From assembly GCA_046563655.1 (NCBI GenBank), contig CM102285.1:7254001-7318000 (forward strand): a stretch of 64,000 nt of DNA, in the 5' to 3' direction. Made by a program: the position numbers and the translations under genes. Of the stretch, positions 1 to 64,000 are shown in pieces. This DNA is from Yuukianura sp. NJ FZ-2021 (lineage: Eukaryota). The notes under the pieces were generated by a model. That model saw only the letters and a program-made list of their open reading frames with translations. It did no database searches and had not been told where the DNA came from. Each line of letters begins with the position of its first letter. Position 1 is the stretch's first letter.

Positions 1-1226
1 GTCACTGTGATGACTTGGACAGACCTTATCCTAGTGAAGAGACACCTCTTACAAGAGGATTCGATGGTATTTGTCAATAGTTTTCAAAAATTGCTTACTT
101 TGAAATTGATTTTTTTTTTCGAATTTTGGCTCTAGGTGAATGTCATTCTGTGAAACGAAGAGTTTCTGGAGCGGACGTGCGGGAATCCAGTTCAATGGAA
201 TCCAATTCGGCTTTTCTTGGGTTATTAATAGCGAAAGCTATTAATAATCTGATTTGCTAAAGAATAAAAAATAAAAGTTTACTTTTTCAAATCTGATTCA
301 TGTCTGCCTGTCTGTCTGTCTGTCCGTCTGTCCGTCTGTCCAGCTCAATTATCTCAGAAACTACTGGACGGATTTGATTCCGGTTTTCTCCTATCAACAC
401 CTCATGACCCCAACCTGGTCACTATTGAATATTATCCTGGTAGGTCAACTCCTTCCGGGTGCAAGGTCAAGGTCAACCGGTTCCATCCCCGGTAACCCGG
501 AAAACGACCTCTACAAAAGTTGTTCATCTCGTCGAGACTAACAACTTTTGTTTATATCAAATGACCCCAAGTGACCTACTTCCGGGTCAAAGCTCAACTT
601 TTTTTCAAATTAACTTCCTCCTAGCTGGGAAGCGGGGAGGAGCCCACCCCACAGCGCCGGGTGACCCACCCTCGCACCCACGGGTGACCCACACACACCC
701 CCGGGGAAACCTTCCCCATACCCCGGGGGAACCCACGCCCTTCCCCCGGGGAACCCACGCCCTTCCCCCGGGGAACCAACTAACCCTCCCGGGGAACACA
801 CCCTCTCTTGTCCAGGGAACCCACCCCACTCGCCCTTGGGGGAGTAGAAGTTTAGTTACCTTCAACAAATACCGCCTTATCGCTTGAGCTATTTCTTATG
901 CGCGGTTTACAACCGGTTTATTTTGTATATCAATGATGTCGGTCATTGCAGTTTTTATTGTCGTCGTGCATCAGCGACGACGCAGGAGAATAGCTACCTC
1001 TTCAGTTGGTTACATTGGAAAGGAAGATGTTGATTTCAAGTGCAGAAAAGTTCCAGAGAGCTGGAGAAAGTATGATGCATTGTACACACCAGTGAGTCTA
1101 AGTCCCTGTGACGATGATGATGAAGATGACATTAGGACGAGTTTAGTTGAAAAATGTTCACAAAGTTTTAATCCAGACGATGAAAACAAAAGGAAAGCAG
1201 TGAAGCCTCTAGTTTTAAAAACCTGA
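1..1226 (+). CDS. 3' end of a single-pass membrane protein gene (partial), last exon interrupted by a ~696-bp insertion
   Basis: Exon 1-66, GT-AG intron 67-135, exon from 136 (GECHSVKRR...SNSAFLGL). Removing 227-922 restores the frame ...FLGL-FCISMMSVIAVFIVVVHQRRRRR... to the stop at 1226 (hydrophobic span followed by a poly-Arg stop-transfer). Confidence 0.6.
222..922 (+). mobile_element. Non-autonomous Helentron-associated (HINE/DINE-1-like) element
   Basis: 5' hairpin ttattaatagc-gaaa-gctattaataa, a (CTGT/CCGT)n microsatellite at 301-340 followed by an atctcagaaactactggacggatt core, a GC-rich minisatellite at 660-840, a short 3' palindrome, and a T-rich insertion site. This matches the known DINE-1/HINE architecture. 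Confidence 0.6.
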
Positions 1227-2199
1227 TTGATTTTTGCTTAACATTACGTAGACTTTTTCAATCAATTGACGAGACATAGAATCATCAACATTTTTGTTAC
1301 TCGTTTTGCTCTTGTGAATACTCGTACACCATTTTAGTTTAATTTAGTTTTTTGAAAATTAACCTGTACAATTAGATGTATATTTTTAGCCAATTAAGGA
1401 AGAATTGACACTGCGGGTTGAAAAACGACCAAAACGCACGAAAAAGAATGTTTTATGATTTAGTTGTATGGAGATAATGTTCCTTTCATGCTGAGCGTGG
1501 AGTTAATTTTTAACTGTAATTAGCAATTAAGTAAGTGCTAACTTTTCTGCGCAGAATCGCTAGAAATTATGAGTTAGTTTTCTAAAGTTTCGAGTAGCCT
1601 CCCCTGAGAAATGTGTTATGTCATGTCGCTAGTTTTTGAATTTGGAAGTGATTTGAGTTCCACGAGTCAACAGAATTCTAATTTTAAGAGATTTAGTACT
1701 TCAGAGGTTAAAATTAAAATTAACATTGTTTTAAAAAACAAATACTATTCTAAACAACAAGGGTGATCTTTGCATTACGTTAAATATAACTACTATATAG
1801 TCATAAGTAGTACGATTTAAAATGTAAGCTGGTTAAAATGGATGTGTAAAGGTATAATGTAGGAAGGACTGACTCCAAAGTGTTACTGGAGCGTTATGTT
1901 AAAATTTAAAATTTAACTTTTAAAAAGAAATGCAATTTACTAACATTAGTTTTTTTTTGAACAATCAAATCCAGTGAACAATTCGACACGCAAAGGCTGA
2001 ATAAAGTCGTACGATTACGGTCTTATGTGTTTAGTTTTTTTTTTGCGATTTTATACAGTTTTTAGTTTGTTGTTTTTTTTTAGCAAAATCCAATTCCAGT
2101 TGAAGTTGTTTTGATTTTTTTGCTTGGTTATCATACAAATGAGGTCAAATTCAAGTATTAGTTGGTGCAAATCGTTAATAGATAAAATTGTCGGAATAA

Positions 2200-3148
2200 T
2201 CAGTTGTCCGGAGGCAGCCCCCTGCAATCAGCACCATTAGCAACCAACGCAATTTTTTGTTTGTGACGTCACCAGCTGAAAAAATACCGTAATGGTGATA
2301 TTTTAACCCGCTGGCATCTATGTAAACAAAATGCGGTTTGCGGGTTTCTATAGGACACCATCATTAATACGCAGAATTCCGGTATTTTTCAGCGGGTGAC
2401 GTCATTTTTTTTTCCACATGGCAACCAAACAAACTTTCTATCCGCACTACCTAGTAGTATTCTATTTACCTTGGTTTACCTCAAGGTAAATAGAATACTA
2501 CTAGGTAGTGCGAATGGAAAGTTTGTTTGGTTGCCATGTGGAAAAAAAAATGACGTCACCCGCTGAAAATACCGGAATTCTGCCAATTATTGGTGGTGTC
2601 CTATAGAAACCCGTAAGACACATCTTGTTTACATAAATGCCAGCGGGTTCCAATTTCACGATTACGGTATTTTTCAGCTGGTGACGTCACAAACAAAAAA
2701 TTGCGTTGGTTGCGATGGGCGCCATTTGCAGGGGGCTGGGTTTACCTCCAAAATTTCCATGCTGGAATCTTGGTGGTTGGATGATATTTCCGGATCCTCC
2801 AGTATCCGATCGTCTTGGTGGTTAAATGATTGGCCGTTGTACTGGAACTCCATTTGGTGGTGGAAACCAAATCTGTTCACCGTCTGTATTCTCGTAGTCA
2901 TCGCGGTGGTCTGGAATCCACAGCGCCTGGTCGTCGCGGCGGTTCAATAATGTTGCCATCACCTCCGTTGGCACGTCTTGGTGGCTCTATAATTCGTCCA
3001 TCTATTGGATGACCATTTCCATTCTATCCACCTCCAGCATATCTTGGGGGTTCGATGATGTTTCCAGGTATTGCGCACTTCGCTTCTCATTGGGGAAAGA
3101 GTTTACGAACAAAATGGCGGAGAAGGCAAAAGTAAAAAGCAGCCATGT
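2200..3148 (-). pseudogene. Degenerate secreted prepropeptide-like gene with (G)xII(E/Q)PPR repeats
   Basis: After an AG acceptor at 3149-3150 it reads TWLLFTFAFSAILFVNSFPNEKR, then five repeats (GNIIEPPRY, GRIIEPPRR, GNIIEPPRR, RPII*PPRR, GNIIQPPRF). It has in-frame stops, frameshifts and the foldback insertion near the 3' end. Confidence 0.5.
2215..2738. mobile_element. Foldback/MITE-like inverted repeat (two ~259-bp arms, 8-bp spacer)
   Basis: 2215-2473 is the diverged reverse complement of 2482-2738. The spacer gtttacct (2474-2481) recurs at 2740-2747. Confidence 0.8.
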
Positions 3149-3189
3149 CTAAATCAAAAAAAAAAATTTTTTTTTAATAAATTCAAAAT

Positions 3190-3505
3190 ATATGTAAAAG
3201 TATATAGAACAGAGCAACAAGAGTGCGAATTAGCTGAATCAAATTACCTTGCTAGCCATCTTGAGGATGCCCCTAATGTTTTGAGTGTCCCTTACAACAG
3301 ACCCGATTGAATGACTAGGAGAAGGAAGGAAGCATGCTATATGTACCAACAAAATTGGCGTCAATATTGCAAATCCGCAAATCATACACCCAGATTCACT
3401 TCACAAAAAGAAACGCAGAATTTATTCTGCGCTGTATGTTCCACGAACTTGCTATCTTTGACATGTTTTGGCGGAGGCTGTTTGGTTTCCTGGTTTGGTG
3501 ACTAA
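3190..3505 (+). mobile_element. Possible degenerate piggyBac-like transposase C-terminal Cys-rich remnant
   Basis: RRRKEACYM...KETQNLFCAVCSTNLLSLTCF loosely resembles the piggyBac cysteine-rich tail. No TIR or TTAA boundaries were identified. Confidence 0.3.
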
Positions 3506-3727
3506 TCCATTCCCTGCTTAACCAGATGCAGGCAATCGTTGTACGCTCCATTTTCGTTTGTATTTTATTTCTACATTTTTTTTTGTACACTCCACGGCGT
3601 TATCAACGGTTTTTTTCTTTTTGCTAATATAATATGGACAACGGCTCACCTTAATACCTTGTATAAATCCTGTTTCCAAGGTTGTGTTAATTTCAATTTA
3701 TTACAACATAAGTACTCAAATTAATTT

Positions 3728-6230
3728 TTAAAATGCCGGAAATACGCGGCGACAGTGTTTGGCAAAATAGGTTCCATTGTGCGTCTTAGGAACTTTAATT
3801 CCCCAGAAGTCAATCGTCTCGCCGTTAGGGTCAGCACAAGCGAAGTCTCCTCCCGAAATACCTGAGAACTGTCCTTTGAACTTCTTCCGATCTGTGTAGA
3901 GCCACTCGTTTGTACAGTTACATTTCATGTGACACGTCGTTTCAATTTTGTTTCTACGATTCGATTCTAGAAACGGGCGAAAAACGGCTTCATTCAGCGT
4001 GAGGTCGGGAGGTTGGCATGCGGTGAGACACGCAATTGTTGAACAGTCTTTCCTCTGCCCAATGTGCAAGGTCAGAGAAACATTGTTCAACAAAGAAAAA
4101 GTAGAATTCTCTAAAGTTGCACGATCGAAAAACACATTTAACTGGTCTGTGTCATGGTTCTTCTGGCTGGAGGCCTTCAGTATGTTTGTGGGATGCACTG
4201 CAGTGAAGTTGAATGTACTCTTCGACAAGGTCACTGATCTCGTATCGTCTAATTTTGCGCGCCACAGTTTAGGGTAGTTGGCCAAGTTCGGATACTCGGA
4301 TAAACTTGTGTTTCTGACTGAAAGCTGCCTGATGACTTTAGTCGTCAATGAGCCGAATGCTTCCGGGTGTACCGCCCGGAGACTTCGAGCACCTTTAAAT
4401 TTAATTTATAACTTGTTATAAAATATCATATAAATTGTTTAACTATGTGATGAAGGTGCAGTTACCTATCAAATTCACTTCAGTAAATGAAAATCGTTCA
4501 AAAGAGTCTTTCGGAAGTTCTTCAATTGCGGTTGGTGAAAAAACAAGTTTGGAGAAATTCGTCAGTCCAGCCTCCGCCAATTTCTGAAATTGTTGTTTAA
4601 CATCGAATTTGTCTCCACCACAATGAATGAGCTCAGCAGCAGGAAACATCAAGCAGTTCGGAAGCGATCTGAAGCTGCTTTCGGGTTTGCAGCGAAACGA
4701 CTCTGGGCGTTCCGTTTGCACCAAGTTGTCTTCCACACGGATAATTTTAATTCCACGTTCCACTCGCGGTGTCAAAACACCATTTGGATCAAACATCCAT
4801 TTTGATTTCTCGTCACACCAAATCTCCACGTTATGATGATCTACGACGAAAGTGTTGTTTGAATGTTCCTCCAGAAATGGTCTAAACACGTTTTCTGGAA
4901 ATGTTTCAAAACCAGGAGTATTTGCTGAATCCGATGCATCGAAACTAGAAACTTCAAATTTTACCGTCAGTGGACCTCGTGACCCAGAAAAGGCGTTTGG
5001 CTCAAGTCCAATGGTGTCATTAAATGGATTAACTCCAACTTCAACTTTGAGCGAAAATTTTCGTGTTTGATTAAAAGCAAATGAGTACGGGTCGAACTTT
5101 TGAATAAAATTTTTGATGAGCCCAATTTTTCTTAAGTTTGGTGCACCAGCAAATGCATAACTTCCCACTTTTTGTACTCCACTTATTTGCGAACTTCGGT
5201 CGAATGCAATTGCCAAATGCTGCAAATTGTGCATCACTTGGCCATCTTTTGGTCGAAAAGCGGCATTGGGTATATACGGTAGGCCGACACCGAAGAGACG
5301 CAAATTCCTGACGTTGACGAGAGAAGAAAGTGATTCGAATAGGTCGCTCACGGTATCGTCGCAAGTCCCTGTAAAATTGGCTTTGTCAATTTGCAAAAAT
5401 TGAATTGACTCCGCTGACGTTTCAAAAGCATTTCGGTCAATCCTCCACAAATTCGGGGCACCTTGAATCCGTAACTTCGTGATTCCGACGCCGGCGAAGA
5501 TATCTCGTGGCAAATATGTAATGTTTTCTCCAGCGATGTCGACGATATCGAAGCGTCTGGATTCTGCTGCGGAGGTTGCAATTCGCTTAAAAACATCCCT
5601 TAGTGCTGCTCCATCAATCGTGTCGTTTGTACAACTTAGCCTAGTGGTGTTTGTTAATGGCCCAAGGGCTCCGCTCGATGTTCCGTAAAGTCCACCAAAT
5701 TCAACGTCGTATTCTCCACGTTGACAAGTACATGGAAAAATGACTTTTGGATCCGGACATGAATTTTCCGTGTTTGTAATGCTAACGGTTATGTCACCGA
5801 AGTTCTCGAATGGATTCGACTGTTCACCTTGTTGGTAAGTGTTGTAATCTGGAAGACCAGTGGCAATGGCTTTAAACTGACGAAGGGTGCCTCTTAACGG
5901 TGATAGCGCGTGGGAATCAATATAGGTCAAATTTGGGGCATTTTGAACCAGGATTCCACTGATTTCGATGTCGTTGCCAAACTTTTCGGTGAAGTCGAAA
6001 CCAGTTTCTTTGCTAATTGACGTAATAGAGGTGTCGTATAACTTCAATTGTCTTACGTAACCAAGGTTTTGGCTGCGTAAAAAGGCACTGACATTGAACC
6101 CACCGACGCATGAGACAGTTCTGTAGTCCGTTTTGTTACAACCGTTATTTGCGTAGAACTCAGCTTTAGTTTGTTCTGTCAAGACAGAAATTGGTGCCAT
6201 GAGGAGTAATGGAACCCACAACAATTGCAT
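3728..6230 (-). CDS. Secreted leucine-rich-repeat-like protein (resembles the Oplophorus luciferase non-catalytic subunit-like LRR family), 2 exons
   Basis: Signal peptide MQLLWVPLLLMAPISVL, LRR-like repeats (L..I...AF) and CP...IFPCTC caps. A GT-AG intron at 4465-4393 joins the 595-aa and 206-aa ORFs in frame (..NLIG-ARSLRAVHPEAFGSLTTK..). Confidence 0.75.
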
Positions 6231-7175
6231 TCTTGAGCAGGCTTTGTTTTGATTTTTTGATTAACACAATTTTTTTAACTTTGAGGACAACCCCCTTAAC
6301 TTTGAAATACTACTTAAATTGTTCGCTCGACTTTTGCCATTTATAGCGACTAACAAAGTTTTAACGAGTTTTCATTTCTATTTTTTTGAAAATGTTGAAT
6401 GAGTGCTTCAATATTTTTTCAAAGGTTCTCAGAATTTGAGGAACAAGTTCTTGTTTTCGTCAAAGGTTTCCGAGAAGAAATTAGGCGACTGACACGTTGA
6501 CCCGTTTCGCGAGGAAGTTTTTAGCAAAGTTCACAAACAAGGAAAACCAGTAAGAACAAGCCCCAAGGGATGACGATTTGCACAGCTAACGCGAACAAAC
6601 GGTTCCAAGTGATCAAGACCGCCAGCCAACACAAAAGCCCAAAAAGAACTCGACAGAGGTAAAAGTTTTGAGTTTCATTAGAGACATTTCAAAATTAAGA
6701 AAGAATGAAATTTTCAGTTTCAATTGACTTTTGCAAATTTAAAAAGGATGAAATTTTAAAGTTTCAATACACTTTCAAAAATTCGAATAGGATCAAATTG
6801 TAGAGTTTTGATTGGACCTTTTTAGTTGAAGTACAAAATTCTAGGGCGATGGACCAGTCCCGGGGCGAACCCCCAGGAAGCACGCATAATGCTAAATTAG
6901 ATAAGCTAAAAAAACATTCCTGGAAGATACGGTGCTTTATTGAAGAACATCTTCTATCCTTGGATGCCATGATGTCAACCAATACCATATGCAAAGCGAA
7001 ATGGTCGTTAAGGGAAACGTTGAGTTGATTTCAACAATTAAAATGTGTTTCCCGGAAAAGCGTAATAAATAACATATCCGAAAACTTTTCGTTTCTCGCA
7101 CATTATTGCTGTTGAGAGGTATTTCAATTTCAGCGAATCTTTTTTAATATTTTGTACCGATAAAGTAAGTAAATT

Positions 7176-8219
7176 ATGAACATGTCAAAATTTTTGACCC
7201 ACGCATCGTTGGGTCAACTTGGAATGCGTTCCATTTTTACATCTCCGGCACTTCGACGGAAATCTCCCAAATCAGAGGATTCAGCAAAACGCAACCGTCG
7301 CTCAAAATCCAATCCAAATTATTTCCGAAAACGCAAAATTTCTCTGGAAAATTTAAAAATCCAAAACATACTTGCCTCAAACACTGTATCTGCAGCACCA
7401 TCACCTGAAGAAATACGGTTGGAAATTCAGCGTCGACAAGAACAAAAGCCGTTTGGTTTGCCAATTTTAAGCCGCGAAGATTGTTCAAAAAGAACAAAAT
7501 TTGCGACTGAGTTTCTCCAGTTGTTGGAAACTGAACCAAAATTCCTAGATTCCATTTTCTTCTCAGACGAAGGGAACTTTTGGCCAATGACAGTCAAGGG
7601 TTCACGCAGCAAGTCCAAAGGCAGGAAAAGCAGACTTTACGCAGAATCAGATCAATTACCAACGATTGTCTGGGCGGCGATGAATACAAGCCAAGTGATT
7701 GGACCTTACTTCTTCAATTCCTTTGTCACTGGTTCGATTTTGCTCTAAAATACATATTACCTTTCACCATGCTGTAAAAATATCAACGAAATGAATTTCT
7801 TACTTTTAGATCGTTCCTACACTAAAATGATTGACAAGTATTTCTTGAAACAACTGAAGAAAAATGGACACCATGCTGAGAACGTTTGGTTCCAACAAGA
7901 CGGTGCACCACCGCACAGAAGTAAGCTAAGTCTGGACTTTCTGCAGAAATCGTTCGGTTCCCGTCTGATTTCCTTCGGTGCAAAACCTCCAGCCATCGCT
8001 TGGCCCCCAAGGTCACAAGACTTGACGCCTCTCGATTACTTCCTTTGGGATTACCTCCAGACTCGGATGACTTCGTATCACCCGATGACACACGACAATC
8101 TCCGAGAGTGTCTCGCAACAGAAATGCAATGCATTGATCCCAGTCTGCTCAAATCAGAAACGGAGGACTTGAAGACACGACTTGTCAAATGTCTGAACGC
8201 AAACGGTGAAAGATTTTAA
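7176..8219 (+). CDS. Tc1/mariner (rosa/DD41D-like, here DD44D) transposase-derived gene, 2 exons, ~321 aa
   Basis: Motifs FFSDEGNF, VWAAM..VIGPYFF, WFQQDGAPPH and WPPRSQDLTPLDYFLW. A GT-AG intron at 7732-7809 joins the two ORFs in frame (FVT-D-RSY). AATAAA follows the stop and no TIRs were seen. Confidence 0.8.
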
Positions 8220-8350
8220 CAACAAAATTCAACATCGAACCTTTATTTTAAATAATAAAAACAAAATTCCTGTTTTATGAGTCACTAAAAATCTCAACGT
8301 TGACTAAAAGAGTCTGGGCATTGGACGGGTTAAGGTTTAATTTTTGCAAA

Positions 8351-9057
8351 TTAAGCTCGCTCAGAAATGATAACACTGCGCTGATTTTTGAAAACTCCAC
8401 CCATGTCATGCTGCACTAATTTCTCCATTTTCTTGACAACGTAAATTCCTATTGGCCTTAGAATCAACTGAGTCATCAGGAGGCCCAAAGACACAACTTT
8501 CCTATTCTTTGACCCATGACCTTGACCGCCAGAGTGACTCATGGCCAAAGCCACAAAGAAAGCGTCAATTACTATAACCACCATGAACACTGATGACCAG
8601 GCTCTCCATGTTTTGAATCGCTGGAGATTGAGCATTGGTTGATGCATGACCTTATTGGTACTGGTAAAAAGGAATATGGCCATTCCTGATTGGATAAGGA
8701 GAAAGCAGTAGTGAAGAGAAGCGTACATCACCAGTCTCGTCAGTTCTGGTCAATCATGAAAAATTGAAAAGTTTAAAACACATTGATTAACTTACTTATA
8801 GAGTAGAAATTCTACTGTAGAATATGTTAGGCTCACTTTCTCTATGTGTCATGAAGCCGGGAATGATACTTGCACCGTGGGAAAATTGGAATGTCGCATA
8901 TGACATTATTGTGAACGCCAGCAACTGCAAAGTCAAACGCCAACTTAATCAATTCAAATCTTCAAAAACTAAAAAAAAGTTTCGCAACGTTTCTTACCAG
9001 ATCCAGAATAGCAACTAATTTGACAACACGCAGGCGTCTTTGGTCAGCACTTGCCAT
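8351..9057 (-). CDS. Small multi-pass membrane protein, 3 exons, unknown function
   Basis: ATG at 9057 (MASADQRRLRVVKLVAILDL|LLAFTIMSYATF...), GT-AG introns, last exon with three hydrophobic segments ending at 8351. Confidence 0.6.
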
Positions 9058-9557
9058 TTCCGTCAAAAGCGTTTTAGTTTCAACAAAGAAAGTAGTTCTA
9101 GTCCGCAAAAACTCATCACACTGACTAACTCAAGCATAATCGGCTACTGTTTACTTGAAATACGAAGCTGTAAGGAGGTAGGCGGCGGATGGTTTCAGAA
9201 AGTCAAAAACTGCGGCCTAAAGAAATTGGTGCTACAAAAATAAACAAATGTGTTTTGTGAAGGGGGTCATCTGGGAAGCGTTGCATAAACACTGAAGCGC
9301 AAATGTCGATCAAGATAAGCAGAACTCTCTAGGTCAAGTTATGACTGAAAGTAAGCAATTATTCTTTTGGCACCGTGGCAGGTAGCACAGGTTTCCAGAA
9401 AAGTTATAAATTTTAATCGTAACAATTATTTCTGGCAGATTCGCGATTAGTTACCAATAAACAGTCAGGAAATTAATTACCTGGCAAAAGACTTAAGGGC
9501 TTTCCAAAAATAGGTTTTCAGAAATTTCGGATTTATGAAGATGCAGTTTCCAAAAAA

Positions 9558-10695
9558 TTATCGAAGATCTGACCATGCCGTTTCTTCTCCGGAATCCCGT
9601 TCCTCGACAGCCTTTTTAAATCCCACGGCTTTCGAACGTTGTTGAAATGAAAGGCCTTCAGGGGAATGTCGTGTCATTCCATCAAAGATTGTGGCCAGGC
9701 GCTGCGTTGACAACAGCCCCATCTCTTCCACGGCATGGTTAATCATCTGCTTCTGAAACCAGAGTTGATTGGCAGGCACAGTTATCATTTTCTGAATAAA
9801 TGTATCCACGCGCAAGTCCAACTCGGCCGCTGGAGCTGATTCGCCCAATAGTCCAATTTCGACAGCTTTCATGCCCGATAATATTTCTCCTGTCAGTAGA
9901 ATCCTCTTAGATTTCTCCAATCCCAGGCGATAGAACCAAAACGCCGTCGTGGGACACCCCCAAACACTACGATAATTAAAATTTCAATGCTTTATGTCAG
10001 AACTTAATGGAACGCACCGGGACACTCTGTATAAACTGAACAATGAAAGTTGGAAATCGAATGTTGGATTTACCGAGAGGGTGGATACCCGAATTTCGCA
10101 GTGTCTTCAATAAAAGTGATGTCGCAAGCTAGGCTCATATCCGTTCCTCCACCAATTGCAACACGCTTGATTTTTGCAACTACGGGCTTCATGCTTCTCC
10201 AAATTTCCATAAACGCTGAAGTACACGCTCCCATTATCCTGTTCAAAAGAATACGAAAGCTGATTGAAATCTTCTAAAGAAAGTTATAAGTTGGAATGCA
10301 TAATGAAACACAAACCTGAAATCCTTAGCAGGGTCCCAAGGCATCTCCTGAGTCATCCATTCTTGACTGGATTCCATTTCCGCAAATCGCTTCAAATCAT
10401 ATCCAGCACAAAATGCATTTCCAGCGCCATACAACAGAATCACCCGGACGGACGGATCCCAATTGGCCAATTTAATTGCAGATTCCAATTCAAATGGAGT
10501 ATGCTCATCAATGGCGTTGAGCCTCTCCGGCCTATTGAGCATGACATGAGCTACTCGGTCCTCTGTCCAGTACTTCACACTTTTGAAAGTGTCCGGCAGG
10601 CTTGAGCATGGTGAAAAACTGTAAAAGCGTTTTCCGCAACCCCCAAGTATTGAAGTAGTATTTGCTCGCAAGAAAACGTTAATCATTAAATTCAT
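9558..10695 (-). CDS. Enoyl-CoA hydratase/crotonase family protein, bacterial EchA2-like, 3 exons
   Basis: LNRPERLNAI, GAGNAFCAGYDL, KPVVAKI..AIGGGTDMSLACD, FGYPPSRVWGCP and FDGMTRHSPEG. Exons at about 10695-10316, 10238-10074 and 9967-9558 splice in frame. Confidence 0.9.
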
Positions 10696-10980
10696 TATGC
10701 TAAAGGAACAATTCTCACATGAACTGTTAACACAAATGAACTGCTAACTAATCAGCTGATTGATAAGAAGCCGGTTTCTGTCACTCTTCTCTGTCATCAC
10801 AGAGTAAAGTGTAAAACCCGCCTCAGAAATTAAAACCTGATACACTGACTTATCGAGAATATTTTTTTTAATCTCGTTAAGCATTTACAATAAACCTAAT
10901 TGAACAACTTACGTGAAATGAAGAATGCAACCAATTGACTTTAAGCAAAGAAAAATAAATTATTAAGCAAGATAAATATT

Positions 10981-12235
10981 TTATGAAATAATTTTTTTAA
11001 CTACGATAGCTAGAATTAGTGCAATACCAATTGAGCCGCCAATTTGAATGTATCCCGTCCACTCATCTTCGTGTAATACTTCAGTGTTCCGAATAGAAGG
11101 TTTTTGAATGATGCGACGACGTCGTTGTTCTCTCTTTGCCACTATCATTTCATCTAAGTTTGAATGTTCTGCTGTCTGCTCATGCTCTCCATAGTCCGAA
11201 ATATCGAAATCGGCGTCTTCATATTGCAGCTCACCCTCTGGGTCTGAATCGGCGGCAGGTTCATATGGTGGCAATACCGGCACATCTACAGTTAGTTTAT
11301 AATCAATTACTTTGATACTTCCGCCTAACTTAACCGATGAGGCATGTAATATGTGGATGCTTTTACCCGACACCGTTCCTCTGATGACGTAGAATGCACA
11401 AATCTTAGGATTATCGATGTTTCCCTATAAATTTAGAATAGTGAGTTTACAGAAGAACTTACAGTACCCGAAACAAGTGAGTTTAACTTACCTTAATGAA
11501 CTGGAGTTGGATTTCGTTATTTCTGATACGAGATTCTCCGCCATTGACAACTAGAGTCTGACCTCCGTTTTTGACAGAGAATGGAATGATTTCATCGTGG
11601 GCAACTCCATGTCCAACTTCGGCAAAGATGTCTGTGAATTAGTCAATGCCAGAAACATGTAAAAATCCCAATAAGACGTTTTCAAATGCGTTGTAGAACT
11701 TAATTTCAGAAATAATGACAACTTACCTAAATCTTTGACTATCTGATGGAGTTTGTTTAGGAAGACATCAAATACCTTAATTCAAAGAACAAGAAGCGAT
11801 TGGGAATGGGATCATACCGAAAACAAACTTAAATTGTGGCATATTATTTTACTAGCTTCAGGTTACCTTTTTACGTGGATTCAGAAAATAAACTTCAGCG
11901 AACTTCAAGACCAGAACGTAATTTCCATCTTCGTGAATTGGAATCTGGTAACCAAAACTGGCCAATCCATAGCGCTCCGTTTGATACAAAATGGCGTCCG
12001 CTTGATCCACGCGCTCAATCGTCCAAAACCGCATGCCATAATCCGATGCGATCCCTTGCGGACATTGATCAGCTTCGTAGAATATCCCATGTACGTCGGT
12101 GTGAGCTGGACCGCCAGCATTAACGGCATACACAAGTCGTCCGACTAGATTGGAATCTTCTGATGAGCTGACCCGGCAGGTCAACACGGCAAGGAATATT
12201 TGCAACAAAATCCCGCGGCTGGTGCTCGGATCCAT
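10981..12235 (-). CDS. MLEC: Malectin (ER carbohydrate-binding protein)
   Basis: Signal peptide, VYAVNAGGPAHTDVHGI, ASDYG, ILYQTERY, YVLVLKFAEVYF, DIFAEVGHGVAHDEIIPF, DNPKICA and a C-terminal TM anchor; multi-exon. Confidence 0.92.
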
Positions 12236-13485
12236 TTTAGTAACTCTGTGTTTCTACTTTTGTAACAAGTTTATTTACACACGGAAACTAATCAATTAGT
12301 AGTTGAGAACCGGATTTCAATTGTTTAACTGATGTATCGCCTCCTCAGTAATTTTTACTGGTAGTAATTCAACTAACTCTCTCGGCTGTCTTTAGTCAGA
12401 GAAGTAGAGAAGAGAAGGGTAATTTACAAGACAAAGAAAATCCAACGGAGATGCCACTAGTTGAGACAGTTTCAAATTTCGGCGGGTTTCTACAAAAACT
12501 GACGCATTTCCCGTGGCGTTACTTGTTCCGTTTCTTATCGCCACGAAACACTGAAAAATATAACTACAACTTCTAAATTCTGTCGGAGGGTCAGAACTGG
12601 CAGTTTAAATGCTGTGAGAACTTGTAAATGTCTTTAAATGCTAATCACATAAGTGATTGATTGCTAATTGTTCTTGGGAAATAGGTGTCGTTAAACTTCT
12701 AGTAAGTACAAAATAACAGAGGGTGAATAACAGGAGAGGAGAGGACTAACAACTTTGTGAAATGGCCTTCCTTCTAAAATTGAAATTAATACCGCAATGG
12801 CTCTTGCGGTTTCTTTCAAGAAGACCTGGAAGACATTACTACTGTACACACACAGGAGTTGCTAGGTCAAGCCGGAAATCCACAAAATCAGCGATTAGAC
12901 AACTCAGATGCCTATTTCCATTAACATTTTCTGTAAACTGCTGGAGTTACTGGGATTTGGTTTACTATTGACATTTTGCGGTTTTCATTCTCATGAAAAC
13001 TGTAGTCTTCATTTGTTGTCTACTTCAGAACCAGATTTGAGCAAAGTGTTGCAACTGAATGCCGGTTATTCAAAATTAAAACGTTTAAGTTTTTGAAGTA
13101 TTGGATGTCAGGAGCTGCCATGAATCTGCTCATGCTGTTTTAATATATAAAATGACACAAGAATGCATGAAAAAAGAATCAAAATCTTCCAAAATAAAAG
13201 TAAACGCTTATTTTTGACGAAATTTAGCTTCAAGTGGCATCGCAACAGCGTTGAGTCGACGCAACGCTGAATTCAACAAACAAATCTAGAACGACGAAAC
13301 GAGTGCAACTTTTTGTGTCTTCGCGCAACGGCATGGCACCAGTGCAGTAAAGCGCAAGTTTCCAGCAGCGGCGGCTTTTCTTCTCCAAATTCTAAATTGC
13401 TAAATTCTAAATTGGACATTCCTGCGGAGGCTTCCTTTGTTTATTTTGAATCAAGAAAAAGCTTTCACGCCTTTACACCTTCAGA

Positions 13486-14076
13486 ATGTGCGGGACATAC
13501 AATAACGGATGTGGAGGTCAGCGCAGGTCATCTGGCTCCTTTGGGCGGGTAAGCGTATTTCTCGAATCGTAATTGGTTGCTTACGTTTTAATAATTCTAT
13601 TGTTGATTTTTACAGTGTCCGCAGCGGTACTGCTCTTGTCCATGCCCGATTTCGTGTCAAGATGTCATGGGCGCAAGAGTCTGGGTATGACCCGTTTTTT
13701 AAAGTATAGTTTATTGAAGAGAATCACTTACATTAAATGCTGTTTAGGGCGTACCATGCGTCTGGCCATGTGACCCAAGGATAACGGAACCGGAATCTAA
13801 CTGCTGTCAGCGAAGATTTGTACCATTTCCAACGTGTGACTGCGGCGTAAGTGTTTCTTGTTGCTTTGTACTAAAAATTTTATGAGAATTACGTCCAGGC
13901 TTTGAAAGTTACTACAGTGCACTTCTTTTGCTTTTAGCCTCCGCCATCTTGCTACTGCAACGTCAGCCTTTGCACGCCCCGCTGCCCACCTCGATGTGGT
14001 AACAAACGCCTTCACTGTTTTAATCAAAATTCCTGACATAAAAACTGTTTCTTCTTTTTGTTCAGGGGATTGTTGA
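13486..14076 (+). CDS. Cys/Pro-rich small protein A (100 aa, 5 exons)
   Basis: Exons 13486-13548, 13616-13684, 13748-13846, 13938-13998 and 14066-14076, all GT-AG and in frame: MCGTYNNGCGG...CPQRYCSCPCPISC...PPPSCYCNVSLCTPRCPPRCGDC*. Confidence 0.75.
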
Positions 14077-14913
14077 GGACGCCATCCAACGCAAATGCAA
14101 CAAATGTCACGTCCATGATTTGGATCTAGCGATTTGATAACCGATTTTTGTAGCAGAGCATTAATTAATTAATAAGACCGAAAAGGAAGGTCGAGGAAAA
14201 CATAAAATAAAGAAACCACAATCAATGGCGTGTACCCTACACATGCTTCGATTTGTACGAATCCTTTTTTTAACAACCAATTCCTAGTTTGCATTAATTA
14301 TCGAAAGTATAGTTAGTGTATTAGTTTCTATTGGAGTGCACTTCTCCAAGTGTTGTACATGTGGAACAGCTTTTTTCCTGGACAAGAAACACTTTTTTCA
14401 TGTGGCCCTGGCAGGAGTTTTTAGCTTCGCGAGTTTTGGAAAGACAAAGATAACTTTTGGGGACATAATTATACGATATTTATTTTTATTTATTTATCGT
14501 TTTTACGCGGTTGTGTACAATTTTGTGTTTCCTGGATCTTAGCTAGAATCAAGGGGTCTTAATTATGATAATATTAAACTAGTTAAACTTCCAGCCTTCC
14601 TCAATATTTCATTCATTTTCACTTGTTTCTATAAAAGTAATTTTTTCAATTCATTTTGAAATTTTATAATGATATTTTACTTGCCAGATTTGTTTCTGTA
14701 GCAACACGGAATTAAACAAAATTCTTAGCAGATTATCAACAATTCGATGTATTTAGTGAGTCCAAACCACCAAAATTCAGTGACGAGGAGGGGAACAACG
14801 AAGAAGCTGTTGTTGCTGCTTGCTGTCCAAAATTTTCAAAATTATCCAAATTCTGGTTTTTACCAGTAGTTAGCAAAGACCCGTGTTCGACTAAATCCAA
14901 ATTCAAAAGAGAG

Positions 14914-15718
14914 ATGCCTGGAGTCCCTGGATCAAGCGGAGTAAGCCAGTTACTGAAATTCAATTAATTTTCACCAGAAATATTTAATTATAAGCTGTAA
15001 TTTCAATTTACTACAATTTAGACCTGCGGATTTGGTCCAAGTTTGACCGTATCGTTTGAATATGCTCCACCATCGCCAAGTTGTTGTAAGCACTATCTTT
15101 TCGTTGTCGCGATTTTTTTCCTGGAAGAGCGAAACGATTCCAGGAGAAGTTATTGGTGCAGTTGATCATATTTTGTTGTTTTTCAGGTGGAGTTCGCTGC
15201 TGTCCTACTGCTGTAAGTCTAACGAATACATTTCGAAAAAAGATATCCTATTCACTAATTAATGTTTTGAACTTCATGTAGCAACCTTGCTGCCCCACGC
15301 CTTGTGCCTGTCCACCCCCGCCCTGTGTAAGAAACTATAAATACAAGATTTTATCAGCAGCAGATTTTAACTATAATTGAATTAACATTCTAATTATGTT
15401 TTCTATAACTAGCCAATTCGACCGCCAACTCGCGTGTGTCCGACATGGTGCTGTGGTGCTCCCTGTCCTACTCCTGCCGGTTAGATCAAACCTAACTTGA
15501 AAACTTTACAAAGTCTAAAAAAAATTCAAAGACTGAACGTATTCTTTTTCGCAAGCTGTGCCGAAACCTACAATTCAGCCAATCCAGATCTGGGGATGCA
15601 CTCCGCATGTTTGTTGCGCATGCCCGCCGCCATGTTGTGAGAATTATACACTCATTTTTTATTTGTCCTATGTGCGATAACAACATAAGTCATTTATTAC
15701 ATTTCAGGGTATTGCTGA
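14914..15718 (+). CDS. Cys/Pro-rich small protein B (106 aa, 7 exons)
   Basis: Exons 14914-14940, 15022-15085, 15187-15212, 15282-15326, 15413-15479, 15556-15636 and 15708-15718: MPGVPGSSGTCG...CCGVRCCPTAQPCCPTPCACPPPPC...PTIQPIQIWGCTPHVCCACPPPCWYC*. Confidence 0.75.
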
Positions 15719-16096
15719 TTGCCTGTGCCTGCCAGGAGCATTTTGGGGAAAACATTTATCCTCAAGAAATTGTAGTCGGTAGATGTAAAAATTGAACAAG
15801 TAATAGCTAAATCAATTGTTTGAACTTCAAAACAATGAAGTAGAAATAAATGCCAAAATAGACGACACATTTCACGAAGAATCCTGCCGGTTCAGTTATT
15901 CAAGCATGTACGAACGCGTTTTAAGTCATTTCCATGACGACATGCACGAACGAGATTTCTGAGTTTTCGGTACAATAACTTTGCGCTGTTTCAATGTCGG
16001 ATGCGGGACGACATCCAAAAAATTACTCAGCTAATAGAGACCCTGTCAAGAGTTGTTTTATTTTTCAAATTCGAAATTTGATTTCCTGTTACGAAA

Positions 16097-16718
16097 ATGT
16101 GTGAGCGAAACAAAAACTGCTGCGGGGAGTACCTGGCCGCCGTCATCGTAAGTCTCACTGTTTGATAATTCAATATGTAGTTCCATTATTAAAAGTTATT
16201 TTAAACACTTCCAACAGAATCAGCCCCGGAATTATTTCGGAAATCAAAAGCGTGGAAACCCCTGCTCAGCCATTATGCCTCAACAGACTTGTATAAAAAG
16301 CATTTTTTTTTTCAAAAATTAAAATTTGTATTCAACGCACTTGCTGAATTACTATTTCGTAGGTGAATTTGGATTTTCTTGCTGTCTTCCAACATGTTGT
16401 GTAAGTTTCAAAATCGTAAAGGAAAAAAATTTCAGCAAATTAATAAAATGGTCGTAAATAAACAGCCACACCCGTCGCTTTGCGTTCAGCGACGACAACC
16501 TGAACCGCAAATGATCTGCTACAACCCGTGCGCTTGCCCAATTCGTTGCCGATGTGCTGGAGAATGCTGTCCCCTCACATACTGCTCTCCGCCATTCATG
16601 CGTAAAAAAGACATGATTTCTATCATCAATTCCATTCATGTGATGGATGACTGATATTCAAAAAGTCGAACTAAACTTATTTCCTTTTCTTTTTTCTTAT
16701 GCAGCTCCATTCGTCTGA
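16097..16718 (+). CDS. Cys/Pro-rich small protein C (103 aa, 5 exons)
   Basis: Exons 16097-16147, 16218-16290, 16363-16400, 16466-16601 and 16705-16718: MCERNKNCCGEY...CEFGFSCCLPTCCPHPSLC...PCACPIRCRCAGECCPLTYCSPPFMPPFV*. Confidence 0.7.
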
Positions 16719-16846
16719 AAACCCTCGGCGTGCCGTGCCATGTACGACTCACAGAAAATACCGAATTTTCGACAAAATTTTGTCCTAAACTAACGTTTCT
16801 GAAATAAATTTACAAAATTCTTTGAAACGTTCCAAAATCGGAACAA

Positions 16847-17307
16847 ATTCGGCAAAACGGCGCTTCGATTGTTTGCGAATAAAATATCATTTTATATCAA
16901 TTTTTGGGCGTAGATTCCGAATCTGAAATCCGTTTTTGGCGGTCGCACCTCCTTCCTGGTAAGATTAATTAATTAACATTTTAATTAACAGTGAGTGCAT
17001 TTCATATGTAGAATGAGTTTGTAACCAATGGAGATTCGAATTTATTGTTGTTATATGCTAACCAAACCTAACGCGCGCCTTCGGCGCGGAGATATAACAA
17101 ACAACAATCCTTGGTTTCCGTTGGTTACACCACAAATTCTCATTCTGTATATCAAATTCACACTGTTAATTAGAATCTTAATTAATTAATCTCACCAAGA
17201 AGGAGGTGTGACCGCCAAAAACGGATTTCAGATTCGGAATCTGCACCCAAAAATTGATATAAAAGGACATTTTAATCGTAAAAAATCGAAGCGCCGTTTT
17301 GCCGAAT
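16847..17307. mobile_element. Palindromic MITE (~460 bp)
   Basis: attcggcaaaacggcgcttcgat... at 16847 pairs with ...atcgaagcgccgttttgccgaat ending at 17307. The arms are ~200 bp and the centre has taaccaaacctaac and a gcgcc-ttc-ggcgc hairpin. No clear TSD. Confidence 0.8.
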
Positions 17308-17490
17308 ATAAGCCCCAAAATCTCCTGGGCAATGAGCGACAGGTTATTGTGATAAAACTTTAGCACGTCACGTTTTACATCGTCAGCGCAGCAGCGTTAT
17401 CTTCTACAACACAAAAAAAGTCACACTTTGTAAAAATTTGGAACTTTGTGATTTCCAAATTCCGAAGCATTTCAAAATTCCAAAGTCTAA

Positions 17491-18251
17491 ATGATTCGTT
17501 CGCAGAATAACCCATGTGTAAGTTAAATTTTCGGTCATACAGCCGTCGGAACTTGTAATTTAATTTGTTTTAAATCTCCACTTTAGCTTCAACCCTGCTG
17601 CTGTTGCCCTCGAAAGGCATGTCTCCGAAGTGGACTCACTCTTCGGGTTGACCCGATGCCTTGCTGTCCACCACTGCCTTGTTGGAGTATGAACTTTATA
17701 AAAAAAAAAGATTTTGTCATTATATTTTGCAAATATGAAGAAGAAGTACTAAATATATGTGTTTATTTGCAGAGAACCCTTATGGATGTTGTTGTCCACC
17801 GCGCTGCGTACTAACGATAATTCATTTAAACAAAATCTATAATAATGAAATATTATTGACCTGTGACCTTTGACCTCCTCTTAGCCATGTGACCCAACAA
17901 CGGTGTACTTCCGTGGCCCGCCACCAATACCCTCCACCTCTTCTTGTCCCACTGAAGAGGAACTGTGCAATTTGCCGCTCCACCGACTCTACACGCTGCT
18001 TTGTCCCAAGTGCCCGCCGAATACCGAAGTTCGCCCCACACCACGCCCTCCGCCAATTCCGTTTTATCACATCGATGGGTGTTGTCCAGGTATATTTCCT
18101 ACAGTGGTTTAAAGTTACTGCTTAGGATTCAAACTACATAACTTTTAACCAGCTCAATGAAATCCCTAATGTCTTCTTCTGCGTGTTGACAGGAAACTGG
18201 AAATGTCCGTTCACCCCTTGTGAAGAAGCAGCTTTGATGGGACGCCACTAA
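17491..18251 (+). CDS. Cys/Pro-rich small protein D (141 aa, 5 exons)
   Basis: Exons 17491-17517, 17587-17686, 17773-17807, 17885-18089 and 18193-18251: MIRSQNNPCLQPCCCCPRKAC...PMPCCPPLPCWKNPYGCCCPPRCPCDP...DGCCPGNWKCPFTPCEEAALMGRH*. Confidence 0.7.
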
Positions 18252-18298
18252 AGTTCCACACGAAAACAGAATCAGAGATGATGAGAAATTTAATTGTA

Positions 18299-20152
18299 GC
18301 GTTCCGACGTAAAACAACACGACTCAGATTTTGAAAATTTTCTTCCCGTGGAAACCAAAAAAGTAAACAAAAATCGTTAAGAGTCGGCACTGAAAATTGT
18401 TTCGCTCAAGTTCAAAGAAGCAGTGTACGTCTTTTCAATTTTAACGCAGAATACTGAGTAAGTTTGGATTCAAATCGTAAGGCTTTCGTGTAGTGGCGTT
18501 TTGTAAAAGTATTTTGTAATGTAAACTGGTCCATACCTAATTAATCGCCAAGAAATGAATCGGTTTTTGAACTTACAAAGGTTCCAAGAAACCAGCGAAT
18601 CACTGCGCAAAATTGTGTCGCTGATTTTTTAACACCATCTTTTGGAGCCATAACGAAGTAGCGACAGTATTGCTGGTTCAGCAGATTGAACGCCGATTGC
18701 ACTTTATTTCTTCTCGAGCAATTGTGCCACCCGCACGAAAATTCTTAGCAAGTAAACATTGACAGAAAAATTACAATATCATTAAAATTTAAAATAACTT
18801 TCAGCCGTTGAAAGTGGCTAGAATGCCACTTTCATCCGAGGAAAGTGTTTAGAATGTCACTTTTAAGCCGCTGATATTGGTTGGAAAGTCACTTTTATCC
18901 GCTGACAGTGGCTGGAATACCACTTATCCGTCGAAAATGGTTGGAATGCCACTTTCATCCGCTTGATATCCAACGCTGGATGAAATGTCGAAAAAGTGGA
19001 TATCAACTAGTACGATATCATCGAAAAAAGTACTATCATCCAATACAACTAAAACTGGGAATTCAAACTTTATGAGATTTCTGAAAGCGTTGTTAAATTT
19101 AAATATATTAATTTGCGAAATTATAAAACGTTTCTTTCGTTGGTTCATTATCTGTCATCAGTATCTATTTGTTTGAATTGTGGGCTCATCTCCTACGTTC
19201 CTTCCATCGAATAATATGCTTGGTGTTCACCTTTTAAACATTTTATCCAAAGCTGGATAAAAATGGACCAAATGAAGAAGCCAAAGAGGTGGGCTTAATT
19301 AATTAATTTGAAATTAAAAAACAGAAAAGATTCAAATAAAGTATGCAAAGCAATACCAACAGAACAAGGATAGCTCTCTAGAATAGCAGTGGAGATTTCT
19401 ATTAATTACTCTTTATCTCCGCAGCAGTTAATCCCCAAAAGCACTGGGAAATTGGTATATTGTTCCTAGCTTAAACCACTGTTTCTGGATACCCACTTTT
19501 CGACATTGCGTCCACCGCTGGATATCCAGTGAAAGAAATGGACGAAATGGATGAATCCAAAGGGCGGAGCTTTGCCCGCACAGTCTGAATGATTTAAAAA
19601 TAAAAAGTGGAAACAAGTCAAAAACAGTATAAAAACAGCTCCAAATCGTGCTATAACAAAACCAATCAATCAAAAGAGGTATAAATAATTAATTAAATTA
19701 TTCCATAAAAATTATTTAAAATTTATATGAAATTGGCGCTGAGTTTTTGAACTCAGCTGATTTCTTCCATCCACCGTCCAGTAGGACCCCATTTCTTCCA
19801 CTGGATATCCAGTGGAAGTGGCAATTATGCCACTGCACGTTTAAGCATCCAGCAACACTGGCTTTAACGCATTAGCCAGACGGACATACGAGCCGATTCC
19901 TACAAGTAGTATCTAACGATACTTACAACTGAGGTACAGACCGACATACAAAAGCTTAAACTGTCTCGTTCGCAACGAAATCCAAATTGTCCCACAAGTT
20001 GATAACTTTCAATTTCACTCAATTTGCAACAATTTTGAATCGCTAATTTCATGGATAATTTTTGCCGATTTTGCTGATGTTTGTTTACTTTTTTCAATTA
20101 GCAACACAAGTCGTCAACGGTTTTTGAGTTGTGTTGTTTTACGTCGGAACGA
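18299..20152. mobile_element. Non-autonomous TIR DNA element (~1.85 kb) with internal inverted and tandem repeats
   Basis: A ~27-bp TIR cgttccgacgtaaaacaacac(g/a)actca at 18300 and ending at 20151, with TA one base outside each side. Inside are an inverted pair (18965-19003 vs 19488-19527) and tandem gaatgccactttcatccg repeats at 18820-18960. Confidence 0.65.
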
Positions 20153-20382
20153 TAGAATTCTAGCGATCTTTTGTATCCCAAATATTGATTTCATGGCAAT
20201 GAAAAATTGAATTAAAAAGGCTAACAAACAAACTTTTCTGGGTGTGGCGGTTTGTACTTTTTTGCGACGATGATCTGCTTGTAAAACGCTAAATTACGAA
20301 AGGAATTTCGAAAACCGGTCGCGGTCGGATCCAACGAGAACCGAGTATTTCTGAACAAAATTTTAAATTACTCAACCTGAAA

Positions 20383-20967
20383 ATGTGTGGAAGCTGCGCC
20401 TGTTGTGTAAGTACATAATTCCTTGAGACTGGTGAAGTCTTTTGCTAACCAATTGTTATATTATAGGAACCATGCTGCAGAGTTAATCCACAGCCGGCTT
20501 GCTCAACTTGCCCCAGACTGGCCTTGGTTTGTTCGTTGTCGAACGTTGGACCTGCGCCTTGCGTACCTCCACCGCGTCCTTGGGCTCGCCCTTCACGTCA
20601 ATGCTGCATTCGTCCTTGGATTCCGGTAAAATCTAACAGTAAAGTTCCACTTCACCTATCACCTAAAAAGTTGCTAACTGAATACGCAGAATTCACACCG
20701 TTGTCATCCACCACCACTCTGCTCCGTGGCTATGAACCAACCACCAATCAAGAAAGTCTATGAAATTCGCTACTTCATGCCTGAGACCTGTGGCACCCTT
20801 CCTGGATACTGCCGATTCCGGACTATGCCACCACCAGCATGCGTAAGTCCAATCTAAGGCTTTTCAATTCATTCAAAATCACAAAAACCACCACAGAGTT
20901 CTAAGCATTACGTCGCTTTTTGTAGTCTGGACGTCTCGTCCCGTCCAAATTCATGACGATGTGTTGA
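20383..20967 (+). CDS. Cys/Pro-rich small protein E (125 aa, 4 exons)
   Basis: Exons 20383-20406, 20467-20625, 20690-20842 and 20926-20967, all phase-0 introns: MCGSCACCEPCCRVNPQPACSTCPR...RQCCIRPWIP...MPPPACSGRLVPSKFMTMC*. Confidence 0.75.
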
Positions 20968-21623
20968 TCATTTGGCCAAACAACAAAAGTATACGAGAAA
21001 TCTCAAAAATAGTTCAAATTGAATTTTGAGTGCCAATAAATGTTCATAATACAATTTGACGTCAAAGACTAAAATAGGATTTATTTTAACATCACAAGAA
21101 TGGGTATTCCTCTAATCCAAAAAGATGAAAGTTAAAATGTAGTGTTACTTATTGCATTAGTATAAATCACATTAGGAAATTGCCTAAATCGAGTGACCTC
21201 AAATTGACGCGAAAGGAGGTGAAGGTTATGATGCATTGAGAGGTATTTTAGCATGAACTCTTCAAACTTTCATATAAAAGTCATGGTCACCAGATTTCAC
21301 TTCTGATGGGGTAATAATATCTAGGAAGTTTTGAATTATGAAATAAGCATATCGTTCTTCAGATGTTTCGTATCTTGAGACAGGAACTTGCTGACTCTAC
21401 GCACATTTTTGTTATGTATGTTAAAATTAATCAACTGAACTAATGAAGTTCTCTAATTATATACATGACTCTTGGAAGTAATCGATATGGTAAAGAGGGA
21501 TCCAAAACAATTAAGTGCGGAAATAACTTGTGTAGGTTGGGAAAGTTGTGAAGACAACGTTTGTAAAGTGGGTGGGGCAAGCGGTGGATCAGACTTTTTG
21601 AATAGTTGCTGCGCATGAGCACC

Positions 21624-24600
21624 TTAGACTCGCTGGTCATCGGAATCGAGCGATACCCGGCTGCAAGTAGAGTCCTCGTCTCCCTCCATTGTAAACGTTA
21701 TCTTGATTCCGGTATTATCCTTTTCCAGTTCAACTCGGCGTGCTAAAATTACGCAAAAAATCAAACTTTGAATAGAATCCTTGCGACTTATTTAGCACAA
21801 AGGCACCTACCTTCTAAAATGGCTTCCAATTCGGCTTCAGTATTGCAGTATTTGAATGGAGTTTCGGAGTCCTGCATTGCTCCCATGATTATGCGCAGAA
21901 TAGAAGATTTCACCCGCCAAAGAACAAGCTCTTGGTTCTTTTTGTGAAAACTGCTAAAGATGTCCTTCATTCCTCGTGCGGCCGTAAAATCGGCAAATTG
22001 AATGTGTTGACAATCAATTACGACCGGAAGTCTGCCCTTGGCCCAATTCACACCAGACTTGAGTACAACATAATTCGTGTACTCCACCGACGGGAAAGTT
22101 AAAGAGCGATCCAGCTCAACCAAAATAAACTCAACCCCTGTAGATGTCTGCGAAAAATAAAAAAGTAATGAACTTGGTTAGTGACACATAAATGAACTTC
22201 GCGGTGAAGTTTTGAGCATGGTGCTAAACTTACCTCTCCACGATTGACACGTACTCCAGGACGAGCTGAGTAGTACATAAGGAAGATCAGACTGATCAGG
22301 AATCCACAGAGAATTCCATACTCCAGGCCTAGGAGCAAACTGATGATGAAGGTCACCCCCCATGGGATAATGTCCATTCCTGTGAAATTCATTAGCCTTT
22401 AAACTTTAAACCTTTAAAAAAAATTAAAAACTTATAATTTTGCTTGTCACGTACGTTTACTTTTCCACATCGGCCGAATGATTCCAAGATCAATGGTGAA
22501 AATTACAGCGCACACGATGACCGACGCAAGAGCTGCCTTTGGAATATAGTAAAAGTATGGCGTGAGAAATTGAAGGGCCAAAATGACTAAGGTTCCAGTG
22601 ACAAGTCCGCCCATAGGGGTCTCCACTCCTGATGCATGGTTGACCATAGTTCTTGAAAAACTACCAGTGACTGGCATGGAGTTGCAGAAAGCTCCGATGA
22701 GATTCGAAAGACCTAAAGAAAACAAACCACAAAAAATGAATTTCCCACGAATTGAAAACATTTCACAAGAATTAGAAAACATGGGTTTATTCGCAGTATA
22801 CCAATCGTGATCATTTCCTGGGAAGCATCCACACGTGATGCAGGCGAGACAGCTTTTGCTACAGTGATGTGCTCCATAATAGCCAAGATAGGTATAACTA
22901 GTAAGCCAGACGAAGACATTTGGACAACGGAGGAAAACGTGTATTCAATAACTTCTCCATTGGTGTCATTGCCGCTAAATTGGAAAACAGGAACCTGAAA
23001 GGCTGGAAGTCCAGAGACGATGTGACCTACAGACCAGTTCAAACCAATTACGTCATCGTTGGTTGACCACTTTAAAAGTTGTTTTTCTGGGTTGATGGAA
23101 ATTTACCTACTACTGCTACTGGAGGTGGATCTCCCCATACACCGTAGAAGATTGTGCAAGCAACTACCACGATTGCGGAGCGTGATGTGGATAAGAGCCA
23201 TAGTGTCTTGTCAAGGACTTTCCATCTTTTGGCGCAGCTAAAAATCCGTTGAAGGTACTAAAAGTATCCAGAGAAGACATGATTTATGATGTGATTAGCA
23301 CAAGTGTGAGATTAATCTCGGTATTTTTGTTTTGAACTCCTCTTAAACTGTGACATATTATGACATACTTGTAAGAAAATCAAGGAAGTGATACAGACGA
23401 CACTGAGCAAGAGGTCATGGAGTTTCGTGAGATGAACTTCAGCGATGAGCCCCTTCACTACGTCCACGATACCATTGGCATGAAAACTGAGGCCAAGGAG
23501 AGACTGAACTTGGGTGCTAACAATGGTGATGGCCACTGCTGAAGTGAAACCGGACATAACAGGAGTCGAAATGAAGGTTACAATGAATCCCAGTTGAAGA
23601 ATGCCCATGCAGAGGGTGATGATTCCTGTCAACAGGGCGAGAATTACCGTGAACTCTGGTGGCTTTCCACCGCCATAAGTCAAGGTGATGATGGCCAAAC
23701 TCGCCTAATCCAAAAAATAACAAAGAATACATTGATAACATGCCGGTTAATGTCATCATAGTCAATCAAATTTAACAAAAGCATGCAGTGGATTGACATA
23801 TTGATTGAGTGTCACCTGAATGTTCTCTTTTAAAGTATTTTATAGCAATCTGTTTTTATCAGTACAGTGATTAGAAGTCATAGTTTTAATCGCGAATTTG
23901 ACTCACCGTTGGTCCGATATTGATTGCCTTTGTAGAACCAAACACGATGTATACGAAACACCCAACAAATCCACTGTAGAGTCCATACTAAAATATATAA
24001 TTACAGTATTAATAATAACAAATTGTTTCAATTCAGAAAAGGCAAATGAAAGTGAAAATAGTGGGAAGTGAAATGAGCATGAGAAAGTAAAGAGAAAGAC
24101 GGTAGGACACAAAGAAAAATACACTCAATGCATCTGCGAGGCGACGCACAGAAAGGAGGAGACGCATATCGGCATATCGTTGACATTCCTCACTATTTTC
24201 GTTTACTTGAGTTTATGTTTTTGAATGGAAAAATAGAAAAGCATGGGAAACCAAGGAATTTTTTGACTTTGTTTTCTAAAAATAGCTGAGAATGGGTTTT
24301 AAGTATCTTTTACCTGTGGTGGAAGTCCAGCTAATCCGGCATAAGCCAACGCTTGTGGTAAAATTGTTAACCCAACAGTAAGCCCCGCAATAAAATCACA
24401 AATAGCTTTGTTGAAATTGTACTTTGGAAGCCAACTAAAGATGGGAACTTTGCGGTGCAAGGTTTTCTTTCTGAAAGTATTTTTGGACCATTCTTGAAGT
24501 CCTTCCATGCAAGTCGGACCCTCAGCCTTGGAATCCACGAGACCCACTTCTGAGGTCGAGTGCTTTCCATTGGCCGCAGAAGACACAATGACATTGTTGT

Positions 24601-24700
24601 TTCCACTACCAACTGGATTGTTCAAGGATACTTGCGATGGCACTCGGGAAAGCCCCGACAGGCTCACTGAACTGTACGAATGGATCAACTGAGTCTTCAT
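21624..24700 (-). CDS. SLC26A11: SLC26 sodium-independent sulfate/anion transporter (SLC26A11-like)
   Basis: PIFSWLPKY, DFIAGLTVGLTILPQALAYAGLAGLPPQYGLY, FISTPVMSGFTSAVAI, MPVTGSFSRTMVNHASGV.TP.GG, FYYIPKAALA and a C-terminal STAS domain; multi-exon, stop at 21624. Confidence 0.9.
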
Positions 24701-27700
24701 TTTGAGCAGCACGGAAAATTGAGCACTTCAAGTGCCACCGTTTCAAGCTTTCTCCGAACTAAAAAAAAACGAAATTTAGTACTTTGTACCACTTTTGTCT
24801 AGAAATTCGTGTCGAAAGGTCAGTGACACGAGAGGAAGTTGCTTTACCTTACAAAAACAACTTCCTTTGTTCCGGCTATTGAGTAGGTTCTAAATGCTGA
24901 TTGCCTTGCGTTTGGGAAAAAACGACTAAAATGGTTCACAGCCGATACAATTAAAACGTGGCAAAAACATAAATTGTCAAATGATTTTCGTAAGGTCAAA
25001 AGTATCATTAACAAGAATATGGCGTGGGGTTTTGGCGTTTTAGATACGCTTGTTCATACTCTTGTTAATCGATGTTGATTGACAATCTAGATAAATAAGG
25101 AAGAAGTGGAAGTAATGCACTTACACCGCACTCAAATTAGCACTTCTCGCGTTTGATGATTGCTCATGACCTTTGCAACTATTTTCCTAATTTCTGTAAA
25201 TAAGTCACATGCACAATTTACATCAATTGGCTGATTTCAAATTGTGTCCACCGATTTTTATATCCAAACAGGAACAATTAATTAACAGCAAGAGCAGAAC
25301 TTTCCACGCGTCAAACTTCAACTTGCACGCGTCAAACCTCAAATTGGCAGCACTTCTAAACGCTTCGACCTCCACAATTGGACTGCCCAGTGCCCAGTAA
25401 AAGACACAAACTAAAACCTGTCCAGAACAGTCGCGTGCTTTTTATAGCCCAACTTTCCCATGCCCTCTGTACTTTGAAAATGCGGACCGTGGAAATGACT
25501 CTGAGGTGTTACTCCTGCCATGTTAACAGTCCAATGCGCCTGCGTGGTTTGTGGCACAACAATGGTAAGGATACCCTATTAGCACTTAATTCCACATTTA
25601 GCGATTGACAGAAATCTCCCCAATTCCCCATACCATTTTACTGTTTATGTCCTCATCTTCTCAATTTGCAACACTTTTAGCTTTGATTAGCCTTTCACAC
25701 CTTCATGTATGGGTAGGGAAAAGGCATTAGCCTTCCATATTCCATCCACCCCCTCTGATTCCCAGAATTGCCTTAGTTGGCCTAGGCAAAGAGACACATT
25801 TTGGCACATATTCTCGCAACTGATTTTGCGAGAGGATATCGCAATTTGAGATGCTGTAGGTGTTGAATGTTGATGTTTGGTAGGATTGGGTAGCGTCATG
25901 GCGGAATTGGCAAAGGTTCATTTTACGTAGAGGTTGAATTTGCACAAAACAAGTCAAATCAGGATTTTCCCTAGAATTCACAAGTCGCGTCGTCGGTAAC
26001 TTGATACGACAAACAATGAATGATATGGTAAGTGTTGATGCCAGTGTCCCTACCTCTCAAAAGAAAAACTCCCCATTTCCTACCTAATTCCCACACTAGT
26101 TTAATCCTGTTGAGATTAATTGGTACCTTTGGCACAAAGGATTTTAAGGAAAATGGGGGAGGGGAAACAATTGGATAGAAGAAGAGAAAAGCAAAACATT
26201 TTCTGCACAAGATCCAAAGGCGCTTAAAAGACGCCTTCCCAGAAGAAGCTGGACGATTTTTTCTACTGGTGTAATTAAATCTGTACTGTGTTAATTAGAA
26301 TGACATTGACACGACCTTTCCGGATGGTTCCCCCTCAATTTTTGGCCTAAACGCGACCTGATTTTTTAAAAATATTGCGGGAAACTGTCCTATTCAGTCC
26401 TATTCCAGTTGAACAATCCACATTAATTACATAACAATTAAAAATTGGGAGACTCATAATGAAGAGGAGGATCCATTTTTCCGTTTAGTCGTTTTTATGA
26501 AACCACTTTAGAAGAGGGAACAATGGGACAGTGAATTTGTCATTCATGATGGACGAGTGTGTGGAGCCAGGTGAATCTGGATTGCGTGAGTACAGACAAT
26601 GCTGATTATCCCATTATGGACACTGAAAAATAGTGGTAGTAAAGTGAATAATTGGCGGGTAATTTCAAATTAATTGGAAAGAGAACAATGAGGTAATTGT
26701 TAGGACATTTGGAATGATCAGTTGGTGACATGGGGGCGTTTTGGTTGAGGCTTCATTGCTCTTGTTCAAGGACAAATGCCTTGATCTTGAATAATTCTCG
26801 TGTGACTGGGACAAAGATTCGGAGCTCGTGGCTGTGCAGAGATCAAGGTCAAGTGAAGGTCACGTGAAGGTGAAGAGTGGAGATGGTGTACGTGGTGTGT
26901 GGGCTCATGATTTACGATATTGATTGATCGGCTGTGTAGTTTTGCAAACCTGGATTAAAGTTTTAACAAAAACGAAGTGAAGCGGTGAATTCGGTTTAGT
27001 CATGGTCTAAAATCAAACTTCGCCGCCCCTGTGCATATTTATACAGTCGCAGTACACATGGCGTCCACTTTCGAAATACTGGAACTAACTAGAACTACCT
27101 CCACGCTGTTCCGTGAATTTCGAGTGCGTCATATGAATTAAATGGAAACAATAATTTTTTTTACGCCAAACACGAGTGTTGCTCTCAGCAAAGCTTAATG
27201 AGCTAATCATTCATCTGTGCTAATTTTCGGAAATGTGCAAAAAAAAAATTAAACTCATGGATTTTTTTATTAGGCTATTTTCAATTTCACAGGAAGTTTA
27301 TGACATTGGATTAAGTACTTGAATCTATTTAAATAGTCAGTTTTAATTCTGTACTCGTTTTTGTTTTTGAGTCCATAAAATTAATGACGGGCGATCCAAT
27401 AATCAAGTTGTGCAAGTTTGGCACATATTTTTGCAATACGTTCAAAAAAAAACTAATAAAAGCCGCATTGTGTCCTCTGTCCACGGTTGCGTCATTTGGA
27501 TTAGCGCTACTTTCCAGAAAAGCTCCAATTTAAGCTTCTTTTACGACTAGTTTTTAAATTGAAATCTCCCGCCATGAAACTATTTGACGCACAAAATCTC
27601 TTTTCAAATATGGAATTAGCTATCAGAATTACGCAAATTCAACGTGTGATGTGAAGGACTTGTAGCCTAAATTTGATTTCCATATTTCGCAATATTTTAC

Positions 27701-29068
27701 ATTTTGAAAAATGAAATAGACAAACAACTTGGCTTTTGACCTTGGAAGACCTTGAGCATTGATTCTGTCCTAACTTTGAATTTTCATTTTGGCAGTTTAT
27801 TTGCCGTTCAACGTAACATAATGCTGAGCAGGTCGAAAAGAATCGAGCATTGCCAAAACTTCCCATGAACTTTTTCCCATGTCACTTCCGTAATTTTTTG
27901 AAATTTCAAAGGTTGTATTTCAAAATAGAAACCGGATGTCAATTATTTCCTTCAAAGGATACTGTTGTTGTTCCTTTTGAAACTGAAGCAAACACTAAAT
28001 AACCTTGGGGTAGTTGGAGAATTTTAAACCTGGTTCTAATCAAAATTAACATGAAATGTTTTTCCTCATCGATTACGTAAACGGTGTTAATTGTTGTTGT
28101 CGTAAAACCGGATCTTTCTAGAATTGTTCAAATCATACTGGTAGAATCTAGTTTTATCTAGTTTAATCTTGACTTAAGCAAGAAACACGGTGAAAGGACT
28201 TCAGGTTACTCCGCCCCTCTGCGCCTCGCCCTGGTTTTGACCTCGCTTTTGGCCGGGACGAGGTACACCGTAAGTTCGCAATACCCCAATCACGGGATGT
28301 CGCCTGTAAACTGCAGAAGAACCTGCTTTCATCCTAAGCTTTCATCGGAGGTGGCAAAAAACAAGTGGATTTCAATACAATTGGCAAAATCTGTCTGGAA
28401 ATCCCTGGTTGACCAAACCATTCTTCACTTTTTGCAAGATTTTTTTAGCATGGGAGAAATGTTAATTAACACTTCTAACATGCTAAAAAACTAAACTGAA
28501 GAATCGATTCGGCTCATCAACTCAAAGATTTATTAGAGGGTGGTGCACAAACAATCTCGACAATTGGAAAATGCATTTTCCAATTGTGGGGAACATGTTC
28601 CCCAATTTCCATAAAACTTGTTTGCCAATTAACCAAACCCTGAAGAGTTCCAGTTAAAACCCGAATTATTTGTGTACGTGATATGGAAATTCAAAATAGC
28701 TTTTGTCACGTTGCAAGTTTAATGGCGTCAAAGGTCATGGAATTTGACCTTTGGTCTGGAGTAGTTACGTGAAAACTTAATTTGATTACAGTTTTCCAGA
28801 CTTGATATGTACATAAACTAAGTTACCAAACAGGTAAGTTAATTAAGTTCAGAGTGATGTTTTTGGCAAGATTCAAAGGATTAGTGTTAGGTAGTTTTGG
28901 ATTAAAGTTGGATCTGGTTTTATTTGAGCTTTCAACGGAAAATTTTGAGAAATGACGAAATAAACTTTGGTTTCATGTTCTTGTCCTTTTGACTTTTGCA
29001 ACTTTGCGAAAAGTTTTTGTTAGTCTTTTGTTGAATTGGGCAAAATATTTCTGAAGTGACGCCTTGGT

Positions 29069-29699
29069 TTAGCAACAGGTAGGATAATGTTGGGTGCAGC
29101 CGAGGATTTGAACTGGTTGGATGGTCGGACAAGGATTGCAGCAAGGTCCACAGCATCGCGATGCACATCGCTTCCGACGACATGGCACTGGACCCTGTTC
29201 AACAAACTTTAGAACATCAAATCAGTACGAATTAAAGAAAACAAAGAATTCGAAAATGCTCACGTAGCAAAGTGGTTGGCAAATCGTTGGTCGGCACCAG
29301 TCCTTCCATCGTGGTGGAGCTGGAGCAGGGCAGTAAGTCATCGTAGAGTACCGGCGCACCTTGTCCGTGCATAAATGTTGGAATGAAACTTTACAAACTT
29401 TAACCAAAATGACTTACAACGCTGCAGTATGATGGATAAGGCGATAGTCAGGACAGCACATCTTCGGAACTCCTCGAATGGGATCCCGGTGACAATTGCG
29501 TGGAGGACAGCATCGATTTGGTGGCTAAAAATGAGAGAAATCTTCAATTCAGTTGTCTTATTTCTGCTTCTAGTTAGAACAGCACTTACACAAGTTGGAA
29601 CGCATCCAACGGATTGGCAAGGACGGGTCTAAAATACAAACAAACTTTTATGACACTTATACTCAAAAACGATTCTAAAAGGCAATATCTTACATTCAT
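29069..29699 (-). CDS. Cys/Pro-rich small protein F (~124 aa, 5 exons), with one apparent 1-nt frameshift near 29440
   Basis: Exons 29699-29694, 29628-29590, 29524-29418, 29359-29264 and 29194-29069: MNTRPCQSVGCVPTCPPNRCCPPRNC...KMCCPDY[fs]PYPSYCSVVRRY...RCCGPCCNPCPTIQPVQILGCTQHYPTCC*. Confidence 0.6.
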
Positions 29700-30751
29700 G
29701 ATGAAGTACGGAGTCAAAGTGGTCGCTTCGAAAAAACGGCTGGAATTTGGAAACTGATTTTGGAGAGTAATTTTGGAAGAAGCGACATGCTGCCTGTTTA
29801 CAGTGGTCGGATTGTAAGAAAAAAGTTCGGTCGCTTTTTGTAACAAACGTTGATGACAACGTTGCCGTTGACAACTGAGTCGGTTGAAAGAATGAAACAG
29901 TGAACAATGTACCCATATAATTGATTGAGGACCGACCCGACAGACCCAAAAGACAAAGAATAAGTTAAAAATTTCTTACTTTGGTTTTTGAAAGTATAGA
30001 TTTGGCGCGTCCAAGGTTGTGACGCCAAGTCTCCTCAACACAACATCCGGTTATGAATGGGAAATCACAAACTCGCAAATTAAGATTATTGCAACCGAGA
30101 AAATAAACAAGAATTTGGAATTACTTTGGATAAGTACTGCTCATTAATTAAACATTATTCACCGATTTGCACCTCAAAATGTTGAAGTTCAAGTCTTTCC
30201 AAACTAATCAAAACGTTTTCTTGAATCCAGATACAAACGTAGCCAACATTAGAACCTTGAAGCTTTGGTTTCACGTTTTCATCACTTGAGAGTTGACATT
30301 ACTGAAAAATATATGACATTAGTATTTAAACAAAGCGGAAAAATATTCGGAATGAGATGAACTTTAACGGATCACTCAAATTAATTAAAAATCCGGAAAG
30401 ATCAGCGTCCCACAATTGTTATTTTTATAGTTTTTAACACTAATTTGAATCATTTGAATAATTTTAGTCCATCGTCGGCCTCCTCAATCGAGGCCCAAAA
30501 ATTAAACTAATTTTGACATGATCTGAAAAGTGAAATTTTCAGTTGCTAGGGCGACAACCACAAGACAATGTTCATATTTGTTTTAGTATTTTTTGAAATT
30601 TCGAGTTCCTGGTTTTGAAAAGAAGGAGGGAGAAGCCAAACGGAGTTGATTTCAGTTCTCCGCTCCGGCAGAATCGTCGTCCACGACTTCCCAAATTCAG
30701 TCCAAAATTCTAAAATTTTCAAGATCGCGTTGAAGATTCTAGACTGACGAA

Positions 30752-31453
30752 ATGGCGTGCTGCGTTGAACCATGCAATAAATGCTGCTGCGTAAGTTTTC
30801 TTTTATTCTGATGTCCCTTTCTGGAGTTTATGAAGCATTGGTTTTGTTAATAACGCATTTCTGAAACCTTTGCAGCCTCCACCCCTGTCGCAGTTATGCA
30901 ACATCGGTTCCTGCGTAAGTTTCAATTCAACACATAACGCAAACGTTGAAAGTAAAAGTAACTAAATGCCTATACTTTCATTTACAGTTTCGGCCGAGCG
31001 CCCTTTGTTCTGCGCAAGCCTGCTGCAGTCCATGCATCCAACCTTGCGGCTACCTCCCACCACCGCGACCGCTTCCTGCAACAGCCTGTGTTACAGTTTG
31101 TAGCGTCTGCAAGCCTCCGCCTTGCGTAAGTTAACCGTCTTTTGAACTAATCCATGCTAGAGTTATATTGTACTAAAAGATACTTTCTCTTATAGCCGCA
31201 ACCATGCAGACTTTGTCCAATTGTGCGCTGTTCCAAGATGCTGTTCGTGGCTCCACCTCAACGCCGTGGCTTTGCTCGCTACTGTCCACCGACGTCTGCT
31301 CTTCCGCGGAATTGCGGCTGCAAGTCCCTGCGTCTCCTTCCACCTTACGGAGGACGGTTCGTTCCACCAATGCGATTTGCACTTGACAACTGCTGCACCA
31401 GACGCCAGCGATATGGTCTCACTTTTACTCGCAACGCTTGCTGCTACAAGTAA
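30752..31453 (+). CDS. Cys/Pro-rich small protein G (157 aa, 4 exons)
   Basis: Exons 30752-30790, 30876-30914, 30988-31125 and 31196-31453, all phase-0 TGC|GTAAGT donors: MACCVEPCNKCCCPPPLSQLCNIGSCFRPSALCSAQACCSPCIQPC...NACCYK*. Confidence 0.78.
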
Positions 31454-31608
31454 TTCCTGCCCGCCTCAAACTGACGTTACTCACTCATGTCAAAATTATA
31501 TTGCTTGATTCTATTTCCAAATTCAAAAGTAGCCAATTCGAAACAAGAACTGAATAAATTGTCATTTAAAACTTTCTCCGAGAAGAGTCAACTTTTAGTG
31601 ACGTAAGT

Positions 31609-33358
31609 TTATGGCTTGAATGTTCTGATTTCTCCGCCTTCAATTGCGATGTGATGAATTTTGCCGTCATCTTTTAAGTCTCCTTCTGGAATTCCGGTTG
31701 ATGCGGTTGTTACATACAGACCGAATTTTCCTCGATAAGGACCAAATGCCACGGAGCTTGGGATTTTAACTCGTGGAAAAGCGACAGAATTTACTACTCG
31801 AGCTGAAACAATTTTTAATAAGGTTGGACGGATTCATGATTAAAAAAAACTTAGCATTACTTCGTAGTGTAAAAAAAAAAAATGACTAACCAGTAATTGG
31901 ATTAATCCGTACGACTCTTCCTCCGTTCCAAAGTGCCACCCAGATGAATCCGTAGGAGTCAATACTGAAACCGAAATTAAATTAAAAGATTGCACAAAAA
32001 TAAAATTTGATTGAGCAGAAATAAAATGTGGTTCCGCAAATATTTTAGTGCACAAGAATCGATTCACTTTGCGCAACAAAATAGTTTGTGCCGTAAAAAC
32101 AAGCAAGCAAAACTTACGCCATTCCGTCTGGGTATTCGTCAGGAACAAAATCTGGATGAGTGGCGCAATCAATTAACACCCTTCTATTGGCTGCAATAAA
32201 TCAATCAAAAGTGTTGATAATATCTGACAGGTAAATATGTGAAGCTTAACTGACTTACACAATGTTCCCGTTTCAAGGTCATACTCAAAGGCATAGATTT
32301 TCCTGCCCTCGCTGTCATTGAAGTAGAAGTCCTTGGCTTCTGGGTCATTTGACCACGCCATCCCATTTGAAATAGTAAATCCAGTGGACTGTTTTACGAA
32401 TGTGGATCCTTCTAAACGGTATAAAGATCCACCTTCAGGAATCGGTGGTCCACCATTACCGCTCTCCAGCACAGTTCCAATGAACAAGCGTCCTCTAGGG
32501 TCACACTTGGCGTCATTGAATCGCTCCAAACCGTTAAGCTCGGGTGACACCGTGGCGACATGTTCCGTTGCGCCGTTAGCCCAGTTCAACTTCCGTAGAT
32601 GATGAGCATTCGAAACCAGAAAGTTTTGATGATCTTCATATGGAATTATAATGGAAACTGGAAAGAAAATACGCTGATTCAGGATTCAGAAAAGTTCTTC
32701 TGATTATGAAAACAATGTTGTTTGCATTGCGATTTGCGAATGCTTATAATTTAACAAATTCATTGGTCACTATAAGGTGACTTGAATAAGTTACAGAAAT
32801 TATAGAATTTATAAGTTATTTTGAGTTATAGAAGTTAAAAATTACAGAATTGAGGAGGGTCCGCCTCTTTCCAACCGCTAGTTTTTTATAGCTTGAAATA
32901 CGATGTCACCACTCGCTATAAATTGTATAATTTCTATAATTCATAATACAGAGTCCGTGTATTACCTAGACCTGAAGCCAGTGCCACAGAAGTAGAGTTG
33001 CCAGTTGTGGGGTCAAGACGGTGGAATGAGCTGGTAAGGGCGTCGACGTAGTAAAGATGGCCGTCATACTGGTTCCAGTAAGGACCTTCGCCTAACTGGG
33101 CAACATGGGAGTGTGACACAACAGAAATTGTTGTATAAACCGGCGGTAGCGTTTCATCGTTGACTGAAAATTTAGAAAACCAAAAATAAATGATATCCTA
33201 ATCCGCTATTTTTTTTTCAAAATATTTATCGTATTTGATTTACGACGCCGTTCTGCCATTTGGGACTCACTGGTTGTTATTTCACCATTGGCTCCAAAAT
33301 ACCTGAATACAGAGAACAGAAGAAGCAGTAGTGACAATGAAACTGGGAACAATGCCAT
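31609..33358 (-). CDS. Regucalcin/SMP-30/gluconolactonase family protein with N-terminal signal peptide
   Basis: LGEGPYW, LYYVD, RFNDAKCDPRGRLFIGT, ISNGMAWS, PDGM and SSVAFG..LYVTTA. Exon 1 begins MALFPVSLSLLLLLFSVF. Confidence 0.88.
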
Positions 33359-35253
33359 GACTTCTGGCGAAGATGTTACTCTGAAGACTTACTGTCAGTA
33401 ACTGAACTCTGAATACATTCAGTTGTTGGTAGCCGAAGGGATTATCAACGACAGTTCAATTCAGAAAGGACTTGAATAATTCAAGTTTTTAAATTTTGAA
33501 GTTTCCAACTTCAAAATTTCAAAAATGATCCACTTTGTGGACGTCCAAAGTGTCAAAATCCGAAGGGTTTCGAGGAAATCTCACAAAACAATAGGCGTTT
33601 ATCTTGATTCTATGGATTAACTCAACTTAAGGATTTAAGTCACACGTTAGCAATTACCATACTACATACAGTCGTGGGTTTACTTTAGAACAAATTATAC
33701 TAAACTAAATATTTAGAGAGGGGTGGATAAATGATATGAAGTTGGATTTGGACCCATAATATGAATAGTAGAACATGAACAATAGACACAAATTCAATTC
33801 AAAAAGGATGTTGTAGAAAGGAGTAACGGTAAATACAAAATACATTTACTAGCCTTACTAAACAAATCTTCTTACCAAAGTGGAAGGAAAGAGAGGAATG
33901 ACCTTGTAGGATTATAGAAACTTTTTTTTGTGTAGGGGCCTTACAACAGATTTTTCATTATAATTCTTAATTTAAAAAATTGTTATACAAAGTTAATTCT
34001 GAGATGTTCCTAATAAGATAATTCTGAGATAATCCTAAATTACATGATTAATTACATCAGTAGCAGCACTTCAACTCCCCACAGAATTCCCAAAACATCA
34101 CAGGGAAAGCAGAAAACGTAACGGACGTTGTTTCATGGAACTAAACATTTTTTTTTGTTACTTTCACTTTGAAAAATACGTTTCCATTTTTCTCAACAAA
34201 AGAAAGTAAGCTGAAATGAAGAAACAATCATAATTCTTAAGCTTCAAAATGTATTAACCAACCCATGCTTACTATTATTTTAAAAATTGCTTCACCAAAA
34301 AGTTATAAATGACTAGTTTGGAAATAATTAATTAATGAATCATGATAGTAATAGAGTTTGGGGGTTCCTTGCCATTAGGCGGGAAATCGTTATGCCCTCA
34401 CCACAGAAACTTCAAGTTTCCGTTTTCAAAAAAAAAAAAAAATGAAAACTATTCCAAAAAAAAATCTAACCTAACATAAACATAACCTTAAGCAGAATAC
34501 AAAAAAAAACCAAAAATCTTAAAACATCAAAATAGTGAGTAAGGGTCTAAGAATTTAGGGCTTAATGGTATGCTTTGGTGTTGTGTGGAAGTATGGTAAA
34601 TATTAAACTTACAAGCTAAATTTTAAAAGTCTTGAGCTAATTGAAAGAGTTTAGAATGTGTAAGAAGGTAGGACGCTTGGCTTGCGGCGGTAACTCTTTC
34701 TTATCATGTACATACTAATGCATAAAATAAAGTATATTCGTTCAATTCATTCCATTTCTCGCTGTCGCTACTCGCCAACTGAAACGCGTGGAGATGCGAC
34801 ATGAGGAGATCTGACGATTCCGAGAAATCGGCAATCACAGTGGGGGCATTTCAGAGTTTTAGTTCGGCCCCTTGAAAATTTGAGTCGTACGAACAGCTGA
34901 TTATTTCAGAGTTATGTTGTTTTCGTTAATTTTTCATCTGTTAATTATTCCTCCAATTAAATCGGAATAACCTATCCGAAAAGACGTTTGTAGTAGTTGT
35001 GTTGACCTCGTACTCGTTTTCAGTAGAATGAAACCTGGAACCGGATGATAAAGTCATCGGCGACGGTTTATCGTTGCAAGTGTGACGTCCGGAATCTTGT
35101 CACTTGTCAGCTTAAACGAAAACGGTAAGTAGTAAACGTAACTGACGTTTGTTTTACAAGTTAACCAGCCACCGCATTCTCCATCGCATTTCGCATGTCA
35201 CTTGTTAACGAGTTATTACCTTCTTTTATATATAGCGTCAATAAACTGAGAAG

Positions 35254-36892
35254 ATGCCGCTTTATGAAGGAATTGGGCTGATCAATGAGAAATTGCCAGT
35301 GGTTCTCGAAATCGGGAACGCACTTACGAAGTAAGTTTGAGTTGTTGCTAAATTAAGCTCCTTCGAATTGAATTTCTTTTAGAGCAGCTCACTTTTTGCG
35401 TATCGGGTTTACCAAACCGAGCTGACCACGTATATTTTATTTTTCAGGGCTGGATTCGCTGGGGAGAACACTCCAAGGGTGATACTACCGTCTTCAGTGT
35501 CACGCGTAAACACAACAAATTCAGATTCCTCAAAGGCTGAGAGCGTAATAACCCTACACAATATTAAAGACGAGAATGAACTTTACTTGGCCCTCGTTGA
35601 ATTCTTGAATAAAATATACTTTGGGTGAGTACTAAAACCAAATCGCTATATAGATTTGTAGCAGCATTCGCACGCACGCAAGACCCCAAAATTCAAATGC
35701 TATACTTCTAAACGATGAATTCCAGGCACCTGCTGGTCACTCCGAAGGACCGAAAAGTCGTTATTCTCGAGTCGCTATTTACTCCTACTAAATGGCGGAA
35801 TACGCTGGCCAGAGTTCTGTACATTCATTACGAAGTCTTGAATATTCTATGGGTTCCAACACATCTGGCTGCAACAGTTGGAGTCGGAGCGGACACGGCT
35901 TTGGTAGTAGACATTGGTCAAGTAGAAGCTAATGTTATTCCTGTCGTGCATGGTGTCACACTTTTAAGTACTCTTCTTTCTTATGAACTGGGTGCGGCTG
36001 CTTTTGATGCGTAAGTCCCAAGTCCAAGATTAAAATGAAATCGAGAATGTTGATGATTTGGTTTTGTCTTATAGGAACTTGAAGGAATTGCTTGTAGAAT
36101 ACGCACAGGACAAGAAAGAAGGCTTGAGCGACCTCTTGAGATCCGCACTGATTGAAGATATCCGTGTGCGCAGTTGTTTCGTTGCTCCAATGAACAGGGC
36201 GAAGCTCTTTAAGGATAAGGAAATACATTCTTTGGAGCCAAAGCTTGGATCATTCAAAAAGGAGATTTCTGAAAATGAGTTTCAAATTTTTGATGGTGTG
36301 GTGCGCGAGATCGCCCCTGAGATTTGGTTTCAAACGACTGATTTGGATGGAGTCTCGATACCTCAAATGATTCTCGACGTCATCGTCAGTGTAAGTGCAG
36401 TAACCCAAAAATATACACGAACATAATGTGTCGCTCCTCTTAAACCTTTTAGGATGAAGCTAAACTAATTATCAATCGGTGATTCTTTAGTGCCCAATCG
36501 ACTGCAGAAAAACATTGGCCGGAAGGATTTTAGTATGCGGCGGCACGAGCATGTTGCCAGGATTCCAAGGACGTTTAATTCGAGAATTGAAAAAGTTAGC
36601 GCTGGAGAGGGAATGCTATTCCACAAAGTTAAATGGTTACGATTTCCGGATTTTGCAGCCGCCACTTGAACCAAATTGTGCAAGTTGGTTTGGTGGGTCA
36701 GTTTATGGCTCATCGGAAGCGATGGGACTAAGGGGTATTTCCAAGGAATACTTTCTCAAGAACGGGACATTGCCGGACTGGTCCTCGTCAAACTCTTCTC
36801 ACAGTTACACGCCCTTCGGCGTTCCAAACCCTTCAGAACCGTCATCGTCAGCAGCTAATGCTCACCCACCAGCCACCTCCAGAAGGATTTGA
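35254..36892 (+). CDS. ACTR10: Actin-related protein 10 (dynactin Arp10/Arp11)
   Basis: MPLYEGIG..EK.PVVLEIG..TK.GFAGE..PR.I.PS, HLLVTPKDRKVVILESLFTPT, IEDIRVRSCFV, CGGTSMLPGF..RL..EL and ASWFGGSV; multi-exon. Confidence 0.92.
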
Positions 36893-36975
36893 ATTTATTA
36901 TTAACAATCAATTTGTAAGAATTAACTGACTTTAATTTAACTAACTAACAAAATATTACACTAAAATTAAACTAA

Positions 36976-38575
36976 CGAGGACTGGCTCTTGGCCGTATTT
37001 CGAAATCTGAAATTCTGAAACACGGAAGTGGTTTCTTTTTGTTCAAAAATACTTTTGGCACCATTCCCGTTTCACAACGCGAAAAAAAAAGAATTCGACC
37101 CGGGGTGGGATTGAACACCTGTCGGGCGAAACGGCGAAAGTGACCTTTTTCGGGGTGGGGACTCTATCCCCTGGACCAAAACAAAGATCACAGAGCTGGT
37201 CCCTAGAAAATTAGTTTTTCATGCGCACAGGAAGGGGGAAAGTGAAAGTCAAAGAAATTTTTTTCAAATTAAAAGTTAACCGATTAAAATTAACAACGAC
37301 ACTAATTGCTCTTAAGAGGAGCATTCTACAACAAACAAATTACGATCTTTCCCCAGTTTTTCGCAAATACTCAAGGTTTATCTAATTTAATATCCCAGTT
37401 AAAAAAAAACAAAGTGACTTACTTTCGTCTAAAATCGTAACAATTTTAAATTTTTTTCAATTTTTGAAAGTTAACATCTTTTTAGAATATTCGCACTCTG
37501 TAATGTGATATTCAAAAAAGAAACAAGAAAAACAAAGTATCTTATTACAATGACTGCATCGGATGAAACGACTTTCTTTTTGACATTTTTTGCAAATCGG
37601 TGAGTCTCCTTTCTTCCAGTGAAAGCAAATCTGCTCAACTGAAAAAAAATTCTCCTTGTCGCTGGATTCCAGAAATCCTGCAGCTACAAAAGAGTAGCGT
37701 ATCATAGGGTTAAAAACTATGATTTCTCCAAATTGCAAGTTTTGATTTCGAAGAAAGCGAAGCACATCCATTATGTTGAAGCGTCGAAAGGCTATACTTT
37801 GGGTGAGAATCCGCGAATTTGACAATTCGTACTCTCTTCAAGTGGAATTTCGTTGACTTCCATCTCTTGCTCTATAGCAAACGATTCGTCCCGTTCATTG
37901 ATGTCTAAAAAGTTTAATTTTAAATTGTTGTCAGACACTTTCACCTTATGTGAAATAATATGAAAAATGTACAGTGTGTACAAGTTTTTGGAGTAAAAAG
38001 TTTAAATTCCAGATTCTGATGTCTTGATGTACCATGAATCGTCAAGTCTTCTTCTTCGGCTAAAACGAAATCATCCAGCATTTGCAAGAACAATTTAAAC
38101 AGTTTTCTTGCAAATAGTTCTGTACTTTCACTATGATTGGGAATATCGTGTCCTTTGAACTCCTTTTCTACAATCCGAACAAATTTTCTTGCGATTGTAA
38201 TAGGATTAACCTCTGACGACTCCATATTTGTGAAATACTTTGACTTTCACTTTAATAATGAGGAACTACGTCGGTTTTACGAAAAAAAACGTTTTTCTTG
38301 TACCTTCCATTTTTCCCTGCAGGTGTGCATCAATAATTACTTTTTTACCAACGGGAACAGCTAACTAGGTTTTGGTCCAGAGGATAGGGCTCCCACCCCG
38401 AAAAAGGTCACTTTCGCCGTTTCGCCCGATATGGGTTCAACCCCACCCCGGGTCGAATTCTTTTTTTTTCGCGTTGTGAAACGGGAATAGTGCCAAAAGT
38501 GTTTTTGGACAATGAGAAACCACTTCCGGGTTTCAGAATTTCAGATTTCGAAAAACGGCCAAGAGCCAGTCCTCG
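36976..38575 (-). mobile_element. Tc4/Tc5-like DNA transposon, internally deleted, ~205-bp TIRs
   Basis: TIRs cgaggactggctcttggccg... at 36976-~37181 and ~38369-38575. Flanks c-taa|...|taa-g give a TAA duplication in a CTAAG (CTNAG) site, the Tc4/Tc5 target. Internal ORF remnants end in a CxxC..CxxC..LCF Cys-rich tail, and no complete DDE core is present. Confidence 0.75.
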
Positions 38576-38601
38576 TAAGCTCTGTTTAACCTATGTTTAC
38601 C

Positions 38602-39234
38602 TTACAAAATAATGCAACTGCATTTCCGTTTAGGTTTTCCAGACGGTGCGCACAGCTCGTCAGCGAATGGTAGCTCATTCTTGTGTTTTCTCATGTGGAC
38701 ATCAAGTTGTGATTTGCGGACTGCGGAGTATACGCAGAAATTGCACTGAAATGGTTTCTCTTGCGCATGAATCCTCATGTGTCTCTTTAGACTACTGTCC
38801 CGCGTAAAAGTCTTTTGACACTGCGTACACTCGAACCGACGTTCCTTTGTGTGTGTGACGTAGTGGTTGGTCAACCCTGCCTGCGACTGTGCAGCATAAT
38901 TGCATAGTGTGCAATTATATTTGCTTACTTTTGTGTGTAGGATGAGGTGGTTCTGCAGTTTAGAATTTGTTTTGAATTTCCTTTTGCAATCGTTGCATTC
39001 AGACAACCCCTCCTGCGTGTGATCCTTCATGTGAAGTGTCAGTTGGCCTTTCTGGTTGAATGTTTTTGGACATCTAGAACACCTGAATGGTCGAACTTTC
39101 AAGTGGAGCACGGAATGCACACGCCGAGTTTTTGCCGTCTTGAGGACCTTGTGACACTGGTGACATTCGAATTTTGCCGGGGTTTCAGTGACCTTTGACC
39201 TTTGACCTTCCATGGTTGAGTCGGCACTAGCCAT
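38602..39234 (-). CDS. C2H2 zinc-finger protein (6 fingers)
   Basis: Tandem CxxC-x12-HxxxH fingers with TGEKPF-like linkers (HAQEKPFQC, HTKERRFEC) in one 210-aa ORF, preceded by an AG acceptor. Confidence 0.85.
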   Translation of the reverse strand: MASADSTMEGQRSKVTETPAKFECHQCHKVLKTAKTRRVHSVLHLKVRPFRCSRCPKTFNQKGQLTLHMKDHTQEGLSECNDCKRKFKTNSKLQNHLILHTKVSKYNCTLCNYAAQSQAGLTNHYVTHTKERRFECTQCQKTFTRDSSLKRHMRIHAQEKPFQCNFCVYSAVRKSQLDVHMRKHKNELPFADELCAPSGKPKRKCSCIIL

Positions 39235-39505
39235 CTAATGGTCAAAAACAAAACATGAACGAATTCTTGTTCTTCATATTTTTCTTATATGATTTGTGAA
39301 CGTTGGTGAAGCTGATATTCAGTAAATGCTTTCTGTCCTTACCCAATTTGACTGTGTGACCTCCAGCGGTATGACCTTGACCTTGACCTTCGACCTTGTC
39401 TTGCGAGAGTAACACAGCAAACGTCCTTCCCACTCTGACGCTATGTCCGGTCACTCATTCCACTAACTGATAGAACTGGGTGAACAAAATAATGGTGAAG
39501 TGGAA

Positions 39506-40553
39506 ATGGAAGCAGTGCTGACCAACTTGAAAGAAATTGTGGATGTGGTTCAAGAAATTGAGCGCAAGACGTTTTGTACAAAACGGTCTCCTATGGCTAC
39601 GAATCTAAACACTGTTTCTCTGCATATCCAGGTTGGTTCATAATAATCAATTATTAACAAAACTTATTAAACGTATTTATTTTACATTAAGTTTTTTTTT
39701 AATTTTAACATTTGATTTTACTAATACTAATCCTAATCCCTAATCCCTAATTTACTAATCCCTAAGCTAATGATCCCCGAATCAGTTTTGTCAAGTTGTT
39801 GCACGAAACTTGTTTCCTTGATTCAAGCTACAAGTTGATGAGACGCGTTGGATTCAACCATAGTTACCAATTCGTTAGCCTACTTGTCACCATCCTTCAA
39901 TCACTCCTCAAATGGGAAGCTGGAATTTTATTTCTCGCGAATGAATTGTCCCTTGACTTCTTACTCGCCATCAACGAGTCAGGACACTCACATGGCACGG
40001 ACTTCGTCACATATTTTTGTCACTGTGCCACTGTAAGTCCGGAAGCGCAACACAAGCTACTGGAATTCTGCTAGAAATTTTTAAAAGTGACTTTTTCCCT
40101 TCCAGGTTGTTGTTGATTTGTGTGTTGTGTCACGACATGTCTCAGCAGTTTTCTTCGAATAACGTGGATGATGTAGTTGATGCTTTGTTTGTGTTTGCTT
40201 TTACTGTCTTCTAACCTTGGGAGGTTAGCAGTTACTCGAATATACACTACTGGCAATTTATTGAGGGACTCTTGAATTGTATCAAATATTCCGCTACAAC
40301 GGAGGACAAAACTCAAGAACTTGAAAAAACTGCTATTGGAGGCTACGCAGTGGAAATTTTAGTACATGTTATACGTACTGCAGACAATTTGCCATTCCTC
40401 TCAGAAGTAAGTTATGTTTCGTTGGTTTTTACAGTCAAGATGCATCGTTCACTCTATTTGACTGAACTCTCATTACTGTATTTAAAGTACGGAATAGAAT
40501 CTACCAGCTCTATGATTCCATCGGTGAAGATTTCGAAGGCTACACGAAGTTGA
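39506..40553 (+). pseudogene. Possible degraded multi-exon gene abutting the satellite edge
   Basis: Exon-like blocks with GT-AG boundaries (MEAVLTNLKEIV..., RLLLICVLCHD...TVF*PWEV...LPFLSE) containing an in-frame stop. No family recognised. Confidence 0.3.
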
Positions 40554-43500
40554 TTGAATTTGTTGTTTTGAAATACGAATTTTCATAAATAAAGATAACA
40601 ACATGAGGGACGACACAGCAAGTGAAAGTGGGTCCCTGTAGCCTTTTTAATGAGGATTTCAAAACTGTAGTTGACTTTTACCCAGTATCGGTTCCGGAGT
40701 GCAACTTTCTTGAATTTGTTGTTTTGAAACATGAATTTTCATAAATAAAGGTAACAGGATGAGGGACGACACATCAAGTGAAAGAGGGGTTCCTGTAGCC
40801 CTTTTTATGAGGATTTCAAAAATGTAGTTGACTTTTACCCGGCATCGTTCCGCGCGGAGGTTTTTCGAATGTTTTATTTTGAAACAAATTTTTATAAACA
40901 AAAGTAACGAGATGAGGGACGACACAGCAAGTGAAAGTGGGTTACTGTAGCACTTTTTATGAGGAATTCAGAAATGTAGTTGACTTTTACACAGCATCGT
41001 TCCGGAATGCATTTCTTTTGAATTCTTTGTTTTGAAACATGAATTTTCATAAATAAAGGGAACAAAATGAGGGACGACACAGCAAGTGAAAGTGTGTACC
41101 TGTAGCACTTTTTATGAGGATTTCAAAAATATAATTTACTTTTCGTTCATTCTCACATTTGCATGTTCATTCTCACAAATTTAAGTCGTTTTACGTCAAA
41201 ATGGTGCTCGGCATTACCCTGGGTGCGGTATAAAAACCCCAGATAAAGTTCGAGGCGGAGCGATTAATCCCGACTTTTAAGTCCGCTCTATCCAGTTTAA
41301 TGGCGATCTATCCACACCAATTAAACTTGGGGTCCTGCAGTACTTTTCAGGAGGAGTTCAGAAAAGTAAGTCATTTTCACCCGGCATCGTTCCGCACTGA
41401 GGTTTTTCGAATGCTTTGTTTTGGAACAAATTTTATAAATAAAAGTAACGAGATGAGGGACGACACAGCAAGTGAAATTGGGTTCATGTAGCCTTTTTTA
41501 TGAGGATTTCAAAACTGTAGTTGACTTTTACCCAGTATCGTTCCGGAGTGCAACTTTCTTGAATTTGTTGTTTTGAAACATGAATTTTCGTAAATAAAGG
41601 TAACAAGATGAGGGACGACACAGCAAGTGAAAGTGTGTACCTGTAGCACTTTTTATGAGGATTTCAAAAATGTAATTTACTCTTCGTTCATTCTCACATT
41701 TGCATGTTCATTCTCACAAATTTAAGTCGTTGTACGTCAAAATGGTGCTCGGCATTACCCTGGGTGCGGTATAAAAACCCCGGAAAAAATTCGAGGCGGA
41801 ACGATTAATCCAGACTTTTAAGTTAGCTCTATCCAGCTTTAATTGCGATCTATCCACACCAATTAAACTTGGGGGCCTGCAGTACTTTTCAGGAGGATTT
41901 CAGAAAAGTAAGTCATTTTCACCCGGCATCGTTCCGCACTGAGTTTTTTCGAATGCTTTGTTTTGAAACAAATTTTCATACATAAAGGGAACAAGATGAG
42001 GCACGACACAGCAAGTGAAAGTGTGTACCTGTAGCACTTTTTATGAGGATTTCAAAACTGTAGTTGACTTTTACCCAGTATCGTCCCGGAGTGCAACTTT
42101 CTTGAATTTGTTGTTTTGAAATATGAATTTTCATAAATAAAGGTAACAAGATGAGGGACGACACAGCAAGTGAAAGTGGGTTACTGTAGCACTTTTTATG
42201 AGGAATTCAGAAATGTAGTTGACTTTTACCCAGCATCGTTCCGGAATGCATTTCTTTTGAATTCTTTGTTTTGAAACATGAATTTTCATAAATAAAGGTA
42301 ACAAGATGAGGGACGACACAGCAAGTGAAAGTGGGTTCCTGTAGCACTTTTTATGAGGATTTCAAAAATGTAATCTACTCTTCGTTCATTCTCACATTTG
42401 CATGTTCATTCTCACAAATTTAAGTCGTTTTACGTCGAAATGGTGCTCGGCATTACCCTGGGTGCGGTATAAAAACCCCAGATAAAATTCGAGGCGGAGC
42501 GATTAATCCCGACTTTTAAGTCCGCTCTATCCAGCTTTAATGGCGATCTATCCACACCAATTAAACTTGGGGTCCTGCAGTACTTTTCAGGAGGAGTTCA
42601 GAAAAGTAAGTCATTTTCACCCGGCATCGTTCCGCTCTGAGGTTTTTCGAATGCTTCGTTTTGAAACAAATTTTCATAAATAAAAGTAACGAGATGAGGG
42701 ACGACACAGCAAGTGAAATTGGGTTCATGTAGCCTTTTTTAAGAGGATTTCAAAACTGTAGTTGACTTTTACAAAGTATCATTCCGGAGTGCAACTTTCT
42801 TGAAATGTTGTTTTGAAACATGAATTTTCATAAATAAAGGTAACAAGATGAGGGACGACACAGCAAATGAAAGTGGTTTCCTGTAGCACTTTTTATGAGG
42901 AATTCAGAAATGTAGTTGACTTTTACCCAGCATCGTTCCGGAATGCATTTCTTTTGAATTCTTTGTTTTGAAACATGAATTTTCATAAATAAAGGGAACA
43001 AGATGAGTGACGACACAGCAAGTGAAAGTGGGTTCCTGTAGCACTTTTTATGAGGATTTCAAAAATGTAATCTACTCTTCGTTCATTCTCACATTTGCAT
43101 GTTCATTCTCACAAATTTAAGTCGTTGTACGTCAAAATGGTGCTCGGCATTACCCTGGGTGCGGTATAAAAACCCCGGAAAAAATTCGAGGCGGAACGAT
43201 TAATCCAGACTTTTAAGTTAGCTCTATCCAGCTTTAATTGCGATCTATCCACACCAATTAAACTTGGGGGCCTGCAGTACTTTTCAGGAGGATTTCAGAA
43301 AAGTAAGTCATTTTCACCCGGCATCGTTCCGCACTGAGTTTTTTCGAATGCTTTGTTTTGAAACAAATTTTCATACATAAAGGGAACAAGATGAGGCACG
43401 ACACAGCAAGTGAAAGTGTGTACCTGTAGCACTTTTTATGAGGATTTCAAAACTGTAGTTGACTTTTACCCAGTATCGTCCCGGAGTGCAACTTTCTTGA

Positions 43501-46500
43501 ATTTGTTGTTTTGAAATATGAATTTTCATAAATAAAGGTAACAAGATGAGGGACGACACAGCAAGTGAAAGTGGGTTACTGTAGCACTTTTTATGAGGAA
43601 TTCAGAAATGTAGTTGACTTTTACCCAGCATCGTTCCGGAATGCATTTCTTTTGAATTCTTTGTTTTGAAACATGAATTTTCATAAATAAAGGTAACAAG
43701 ATGAGGGACGACACAGCAAGTGAAAGTGGGTTCCTGTAGCACTTTTTATGAGGATTTCAAAAATGTAATCTACTCTTCGTTCATTCTCACATTTGCATGT
43801 TCATTCTCACAAATTTAAGTCGTTTTACGTCGAAATGGTGCTCGGCATTACCCTGGGTGCGGTATAAAAACCCCAGATAAAATTCGAGGCGGAGCGATTA
43901 ATCCCGACTTTTAAGTCCGCTCTATCCAGCTTTAATGGCGATCTATCCACACCAATTAAACTTGGGGTCCTGCAGTACTTTTCAGGAGGAGTTCAGAAAA
44001 GTAAGTCATTTTCACCCGGCATCGTTCCGCTCTGAGGTTTTTCCAATGCTTCGTTTTGAAACAAATTTTCATAAATAAAAGTAACGAGATGAGGGACGAC
44101 ACAGCAAGTGAAATTGGGTTCATGTAGCCTTTTTTATGAGGATTTCAAAACTGTAGTTGACTTTTACCCAGTATCGTTCCGGAGTGCAACTTTCTTGAAT
44201 TTGTTGTTTTGAAACATGAATTTTCGTAAATAAAGGTAACAAGATGAGGGACGACACAGCAAGTGAAAGTGTGTACCTGTAGCACTTTTTATGAGGATTT
44301 CAAAAATGTAATTTACTCTTCGTTCATTCTCACATTTGCATGTTCATTCTCACAAATTTAAGTCGTTGTACGTCAAAATGGTGCTCGGCATTACCCTGGG
44401 TGCGGTATAAAAACCCCGGAAAAAATTCGAGGCGGAACGATTAATCCAGACTTTTAAGTTAGCTCTATCCAGCTTTAATTGCGATCTATCCACACCAATT
44501 AAACTTGGGGGCCTGCAGTACTTTTCAGGAGGATTTCAGAAAAGTAAGTCATTTTCACCCGGCATCGTTCCGCACTGAGTTTTTTCGAATGCTTTGTTTT
44601 GAAACAAATTTTCATACATAAAGGGAACAAGATGAGGCACGACACAGCAAGTGAAAGTGTGTACCTGTAGCACTTTTTATGAGGATTTCAAAACTGTAGT
44701 TGACTTTTACCCAGTATCGTCCCGGAGTGCAACTTTCTTGAATTTGTTGTTTTGAAATATGAATTTTCATAAATAAAGGTAACAAGATGAGGGACGACAC
44801 AGCAAGTGAAAGTGGGTTACTGTAGCACTTTTTATGAGGAATTCAGAAATGTAGTTGACTTTTACCCAGCATCGTTCCGGAATGCATTTCTTTTGAATTC
44901 TTTGTTTTGAAACATGAATTTTCATAAATAAAGGTAACAAGATGAGGGACGACACAGCAAGTGAAAGTGGGTTCCTGTAGCACTTTTTATGAGGATTTCA
45001 AAAATGTAATCTACTCTTCGTTCATTCTCACATTTGCATGTTCATTCTCACAAATTTAAGTCGTTTTACGTCGAAATGGTGCTCGGCATTACCCTGGGTG
45101 CGGTATAAAAACCCCAGATAAAATTCGAGGCGGAGCGATTAATCCCGACTTTTAAGTCCGCTCTATCCAGCTTTAATGGCGATCTATCCACACCAATTAA
45201 ACTTGGGGTCCTGCAGTACTTTTCAGGAGGAGTTCAGAAAAGTAAGTCATTTTCACCCGGCATCGTTCCGCTCTGAGGTTTTTCCAATGCTTCGTTTTGA
45301 AACAAATTTTCATAAATAAAAGTAACGAGATGAGGGACGACACAGCAAGTGAAATTGGGTTCATGTAGCCTTTTTTATGAGGATTTCAAAACTGTAGTTG
45401 ACTTTTACCCAGTATCGTTCCGGAGTGCAACTTTCTTGAATTTGTTGTTTTGAAACATGAATTTTCGTAAATAAAGGTAACAAGATGAGGGACGACACAG
45501 CAAGTGAAAGTGTGTACCTGTAGCACTTTTTATGAGGATTTCAAAAATGTAATTTACTCTTCGTTCATTCTCACATTTGCATGTTCATTCTCACAAATTT
45601 AAGTCGTTGTACGTCAAAATGGTGCTCGGCATTACCCTGGGTGCGGTATAAAAACCCCGGAAAAAATTCGAGGCGGAACGATTAATCCAGACTTTTAAGT
45701 TAGCTCTATCCAGCTTTAATTGCGATCTATCCACACCAATTAAACTTGGGGGCCTGCAGTACTTTTCAGGAGGATTTCAGAAAAGTAAGTCATTTTCACC
45801 CGGCATCGTTCCGCACTGAGTTTTTTCGAATGCTTTGTTTTGAAACAAATTTTCATACATAAAGGGAACAAGATGAGGCACGACACAGCAAGTGAAAGTG
45901 TGTACCTGTAGCACTTTTTATGAGGATTTCAAAACTGTAGTTGACTTTTACCCAGTATCGTCCCGGAGTGCAACTTTCTTGAATTTGTTGTTTTGAAATA
46001 TGAATTTTCATAAATAAAGGTAACAAGATGAGGGACGACACAGCAAGTGAAAGTGGGTTACTGTAGCACTTTTTATGAGGAATTCAGAAATGTAGTTGAC
46101 TTTTACCCAGCATCGTTCCGGAATGCATTTCTTTTGAATTCTTTGTTTTGAAACATGAATTTTCATAAATAAAGGTAACAAGATGAGGGACGACACAGCA
46201 AGTGAAAGTGGGTTCCTGTAGCACTTTTTATGAGGATTTCAAAAATGTAATCTACTCTTCGTTCATTCTCACATTTGCATGTTCATTCTCACAAATTTAA
46301 GTCGTTTTACGTCGAAATGGTGCTCGGCATTACCCTGGGTGCGGTATAAAAACCCCAGATAAAATTCGAGGCGGAGCGATTAATCCCGACTTTTAAGTCC
46401 GCTCTATCCAGCTTTAATGGCGATCTATCCACACCAATTAAACTTGGGGTCCTGCAGTACTTTTCAGGAGGAGTTCAGAAAAGTAAGTCATTTTCACCCG

Positions 46501-47350
46501 GCATCGTTCCGCTCTGAGGTTTTTCGAATGCTTCGTTTTGAAACAAATTTTCATAAATAAAAGTAACGAGATGAGGGACGACACAGCAAGTGAAATTGGG
46601 TTCATGTAGCCTTTTTTAAGAGGATTTCAAAACTGTAGTTGACTTTTACAAAGTATCATTCCGGAGTGCAACTTTCTTGAAATGTTGTTTTGAAACATGA
46701 ATTTTCATAAATAAAGGTAACAAGATGAGGGACGACACAGCAAATGAAAGTGGTTTCCTGTAGCACTTTTTATGAGGAATTCAGAAATGTAGTTGACTTT
46801 TACCCAGCATCGTTCCGGAATGCATTTCTTTTGAATTCTTTGTTTTGAAACATGAATTTTCATAAATAAAGGGAACAAGATGAGTGACGACACAGCAAGT
46901 GAAAGTGGGTTCCTGTAGCACTTTTTATGAGGATTTCAAAAATGTAATCTACTCTTCGTTCATTCTCACATTTGCATGTTCATTCTCACAAATTTAAGTC
47001 GTTGTACGTCAAAATGGTGCTCGGCATTACCCTGGGTGCGGTATAAAAACCCCGGAAAAAATTCGAGGCGGAACGATTAATCCAGACTTTTAAGTTAGCT
47101 CTATCCAGCTTTAATTGCGATCTATCCACACCAATTAAACTTGGGGGCCTGCAGTACTTTTCAGGAGGATTTCAGAAAAGTAAGTCATTTTCACCCGGCA
47201 TCGTTCCGCACTGAGTTTTTTCGAATGCTTTGTTTTGAAACAAATTTTCATACATAAAGGGAACAAGATGAGGCACGACACAGCAAGTGAAAGTGTGTAC
47301 CTGTAGCACTTTTTATGAGGATTTCAAAACTGTAGTTGACTTTTACCCAG
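40554..47350. repeat. Satellite array, left part: 155-bp monomers plus ~233-bp spacer; units of ~543/698 bp and super-units of 1241/1395 bp
   Basis: Recurring gatgagggacgacacagcaagtgaaagtg. Similar ORFs recur at a 155-bp offset (41976/42131), and identical ones at 1395 and 1241 offsets (41976, 43371, 44612, 45853). Confidence 0.95.
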
Positions 47351-47853
47351 TGTAGGATAAGTTGGCATTTCTATTTTTACTTAAGCATAACTTTAAGTTT
47401 CCCGCCCTTTTAAACGAAAGGTCAGTTTTTCTTGAGACTTTGTGGGCCTATAGGTTTAAGTATTTATAGTGTTTCCTATAAGTTATAGCTTCGCCATAAG
47501 TCGCGTTTGTGTATAGTGGGTGGAGATAGGGTGCGACGTTAGCGTCTGGCGTCTGGCCTTCGGCTATTCTGTCTTTTCTCCTCTCCCTCTTTTTGTGTGT
47601 TCCCATAAGCATAAGAATAAGTATAAGAAAAAAAGACAAGATTCAGACTTTGAAGAGACAACACATAAGTTAAGTTTCTAAGTTGTCAATAATTGGATTT
47701 AATTGGTAAAGAATATTAATAAACTAGTAAAACTAACATCCACCACAGTCCAATCGATCAGTCCATTAAGCAGCGTTTGAGAGCCGGCCAAGTTACAGAA
47801 CTCCCATTGATATAGCGTAATCGACGGGTAGTTGGTTAGCGCTATATTCTACA
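47351..47853 (+). repeat. 5' LTR (503 bp)
   Basis: tgtaggataag...tattctaca, near-identical to the 3' LTR. Confidence 0.95.
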
Positions 47854-48065
47854 TTTGTGGTGACCCTCGGAGTAAACTTGGAGTTGTTGGATCCACGCAG
47901 CCTTGGAGGATCGTTCTGGAAGGATCACTGGACATCACTGATAAACAACAGTATACGTAGAGGCGACCACTGCCGGAGTGTGGTTAAGCAAGGTGATTGT
48001 CGCTCCAGTGACGATTGTTAGTATTCTTACTAATTTTGGTATTTTGTTGAATCTTGTTTTGAGAC

Positions 48066-51000
48066 ATGGATCGAGCCAAGAGAGCACGAGACATGAAAAG
48101 ACTGGATGTTGCGGATCTTACTGCAAATTTAGAATCCGAACTCCAAAGGGAATCGATTTCCGAAGAAGACGTCATCACTGCTCTGTCTATGCTGGATGAC
48201 GCAATGAACTCGTTGGTGGATCTGAATGAACAAGTGGAGACTTTTCTTTTGGATGATGAGTCGACTTCGACCGAGATGTTGGATACGGAGCGTCGTGCCA
48301 ACAATGACATCAAAAGGAAGGCCACTTTAATCAAGATTAAGGCAGAACGGACACTGCATCCGCCAGTCAAGTCACAGAATCGTTCGTCGAATGATGATGG
48401 TGCATCGTCCACCAGCCGACACAGGAAGATGAAGTTACCTAAGACAGAGTTACGAAAGTACTCTGGAGAACTGGTCGACTGGATTGGGTGGTGGTCACAA
48501 TTCAAGAAGATTGACGACGATGACGAAATACACGTTGTGGACAAATTCGGTTATCTAGTTCAGTGTATGGTGCGAGGATCCAAGGCAGAGGAAGTAGTCA
48601 AGCGGTACCCTGAGTCGGCCGAAAACTACCCAAAGGCTTTGGAGGCACTGAAAGAGAGGTTCGGGAATCCGAAACTGCTGAAGCAAGTGTATGTTCGAGA
48701 ACTAATGAAGTTAATGTGGGACACTTGGGCGAAGGAGAAGAAGCCATTGGATATCCTTTATGGGAAATTAGAAGCTTCTCTTCAGTCTCTACAATCCCTT
48801 GGTGTAAGTGTTGACAACATGGTTGAACTGTTGTTTCCTATGGTGGAATCCTGCTTGCCGGAGGACATTTTGGTTGCTTGGCAACGAAGTTCCGACTTTG
48901 GGCGTGATGGGTCCAAGGAGAACCCACCAAAGAGTGAACTTGACTTCCTACTGGCATTTCTCAAGAGAGAAGCGGGCAACAAGGAACAACGGGCACTTAC
49001 TCAGATTGGTTTTGGACCTGGTCCTAGCCAAAAGAAGAAAAACCACAGCAGTCCCAGAGAAGAAGATGATGTGCCCACGGCGGCTGGACTGTTCAGTGGA
49101 CAATTTGAAAACAAAGAGAGAAGCCAGTGCTTGTTCTGTGAAAAGCAGCATCCCTCCAAAGAGTGCTTTAAGGCACAGAAGATGACATTAGAAGACAGAA
49201 AGGAGGTCATCAAGAAGAAGGGTGTTTGTTTTTCGTGTTTAAAAGGCGGACATAGGGCTAATAAGTGTCGTAGTACTCCTCAGTGCCTTGTCTGCGGTAA
49301 GAAGCATTTGGTTCTACTCTGCCCCCAGATCTCATCGTCTACCAGAGGTTCCAGTGATGGAAAAGACAAAGATGATGGGAAGAAGAATCAGACTGTGCTC
49401 TCAAGTCTCAACTGTACCAGCGAAGTCGTACTCCAGACGCTGATCGTGCAGTTGGAGAACCCAGTGAGCCACAAGAAGAAGAACGTTCGTGTTCTACTCG
49501 ACTGCGGGAGTCAAAAGTCATACATCCTAGATTGTACGGCCAAGGAGCTGGATCTGGATCAGAAGGACACCGTGGTCATGAATCATTCATTGTTTGGAGG
49601 GACAAATGTCGTAGGGAATAAGCATTCAATCTACAAGGTTTTAATCGGCAGTGTTTCTTCTAAGTTTTCAGTTCCTCTCCTTCTCCTGGACCAGCATCAG
49701 ATCTGCGGAGCAATTCCGAGAATTACGCCTGGCCCATGGATGAAGATGCTCAGAGACAGAGGAATTGTTTTGAACGACTTTGATCCGAAGAATCCCGTCG
49801 AAATTGAAGTTTTGTTGGGTGCAGACACCATTGGACAATTTTTGACTGGGAAGATCTTCCGTCTCAAGAACGGGTTGACGGCAACCGAGACAAGATTGGG
49901 TTGGACGGTCATGGGAGCTACAGGAAGACAGAGCAATTCTGAAGACGTAGCCATGACTGTGGTTTCCATGACTATCGCTAGTTCGACAGTCGCCCAGCTT
50001 TGGTCTTTGGATGTCCTTGGAATTCGTGACCCCGTGGAGAAGAAGACGCAAGAAGACCGGGAGAGAGAGGCTATTGAAAATTTCCAGAAGACAGTTACTA
50101 CAGATCCTGAGGGAAGATACACTGTCTCTCTACCTTGGATCAATGGTTCGCAATCTCTTCCTACAAATCGTGCAGTGGCTCAGAAGCGGTTGGAAAACAC
50201 CACCAGGAAGTTAGTGTCTCTGAATCGGTTCTCAGATTATGACAAAGTATTTCAAGAATGGGAATCCGAGGGCATAATTTCAGTGGTAGAGGACTTGGGT
50301 GACAGTGAGAGTGTTCCGTGTCATTATGTTCCTCATCGCGCCGTTTTCAAGGCCAGTATAACTACTCCAGTGCGTCCAGTGTTCGACGCTTCGTGTAAGA
50401 CCGGGAGGAATCCGTCACTTAATGAGTGTTTGGAGAAAGGACCGAATCTGCTTGAACTTCTTCCTTCAATTTTACTTCGTTTCAGGATGGGGAAGATTGG
50501 TGTCATAGCAGATATCCGTAAGGCCTTTCTTATGATCGATGTGAAAGAAAGTGATCGTGATTTCCTGAGATTTCTATGGTGGGAGGACCAAGAACGACAA
50601 AAAGTGAAAGTGTTTCGGCACAACCGAGTCGTTTTTGGGATGAACTGTAGTCCATTCCTTCTAGGTGCAGTTGTCTTCCATCATTTGAACCAGCATCGGT
50701 GTGAAAATCCCGAGGTCGTAAGTTTGATCGAAAGATCACTTTATGTGGACAATGTAGCTCTTACAGTGGACAGCGATTCCGACTATGAAAAAGTGAAATC
50801 AGTTTCTTCAGACATTTTTTCACAGGCTACAATGGACCTTCGACAGTGGGAGAGAACCGGTGTCTGGACAGATCAAATCATTACCAGTGTTCTAGGGATG
50901 AAGTGGGATAAGAAGGCGGACACAATCTTTTGTGATGTGATTCCGAGTGTCATTCCATTAAAAGTGACTAAAAGAGTTATTTTATCTCAATTGCAGAAAC

Positions 51001-53402
51001 TCTTTGACCCCCTAGGACTTTGGACTCCAGTTGTCACTTTACCGAAAGTACTTCTTCAACAAGCATGGAACGAGAACAAGACTTGGGATGAAGAAGTATC
51101 TACAGAAATGAAGACAGAATTCCTCAGTTGGTCCAAGGAATTCGCAGAAGTCAGTGACAAAGTTCAACTACCTCGAGACTGTACCAGTGGAACAACCAGA
51201 GACAACCGAAAGATCCAAATTCATGTGTTTGGTGATGCAAGTAAGAAGGCTTACGCAACGGTGGTGTTTCTTCGCATTGAAACTCAAGACGGTGTCAAAA
51301 TCCGATTTATTCAGGCGAAATCAAGAGTAGCACCACTGAAACCAACCACAATCCCCAGATTGGAGCTTCTTTCGTGTTGCATTTCAGCAAGACTGGTGAC
51401 AGCAATTAAGTCAGCATTAGACCTCGAAGACGACGTTCCGACTTTCCTTTGGACGGATTCCAGCACGGCCCTGTCGTGGATTCGCCGAAGTGACGAGTGG
51501 GGGACGTTCGTGGGGAATAGGGTCAAGGAGATCCTGAAGCTGACAAAAGTCGAAGACTGGAACCACATTCCGGGTTTGGAAAATCCGGCAGATCTGCCAT
51601 CCAGGGGGACTTCTCCGACCAGGTTCGTGTTGTCGCGATGGTGGGAGGGACCTGATTGGTTGAAATTGGAAAAGGAGATGTGGCCCAGATCAGAATCATC
51701 GGTGGACGAAGATGCAGTCAATCAGGAGCGAAAGAAGAGTATCGCGACACTCACGAACATTACTACTCCTGCGCCTGTCTCGTCACCATGGTATGTCACA
51801 AAGAATTCATTTCATCAGACTCTTCGTGTTTTTGCTTACGTCATCCGGTTTGTGAGTCTCTTGAAGAAGGAGTCTACAGAGAAGTCCGAGATTCCTACAA
51901 TCACAGAACTGGAAGAGGCAGAACGAAGATTGATCAAGATCATTCAGGAGGAATCATTTCCCATGGACAAAAGTGTCATTCAGGGTTTGAGAGTGCAAGT
52001 GGACTCAGATGGACTACTAAAAGTGAAAACCAAAGTGACTAATCGAGTTGACACAGACACTTTTAGGAAACCAATTTTACTTCCACATTCTCATCCCATT
52101 GTCAATCTCATCATCCGGGACACTCACATCTTCAACGCACACGGAGGAGCACAGCTGATGATGGCCAAGTTAAGAGAAAAATACTGGATCATCCAGGGCA
52201 GAAGAGCCATCAAGAAAGTTATAACAAAGTGCATCGTGTGTAAGAGATTTGATGGTAAGACAGTTGAAGTTGCGGCTAGTGCTCTACCGGAACCGAGGGT
52301 AAGGGAGGCCAGTGCCTTTGAAGTGACTGGAGTGGATCTGGCAGGCCCCTTAACTCTAAAGAACAGGAAGAAAGCATACATTGTCATGTTTACTTGTGCA
52401 GTGTTTCGGTGTGTTCACCTGGAGGTGACCGAATCATTGTCTACTGATGACTTTCTCCTCTCATTTATCAGATTCTGCAAAAGGAAACAACGGCCATCGA
52501 TCGTCTACTCCGACAACGGAACGAACTTCGTCGGAGCAGTGAATCTGTTCAAGGAGATCGACTGGGACGTTGTTCAACAGAAGACGCAGAAACAGAAAAT
52601 CAAATGGATCTTCAATCCACCTTCCGCACCGTGGTGGGGCGGATGGTGGGAGAGGCTCATCAAGAGCACCAAGGATCTTCTCCGTAGGATGCTTGGATTC
52701 CAGAAGTTGACTTACGTTCAATTGGAAACAGCCCTGTGCGAAGTGGAAGCTGCGGTGAACCACAGACCAATGACGTATGTCACAGAAGACCAAGATGACT
52801 TTGTACCATTGACCCCGGCCATGTTCATCCATAATCTTCCGAATTGTGAAGTGCCGGAGGCTCAACTGATCATACCGAATACCCTTGGACAAGAAAAGAA
52901 GTGGCTGGACCAATTACTACAAGAAGTGAAACAGCGTTTTCGTTCTGAGTACTTGGGTCAGTTAGTCCAACGGGGCAAGGAACAGAAGACCAGGACTTTC
53001 AGCATTGGAGAAATCGTGCTCATTGAAGTGGACAATAAGAAGCGGATTTTCTGGCCAATGGGGAGGATTCTGGAGCTGCTTCCTGGGAAGGATGGAGAAA
53101 TTCGGGTAGCCAGATTGAAGACGAAGAATGGAGAGCTGCTACGTCCCATCCAACGACTCGTGCCATTGGAATTAAGACATGACGAGATACCGGAGCCACC
53201 AGTCAAGACAGCCGAGAGCGTCAGTGTCAAGACAGCCGAGAGCTCCAACGTCATCGAAGAATCTGCAGTGGATAGTGACAGCGACACTTACTGCGAGTGT
53301 CTGCCGTGCCAAGACGAAGACGAGGTCACCACTGCAGAACCAGAACAGAAGACTACAAGAAGCGGACGGACCATTCGGAAACCGATTCGCTATGGTATTT
53401 GA
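48066..53402 (+). CDS. BEL/Pao gag-pol polyprotein (1778 aa)
   Basis: DUF1759-type gag (KLPKTEL..YSG...W..W..F), three CCHC knuckles, aspartic protease (LLDCGSQ), RT (DIRKAFL, LYVDN), Pao RNase H (FGDASKKAY, TIPRLEL) and integrase (HxxxxH..CxxC, GVDLAGP, SDNGTNF, WWGGWWER). Confidence 0.97.
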   Translation: MDRAKRARDMKRLDVADLTANLESELQRESISEEDVITALSMLDDAMNSLVDLNEQVETFLLDDESTSTEMLDTERRANNDIKRKATLIKIKAERTLHPPVKSQNRSSNDDGASSTSRHRKMKLPKTELRKYSGELVDWIGWWSQFKKIDDDDEIHVVDKFGYLVQCMVRGSKAEEVVKRYPESAENYPKALEALKERFGNPKLLKQVYVRELMKLMWDTWAKEKKPLDILYGKLEASLQSLQSLGVSVDNMVELLFPMVESCLPEDILVAWQRSSDFGRDGSKENPPKSELDFLLAFLKREAGNKEQRALTQIGFGPGPSQKKKNHSSPREEDDVPTAAGLFSGQFENKERSQCLFCEKQHPSKECFKAQKMTLEDRKEVIKKKGVCFSCLKGGHRANKCRSTPQCLVCGKKHLVLLCPQISSSTRGSSDGKDKDDGKKNQTVLSSLNCTSEVVLQTLIVQLENPVSHKKKNVRVLLDCGSQKSYILDCTAKELDLDQKDTVVMNHSLFGGTNVVGNKHSIYKVLIGSVSSKFSVPLLLLDQHQICGAIPRITPGPWMKMLRDRGIVLNDFDPKNPVEIEVLLGADTIGQFLTGKIFRLKNGLTATETRLGWTVMGATGRQSNSEDVAMTVVSMTIASSTVAQLWSLDVLGIRDPVEKKTQEDREREAIENFQKTVTTDPEGRYTVSLPWINGSQSLPTNRAVAQKRLENTTRKLVSLNRFSDYDKVFQEWESEGIISVVEDLGDSESVPCHYVPHRAVFKASITTPVRPVFDASCKTGRNPSLNECLEKGPNLLELLPSILLRFRMGKIGVIADIRKAFLMIDVKESDRDFLRFLWWEDQERQKVKVFRHNRVVFGMNCSPFLLGAVVFHHLNQHRCENPEVVSLIERSLYVDNVALTVDSDSDYEKVKSVSSDIFSQATMDLRQWERTGVWTDQIITSVLGMKWDKKADTIFCDVIPSVIPLKVTKRVILSQLQKLFDPLGLWTPVVTLPKVLLQQAWNENKTWDEEVSTEMKTEFLSWSKEFAEVSDKVQLPRDCTSGTTRDNRKIQIHVFGDASKKAYATVVFLRIETQDGVKIRFIQAKSRVAPLKPTTIPRLELLSCCISARLVTAIKSALDLEDDVPTFLWTDSSTALSWIRRSDEWGTFVGNRVKEILKLTKVEDWNHIPGLENPADLPSRGTSPTRFVLSRWWEGPDWLKLEKEMWPRSESSVDEDAVNQERKKSIATLTNITTPAPVSSPWYVTKNSFHQTLRVFAYVIRFVSLLKKESTEKSEIPTITELEEAERRLIKIIQEESFPMDKSVIQGLRVQVDSDGLLKVKTKVTNRVDTDTFRKPILLPHSHPIVNLIIRDTHIFNAHGGAQLMMAKLREKYWIIQGRRAIKKVITKCIVCKRFDGKTVEVAASALPEPRVREASAFEVTGVDLAGPLTLKNRKKAYIVMFTCAVFRCVHLEVTESLSTDDFLLSFIRFCKRKQRPSIVYSDNGTNFVGAVNLFKEIDWDVVQQKTQKQKIKWIFNPPSAPWWGGWWERLIKSTKDLLRRMLGFQKLTYVQLETALCEVEAAVNHRPMTYVTEDQDDFVPLTPAMFIHNLPNCEVPEAQLIIPNTLGQEKKWLDQLLQEVKQRFRSEYLGQLVQRGKEQKTRTFSIGEIVLIEVDNKKRIFWPMGRILELLPGKDGEIRVARLKTKNGELLRPIQRLVPLELRHDEIPEPPVKTAESVSVKTAESSNVIEESAVDSDSDTYCECLPCQDEDEVTTAEPEQKTTRSGRTIRKPIRYGI

Positions 53403-53631
53403 AATCATCGTTTTAGATAAGTGTTAATTTTAAGGATTGATTTCAGTTTTAATTTTAATTTAGAGTTTAAGTTTTGTTTTCATTTCATTTTTAGGTTAAG
53501 TGTTTTGGTTATTATTTTTTAACTTAAGGCACTTTCCCCTTTGTTTTGGTGCTAAGCCATAACGTGTTATTTTGATTTTTTAATTTTTGACTTTCCCTTT
53601 CGTTAGCACTAAAGGCAAAGGTGGGAGTAAA

Positions 53632-54137
53632 TGTAGGATAAGTTGGCATTTCTATTTTTACTTAAGCATAACTTTAAGTTTCCCGCCCTTTTAAACGAAA
53701 GGTCAGTTTTTCTTGAGACTTTGTGGGCCTATAGGTTTAAGTATTTATAGTGTTTCCTATAAGTTATAGCTTCGCCATAAGTCGCGTTTGTGTATAGTGG
53801 GTGGAGATAGGGTGCGACGTTAGCGTCTGGCGTCTGGCCTTCGGCTATTCTGTCTTTTCTCCTCTCCCTCCTTTTGTGTGTTCCCATAAGCATAAGAATA
53901 AGTATAAATAAGAAAAAAGACAAGATTCAGACTTTGAAGAGACAACACATAAGTTAAGTTTCTAAGTTGTCAATAATTGGATTTAATTGGTAAAGAATAT
54001 TAATAAACTAGTAAAACTAACATCCACCACAGTCCAATCGATCAGTCCATTAAGCAGCGTTTGAGAGCCGGCCAAGTTACAGAACTCCCATTGATATAGC
54101 GTAATCGACGGGTAGTTGGTTAGCGCTATATTCTACA
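53632..54137 (+). repeat. 3' LTR (506 bp)
   Basis: By eye it differs from the 5' LTR by one substitution and small indels in an A-rich stretch. Confidence 0.95.
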
Positions 54138-57100
54138 CCCAGTATCGTCCCGGAGTGCAACTTTCTTGAATTTGTTGTTTTGAAATATGAATTTTCATAA
54201 ATAAAGGTAACAAGATGAGGGACGACACAGCAAGTGAAAGTGGGTTACTGTAGCACTTTTTATGAGGAATTCAGAAATGTAGTTGACTTTTACCCAGCAT
54301 CGTTCCGGAATGCATTTCTTTTGAATTCTTTGTTTTGAAACATGAATTTTCATAAATAAAGGTAACAAGATGAGGGACGACACAGCAAGTGAAAGTGGGT
54401 TCCTGTAGCACTTTTTATGAGGATTTCAAAAATGTAATCTACTCTTCGTTCATTCTCACATTTGCATGTTCATTCTCACAAATTTAAGTCGTTTTACGTC
54501 GAAATGGTGCTCGGCATTACCCTGGGTGCGGTATAAAAACCCCAGATAAAATTCGAGGCGGAGCGATTAATCCCGACTTTTAAGTCCGCTCTATCCAGTT
54601 TAATGGCGATCTATCCACACCAATTAAACTTGGGGTCCTGCAGTACTTTTCAGGAGGAGTTCAGACAAGTAAGTCATTTTCACCCGGCATCGTTCCGCTC
54701 TGAGGTTTTTCGAATGCTTCGTTTTGAAACAAATTTTCATAAATAAAAGTAACAAGATGAGGGACGACACAGCAAGTGAAATTGGGTTCATGTAGCCTTT
54801 TTTAAGAGGATTTCAAAACTGTAGTTGACTTTTACAAAGTATCATTCCGGAGTGCAACTTTCTTGAAATGTTGTTTTGAAACATGAATTTTCATAAATAA
54901 AGGTAACAAGATGAGGGACGACACAGCAAGTGAAAGTGGGTTCCTGTAGCACTTTTTATGAGGAATTCAGAAATGTAGTTGACTTTTACCCAGCATCGTT
55001 ACGGAATGCATTTCTTTTGAATTCTTTGTTTTGAAACATGAATTTTCAAAAATAAAGGTAACAAGCTGAGGGACGGCACAGCAAGTGAAAGTGGGTTCCT
55101 GTAGCACTTTTTATGAGGATTTCAAAAATGTAATTTACTTTTCGTTCATTCTCACATTTGCCTGTTCATTCTCACAAACTTAAGTCGTTTTACGTCAAAA
55201 TGGTGCTCGGCATTACCCTGGGTGCGGTATAAAAACCCCAGATAAAATTCGAGGCGGAGCGATTAATCCCGACTTTAAATTCCGCTCTATCCAGCTTTAA
55301 TGGCGATCTATCCACACCAATTAAACTTAGGGTCCTGCAGTACTTTTCAGGAGGAGTTCAGAAAAGTAAGTCATTTTCACCCGGCATCGTTCCGCACTGA
55401 GGTTTTCGAATGCTTTGTTTTGAAACAAATTTTCATAAATAAAAGTAACGAGATGAGGGACGACACAGCAAGTGAAATTGGGTTCATGTAGCCTTTTTTA
55501 TGAGGATTTCAAAACTGTAGTTGACTTTTACCCAGTATCGTTCCGGAGTGCAACTTTCTTGAAATGTTGTTTTGAAACATGAATTTTCATAAATAAAGGT
55601 AACAAGATGAGGGACGACACAGCAAATGAAAGTGGGTTCCTGTAGCACTTTTTATGAGGAATTCAGAAATGTAGTTGACTTTTACCCAGCATCGTTCCGG
55701 AATGCATTTCTTTTGAATTCTTTGTTTTGAAACATGAATTTTCATAAATAAAGGGAACAAGATGAGTGACGACACAGCAAGTGAAAGTGGGTTCCTGTAG
55801 CACTTTTTATTAGGATTTCAAAAATGTAATCTACTCTTCGTTCATTCTCACATTTGCATGTTCATTCTCACAAATTTAAGTCGTTTTACGTCGAAATGGT
55901 GCTCGGCATTACCCTGGGTGCGGTATAAAAACCCCAGATAAAATTCGAGGCGGAGCGATTAATCCCGACTTTTAAGTCCGCTCTATCCAGCTTTAATGGC
56001 GATCTATGCACACCAATTAAACTTGGGGTCCTGCAGTACTTTTCAGGAGGAGTTCAGACAAGTAAGTCATTTTCACCCGGCATCGTTCCGCTCTGAGGTT
56101 TTTCGAATGCTTCGTTTTGAAAAAATTTTCATAAATAAAAGTAACAAGATGAGGGACGACACAGCAAGTGAAATTGGATTCATGTAGCCTTTTTTATGAG
56201 GATTTCAAAACTGTAGTTGACTTTTACCTAGTATCGTTCCGGAGTGCAACTTTCTTGAATTTGTTGTTTTGAAACATGAATTTTCATAAATAAAGGTAAC
56301 AAGATGAGGGACGACACAGCAAGTGAAAGTGCGTTCCTGTAGCACTTTTTATGAGGAATTCAGAAATGTAGTTGACTTTTACCCAGCATCGTTACGGAAT
56401 GCATTTCTTTTGAATTCTTTGTTTTGAAACATGAATTTTCAAAAATAAAGGTAACAAGCTGAGGGACGACACAGCAAGTGAAAGTGGGTTCCTGTAGCAC
56501 TTTTTATGAGGATTGAAAAATGTAATTTACTTTTCGTTCATTCTCACATTTGCCTGTTCATTCTCACAAACTTAAGTCGTTTTACGTCAAAATGGTGCTC
56601 GGCATTACCCTGGGTGCGGTATAAAAACCCCAGATAAAATTCGAGGCGGAGCGATTAATCCCGACTTTTAAGTCCGCTCTATCCAGCTTTAATGGCGATC
56701 TATGCACACCAATTAAACTTGGGGTCCTGCAGTACTTTTCAGGAGGAGTTCAGACAAGTAAGTCATTTACACCCGGCATCGTTCCGCTCTGAGGTTTTTC
56801 GAATGCTTCGTTTTGAAACAAATTTTCATAAATAAAAGTAACAAGATGAGGGACGACACAGCAAGTGAAATTGCGTTCATGTAGCCTTTTTTATGAGGAT
56901 TTCAAAACTGTAGTTGACTTTTACCCAGTATCGTTCCGGAGTGCAACTTTCTTGAATTTGTTGTTTTGAAACATGAATTTTCATAAATAAAGGTAACAAG
57001 ATGAGGGACGACACAGCAAGTGAAAGTGGGTTCCTGTAGCACTTTTTATGAGGAATTCAGAAATGTAGTTCACTTTTACCCAGCATCGTTACGGAATGCA

Positions 57101-60100
57101 TTTCTTTTGAATTCTTTGTTTTGAAACATGAATTTTCAAAAATAAAGGTAACAAGCTGAGGGACGACACAGCAAGTGAAAGTGGGTTCCTGTAGCACTTT
57201 TTATGAGGATTTCAAAAATGTAATTTACTTTTCGTTCATTCTCACATTTGCCTGTTCATTCTCACAAACTTAAGTCGTTTTACGTCAAAATGGTGCTCGG
57301 CATTACCCTGGGTGCGGTATAAAAACCCCAGATAAAATTCGAGGCGGAGCGATTAATCCCGACTTTAAATTCCGCTCTATCCAGCTTTAATGGCGATCTA
57401 TCCACACCAATTAAACTTGGGGTCCTGCAGTACTTTTCAGGAGGAGTTCAGAAAAGTAAGTCATTTTCACCCGGCATCGTTCCGCACTGAGGTTTTCGAA
57501 TGCTTTGTTTTGAAACAAATTTTCATAAATAAAAGTAACGAGATGAGGGACGACACAGCAAGTGAAATTGGGCTCATGTAGCCTTTTTTATGAGGATTTC
57601 AAAACTGTAGTTGACTTTTACCCAGTATCGTTCCGGAGTGCAACTTTCTTGAATTTGTTGTTTTGAAACATGAATTTTCATAAATAAAGGTAACAAGATG
57701 AGGGACGACACAGCAAGTGAAAGTGGGTTCCTGTAGCACTTTTTATGAGGAATTCAGAAATGTAGTTGACTTTTACCCAGCATCGTTCCGGAATGCATTT
57801 CTTTTGAATTCTTTGTTTTGAAACATGAATTTTCATAAATAAAGGGAACAAGATGAGTGACGACACAGCAAGTGAAAGTGGGTTCCTGTAGCACTTTTTA
57901 TTAGGATTTCAAAAATGTAATCTACTCTTCGTTCATTCTCACATTTGCATGTTCATTCTCACAAATTTAAGTCGTTTTACGTCGAAATGGTGCTCGGCAT
58001 TACCCTGGGTGCGGTATAAAAACCCCAGACAAAATTCGAGGCGGAGAGATTAATCCCGACTTTTAAGTCCGCTCTATCCAGCTTTAATGGCGATCTATGC
58101 ACACCAATTAAACTTGGGGTCCTGCAGTACTTTTCAGGAGGAGTTCAGACAAGTAAGTCATTTTCACCCGGCATCGTTCCGCTCTGAGGTTTTTCGAATA
58201 CTTCGTTTTGAAACAAATTTTCATAAATAAAAGTAACGAGATGAGGGACGACACAGCAAGTGAAATTGGGCTCATGTAGCCTTTTTTATGAGGATTTCAA
58301 AACTGTAGTTGACTTTTACCCAGTATCGTTCCGGAGTGCAACTTTCTTGAATTTGTTGTTTTGAAACATGAATTTTCATAAATAAAGGTAACAAGATGAG
58401 GGACGACACAGCAAGTGAAAGTGGGTTCCTGTAGCACTTTTTATGAGGAATTCAGAAATGTAGTTGACTTTTACCCAGCATCGTTCCGGAATGCATTTCT
58501 TTTGAATTCTTTGTTTTGAAACATGAATTTTCATAAATAAAGGGAACAAGATGAGTGACGACACAGCAAGTGAAAGTGGGTTCCTGTAGCACTTTTTATT
58601 AGGATTTCAAAAATGTAATCTACTCTTCGTTCATTCTCACATTTGCATGTTCATTCTCACAAATTTAAGTCGTTTTACGTCGAAATGGTGCTCGGCATTA
58701 CCCTGGGTGCGGTATAAAAACCCCAGACAAAATTCGAGGCGGAGAGATTAATCCAGACTTTTAAGTCCGCTCTATCCAGCTTTAATGGCGATCTATGCAC
58801 ACCAATTAAACTTGGGGTCCTGCAGTACTTTTCAGGAGGAGTTCAGACAAGTAAGTCATTTTCACCCGGCATCGTTCCGCTCTGAGGTTTTTCGAATACT
58901 TCGTTTTGAAACAAATTTTCATAAATAAAAGTAACAAGATGAGGGACGACACAGCAAGTGAAATTGGGTTCATGTAGCCTTTTTTATGAGGATTTCAAAA
59001 CTGTAGTTGACTTTTACAAAGTATCATTCCGGAGTGCAACTTTCTTGAAATGTTGTTTTGAAACATGAATTTTCATAAATAAAGGTAACAAGATGAAGGA
59101 CGACACAGCAAATGAAAGTGGTTTCCTGTAGCACTTTTTATGAGGAATTCAGAAATGTAGTTGACTTTTACCCAGCATCGTTCCGGAATGCATTTCTTTT
59201 GAATTCTTTGTTTTGAAACATGAATTTTCATAAATAAAGGGAACAAGATGAGTGACGACACAGCAAGTGAAAGCGGGTTCCTGTAGCACTTTTTATGAGG
59301 ATTTCAAAAATGTAATCTACTCTTCGTTCATTCTCACATTTGCATGTTCATTCTCACAAATTTAAGTCGTTTTACGTCGAAATGGTGCTCGGCATTACCC
59401 TGGGTGCGGTATAAAAACCCCAGATAAAATTCGAGGCGGAGCGATTAATCCCGACTTTTAAGTCCGCTCTATCCAGCTTTAATGGCGATCTATGCACACC
59501 AATTAAACTTGGGGTCCTGCAGTACTTTTCAGGAGGAGTTCAGAAAAGTAAGTCATTTTCACCCGGCATCGTTCCGCTCTGAGGTTTTTCGAATGCTTCG
59601 TTTTGAAACAAATTTTCATAAATAAAAGTAACGAGATGAGGGACGACACAGCAAGTGAAATTGGGCTCATGTAGCCTTTTTTATGAGGATTTCAAAACTG
59701 TAGTTGACTTTTACCCAGTATCGTTCCGGAGTGCAACTTTCTTGAATTTGTTGTTTTGAAACATGAATTTTCATAAATAAAGGTAACAAGATGAGGGACG
59801 ACACAGCAAGTGAAAGTGGGTTCCTGTAGCACTTTTTATGAGGAATGCAGAAATGTAGTTGACTTTTACCCAGCATCGTTCCGGAATGCATTTCTTTTGA
59901 ATTCTTTGTTTTGAAACATGAATTTTCATAAATAAAGGGAACAAGATGAGTGACGACACAGCAAGTGAAAGCGGGTTCCTGTAGCACTTTTTATGAGGAT
60001 TTCAAAAATGTAATCTACTCTTCGTTCATTCTCACATTTGCATGTTCATTCTCACAAACTTAAGTCGTTTTACGTCAAAATGGTGCTCGGCATTACCCTG

Positions 60101-63100
60101 GGTGCGGTATAAAAACCCCAGATAAAATTCGAGGCGGAGCGATTAATCCCGACTTTAAATTCCGCTCTATCCAGCTTTAATGGCGATCTATCCACACCAA
60201 TTAAACTTGGGGTCCTGCAGTACTTTTCAGGAGGAGTTCAGAAAAGTAAGTCATTTTCACCCGGCATCGTTCCGCACTGAGGTTTTTCGAATGCTTTGTT
60301 TTGAAACAAATTTTCATAAATAAAAGTAACGAGATGAGGGACGACACAGCAAGTGAAATTGGGTTCATGTAGCCTTTTTTATGAGGATTTCAAAACTGTA
60401 GTTGACTTTTACCCAGTATCGTTCCGGAGTGCAACTTTCTTAAATTTGTTGTTTTGAAACATGAATTTTCATAAATAAAGGTAACAAGATGAGGGCGACA
60501 CAGCAAGTGAAAGTGGGTTACTGTAGCACTTTTTATGAGGAATTAAGAAATGTAGTTGACTTTTACCCAGCATGGTTCCGGAATGCATTTCTTTTGAATT
60601 CTTTGTTTTGAAACATGAGTTTTCATAAATAAAAGGAACAAGATGACGGACGACACAGCAAGTGAAAGTGGGTTGCGTAGCACTTTTTACGAGGAATTCA
60701 GAAATGTAGTTGACTTTTACCCAGCATCGTTCCGGAATGCATTTCTTTTGAATTCTTTGTTTTGAAACATGAATTTTCATAAATAAAGGGAACAAGATGA
60801 GTGACGACACAGCAAGTGAAAGTGGGTTCCTGTAGCACTTTTTATGAGGATTTCAAAAATGTAATCTACTCTTCGTTCATTCTCACATTTGCATGTTCAT
60901 TCTCACAAATTTAAGTCGTTTTACGTCGAAATGGTGCTCGGCATTACCCTGGGTGCGGTATAAAAACCCCAGATAAAATTCGAGGCGGAGCGATTAATCC
61001 CGACTTTTAAGTCCGCTCTATCCAGCTTTAATGGCGATCTATGCACACCAATTAAACTTGGGGTCCTGCAGTACTTTTCAGGAGGAGTTCAGACAAGTAA
61101 GTCATTTTCACCCGGCATCGTTCCGCTCTGAGGTTTTTCGAATGCTTCGTTTTGAAACAAATTTTCATAAATAAAAGTAACAAGATGAGGGACGACACAG
61201 CAAGTGAAATTGGGTTCATGTAGCCTTTTTTATGAGGATTTCAAAACTGTAGTTGACTTTTACAAAGTATCATTCCGGAGTGCAACTTTCTTGAAATGTT
61301 GTTTTGAAACATGAATTTTCATAAATAAAGGTAACAAGATGAAGGACGACACAGCAAATGAAAGTGGTTTCCTGTAGCACTTTTTATGAGGAATTCAGAA
61401 ATGTAGTTGACTTTTACCCAGCATCGTTCCGGAATGCATTTCTTTTGAATTCTTTGTTTTGAAACATGAATTTTCATAAATAAAGGTAACAAGATGAGGG
61501 ACGACACAGCAAGTGAAAGTGGGTTCCTGTAGCACTTTTTATGAGCATTTCAAAAATGTAATTTACTTTTCGTTCATTCTCACATTTGCCTGTTCATTCT
61601 CACAAACTTAAGTCGTTTTACGTCAAAATGGTGCTCGGCATTACCCTGGGTGCGGTATAAAAACCCCAGATAAAATTCGAGGCGGAGCGATTAATCCCGA
61701 CTTTAAATTCCGCTTTATCCAGCTTTAATGGCGATCTATCCACACCAATTAAACTTGGGGTCCTGCAGTACTTTTCAGGAGGAGTTCAGAAAAGTAAGTC
61801 ATTTTCACCCGGCATCGTTCCGCACTGAGGTTTTTCGAATGCTTTGTTTTGAAACAAATTTTCATAAATAAAAGTAACGAGATGAGGGACGACACAGCAA
61901 GTGAAATTGGGTTCATGTAGCCTTTTTTATGAGGATTTCAAAACTGTAGTTGACTTTTACCCAGTATCGTTCCGGAGTGCAACTTTCTTAAATTTGTTGT
62001 TTTGAAACATGAATTTTCATAAATAAAGGTAACAAGATGAGGGCGACACAGCAAGTGAAAGTGGGTTACTGTAGCACTTTTTATGAGGAATTAAGAAATG
62101 TAGTTGACTTTTACCCAGCATGGTTCCGGAATGCATTTCTTTTGAATTCTTTGTTTTGAAACATGAGTTTTCATAAATAAAAGGAACAAGATCACGGACG
62201 ACACAGCAAGTGAAAGTGGGTTGCGTAGCACTTTTTACGAGGAATTCAGAAATGTAGTTGACTTTTACCCAGCATCGTTCCGGAATGCATTTCTTTTGAA
62301 TTCTTTGTTTTGAAACATGAATTTTCATAAATAAAGGGAACAAGATGAGTGACGACACAGCAAGTGAAAGTGGGTTCCTGTAGCACTTTTTATGAGGATT
62401 TCAAAAATGTAATCTACTCTTCGTTCATTCTCACATTTGCATGTTCATTCTCACAAATTTAAGTCGTTTTACGTCGAAATGGTGCTCGGCATTACCCTGG
62501 GTGCGGTATAAAAACCCCAGATAAAATTCGAGGCGGAGCGATTAATCCCGACTTTTAAGTCCGCTCTATCCAGCTTTAATGGCGATCTATGCACACCAAT
62601 TAAACTTGGGGTCCTGCAGTACTTTTCAGGAGGAGTTCAGACAAGTAAGTCATTTTCACCCGGCATCGTTCCGCTCTGAGGTTTTTCGAATGCTTCGTTT
62701 TGAAACAAATTTTCATAAATAAAAGTAACAAGATGAGGGACGACACAGCAAGTGAAATTGGGTTCATGTAGCCTTTTTTATGAGGATTTCAAAACTGTAG
62801 TTGACTTTTACAAAGTATCATTCCGGAGTGCAACTTTCTTGAAATGTTATTTTGAAACATGAATTTTCATAAATAAAGGTAACAAGATGAAGGACGACAC
62901 AGCAAATGAAAGTGGTTTCCTGTAGCACTTTTTATGAGGAATTCAGAAATGTAGTTGACTTTTACCCAGCATCGTTCCGGAATGCATTTCTTTTGAATTC
63001 TTTGTTTTGAAACATGAATTTTCATAAATGAAGGGAACAAGATGAGTGACGACACAGCAAGTGAAAGTGGGTTCCTGTAGCACTTTTTATGAGGATTTCA

Positions 63101-64000
63101 AAAATGTAGTTTACTCTTCGTTCATTCTCACATTTGCATGATCATTCTCACAAATTTAAGTCGTTTTACGCCAAAATGGTGCTCGGCATTACCCTGGGTG
63201 CGGTATAAAAACCCCAGATAAAATTCGAGGCGGAGCGATTAATCCCGACTTTAAAGTCCGCTCTATCCAGCTTTAATGGCGATCTATCCACACCAATTAC
63301 TGTTCAGATCAAAAAAGAAACCGCAAAAACACCTGCAATCTGTCATGTGCTTTTTTCCTATAAGGAAAAAGAAGCTACTCACTCCTGCCTTCCTTTTTGA
63401 GAAAAGAGGGAAGATTCTTTTTTGACAGCAAAAAAGAAGAGAATTAGAAATTGCGCGGCATGCAGGTGTTATCTCTAGAAACTATTTTTTTTGTGAGTTC
63501 TTCCTTCAGAAAAAAATCATTTGTTGACGGTAACACCTGCAAGCCGCGCAACTTGAAATTCTCTTCCTTTTCGCTGTCAAAAAAGAATCTTCCCTCTTTT
63601 CTCAGGGAAGGAAGGCAGGAGTGAGTAGCGTCTTTTTCCTTATGGGAAAAAAGCACATGACAGATTGCAGGTGTTTTTGCGGTTTCTTTTTTGATCTGAA
63701 CAGTAAACTTGGGGTCCTGCATTACTTTTCAGGAGGATTTCAGAAAAGTAAGTCATTTTCACCCGGCATCGTTCCGCACTGAGGTTTTTCGAATGTTTTG
63801 TTTTGAAACAAATTTTCATAAATAAAAGTAACGAGACCAGGGACGACACAGCAAGTGAAATTGGGTTCATGTAGCCTTTTTTATGAGGATTTCAAAACTG
63901 TAGTTGACGTTTACCCAGTATCGTTGCGGAGTGCAACTTTCTTGAATTTGTTGTTTTGAAACATGAATTTTCATAAATAAAGGTAACAAGATGAGGGACG
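54138..64000. repeat. Satellite array, right part (same family; mostly ~698-bp units, some ~850-bp)
   Basis: Same monomer and spacer. ORF copies recur at ~697-698 spacing (57678, 58376, 59073, 59771) and 1548 spacing (60469/62017). Confidence 0.95.
63300..63703. mobile_element. Tc1/mariner-type MITE (404 bp) inserted in the satellite spacer
   Basis: Long TIRs ctgttcagatcaaaaaagaaaccgc... / ...gcggtttcttttttgatctgaacag. The TA duplication is confirmed by the empty site caccaatTAaacttgg in all other satellite units. Confidence 0.92.

Follow-up and report, generated by a model that had tools for sequence, protein, structure and literature searches.

Does the cysteine-dense part of this stretch of DNA (64 kb, hereafter the window) encode genuine proteins, and what would such proteins do? 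In the six frames of the window there are 15 stop-free segments with at least five Cys per 20 aa, and 13 of these lie inside 13607-20760 or 29072-31131; one of the other two is at 5161 and one is within an exon of an SLC26 transporter gene. Models were built by a splice-aware search begun at each ATG, with scoring that rewarded Cys and Pro, and describe a cluster of seven many-exon genes, A to G (Table 1), with A to E arranged head to tail and F and G forming a divergent pair beyond the SLC26 gene. All seven start coordinates are ATG codons, the models have 4–7 coding exons encoding proteins of 95–157 aa, and the 28 introns are all GT-AG and 58–103 nt long. The original prediction, of seven genes assembled from 4–7 exons with canonical GT-AG introns and four proteins with a terminal Cys, agrees with these models, where that residue closes A, B, E, and F, and its size range of 100–157 aa holds for A, B, and D through G, although C falls below it at 95 aa.

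Because the search rewarded Cys and Pro, exon alternatives remain at the 3′ end of C, the exon 3 donor of D, and the 6-nt first coding piece of F. The C donor at 16291 is weak (GTATAA), while a long pyrimidine tract accompanies the acceptor of C at 16704; the D donor at 17808 is also weak (GTACTA), and exons 3 and 4 of E, below the acceptor threshold of the search, were set by reading the sequence. All three G donors are GTAAGT.

Table 1. Coordinates in the window of the predicted genes A to G, their upstream motifs, and downstream signals.
Feature	Position	Strand	Description
Gene A	13486-13548, 13616-13684, 13748-13846, 13938-13998, 14066-14076	+	5 coding exons, 100 aa, C-terminal Cys
Gene B	14914-14940, 15022-15085, 15187-15212, 15282-15326, 15413-15479, 15556-15636, 15708-15718	+	7 coding exons, 106 aa, C-terminal Cys
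Gene C	16097-16147, 16218-16290, 16363-16400, 16490-16601, 16705-16718	+	5 coding exons, 95 aa, 3′ end uncertain
Gene D	17491-17517, 17587-17686, 17773-17807, 17885-18089, 18193-18251	+	5 coding exons, 141 aa
Gene E	20383-20406, 20467-20625, 20690-20842, 20926-20967	+	4 coding exons, 125 aa, C-terminal Cys
Gene F	29699-29694, 29628-29590, 29524-29418, 29359-29264, 29194-29069	-	5 coding exons; 124 aa and Cys-Cys end with extra exon 3 base
Gene G	30752-30790, 30876-30914, 30988-31125, 31196-31453	+	4 coding exons, 157 aa
One-base length polymorphism, F exon 3	29441..29442	-	Base absent from window
TCCAAATTC, gene A	13384..13392	+	102 nt before start codon, with three TAAATT variants after it
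TCCAAATTC, gene B	14845..14853	+	69 nt before start codon
TCCAAATTC, gene B	14896..14904	+	18 nt before start codon
TCGAAATTT variant, gene C	16071..16079	+	26 nt before start codon
TCCAAATTC, gene D	17454..17462	+	37 nt before start codon
TCAAAATTC variant, gene D	17472-17480	+	
ACAAAATTT, weakest variant, gene E	20355..20363	+	28 nt before start codon
TCCAAATTC, gene F	29743..29751	-	52 nt before start codon, gene strand
CCCAAATTC variant, gene G	30690-30698	+	62 nt before start codon
CCAAAATTC variant, gene G	30702-30710	+	50 nt before start codon
Poly(A)-signal-like hexamer, gene A	14206..14211	+	130 nt past stop
Poly(A)-signal-like hexamer, gene B	15845..15850	+	127 nt past stop
Poly(A)-signal-like hexamer, gene C	16803..16808	+	85 nt past stop
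ATTAAA, gene D	20211..20216	+	96 nt past stop in allele without 1864-nt insertion
Poly(A)-signal-like hexamer, gene E	21035..21040	+	68 nt past stop
Poly(A)-signal-like hexamer, gene F	28919..28924	-	145 nt past stop
Poly(A)-signal-like hexamer, gene G	31553..31558	+	100 nt past stop

Six lines of support for the models are independent of the Cys-rewarding search, namely GC contrast, intron lengths, GTAAG donors, synonymous variants, codon divergence between B and F, and the low Cys of models from control ATGs. GC content is 0.550 in exons (2564 nt) versus 0.302 in introns (2133 nt), and GTAAG is present at 17 of the 28 model donors versus 40 of the 2139 GTs (1.9%) on both strands of 13000-32000. 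Between 13400 and 21000, 11 of 14 plus-strand GTAAG occurrences are model donors, and the minus strand has four GTAAGs. Among the best 40 of 1251 variants, 14 are inside gene spans (10 intronic and four exonic); the exonic changes, though few, are all synonymous third-position differences, all in gene A (13542, 13545, 13636, and 13768), and the five in the span of gene B are all intronic. The peptide PTIQP[IV]QI[WL]GCT is common to F and exon 6 of B, and in the corresponding 14-codon stretch 11 residues are kept, with seven of those codons synonymously different; the first, second, and third codon positions account for 2, 2, and 10 differences, respectively (binomial p = 0.004). With the thresholds used for the genes (at least four exons and at least 95 aa), models came from 19 of the 396 control ATGs, none exceeding 5.2% Cys, and the models of A, B, and G under these thresholds have 18–19% Cys.

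We are confident that these genes are real and under selection. Alternatively, a stretch rich in Cys codons might hold only decayed pseudogenes, open frames arisen by chance, or noise that is transcribed. Such non-functional sequence would fit the blank homologue searches, certain weak splice sites, and the broken frame of the window's F, but this explanation is most improbable in the face of the GC contrast, narrow intron lengths, donor enrichment and strand bias, the exclusively synonymous exonic variants (4/4, among the best 40 of 1251), the B/F peptide with its differences mostly at third positions, the Cys ceiling among control ATGs, and an insertion allele that restores the F frame. If expressed as modelled, the cluster represents seven unannotated genes overlooked by ORF-based scans.

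The F insertion allele was evaluated in four genomic DNA runs: the extra exon 3 base is seen in X1, X3, and X4 at all depth and is absent in X2. With this base, exon 3 measures 108 nt and all five exons can be read in the Cys-rich frame; with the window's own letters, normal splicing leads to an early stop, or else a doubtful 22-nt exon is required. The window's F allele is frame-broken, reflecting either an assembly error or tolerance of loss by at least one member.

Relationships among the seven proteins are distant. B and F are the sole clear pair of 21 (z 3.3, with 0 of 200 composition-preserving shuffles reaching the score), followed by the weaker pairs E-G (2.7), B-C (2.6), A-D (2.2), A-E (2.0), and B-G (2.0), and the remaining 15 have z below 2 and are at chance level. 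No DNA repeats of at least 40 nt linking the genes were found, and on this basis the genes are judged to be old; together with the chance-level scores of most pairs, this bears out the earlier view that the members are highly diverged. Gene architecture is shared in two instances, with A and B ending in coding pieces of 11 nt (9/11 identical) that follow a phase-1 intron, and C and D having the same intron phases (0,1,0,1) and third exons of 38 and 35 nt; the common architecture that had been proposed is seen for these two pairs. Because most pairs are no closer than shuffles, common descent of all seven is only a possibility; the proposal of one family is partly supported, with the B-F match in its favor and 15 of the 21 pairs at chance.

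All seven proteins are rich in Cys (14–19%) and Pro (14–26%), with a net charge of +3 to +18, 4–10% Gly, and 6–9% Phe+Trp+Tyr. Each contains 1–7 CC dipeptides, and C-x-C and C-x-x-C spacings occur 0–4 times each per protein. N-termini are Met-Cys in A, C, and E and Met-Ala-Cys-Cys in G, and C-termini are Cys in A, B, and E, Cys-Cys in F, and Cys-Cys-x-x in G. No hydrophobic N-terminal core was found in A to G, the top Kyte-Doolittle 10-residue mean being 1.59, which upholds the predicted absence of a signal peptide; the proteins are therefore expected to be cytoplasmic. Pfam returned no families for 18 exon peptides (E up to 1), with sensitivity limited by the use of single exons of no more than 85 aa as queries, and querying exon by exon against PDB, a set of 1.84 billion representative proteins, word-indexed proteins, and metagenomes likewise brought up nothing related, a blank that for the representative proteins holds at least for the largest exon. 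These exon-wise queries leave the proteins without assignment to a described family. If expressed as modelled, the cluster would be a taxonomically restricted family and a clean case in which to study how Cys/Pro-rich cross-linking proteins come about repeatedly.

A sequence motif, TCCAAATTC, is present 18–102 nt 5′ of four genes (A, B, D, and F), with variants 5′ of the others, and is a new observation here. Across the seven upstream stretches of 150 nt each it is found five times (0.09 expected), and TC.AAATT 10 times (0.36 expected), the latter in five of the seven genes; an exact 9-mer was present in at least four of seven random 150-nt stretches in 13 of 1000 control sets. In addition, AAATTACTC is common to E, C, and F. 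The common element and its variants suggest that the genes are switched on together, and they probably constitute a co-regulated set; if the genes are expressed as modelled, TCCAAATTC offers a handle on co-regulation of young gene clusters. The core of the motif fits the core TCNAAATT of the 12-nt TCE (ACATCNAAATTT), which, according to PMC3439415, is a hallmark of the Drosophila Mst(3)CGP genes as well as of many testis-specific core promoters, sits at +28 of the Mst(3)CGP leader, and is conserved down to ~25% in distant Drosophila species. The full TCE 12-mer is not enriched in the 64-kb window (75 matches with up to two mismatches versus 65 expected), and only two of these matches are upstream on the gene strand, before B and C.

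What might the proteins do? Keratin-associated proteins (KRTAPs), SPRRs, ODF1/SMCP, and Mst(3)CGP proteins all form disulfide cross-linked insoluble scaffolds, and by analogy we propose that the seven putatively co-expressed genes would give rise to small, basic, Cys/Pro-rich cytoplasmic proteins that presumably lack structure at first; disulfides between molecules, formed by their numerous cysteines, would then generate an insoluble cross-linked scaffold. The most likely site would be the late male germ cell, a choice made by analogy alone. A disulfide-cross-linked structural role is evenly balanced in our judgment; spermatid expression is possible but rather doubtful, and the sole pointer to the male germ line is the upstream motif resembling the TCE core. 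Taken as a whole, a lineage-restricted cluster of cross-linked proteins, perhaps of the male germ line, is our best explanation and is offered tentatively, its lineage restriction included. A sperm-tail role is plausible from composition and the partial motif likeness to the Drosophila TCE core, but would be impossible if the host has aflagellate sperm. The mammalian SMCP and ODF1 are structural proteins of sperm, basic, rich in Cys and Pro, and cross-linked by disulfides, and A to G are likewise Cys/Pro-rich and basic, with no sequence relation found in PDB, Pfam, or representative proteins.

The Drosophila Mst(3)CGP genes (Mst84Da-d, Mst87F, and Mst98C) resemble A to G in being small, Cys-rich, signal-peptide-less, and clustered, and according to PMC3439415 they have a short A/T-rich element with core TCNAAATT near the transcript start, to which the core of the motif 5′ of most of the predicted genes bears a partial likeness. 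As described in PMC10645079, they encode Cys-Gly-Pro repeat proteins that are structural in the sperm tail and without which the axoneme and nebenkern derivatives are not normal. This defining repeat is absent from A to G: the CGP tripeptide occurs once in A, once in F, and in none of B, C, D, E, and G, and A to G differ further in having only 4–10% Gly, no full 12-nt TCE match, 3–6 introns per gene, and exon peptides without a Pfam hit. It is quite unlikely that the cluster, in a distant animal lineage, independently reached or anciently kept the Mst(3)CGP package, in which clustered cytoplasmic Cys-rich proteins would disulfide-harden a sperm structure and a TCNAAATT-type element near the transcript start would both drive the genes and delay translation. 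Were this so, a TCE-like element would be an older or more recurrent male germ-line signal than the Drosophila data suggest.

The same features can be read in other ways. The proteins could be cross-linked structural components of somatic cells, for example epidermal or bristle-forming cells, analogous to KRTAPs, SPRRs, and LCE proteins, which are also Cys/Pro-rich with CC and PC motifs, cytoplasmic, tandemly arranged, and presumed to harden by cross-linking. Composition, absence of a signal peptide, and tandem clustering fit this as well as they fit the sperm class, several N-termini are Met-Cys or Met-Ala-Cys-Cys, as in many KRTAPs, and germ-line specificity rests solely on the partial motif likeness. 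A somatic role is nonetheless unlikely: none of the 18 exon peptides (up to 85 aa) hits a keratin-associated, cornifin, or LCE family in Pfam (E up to 1), the shared motif includes the TCE core, and disulfide-hardened intracellular somatic tissues are little known outside vertebrates. KRTAP genes are moreover single-exon, whereas A to G have 4–7 coding exons in a host with a short-intron, invertebrate-like genome.

Metal binding or redox buffering is improbable. Small, Cys-rich, cytoplasmic proteins with C-x-C and C-x-x-C spacings, encoded by tandemly amplified genes, do recall metallothioneins, often also in tandem, and copies could serve dosage. However, metallothioneins are ~30% Cys with few or no aromatics, well apart from the Cys and aromatic shares and high Pro of A to G; none of the 18 exon peptides matches a Pfam metallothionein (E up to 1), and the genes have diverged too far to look like near-identical dosage copies. 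Should the genes prove somatic or metal-induced, they would be an annotation lesson and biologically ordinary. The terminal cysteines could alternatively be palmitoylated or prenylated and so anchor these small proteins in the plasma membrane or on an organelle, as the Met-Cys (A, C, and E) and Met-Ala-Cys-Cys (G) N-termini and the Cys-containing C-termini of A, B, E, F, and G might suggest. This is very unlikely, as no C-terminus matches a CaaX box with aliphatic residues, Rab-type CC motifs require a Rab fold, and Cys is distributed over the full length and not confined to the ends. The preferred reading remains that of a cross-linked scaffold.

The very short exons and small genes missed by ORF scans are also reminiscent of the schistosome micro-exon genes (MEGs). 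MEGs have symmetric exons, 6–36 nt long and divisible by 3, and secreted products; the cluster has internal exons of 64, 26, 67, 73, 38, 100, and 35 nt, which are not multiples of 3, and proteins with no signal peptide. At the 3′ ends, AATAAA or ATTAAA is positioned 68–145 nt past the stop codon in six of the seven genes.

The window carries seven multi-exon Cys/Pro-rich genes (A–G), as the original prediction held: an ATG is present at all seven starts, and each start leads into a model of 4–7 exons built by an exhaustive GT/AG path search from that ATG, completed in places by reading of the sequence (see table). The predicted length range of 100–157 aa stands for A, B, D, E, F, and G, whereas C encodes 95 aa, and the models of F, C, and D have been corrected. 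The proteins contain 14–19% Cys and 14–26% Pro, with 1–7 CC dipeptides each and a net charge of +3 to +18; four end in Cys, and none has a signal-peptide-like hydrophobic core at its N-terminus, both as predicted. A six-frame scan of the window identified 15 Cys-rich stop-free segments (5 or more Cys per 20 residues), 13 of which lie at 13607–20760 or 29072–31131, with the remaining two at 5161 and in an exon of an SLC26-type gene.

Genes A–G, the upstream 9-mer TCCAAATTC and its variants (positions relative to the start codon), and the intervening transporter gene
Feature	Position	Strand	Exons	Length (aa)	Ends in Cys	Model or domains	Upstream words
Gene A	within 13486–20967	plus	5	100	yes	GT/AG search	TCCAAATTC at -102, gene strand
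Gene B	within 13486–20967	plus	7	106	yes	GT/AG search	TCCAAATTC at -69 and -18, gene strand
Gene C	within 13486–20967	plus	5	95		GT/AG search, end by sequence reading	TCGAAATTT at -26
Gene D	within 13486–20967	plus	5	141		needs weaker donor threshold; end by sequence reading	TCCAAATTC at -37, gene strand; additionally TCAAAATTC at -19
Gene E	within 13486–20967	plus	4	125	yes	completed by sequence reading	ACAAAATTT at -28 (only variant)
SLC26-type anion transporter gene	21788–24727	minus				Sulfate_transp and STAS in several exons; separates A–E from F/G	
Gene F	29069–29699	minus	5	124	yes	frame-broken in window; completed by sequence reading	TCCAAATTC at -52, gene strand
Gene G	30752–31453	plus	4	157		GT/AG search	CCCAAATTC and CCAAAATTC at -62 and -50

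Because the path search favoured Cys and Pro, evidence independent of composition was sought. Exons of the A–G models have a GC content of 0.550 as compared with 0.302 for their introns, and the 28 introns are all 58–103 nt long. The donor sequence GTAAG is used at 17 of the 28 model donors but accounts for only 1.9% of all GT dinucleotides in the region. Between 13400 and 21000 there are 14 GTAAG sequences on the plus strand, 11 of them model donors, versus 4 on the minus strand, and a reading of this segment from the opposite strand was dropped on account of this bias. A poly(A)-signal hexamer follows the stop codon by 68–145 nt in six of the seven genes. As controls, 396 ATGs from four parts elsewhere in the window were run with identical thresholds. 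A model with 4 or more exons and 95 or more aa resulted for 19 of them, and Cys in these models did not exceed 5.2%, as compared with 18–19% in A, B, and G.

Comparison of the window with four public DNA sequencing runs (X1–X4) gave genomic contigs only, which are continuous through the predicted introns, with no contig joint coinciding with one. The contigs do reveal allelic differences from the window, and among the best-supported 40 of 1251 differences there are 14 within the gene spans, 10 intronic and 4 exonic, the latter all being synonymous third-position changes in gene A. Exon 6 of B and the last exon of F have in common a 14-residue peptide in which 11 residues are kept, 7 of these with synonymously different codons, and differences fall 2/2/10 across the three codon positions (p = 0.004), which argues for long-term purifying selection on that frame.

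Gene F is interrupted in the window, where sequence reading gives its exon 3 as 107 nt and normal splicing then meets an early stop. The contigs of X1, X3, and X4 have an extra base behind 29441 at all their depth, absent from X2, and with this base the Cys-rich frame is continuous across all five exons. Since the base is absent from the window and restores the frame, the window copy reflects a null allele or else an assembly error of one base.

The proposal that A–G form a single family is only partly supported. B and F have similar proteins (z 3.3, reached by none of 200 composition-preserving shuffles) and five further pairs score at z 2.0–2.7, but the remaining 15 of the 21 pairs are no better than chance. 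Architecture links some members: A and B end alike with an 11-nt coding piece (9/11 bases identical) giving x-x-Cys-stop, preceded by a phase-1 intron located one base past a Pro-Pro-x-Cys codon run, and C and D have the intron phases 0,1,0,1 in common together with third exons of 38 and 35 nt, respectively, that carry a G-x-CC-x-P-x-C peptide. The introns of E, F, and G are exclusively phase 0. No DNA repeat of at least 40 nt links any of the genes, in keeping with the high divergence originally described.

A feature new to this analysis is the 9-mer TCCAAATTC, which recurs upstream of the gene starts. Counted over the 150 nt upstream of each of the seven genes, the exact word occurs 5 times versus 0.09 expected, and the looser TC.AAATT 10 times versus 0.36 expected; E, C, and F also have AAATTACTC upstream in common. 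Some exact 9-mer common to at least 4 of 7 random stretches turned up in 13 of 1000 control sets, with the window satellites included among the controls. An unbiased test of one-mismatch 8-mer coverage does not tell the actual upstream sequences apart from controls (7/7 coverage in 10 of 200 control sets), and because this test is non-discriminating the motif claim stands on the exact-word counts. We read TCCAAATTC and its variants as a shared element of promoter or leader, such that the genes of the cluster are likely co-regulated. An extra exact copy of TCCAAATTC lies between F and G at 30111–30119 on the minus strand. Over 29484–30750, between the starts of the divergently oriented genes F and G, sequencing depth reaches 2- to 10-fold that of single-copy sequence, indicating a repeat within their shared upstream region.

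The upstream word contains TCNAAATT, the core of the TCE of the Drosophila Mst(3)CGP genes. PMC3439415 describes the TCE as the 12-mer ACATCNAAATTT, positioned at +28 of each of the seven Mst(3)CGP genes; among 190 testis-specific core promoters it is enriched in 45%, and its conservation drops to about 25% in distant Drosophila species. According to PMC10645079, the Mst(3)CGP genes encode Cys-Gly-Pro repeat proteins, and deletion of the Mst84D genes results in abnormal axonemes and nebenkern derivatives. Allowing up to 2 mismatches, the full 12-mer shows no enrichment in the window (75 versus 65 expected) and occurs upstream of B and C alone; unlike the Drosophila proteins, those of A–G lack CGP repeats. 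With the full TCE unenriched, the repeats missing, and the TCE itself poorly kept in distant Drosophila species, the resemblance carries modest weight, as a lead rather than as membership of Mst(3)CGP.

Searches for relatives used single exons of up to 85 aa, which limits the scope of the blanks that follow. The Pfam check, part of the original prediction, assigned no described family to 18 exon peptides of A–G (0 families). With the 85-aa G exon 4, phmmer returned nothing at E up to 0.001 against 1.84 billion representative proteins, and the ESM Atlas no usable match; phmmer against the PDB gave nothing at E up to 10 for G exon 4, D exon 4, or E exon 3. Word-indexed proteins gave none for G exon 4 (near and longer lengths) or D exon 4 (longer lengths). 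Two metagenome loci matching G exon 4 (L001 and L002) were rejected as spurious, being bacterial-looking with GC contents of 0.67 and 0.61 and without any Cys-rich exon set. An exact look-up of three proteins of the window in a 15-billion collection returned none of them; the genome is probably unannotated there, so blanks for close relatives carry little weight. Literature on similar families yielded nothing beyond mammalian or Drosophila background, and AlphaFold2 on G exon 4 alone was uninformative (mean pLDDT 45.2).

The cluster is a putative orphan variant within a class already known, that of Cys/Pro-rich proteins able to cross-link. The original interpretation is supported in part, and its claim of a genuine cluster encoding such signal-less proteins stands. 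Non-function is disfavoured by the evidence from gene structure (GC contrast, short introns, GTAAG donors, and poly(A) hexamers), from control ATGs, and from selection (synonymous exonic changes, the B/F codon pattern, and the base restoring the F frame). We suggest that the products would be cytoplasmic, largely unstructured, and basic, and that intermolecular disulfides would turn them into an insoluble matrix. Cys/Pro-rich cross-linking proteins are typical of late male germ cells, and the matrix might perhaps form there, a more tentative step than the others and a softer version of the spermatid expression originally favoured.

Rival readings would place the cross-linkable proteins in a somatic KRTAP/SPRR-like role, or take them as lipid-anchored small proteins. 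The metal binding put forward as an alternative, in a metallothionein-like role, is disfavoured, as Cys is at 14–19%, aromatic residues make up 6–9%, and Pro is high. A protamine-like role was dropped, Arg and Lys together amounting to just 4–14%.

The window has a GC content of ~0.40 throughout and derives from an animal genome with short introns. Adjoining frames match the Pfam domains malectin, enoyl-CoA hydratase, SMP-30/gluconolactonase, actin-like, a C2H2 zinc-finger array, and a Tc5 transposase domain; an Atlas search with an SLC26 exon returned the generic sulfate permease family only, and Rfam gave no matches. A 1864-nt insertion at 18292–20155 is skipped by X1 and X3 contigs (joint 18291 to 20156), begins 40 nt past the D stop codon, parting D from an ATTAAA at 20211, and contains 29–32-nt tandem repeats at 18793–18961. 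Its terminal inverted repeats of ~25 nt and very high depth (thousands versus about 250) make it look like a polymorphic, high-copy DNA transposon. Between C and D, an inverted repeat at 16847–17307 (147-nt arms, 92% complementary, 167 nt apart), within the high-depth bin 16804–17437, looks like a MITE-type element. Two adjoining frames of 191 and 156 aa at 7173–8219 have no Pfam match, though by eye a motif makes them look transposase-like. A C2H2 zinc-finger frame of 210 aa that begins with Met and has no interruption (38602–39234, minus strand) adjoins another frame, one with the C-terminal domain of a Tc5 transposase (37457–37837). The animal origin is deduced from a Pao retrotransposon, as Pao/BEL elements are metazoan; its 1779-aa frame (48063–53402; Peptidase_A17, DUF1759, DUF5641, and integrase zinc domain) is intact and is flanked by 154–155-nt satellite arrays organized in larger repeating blocks at 40554–47000 and 54137–63115.
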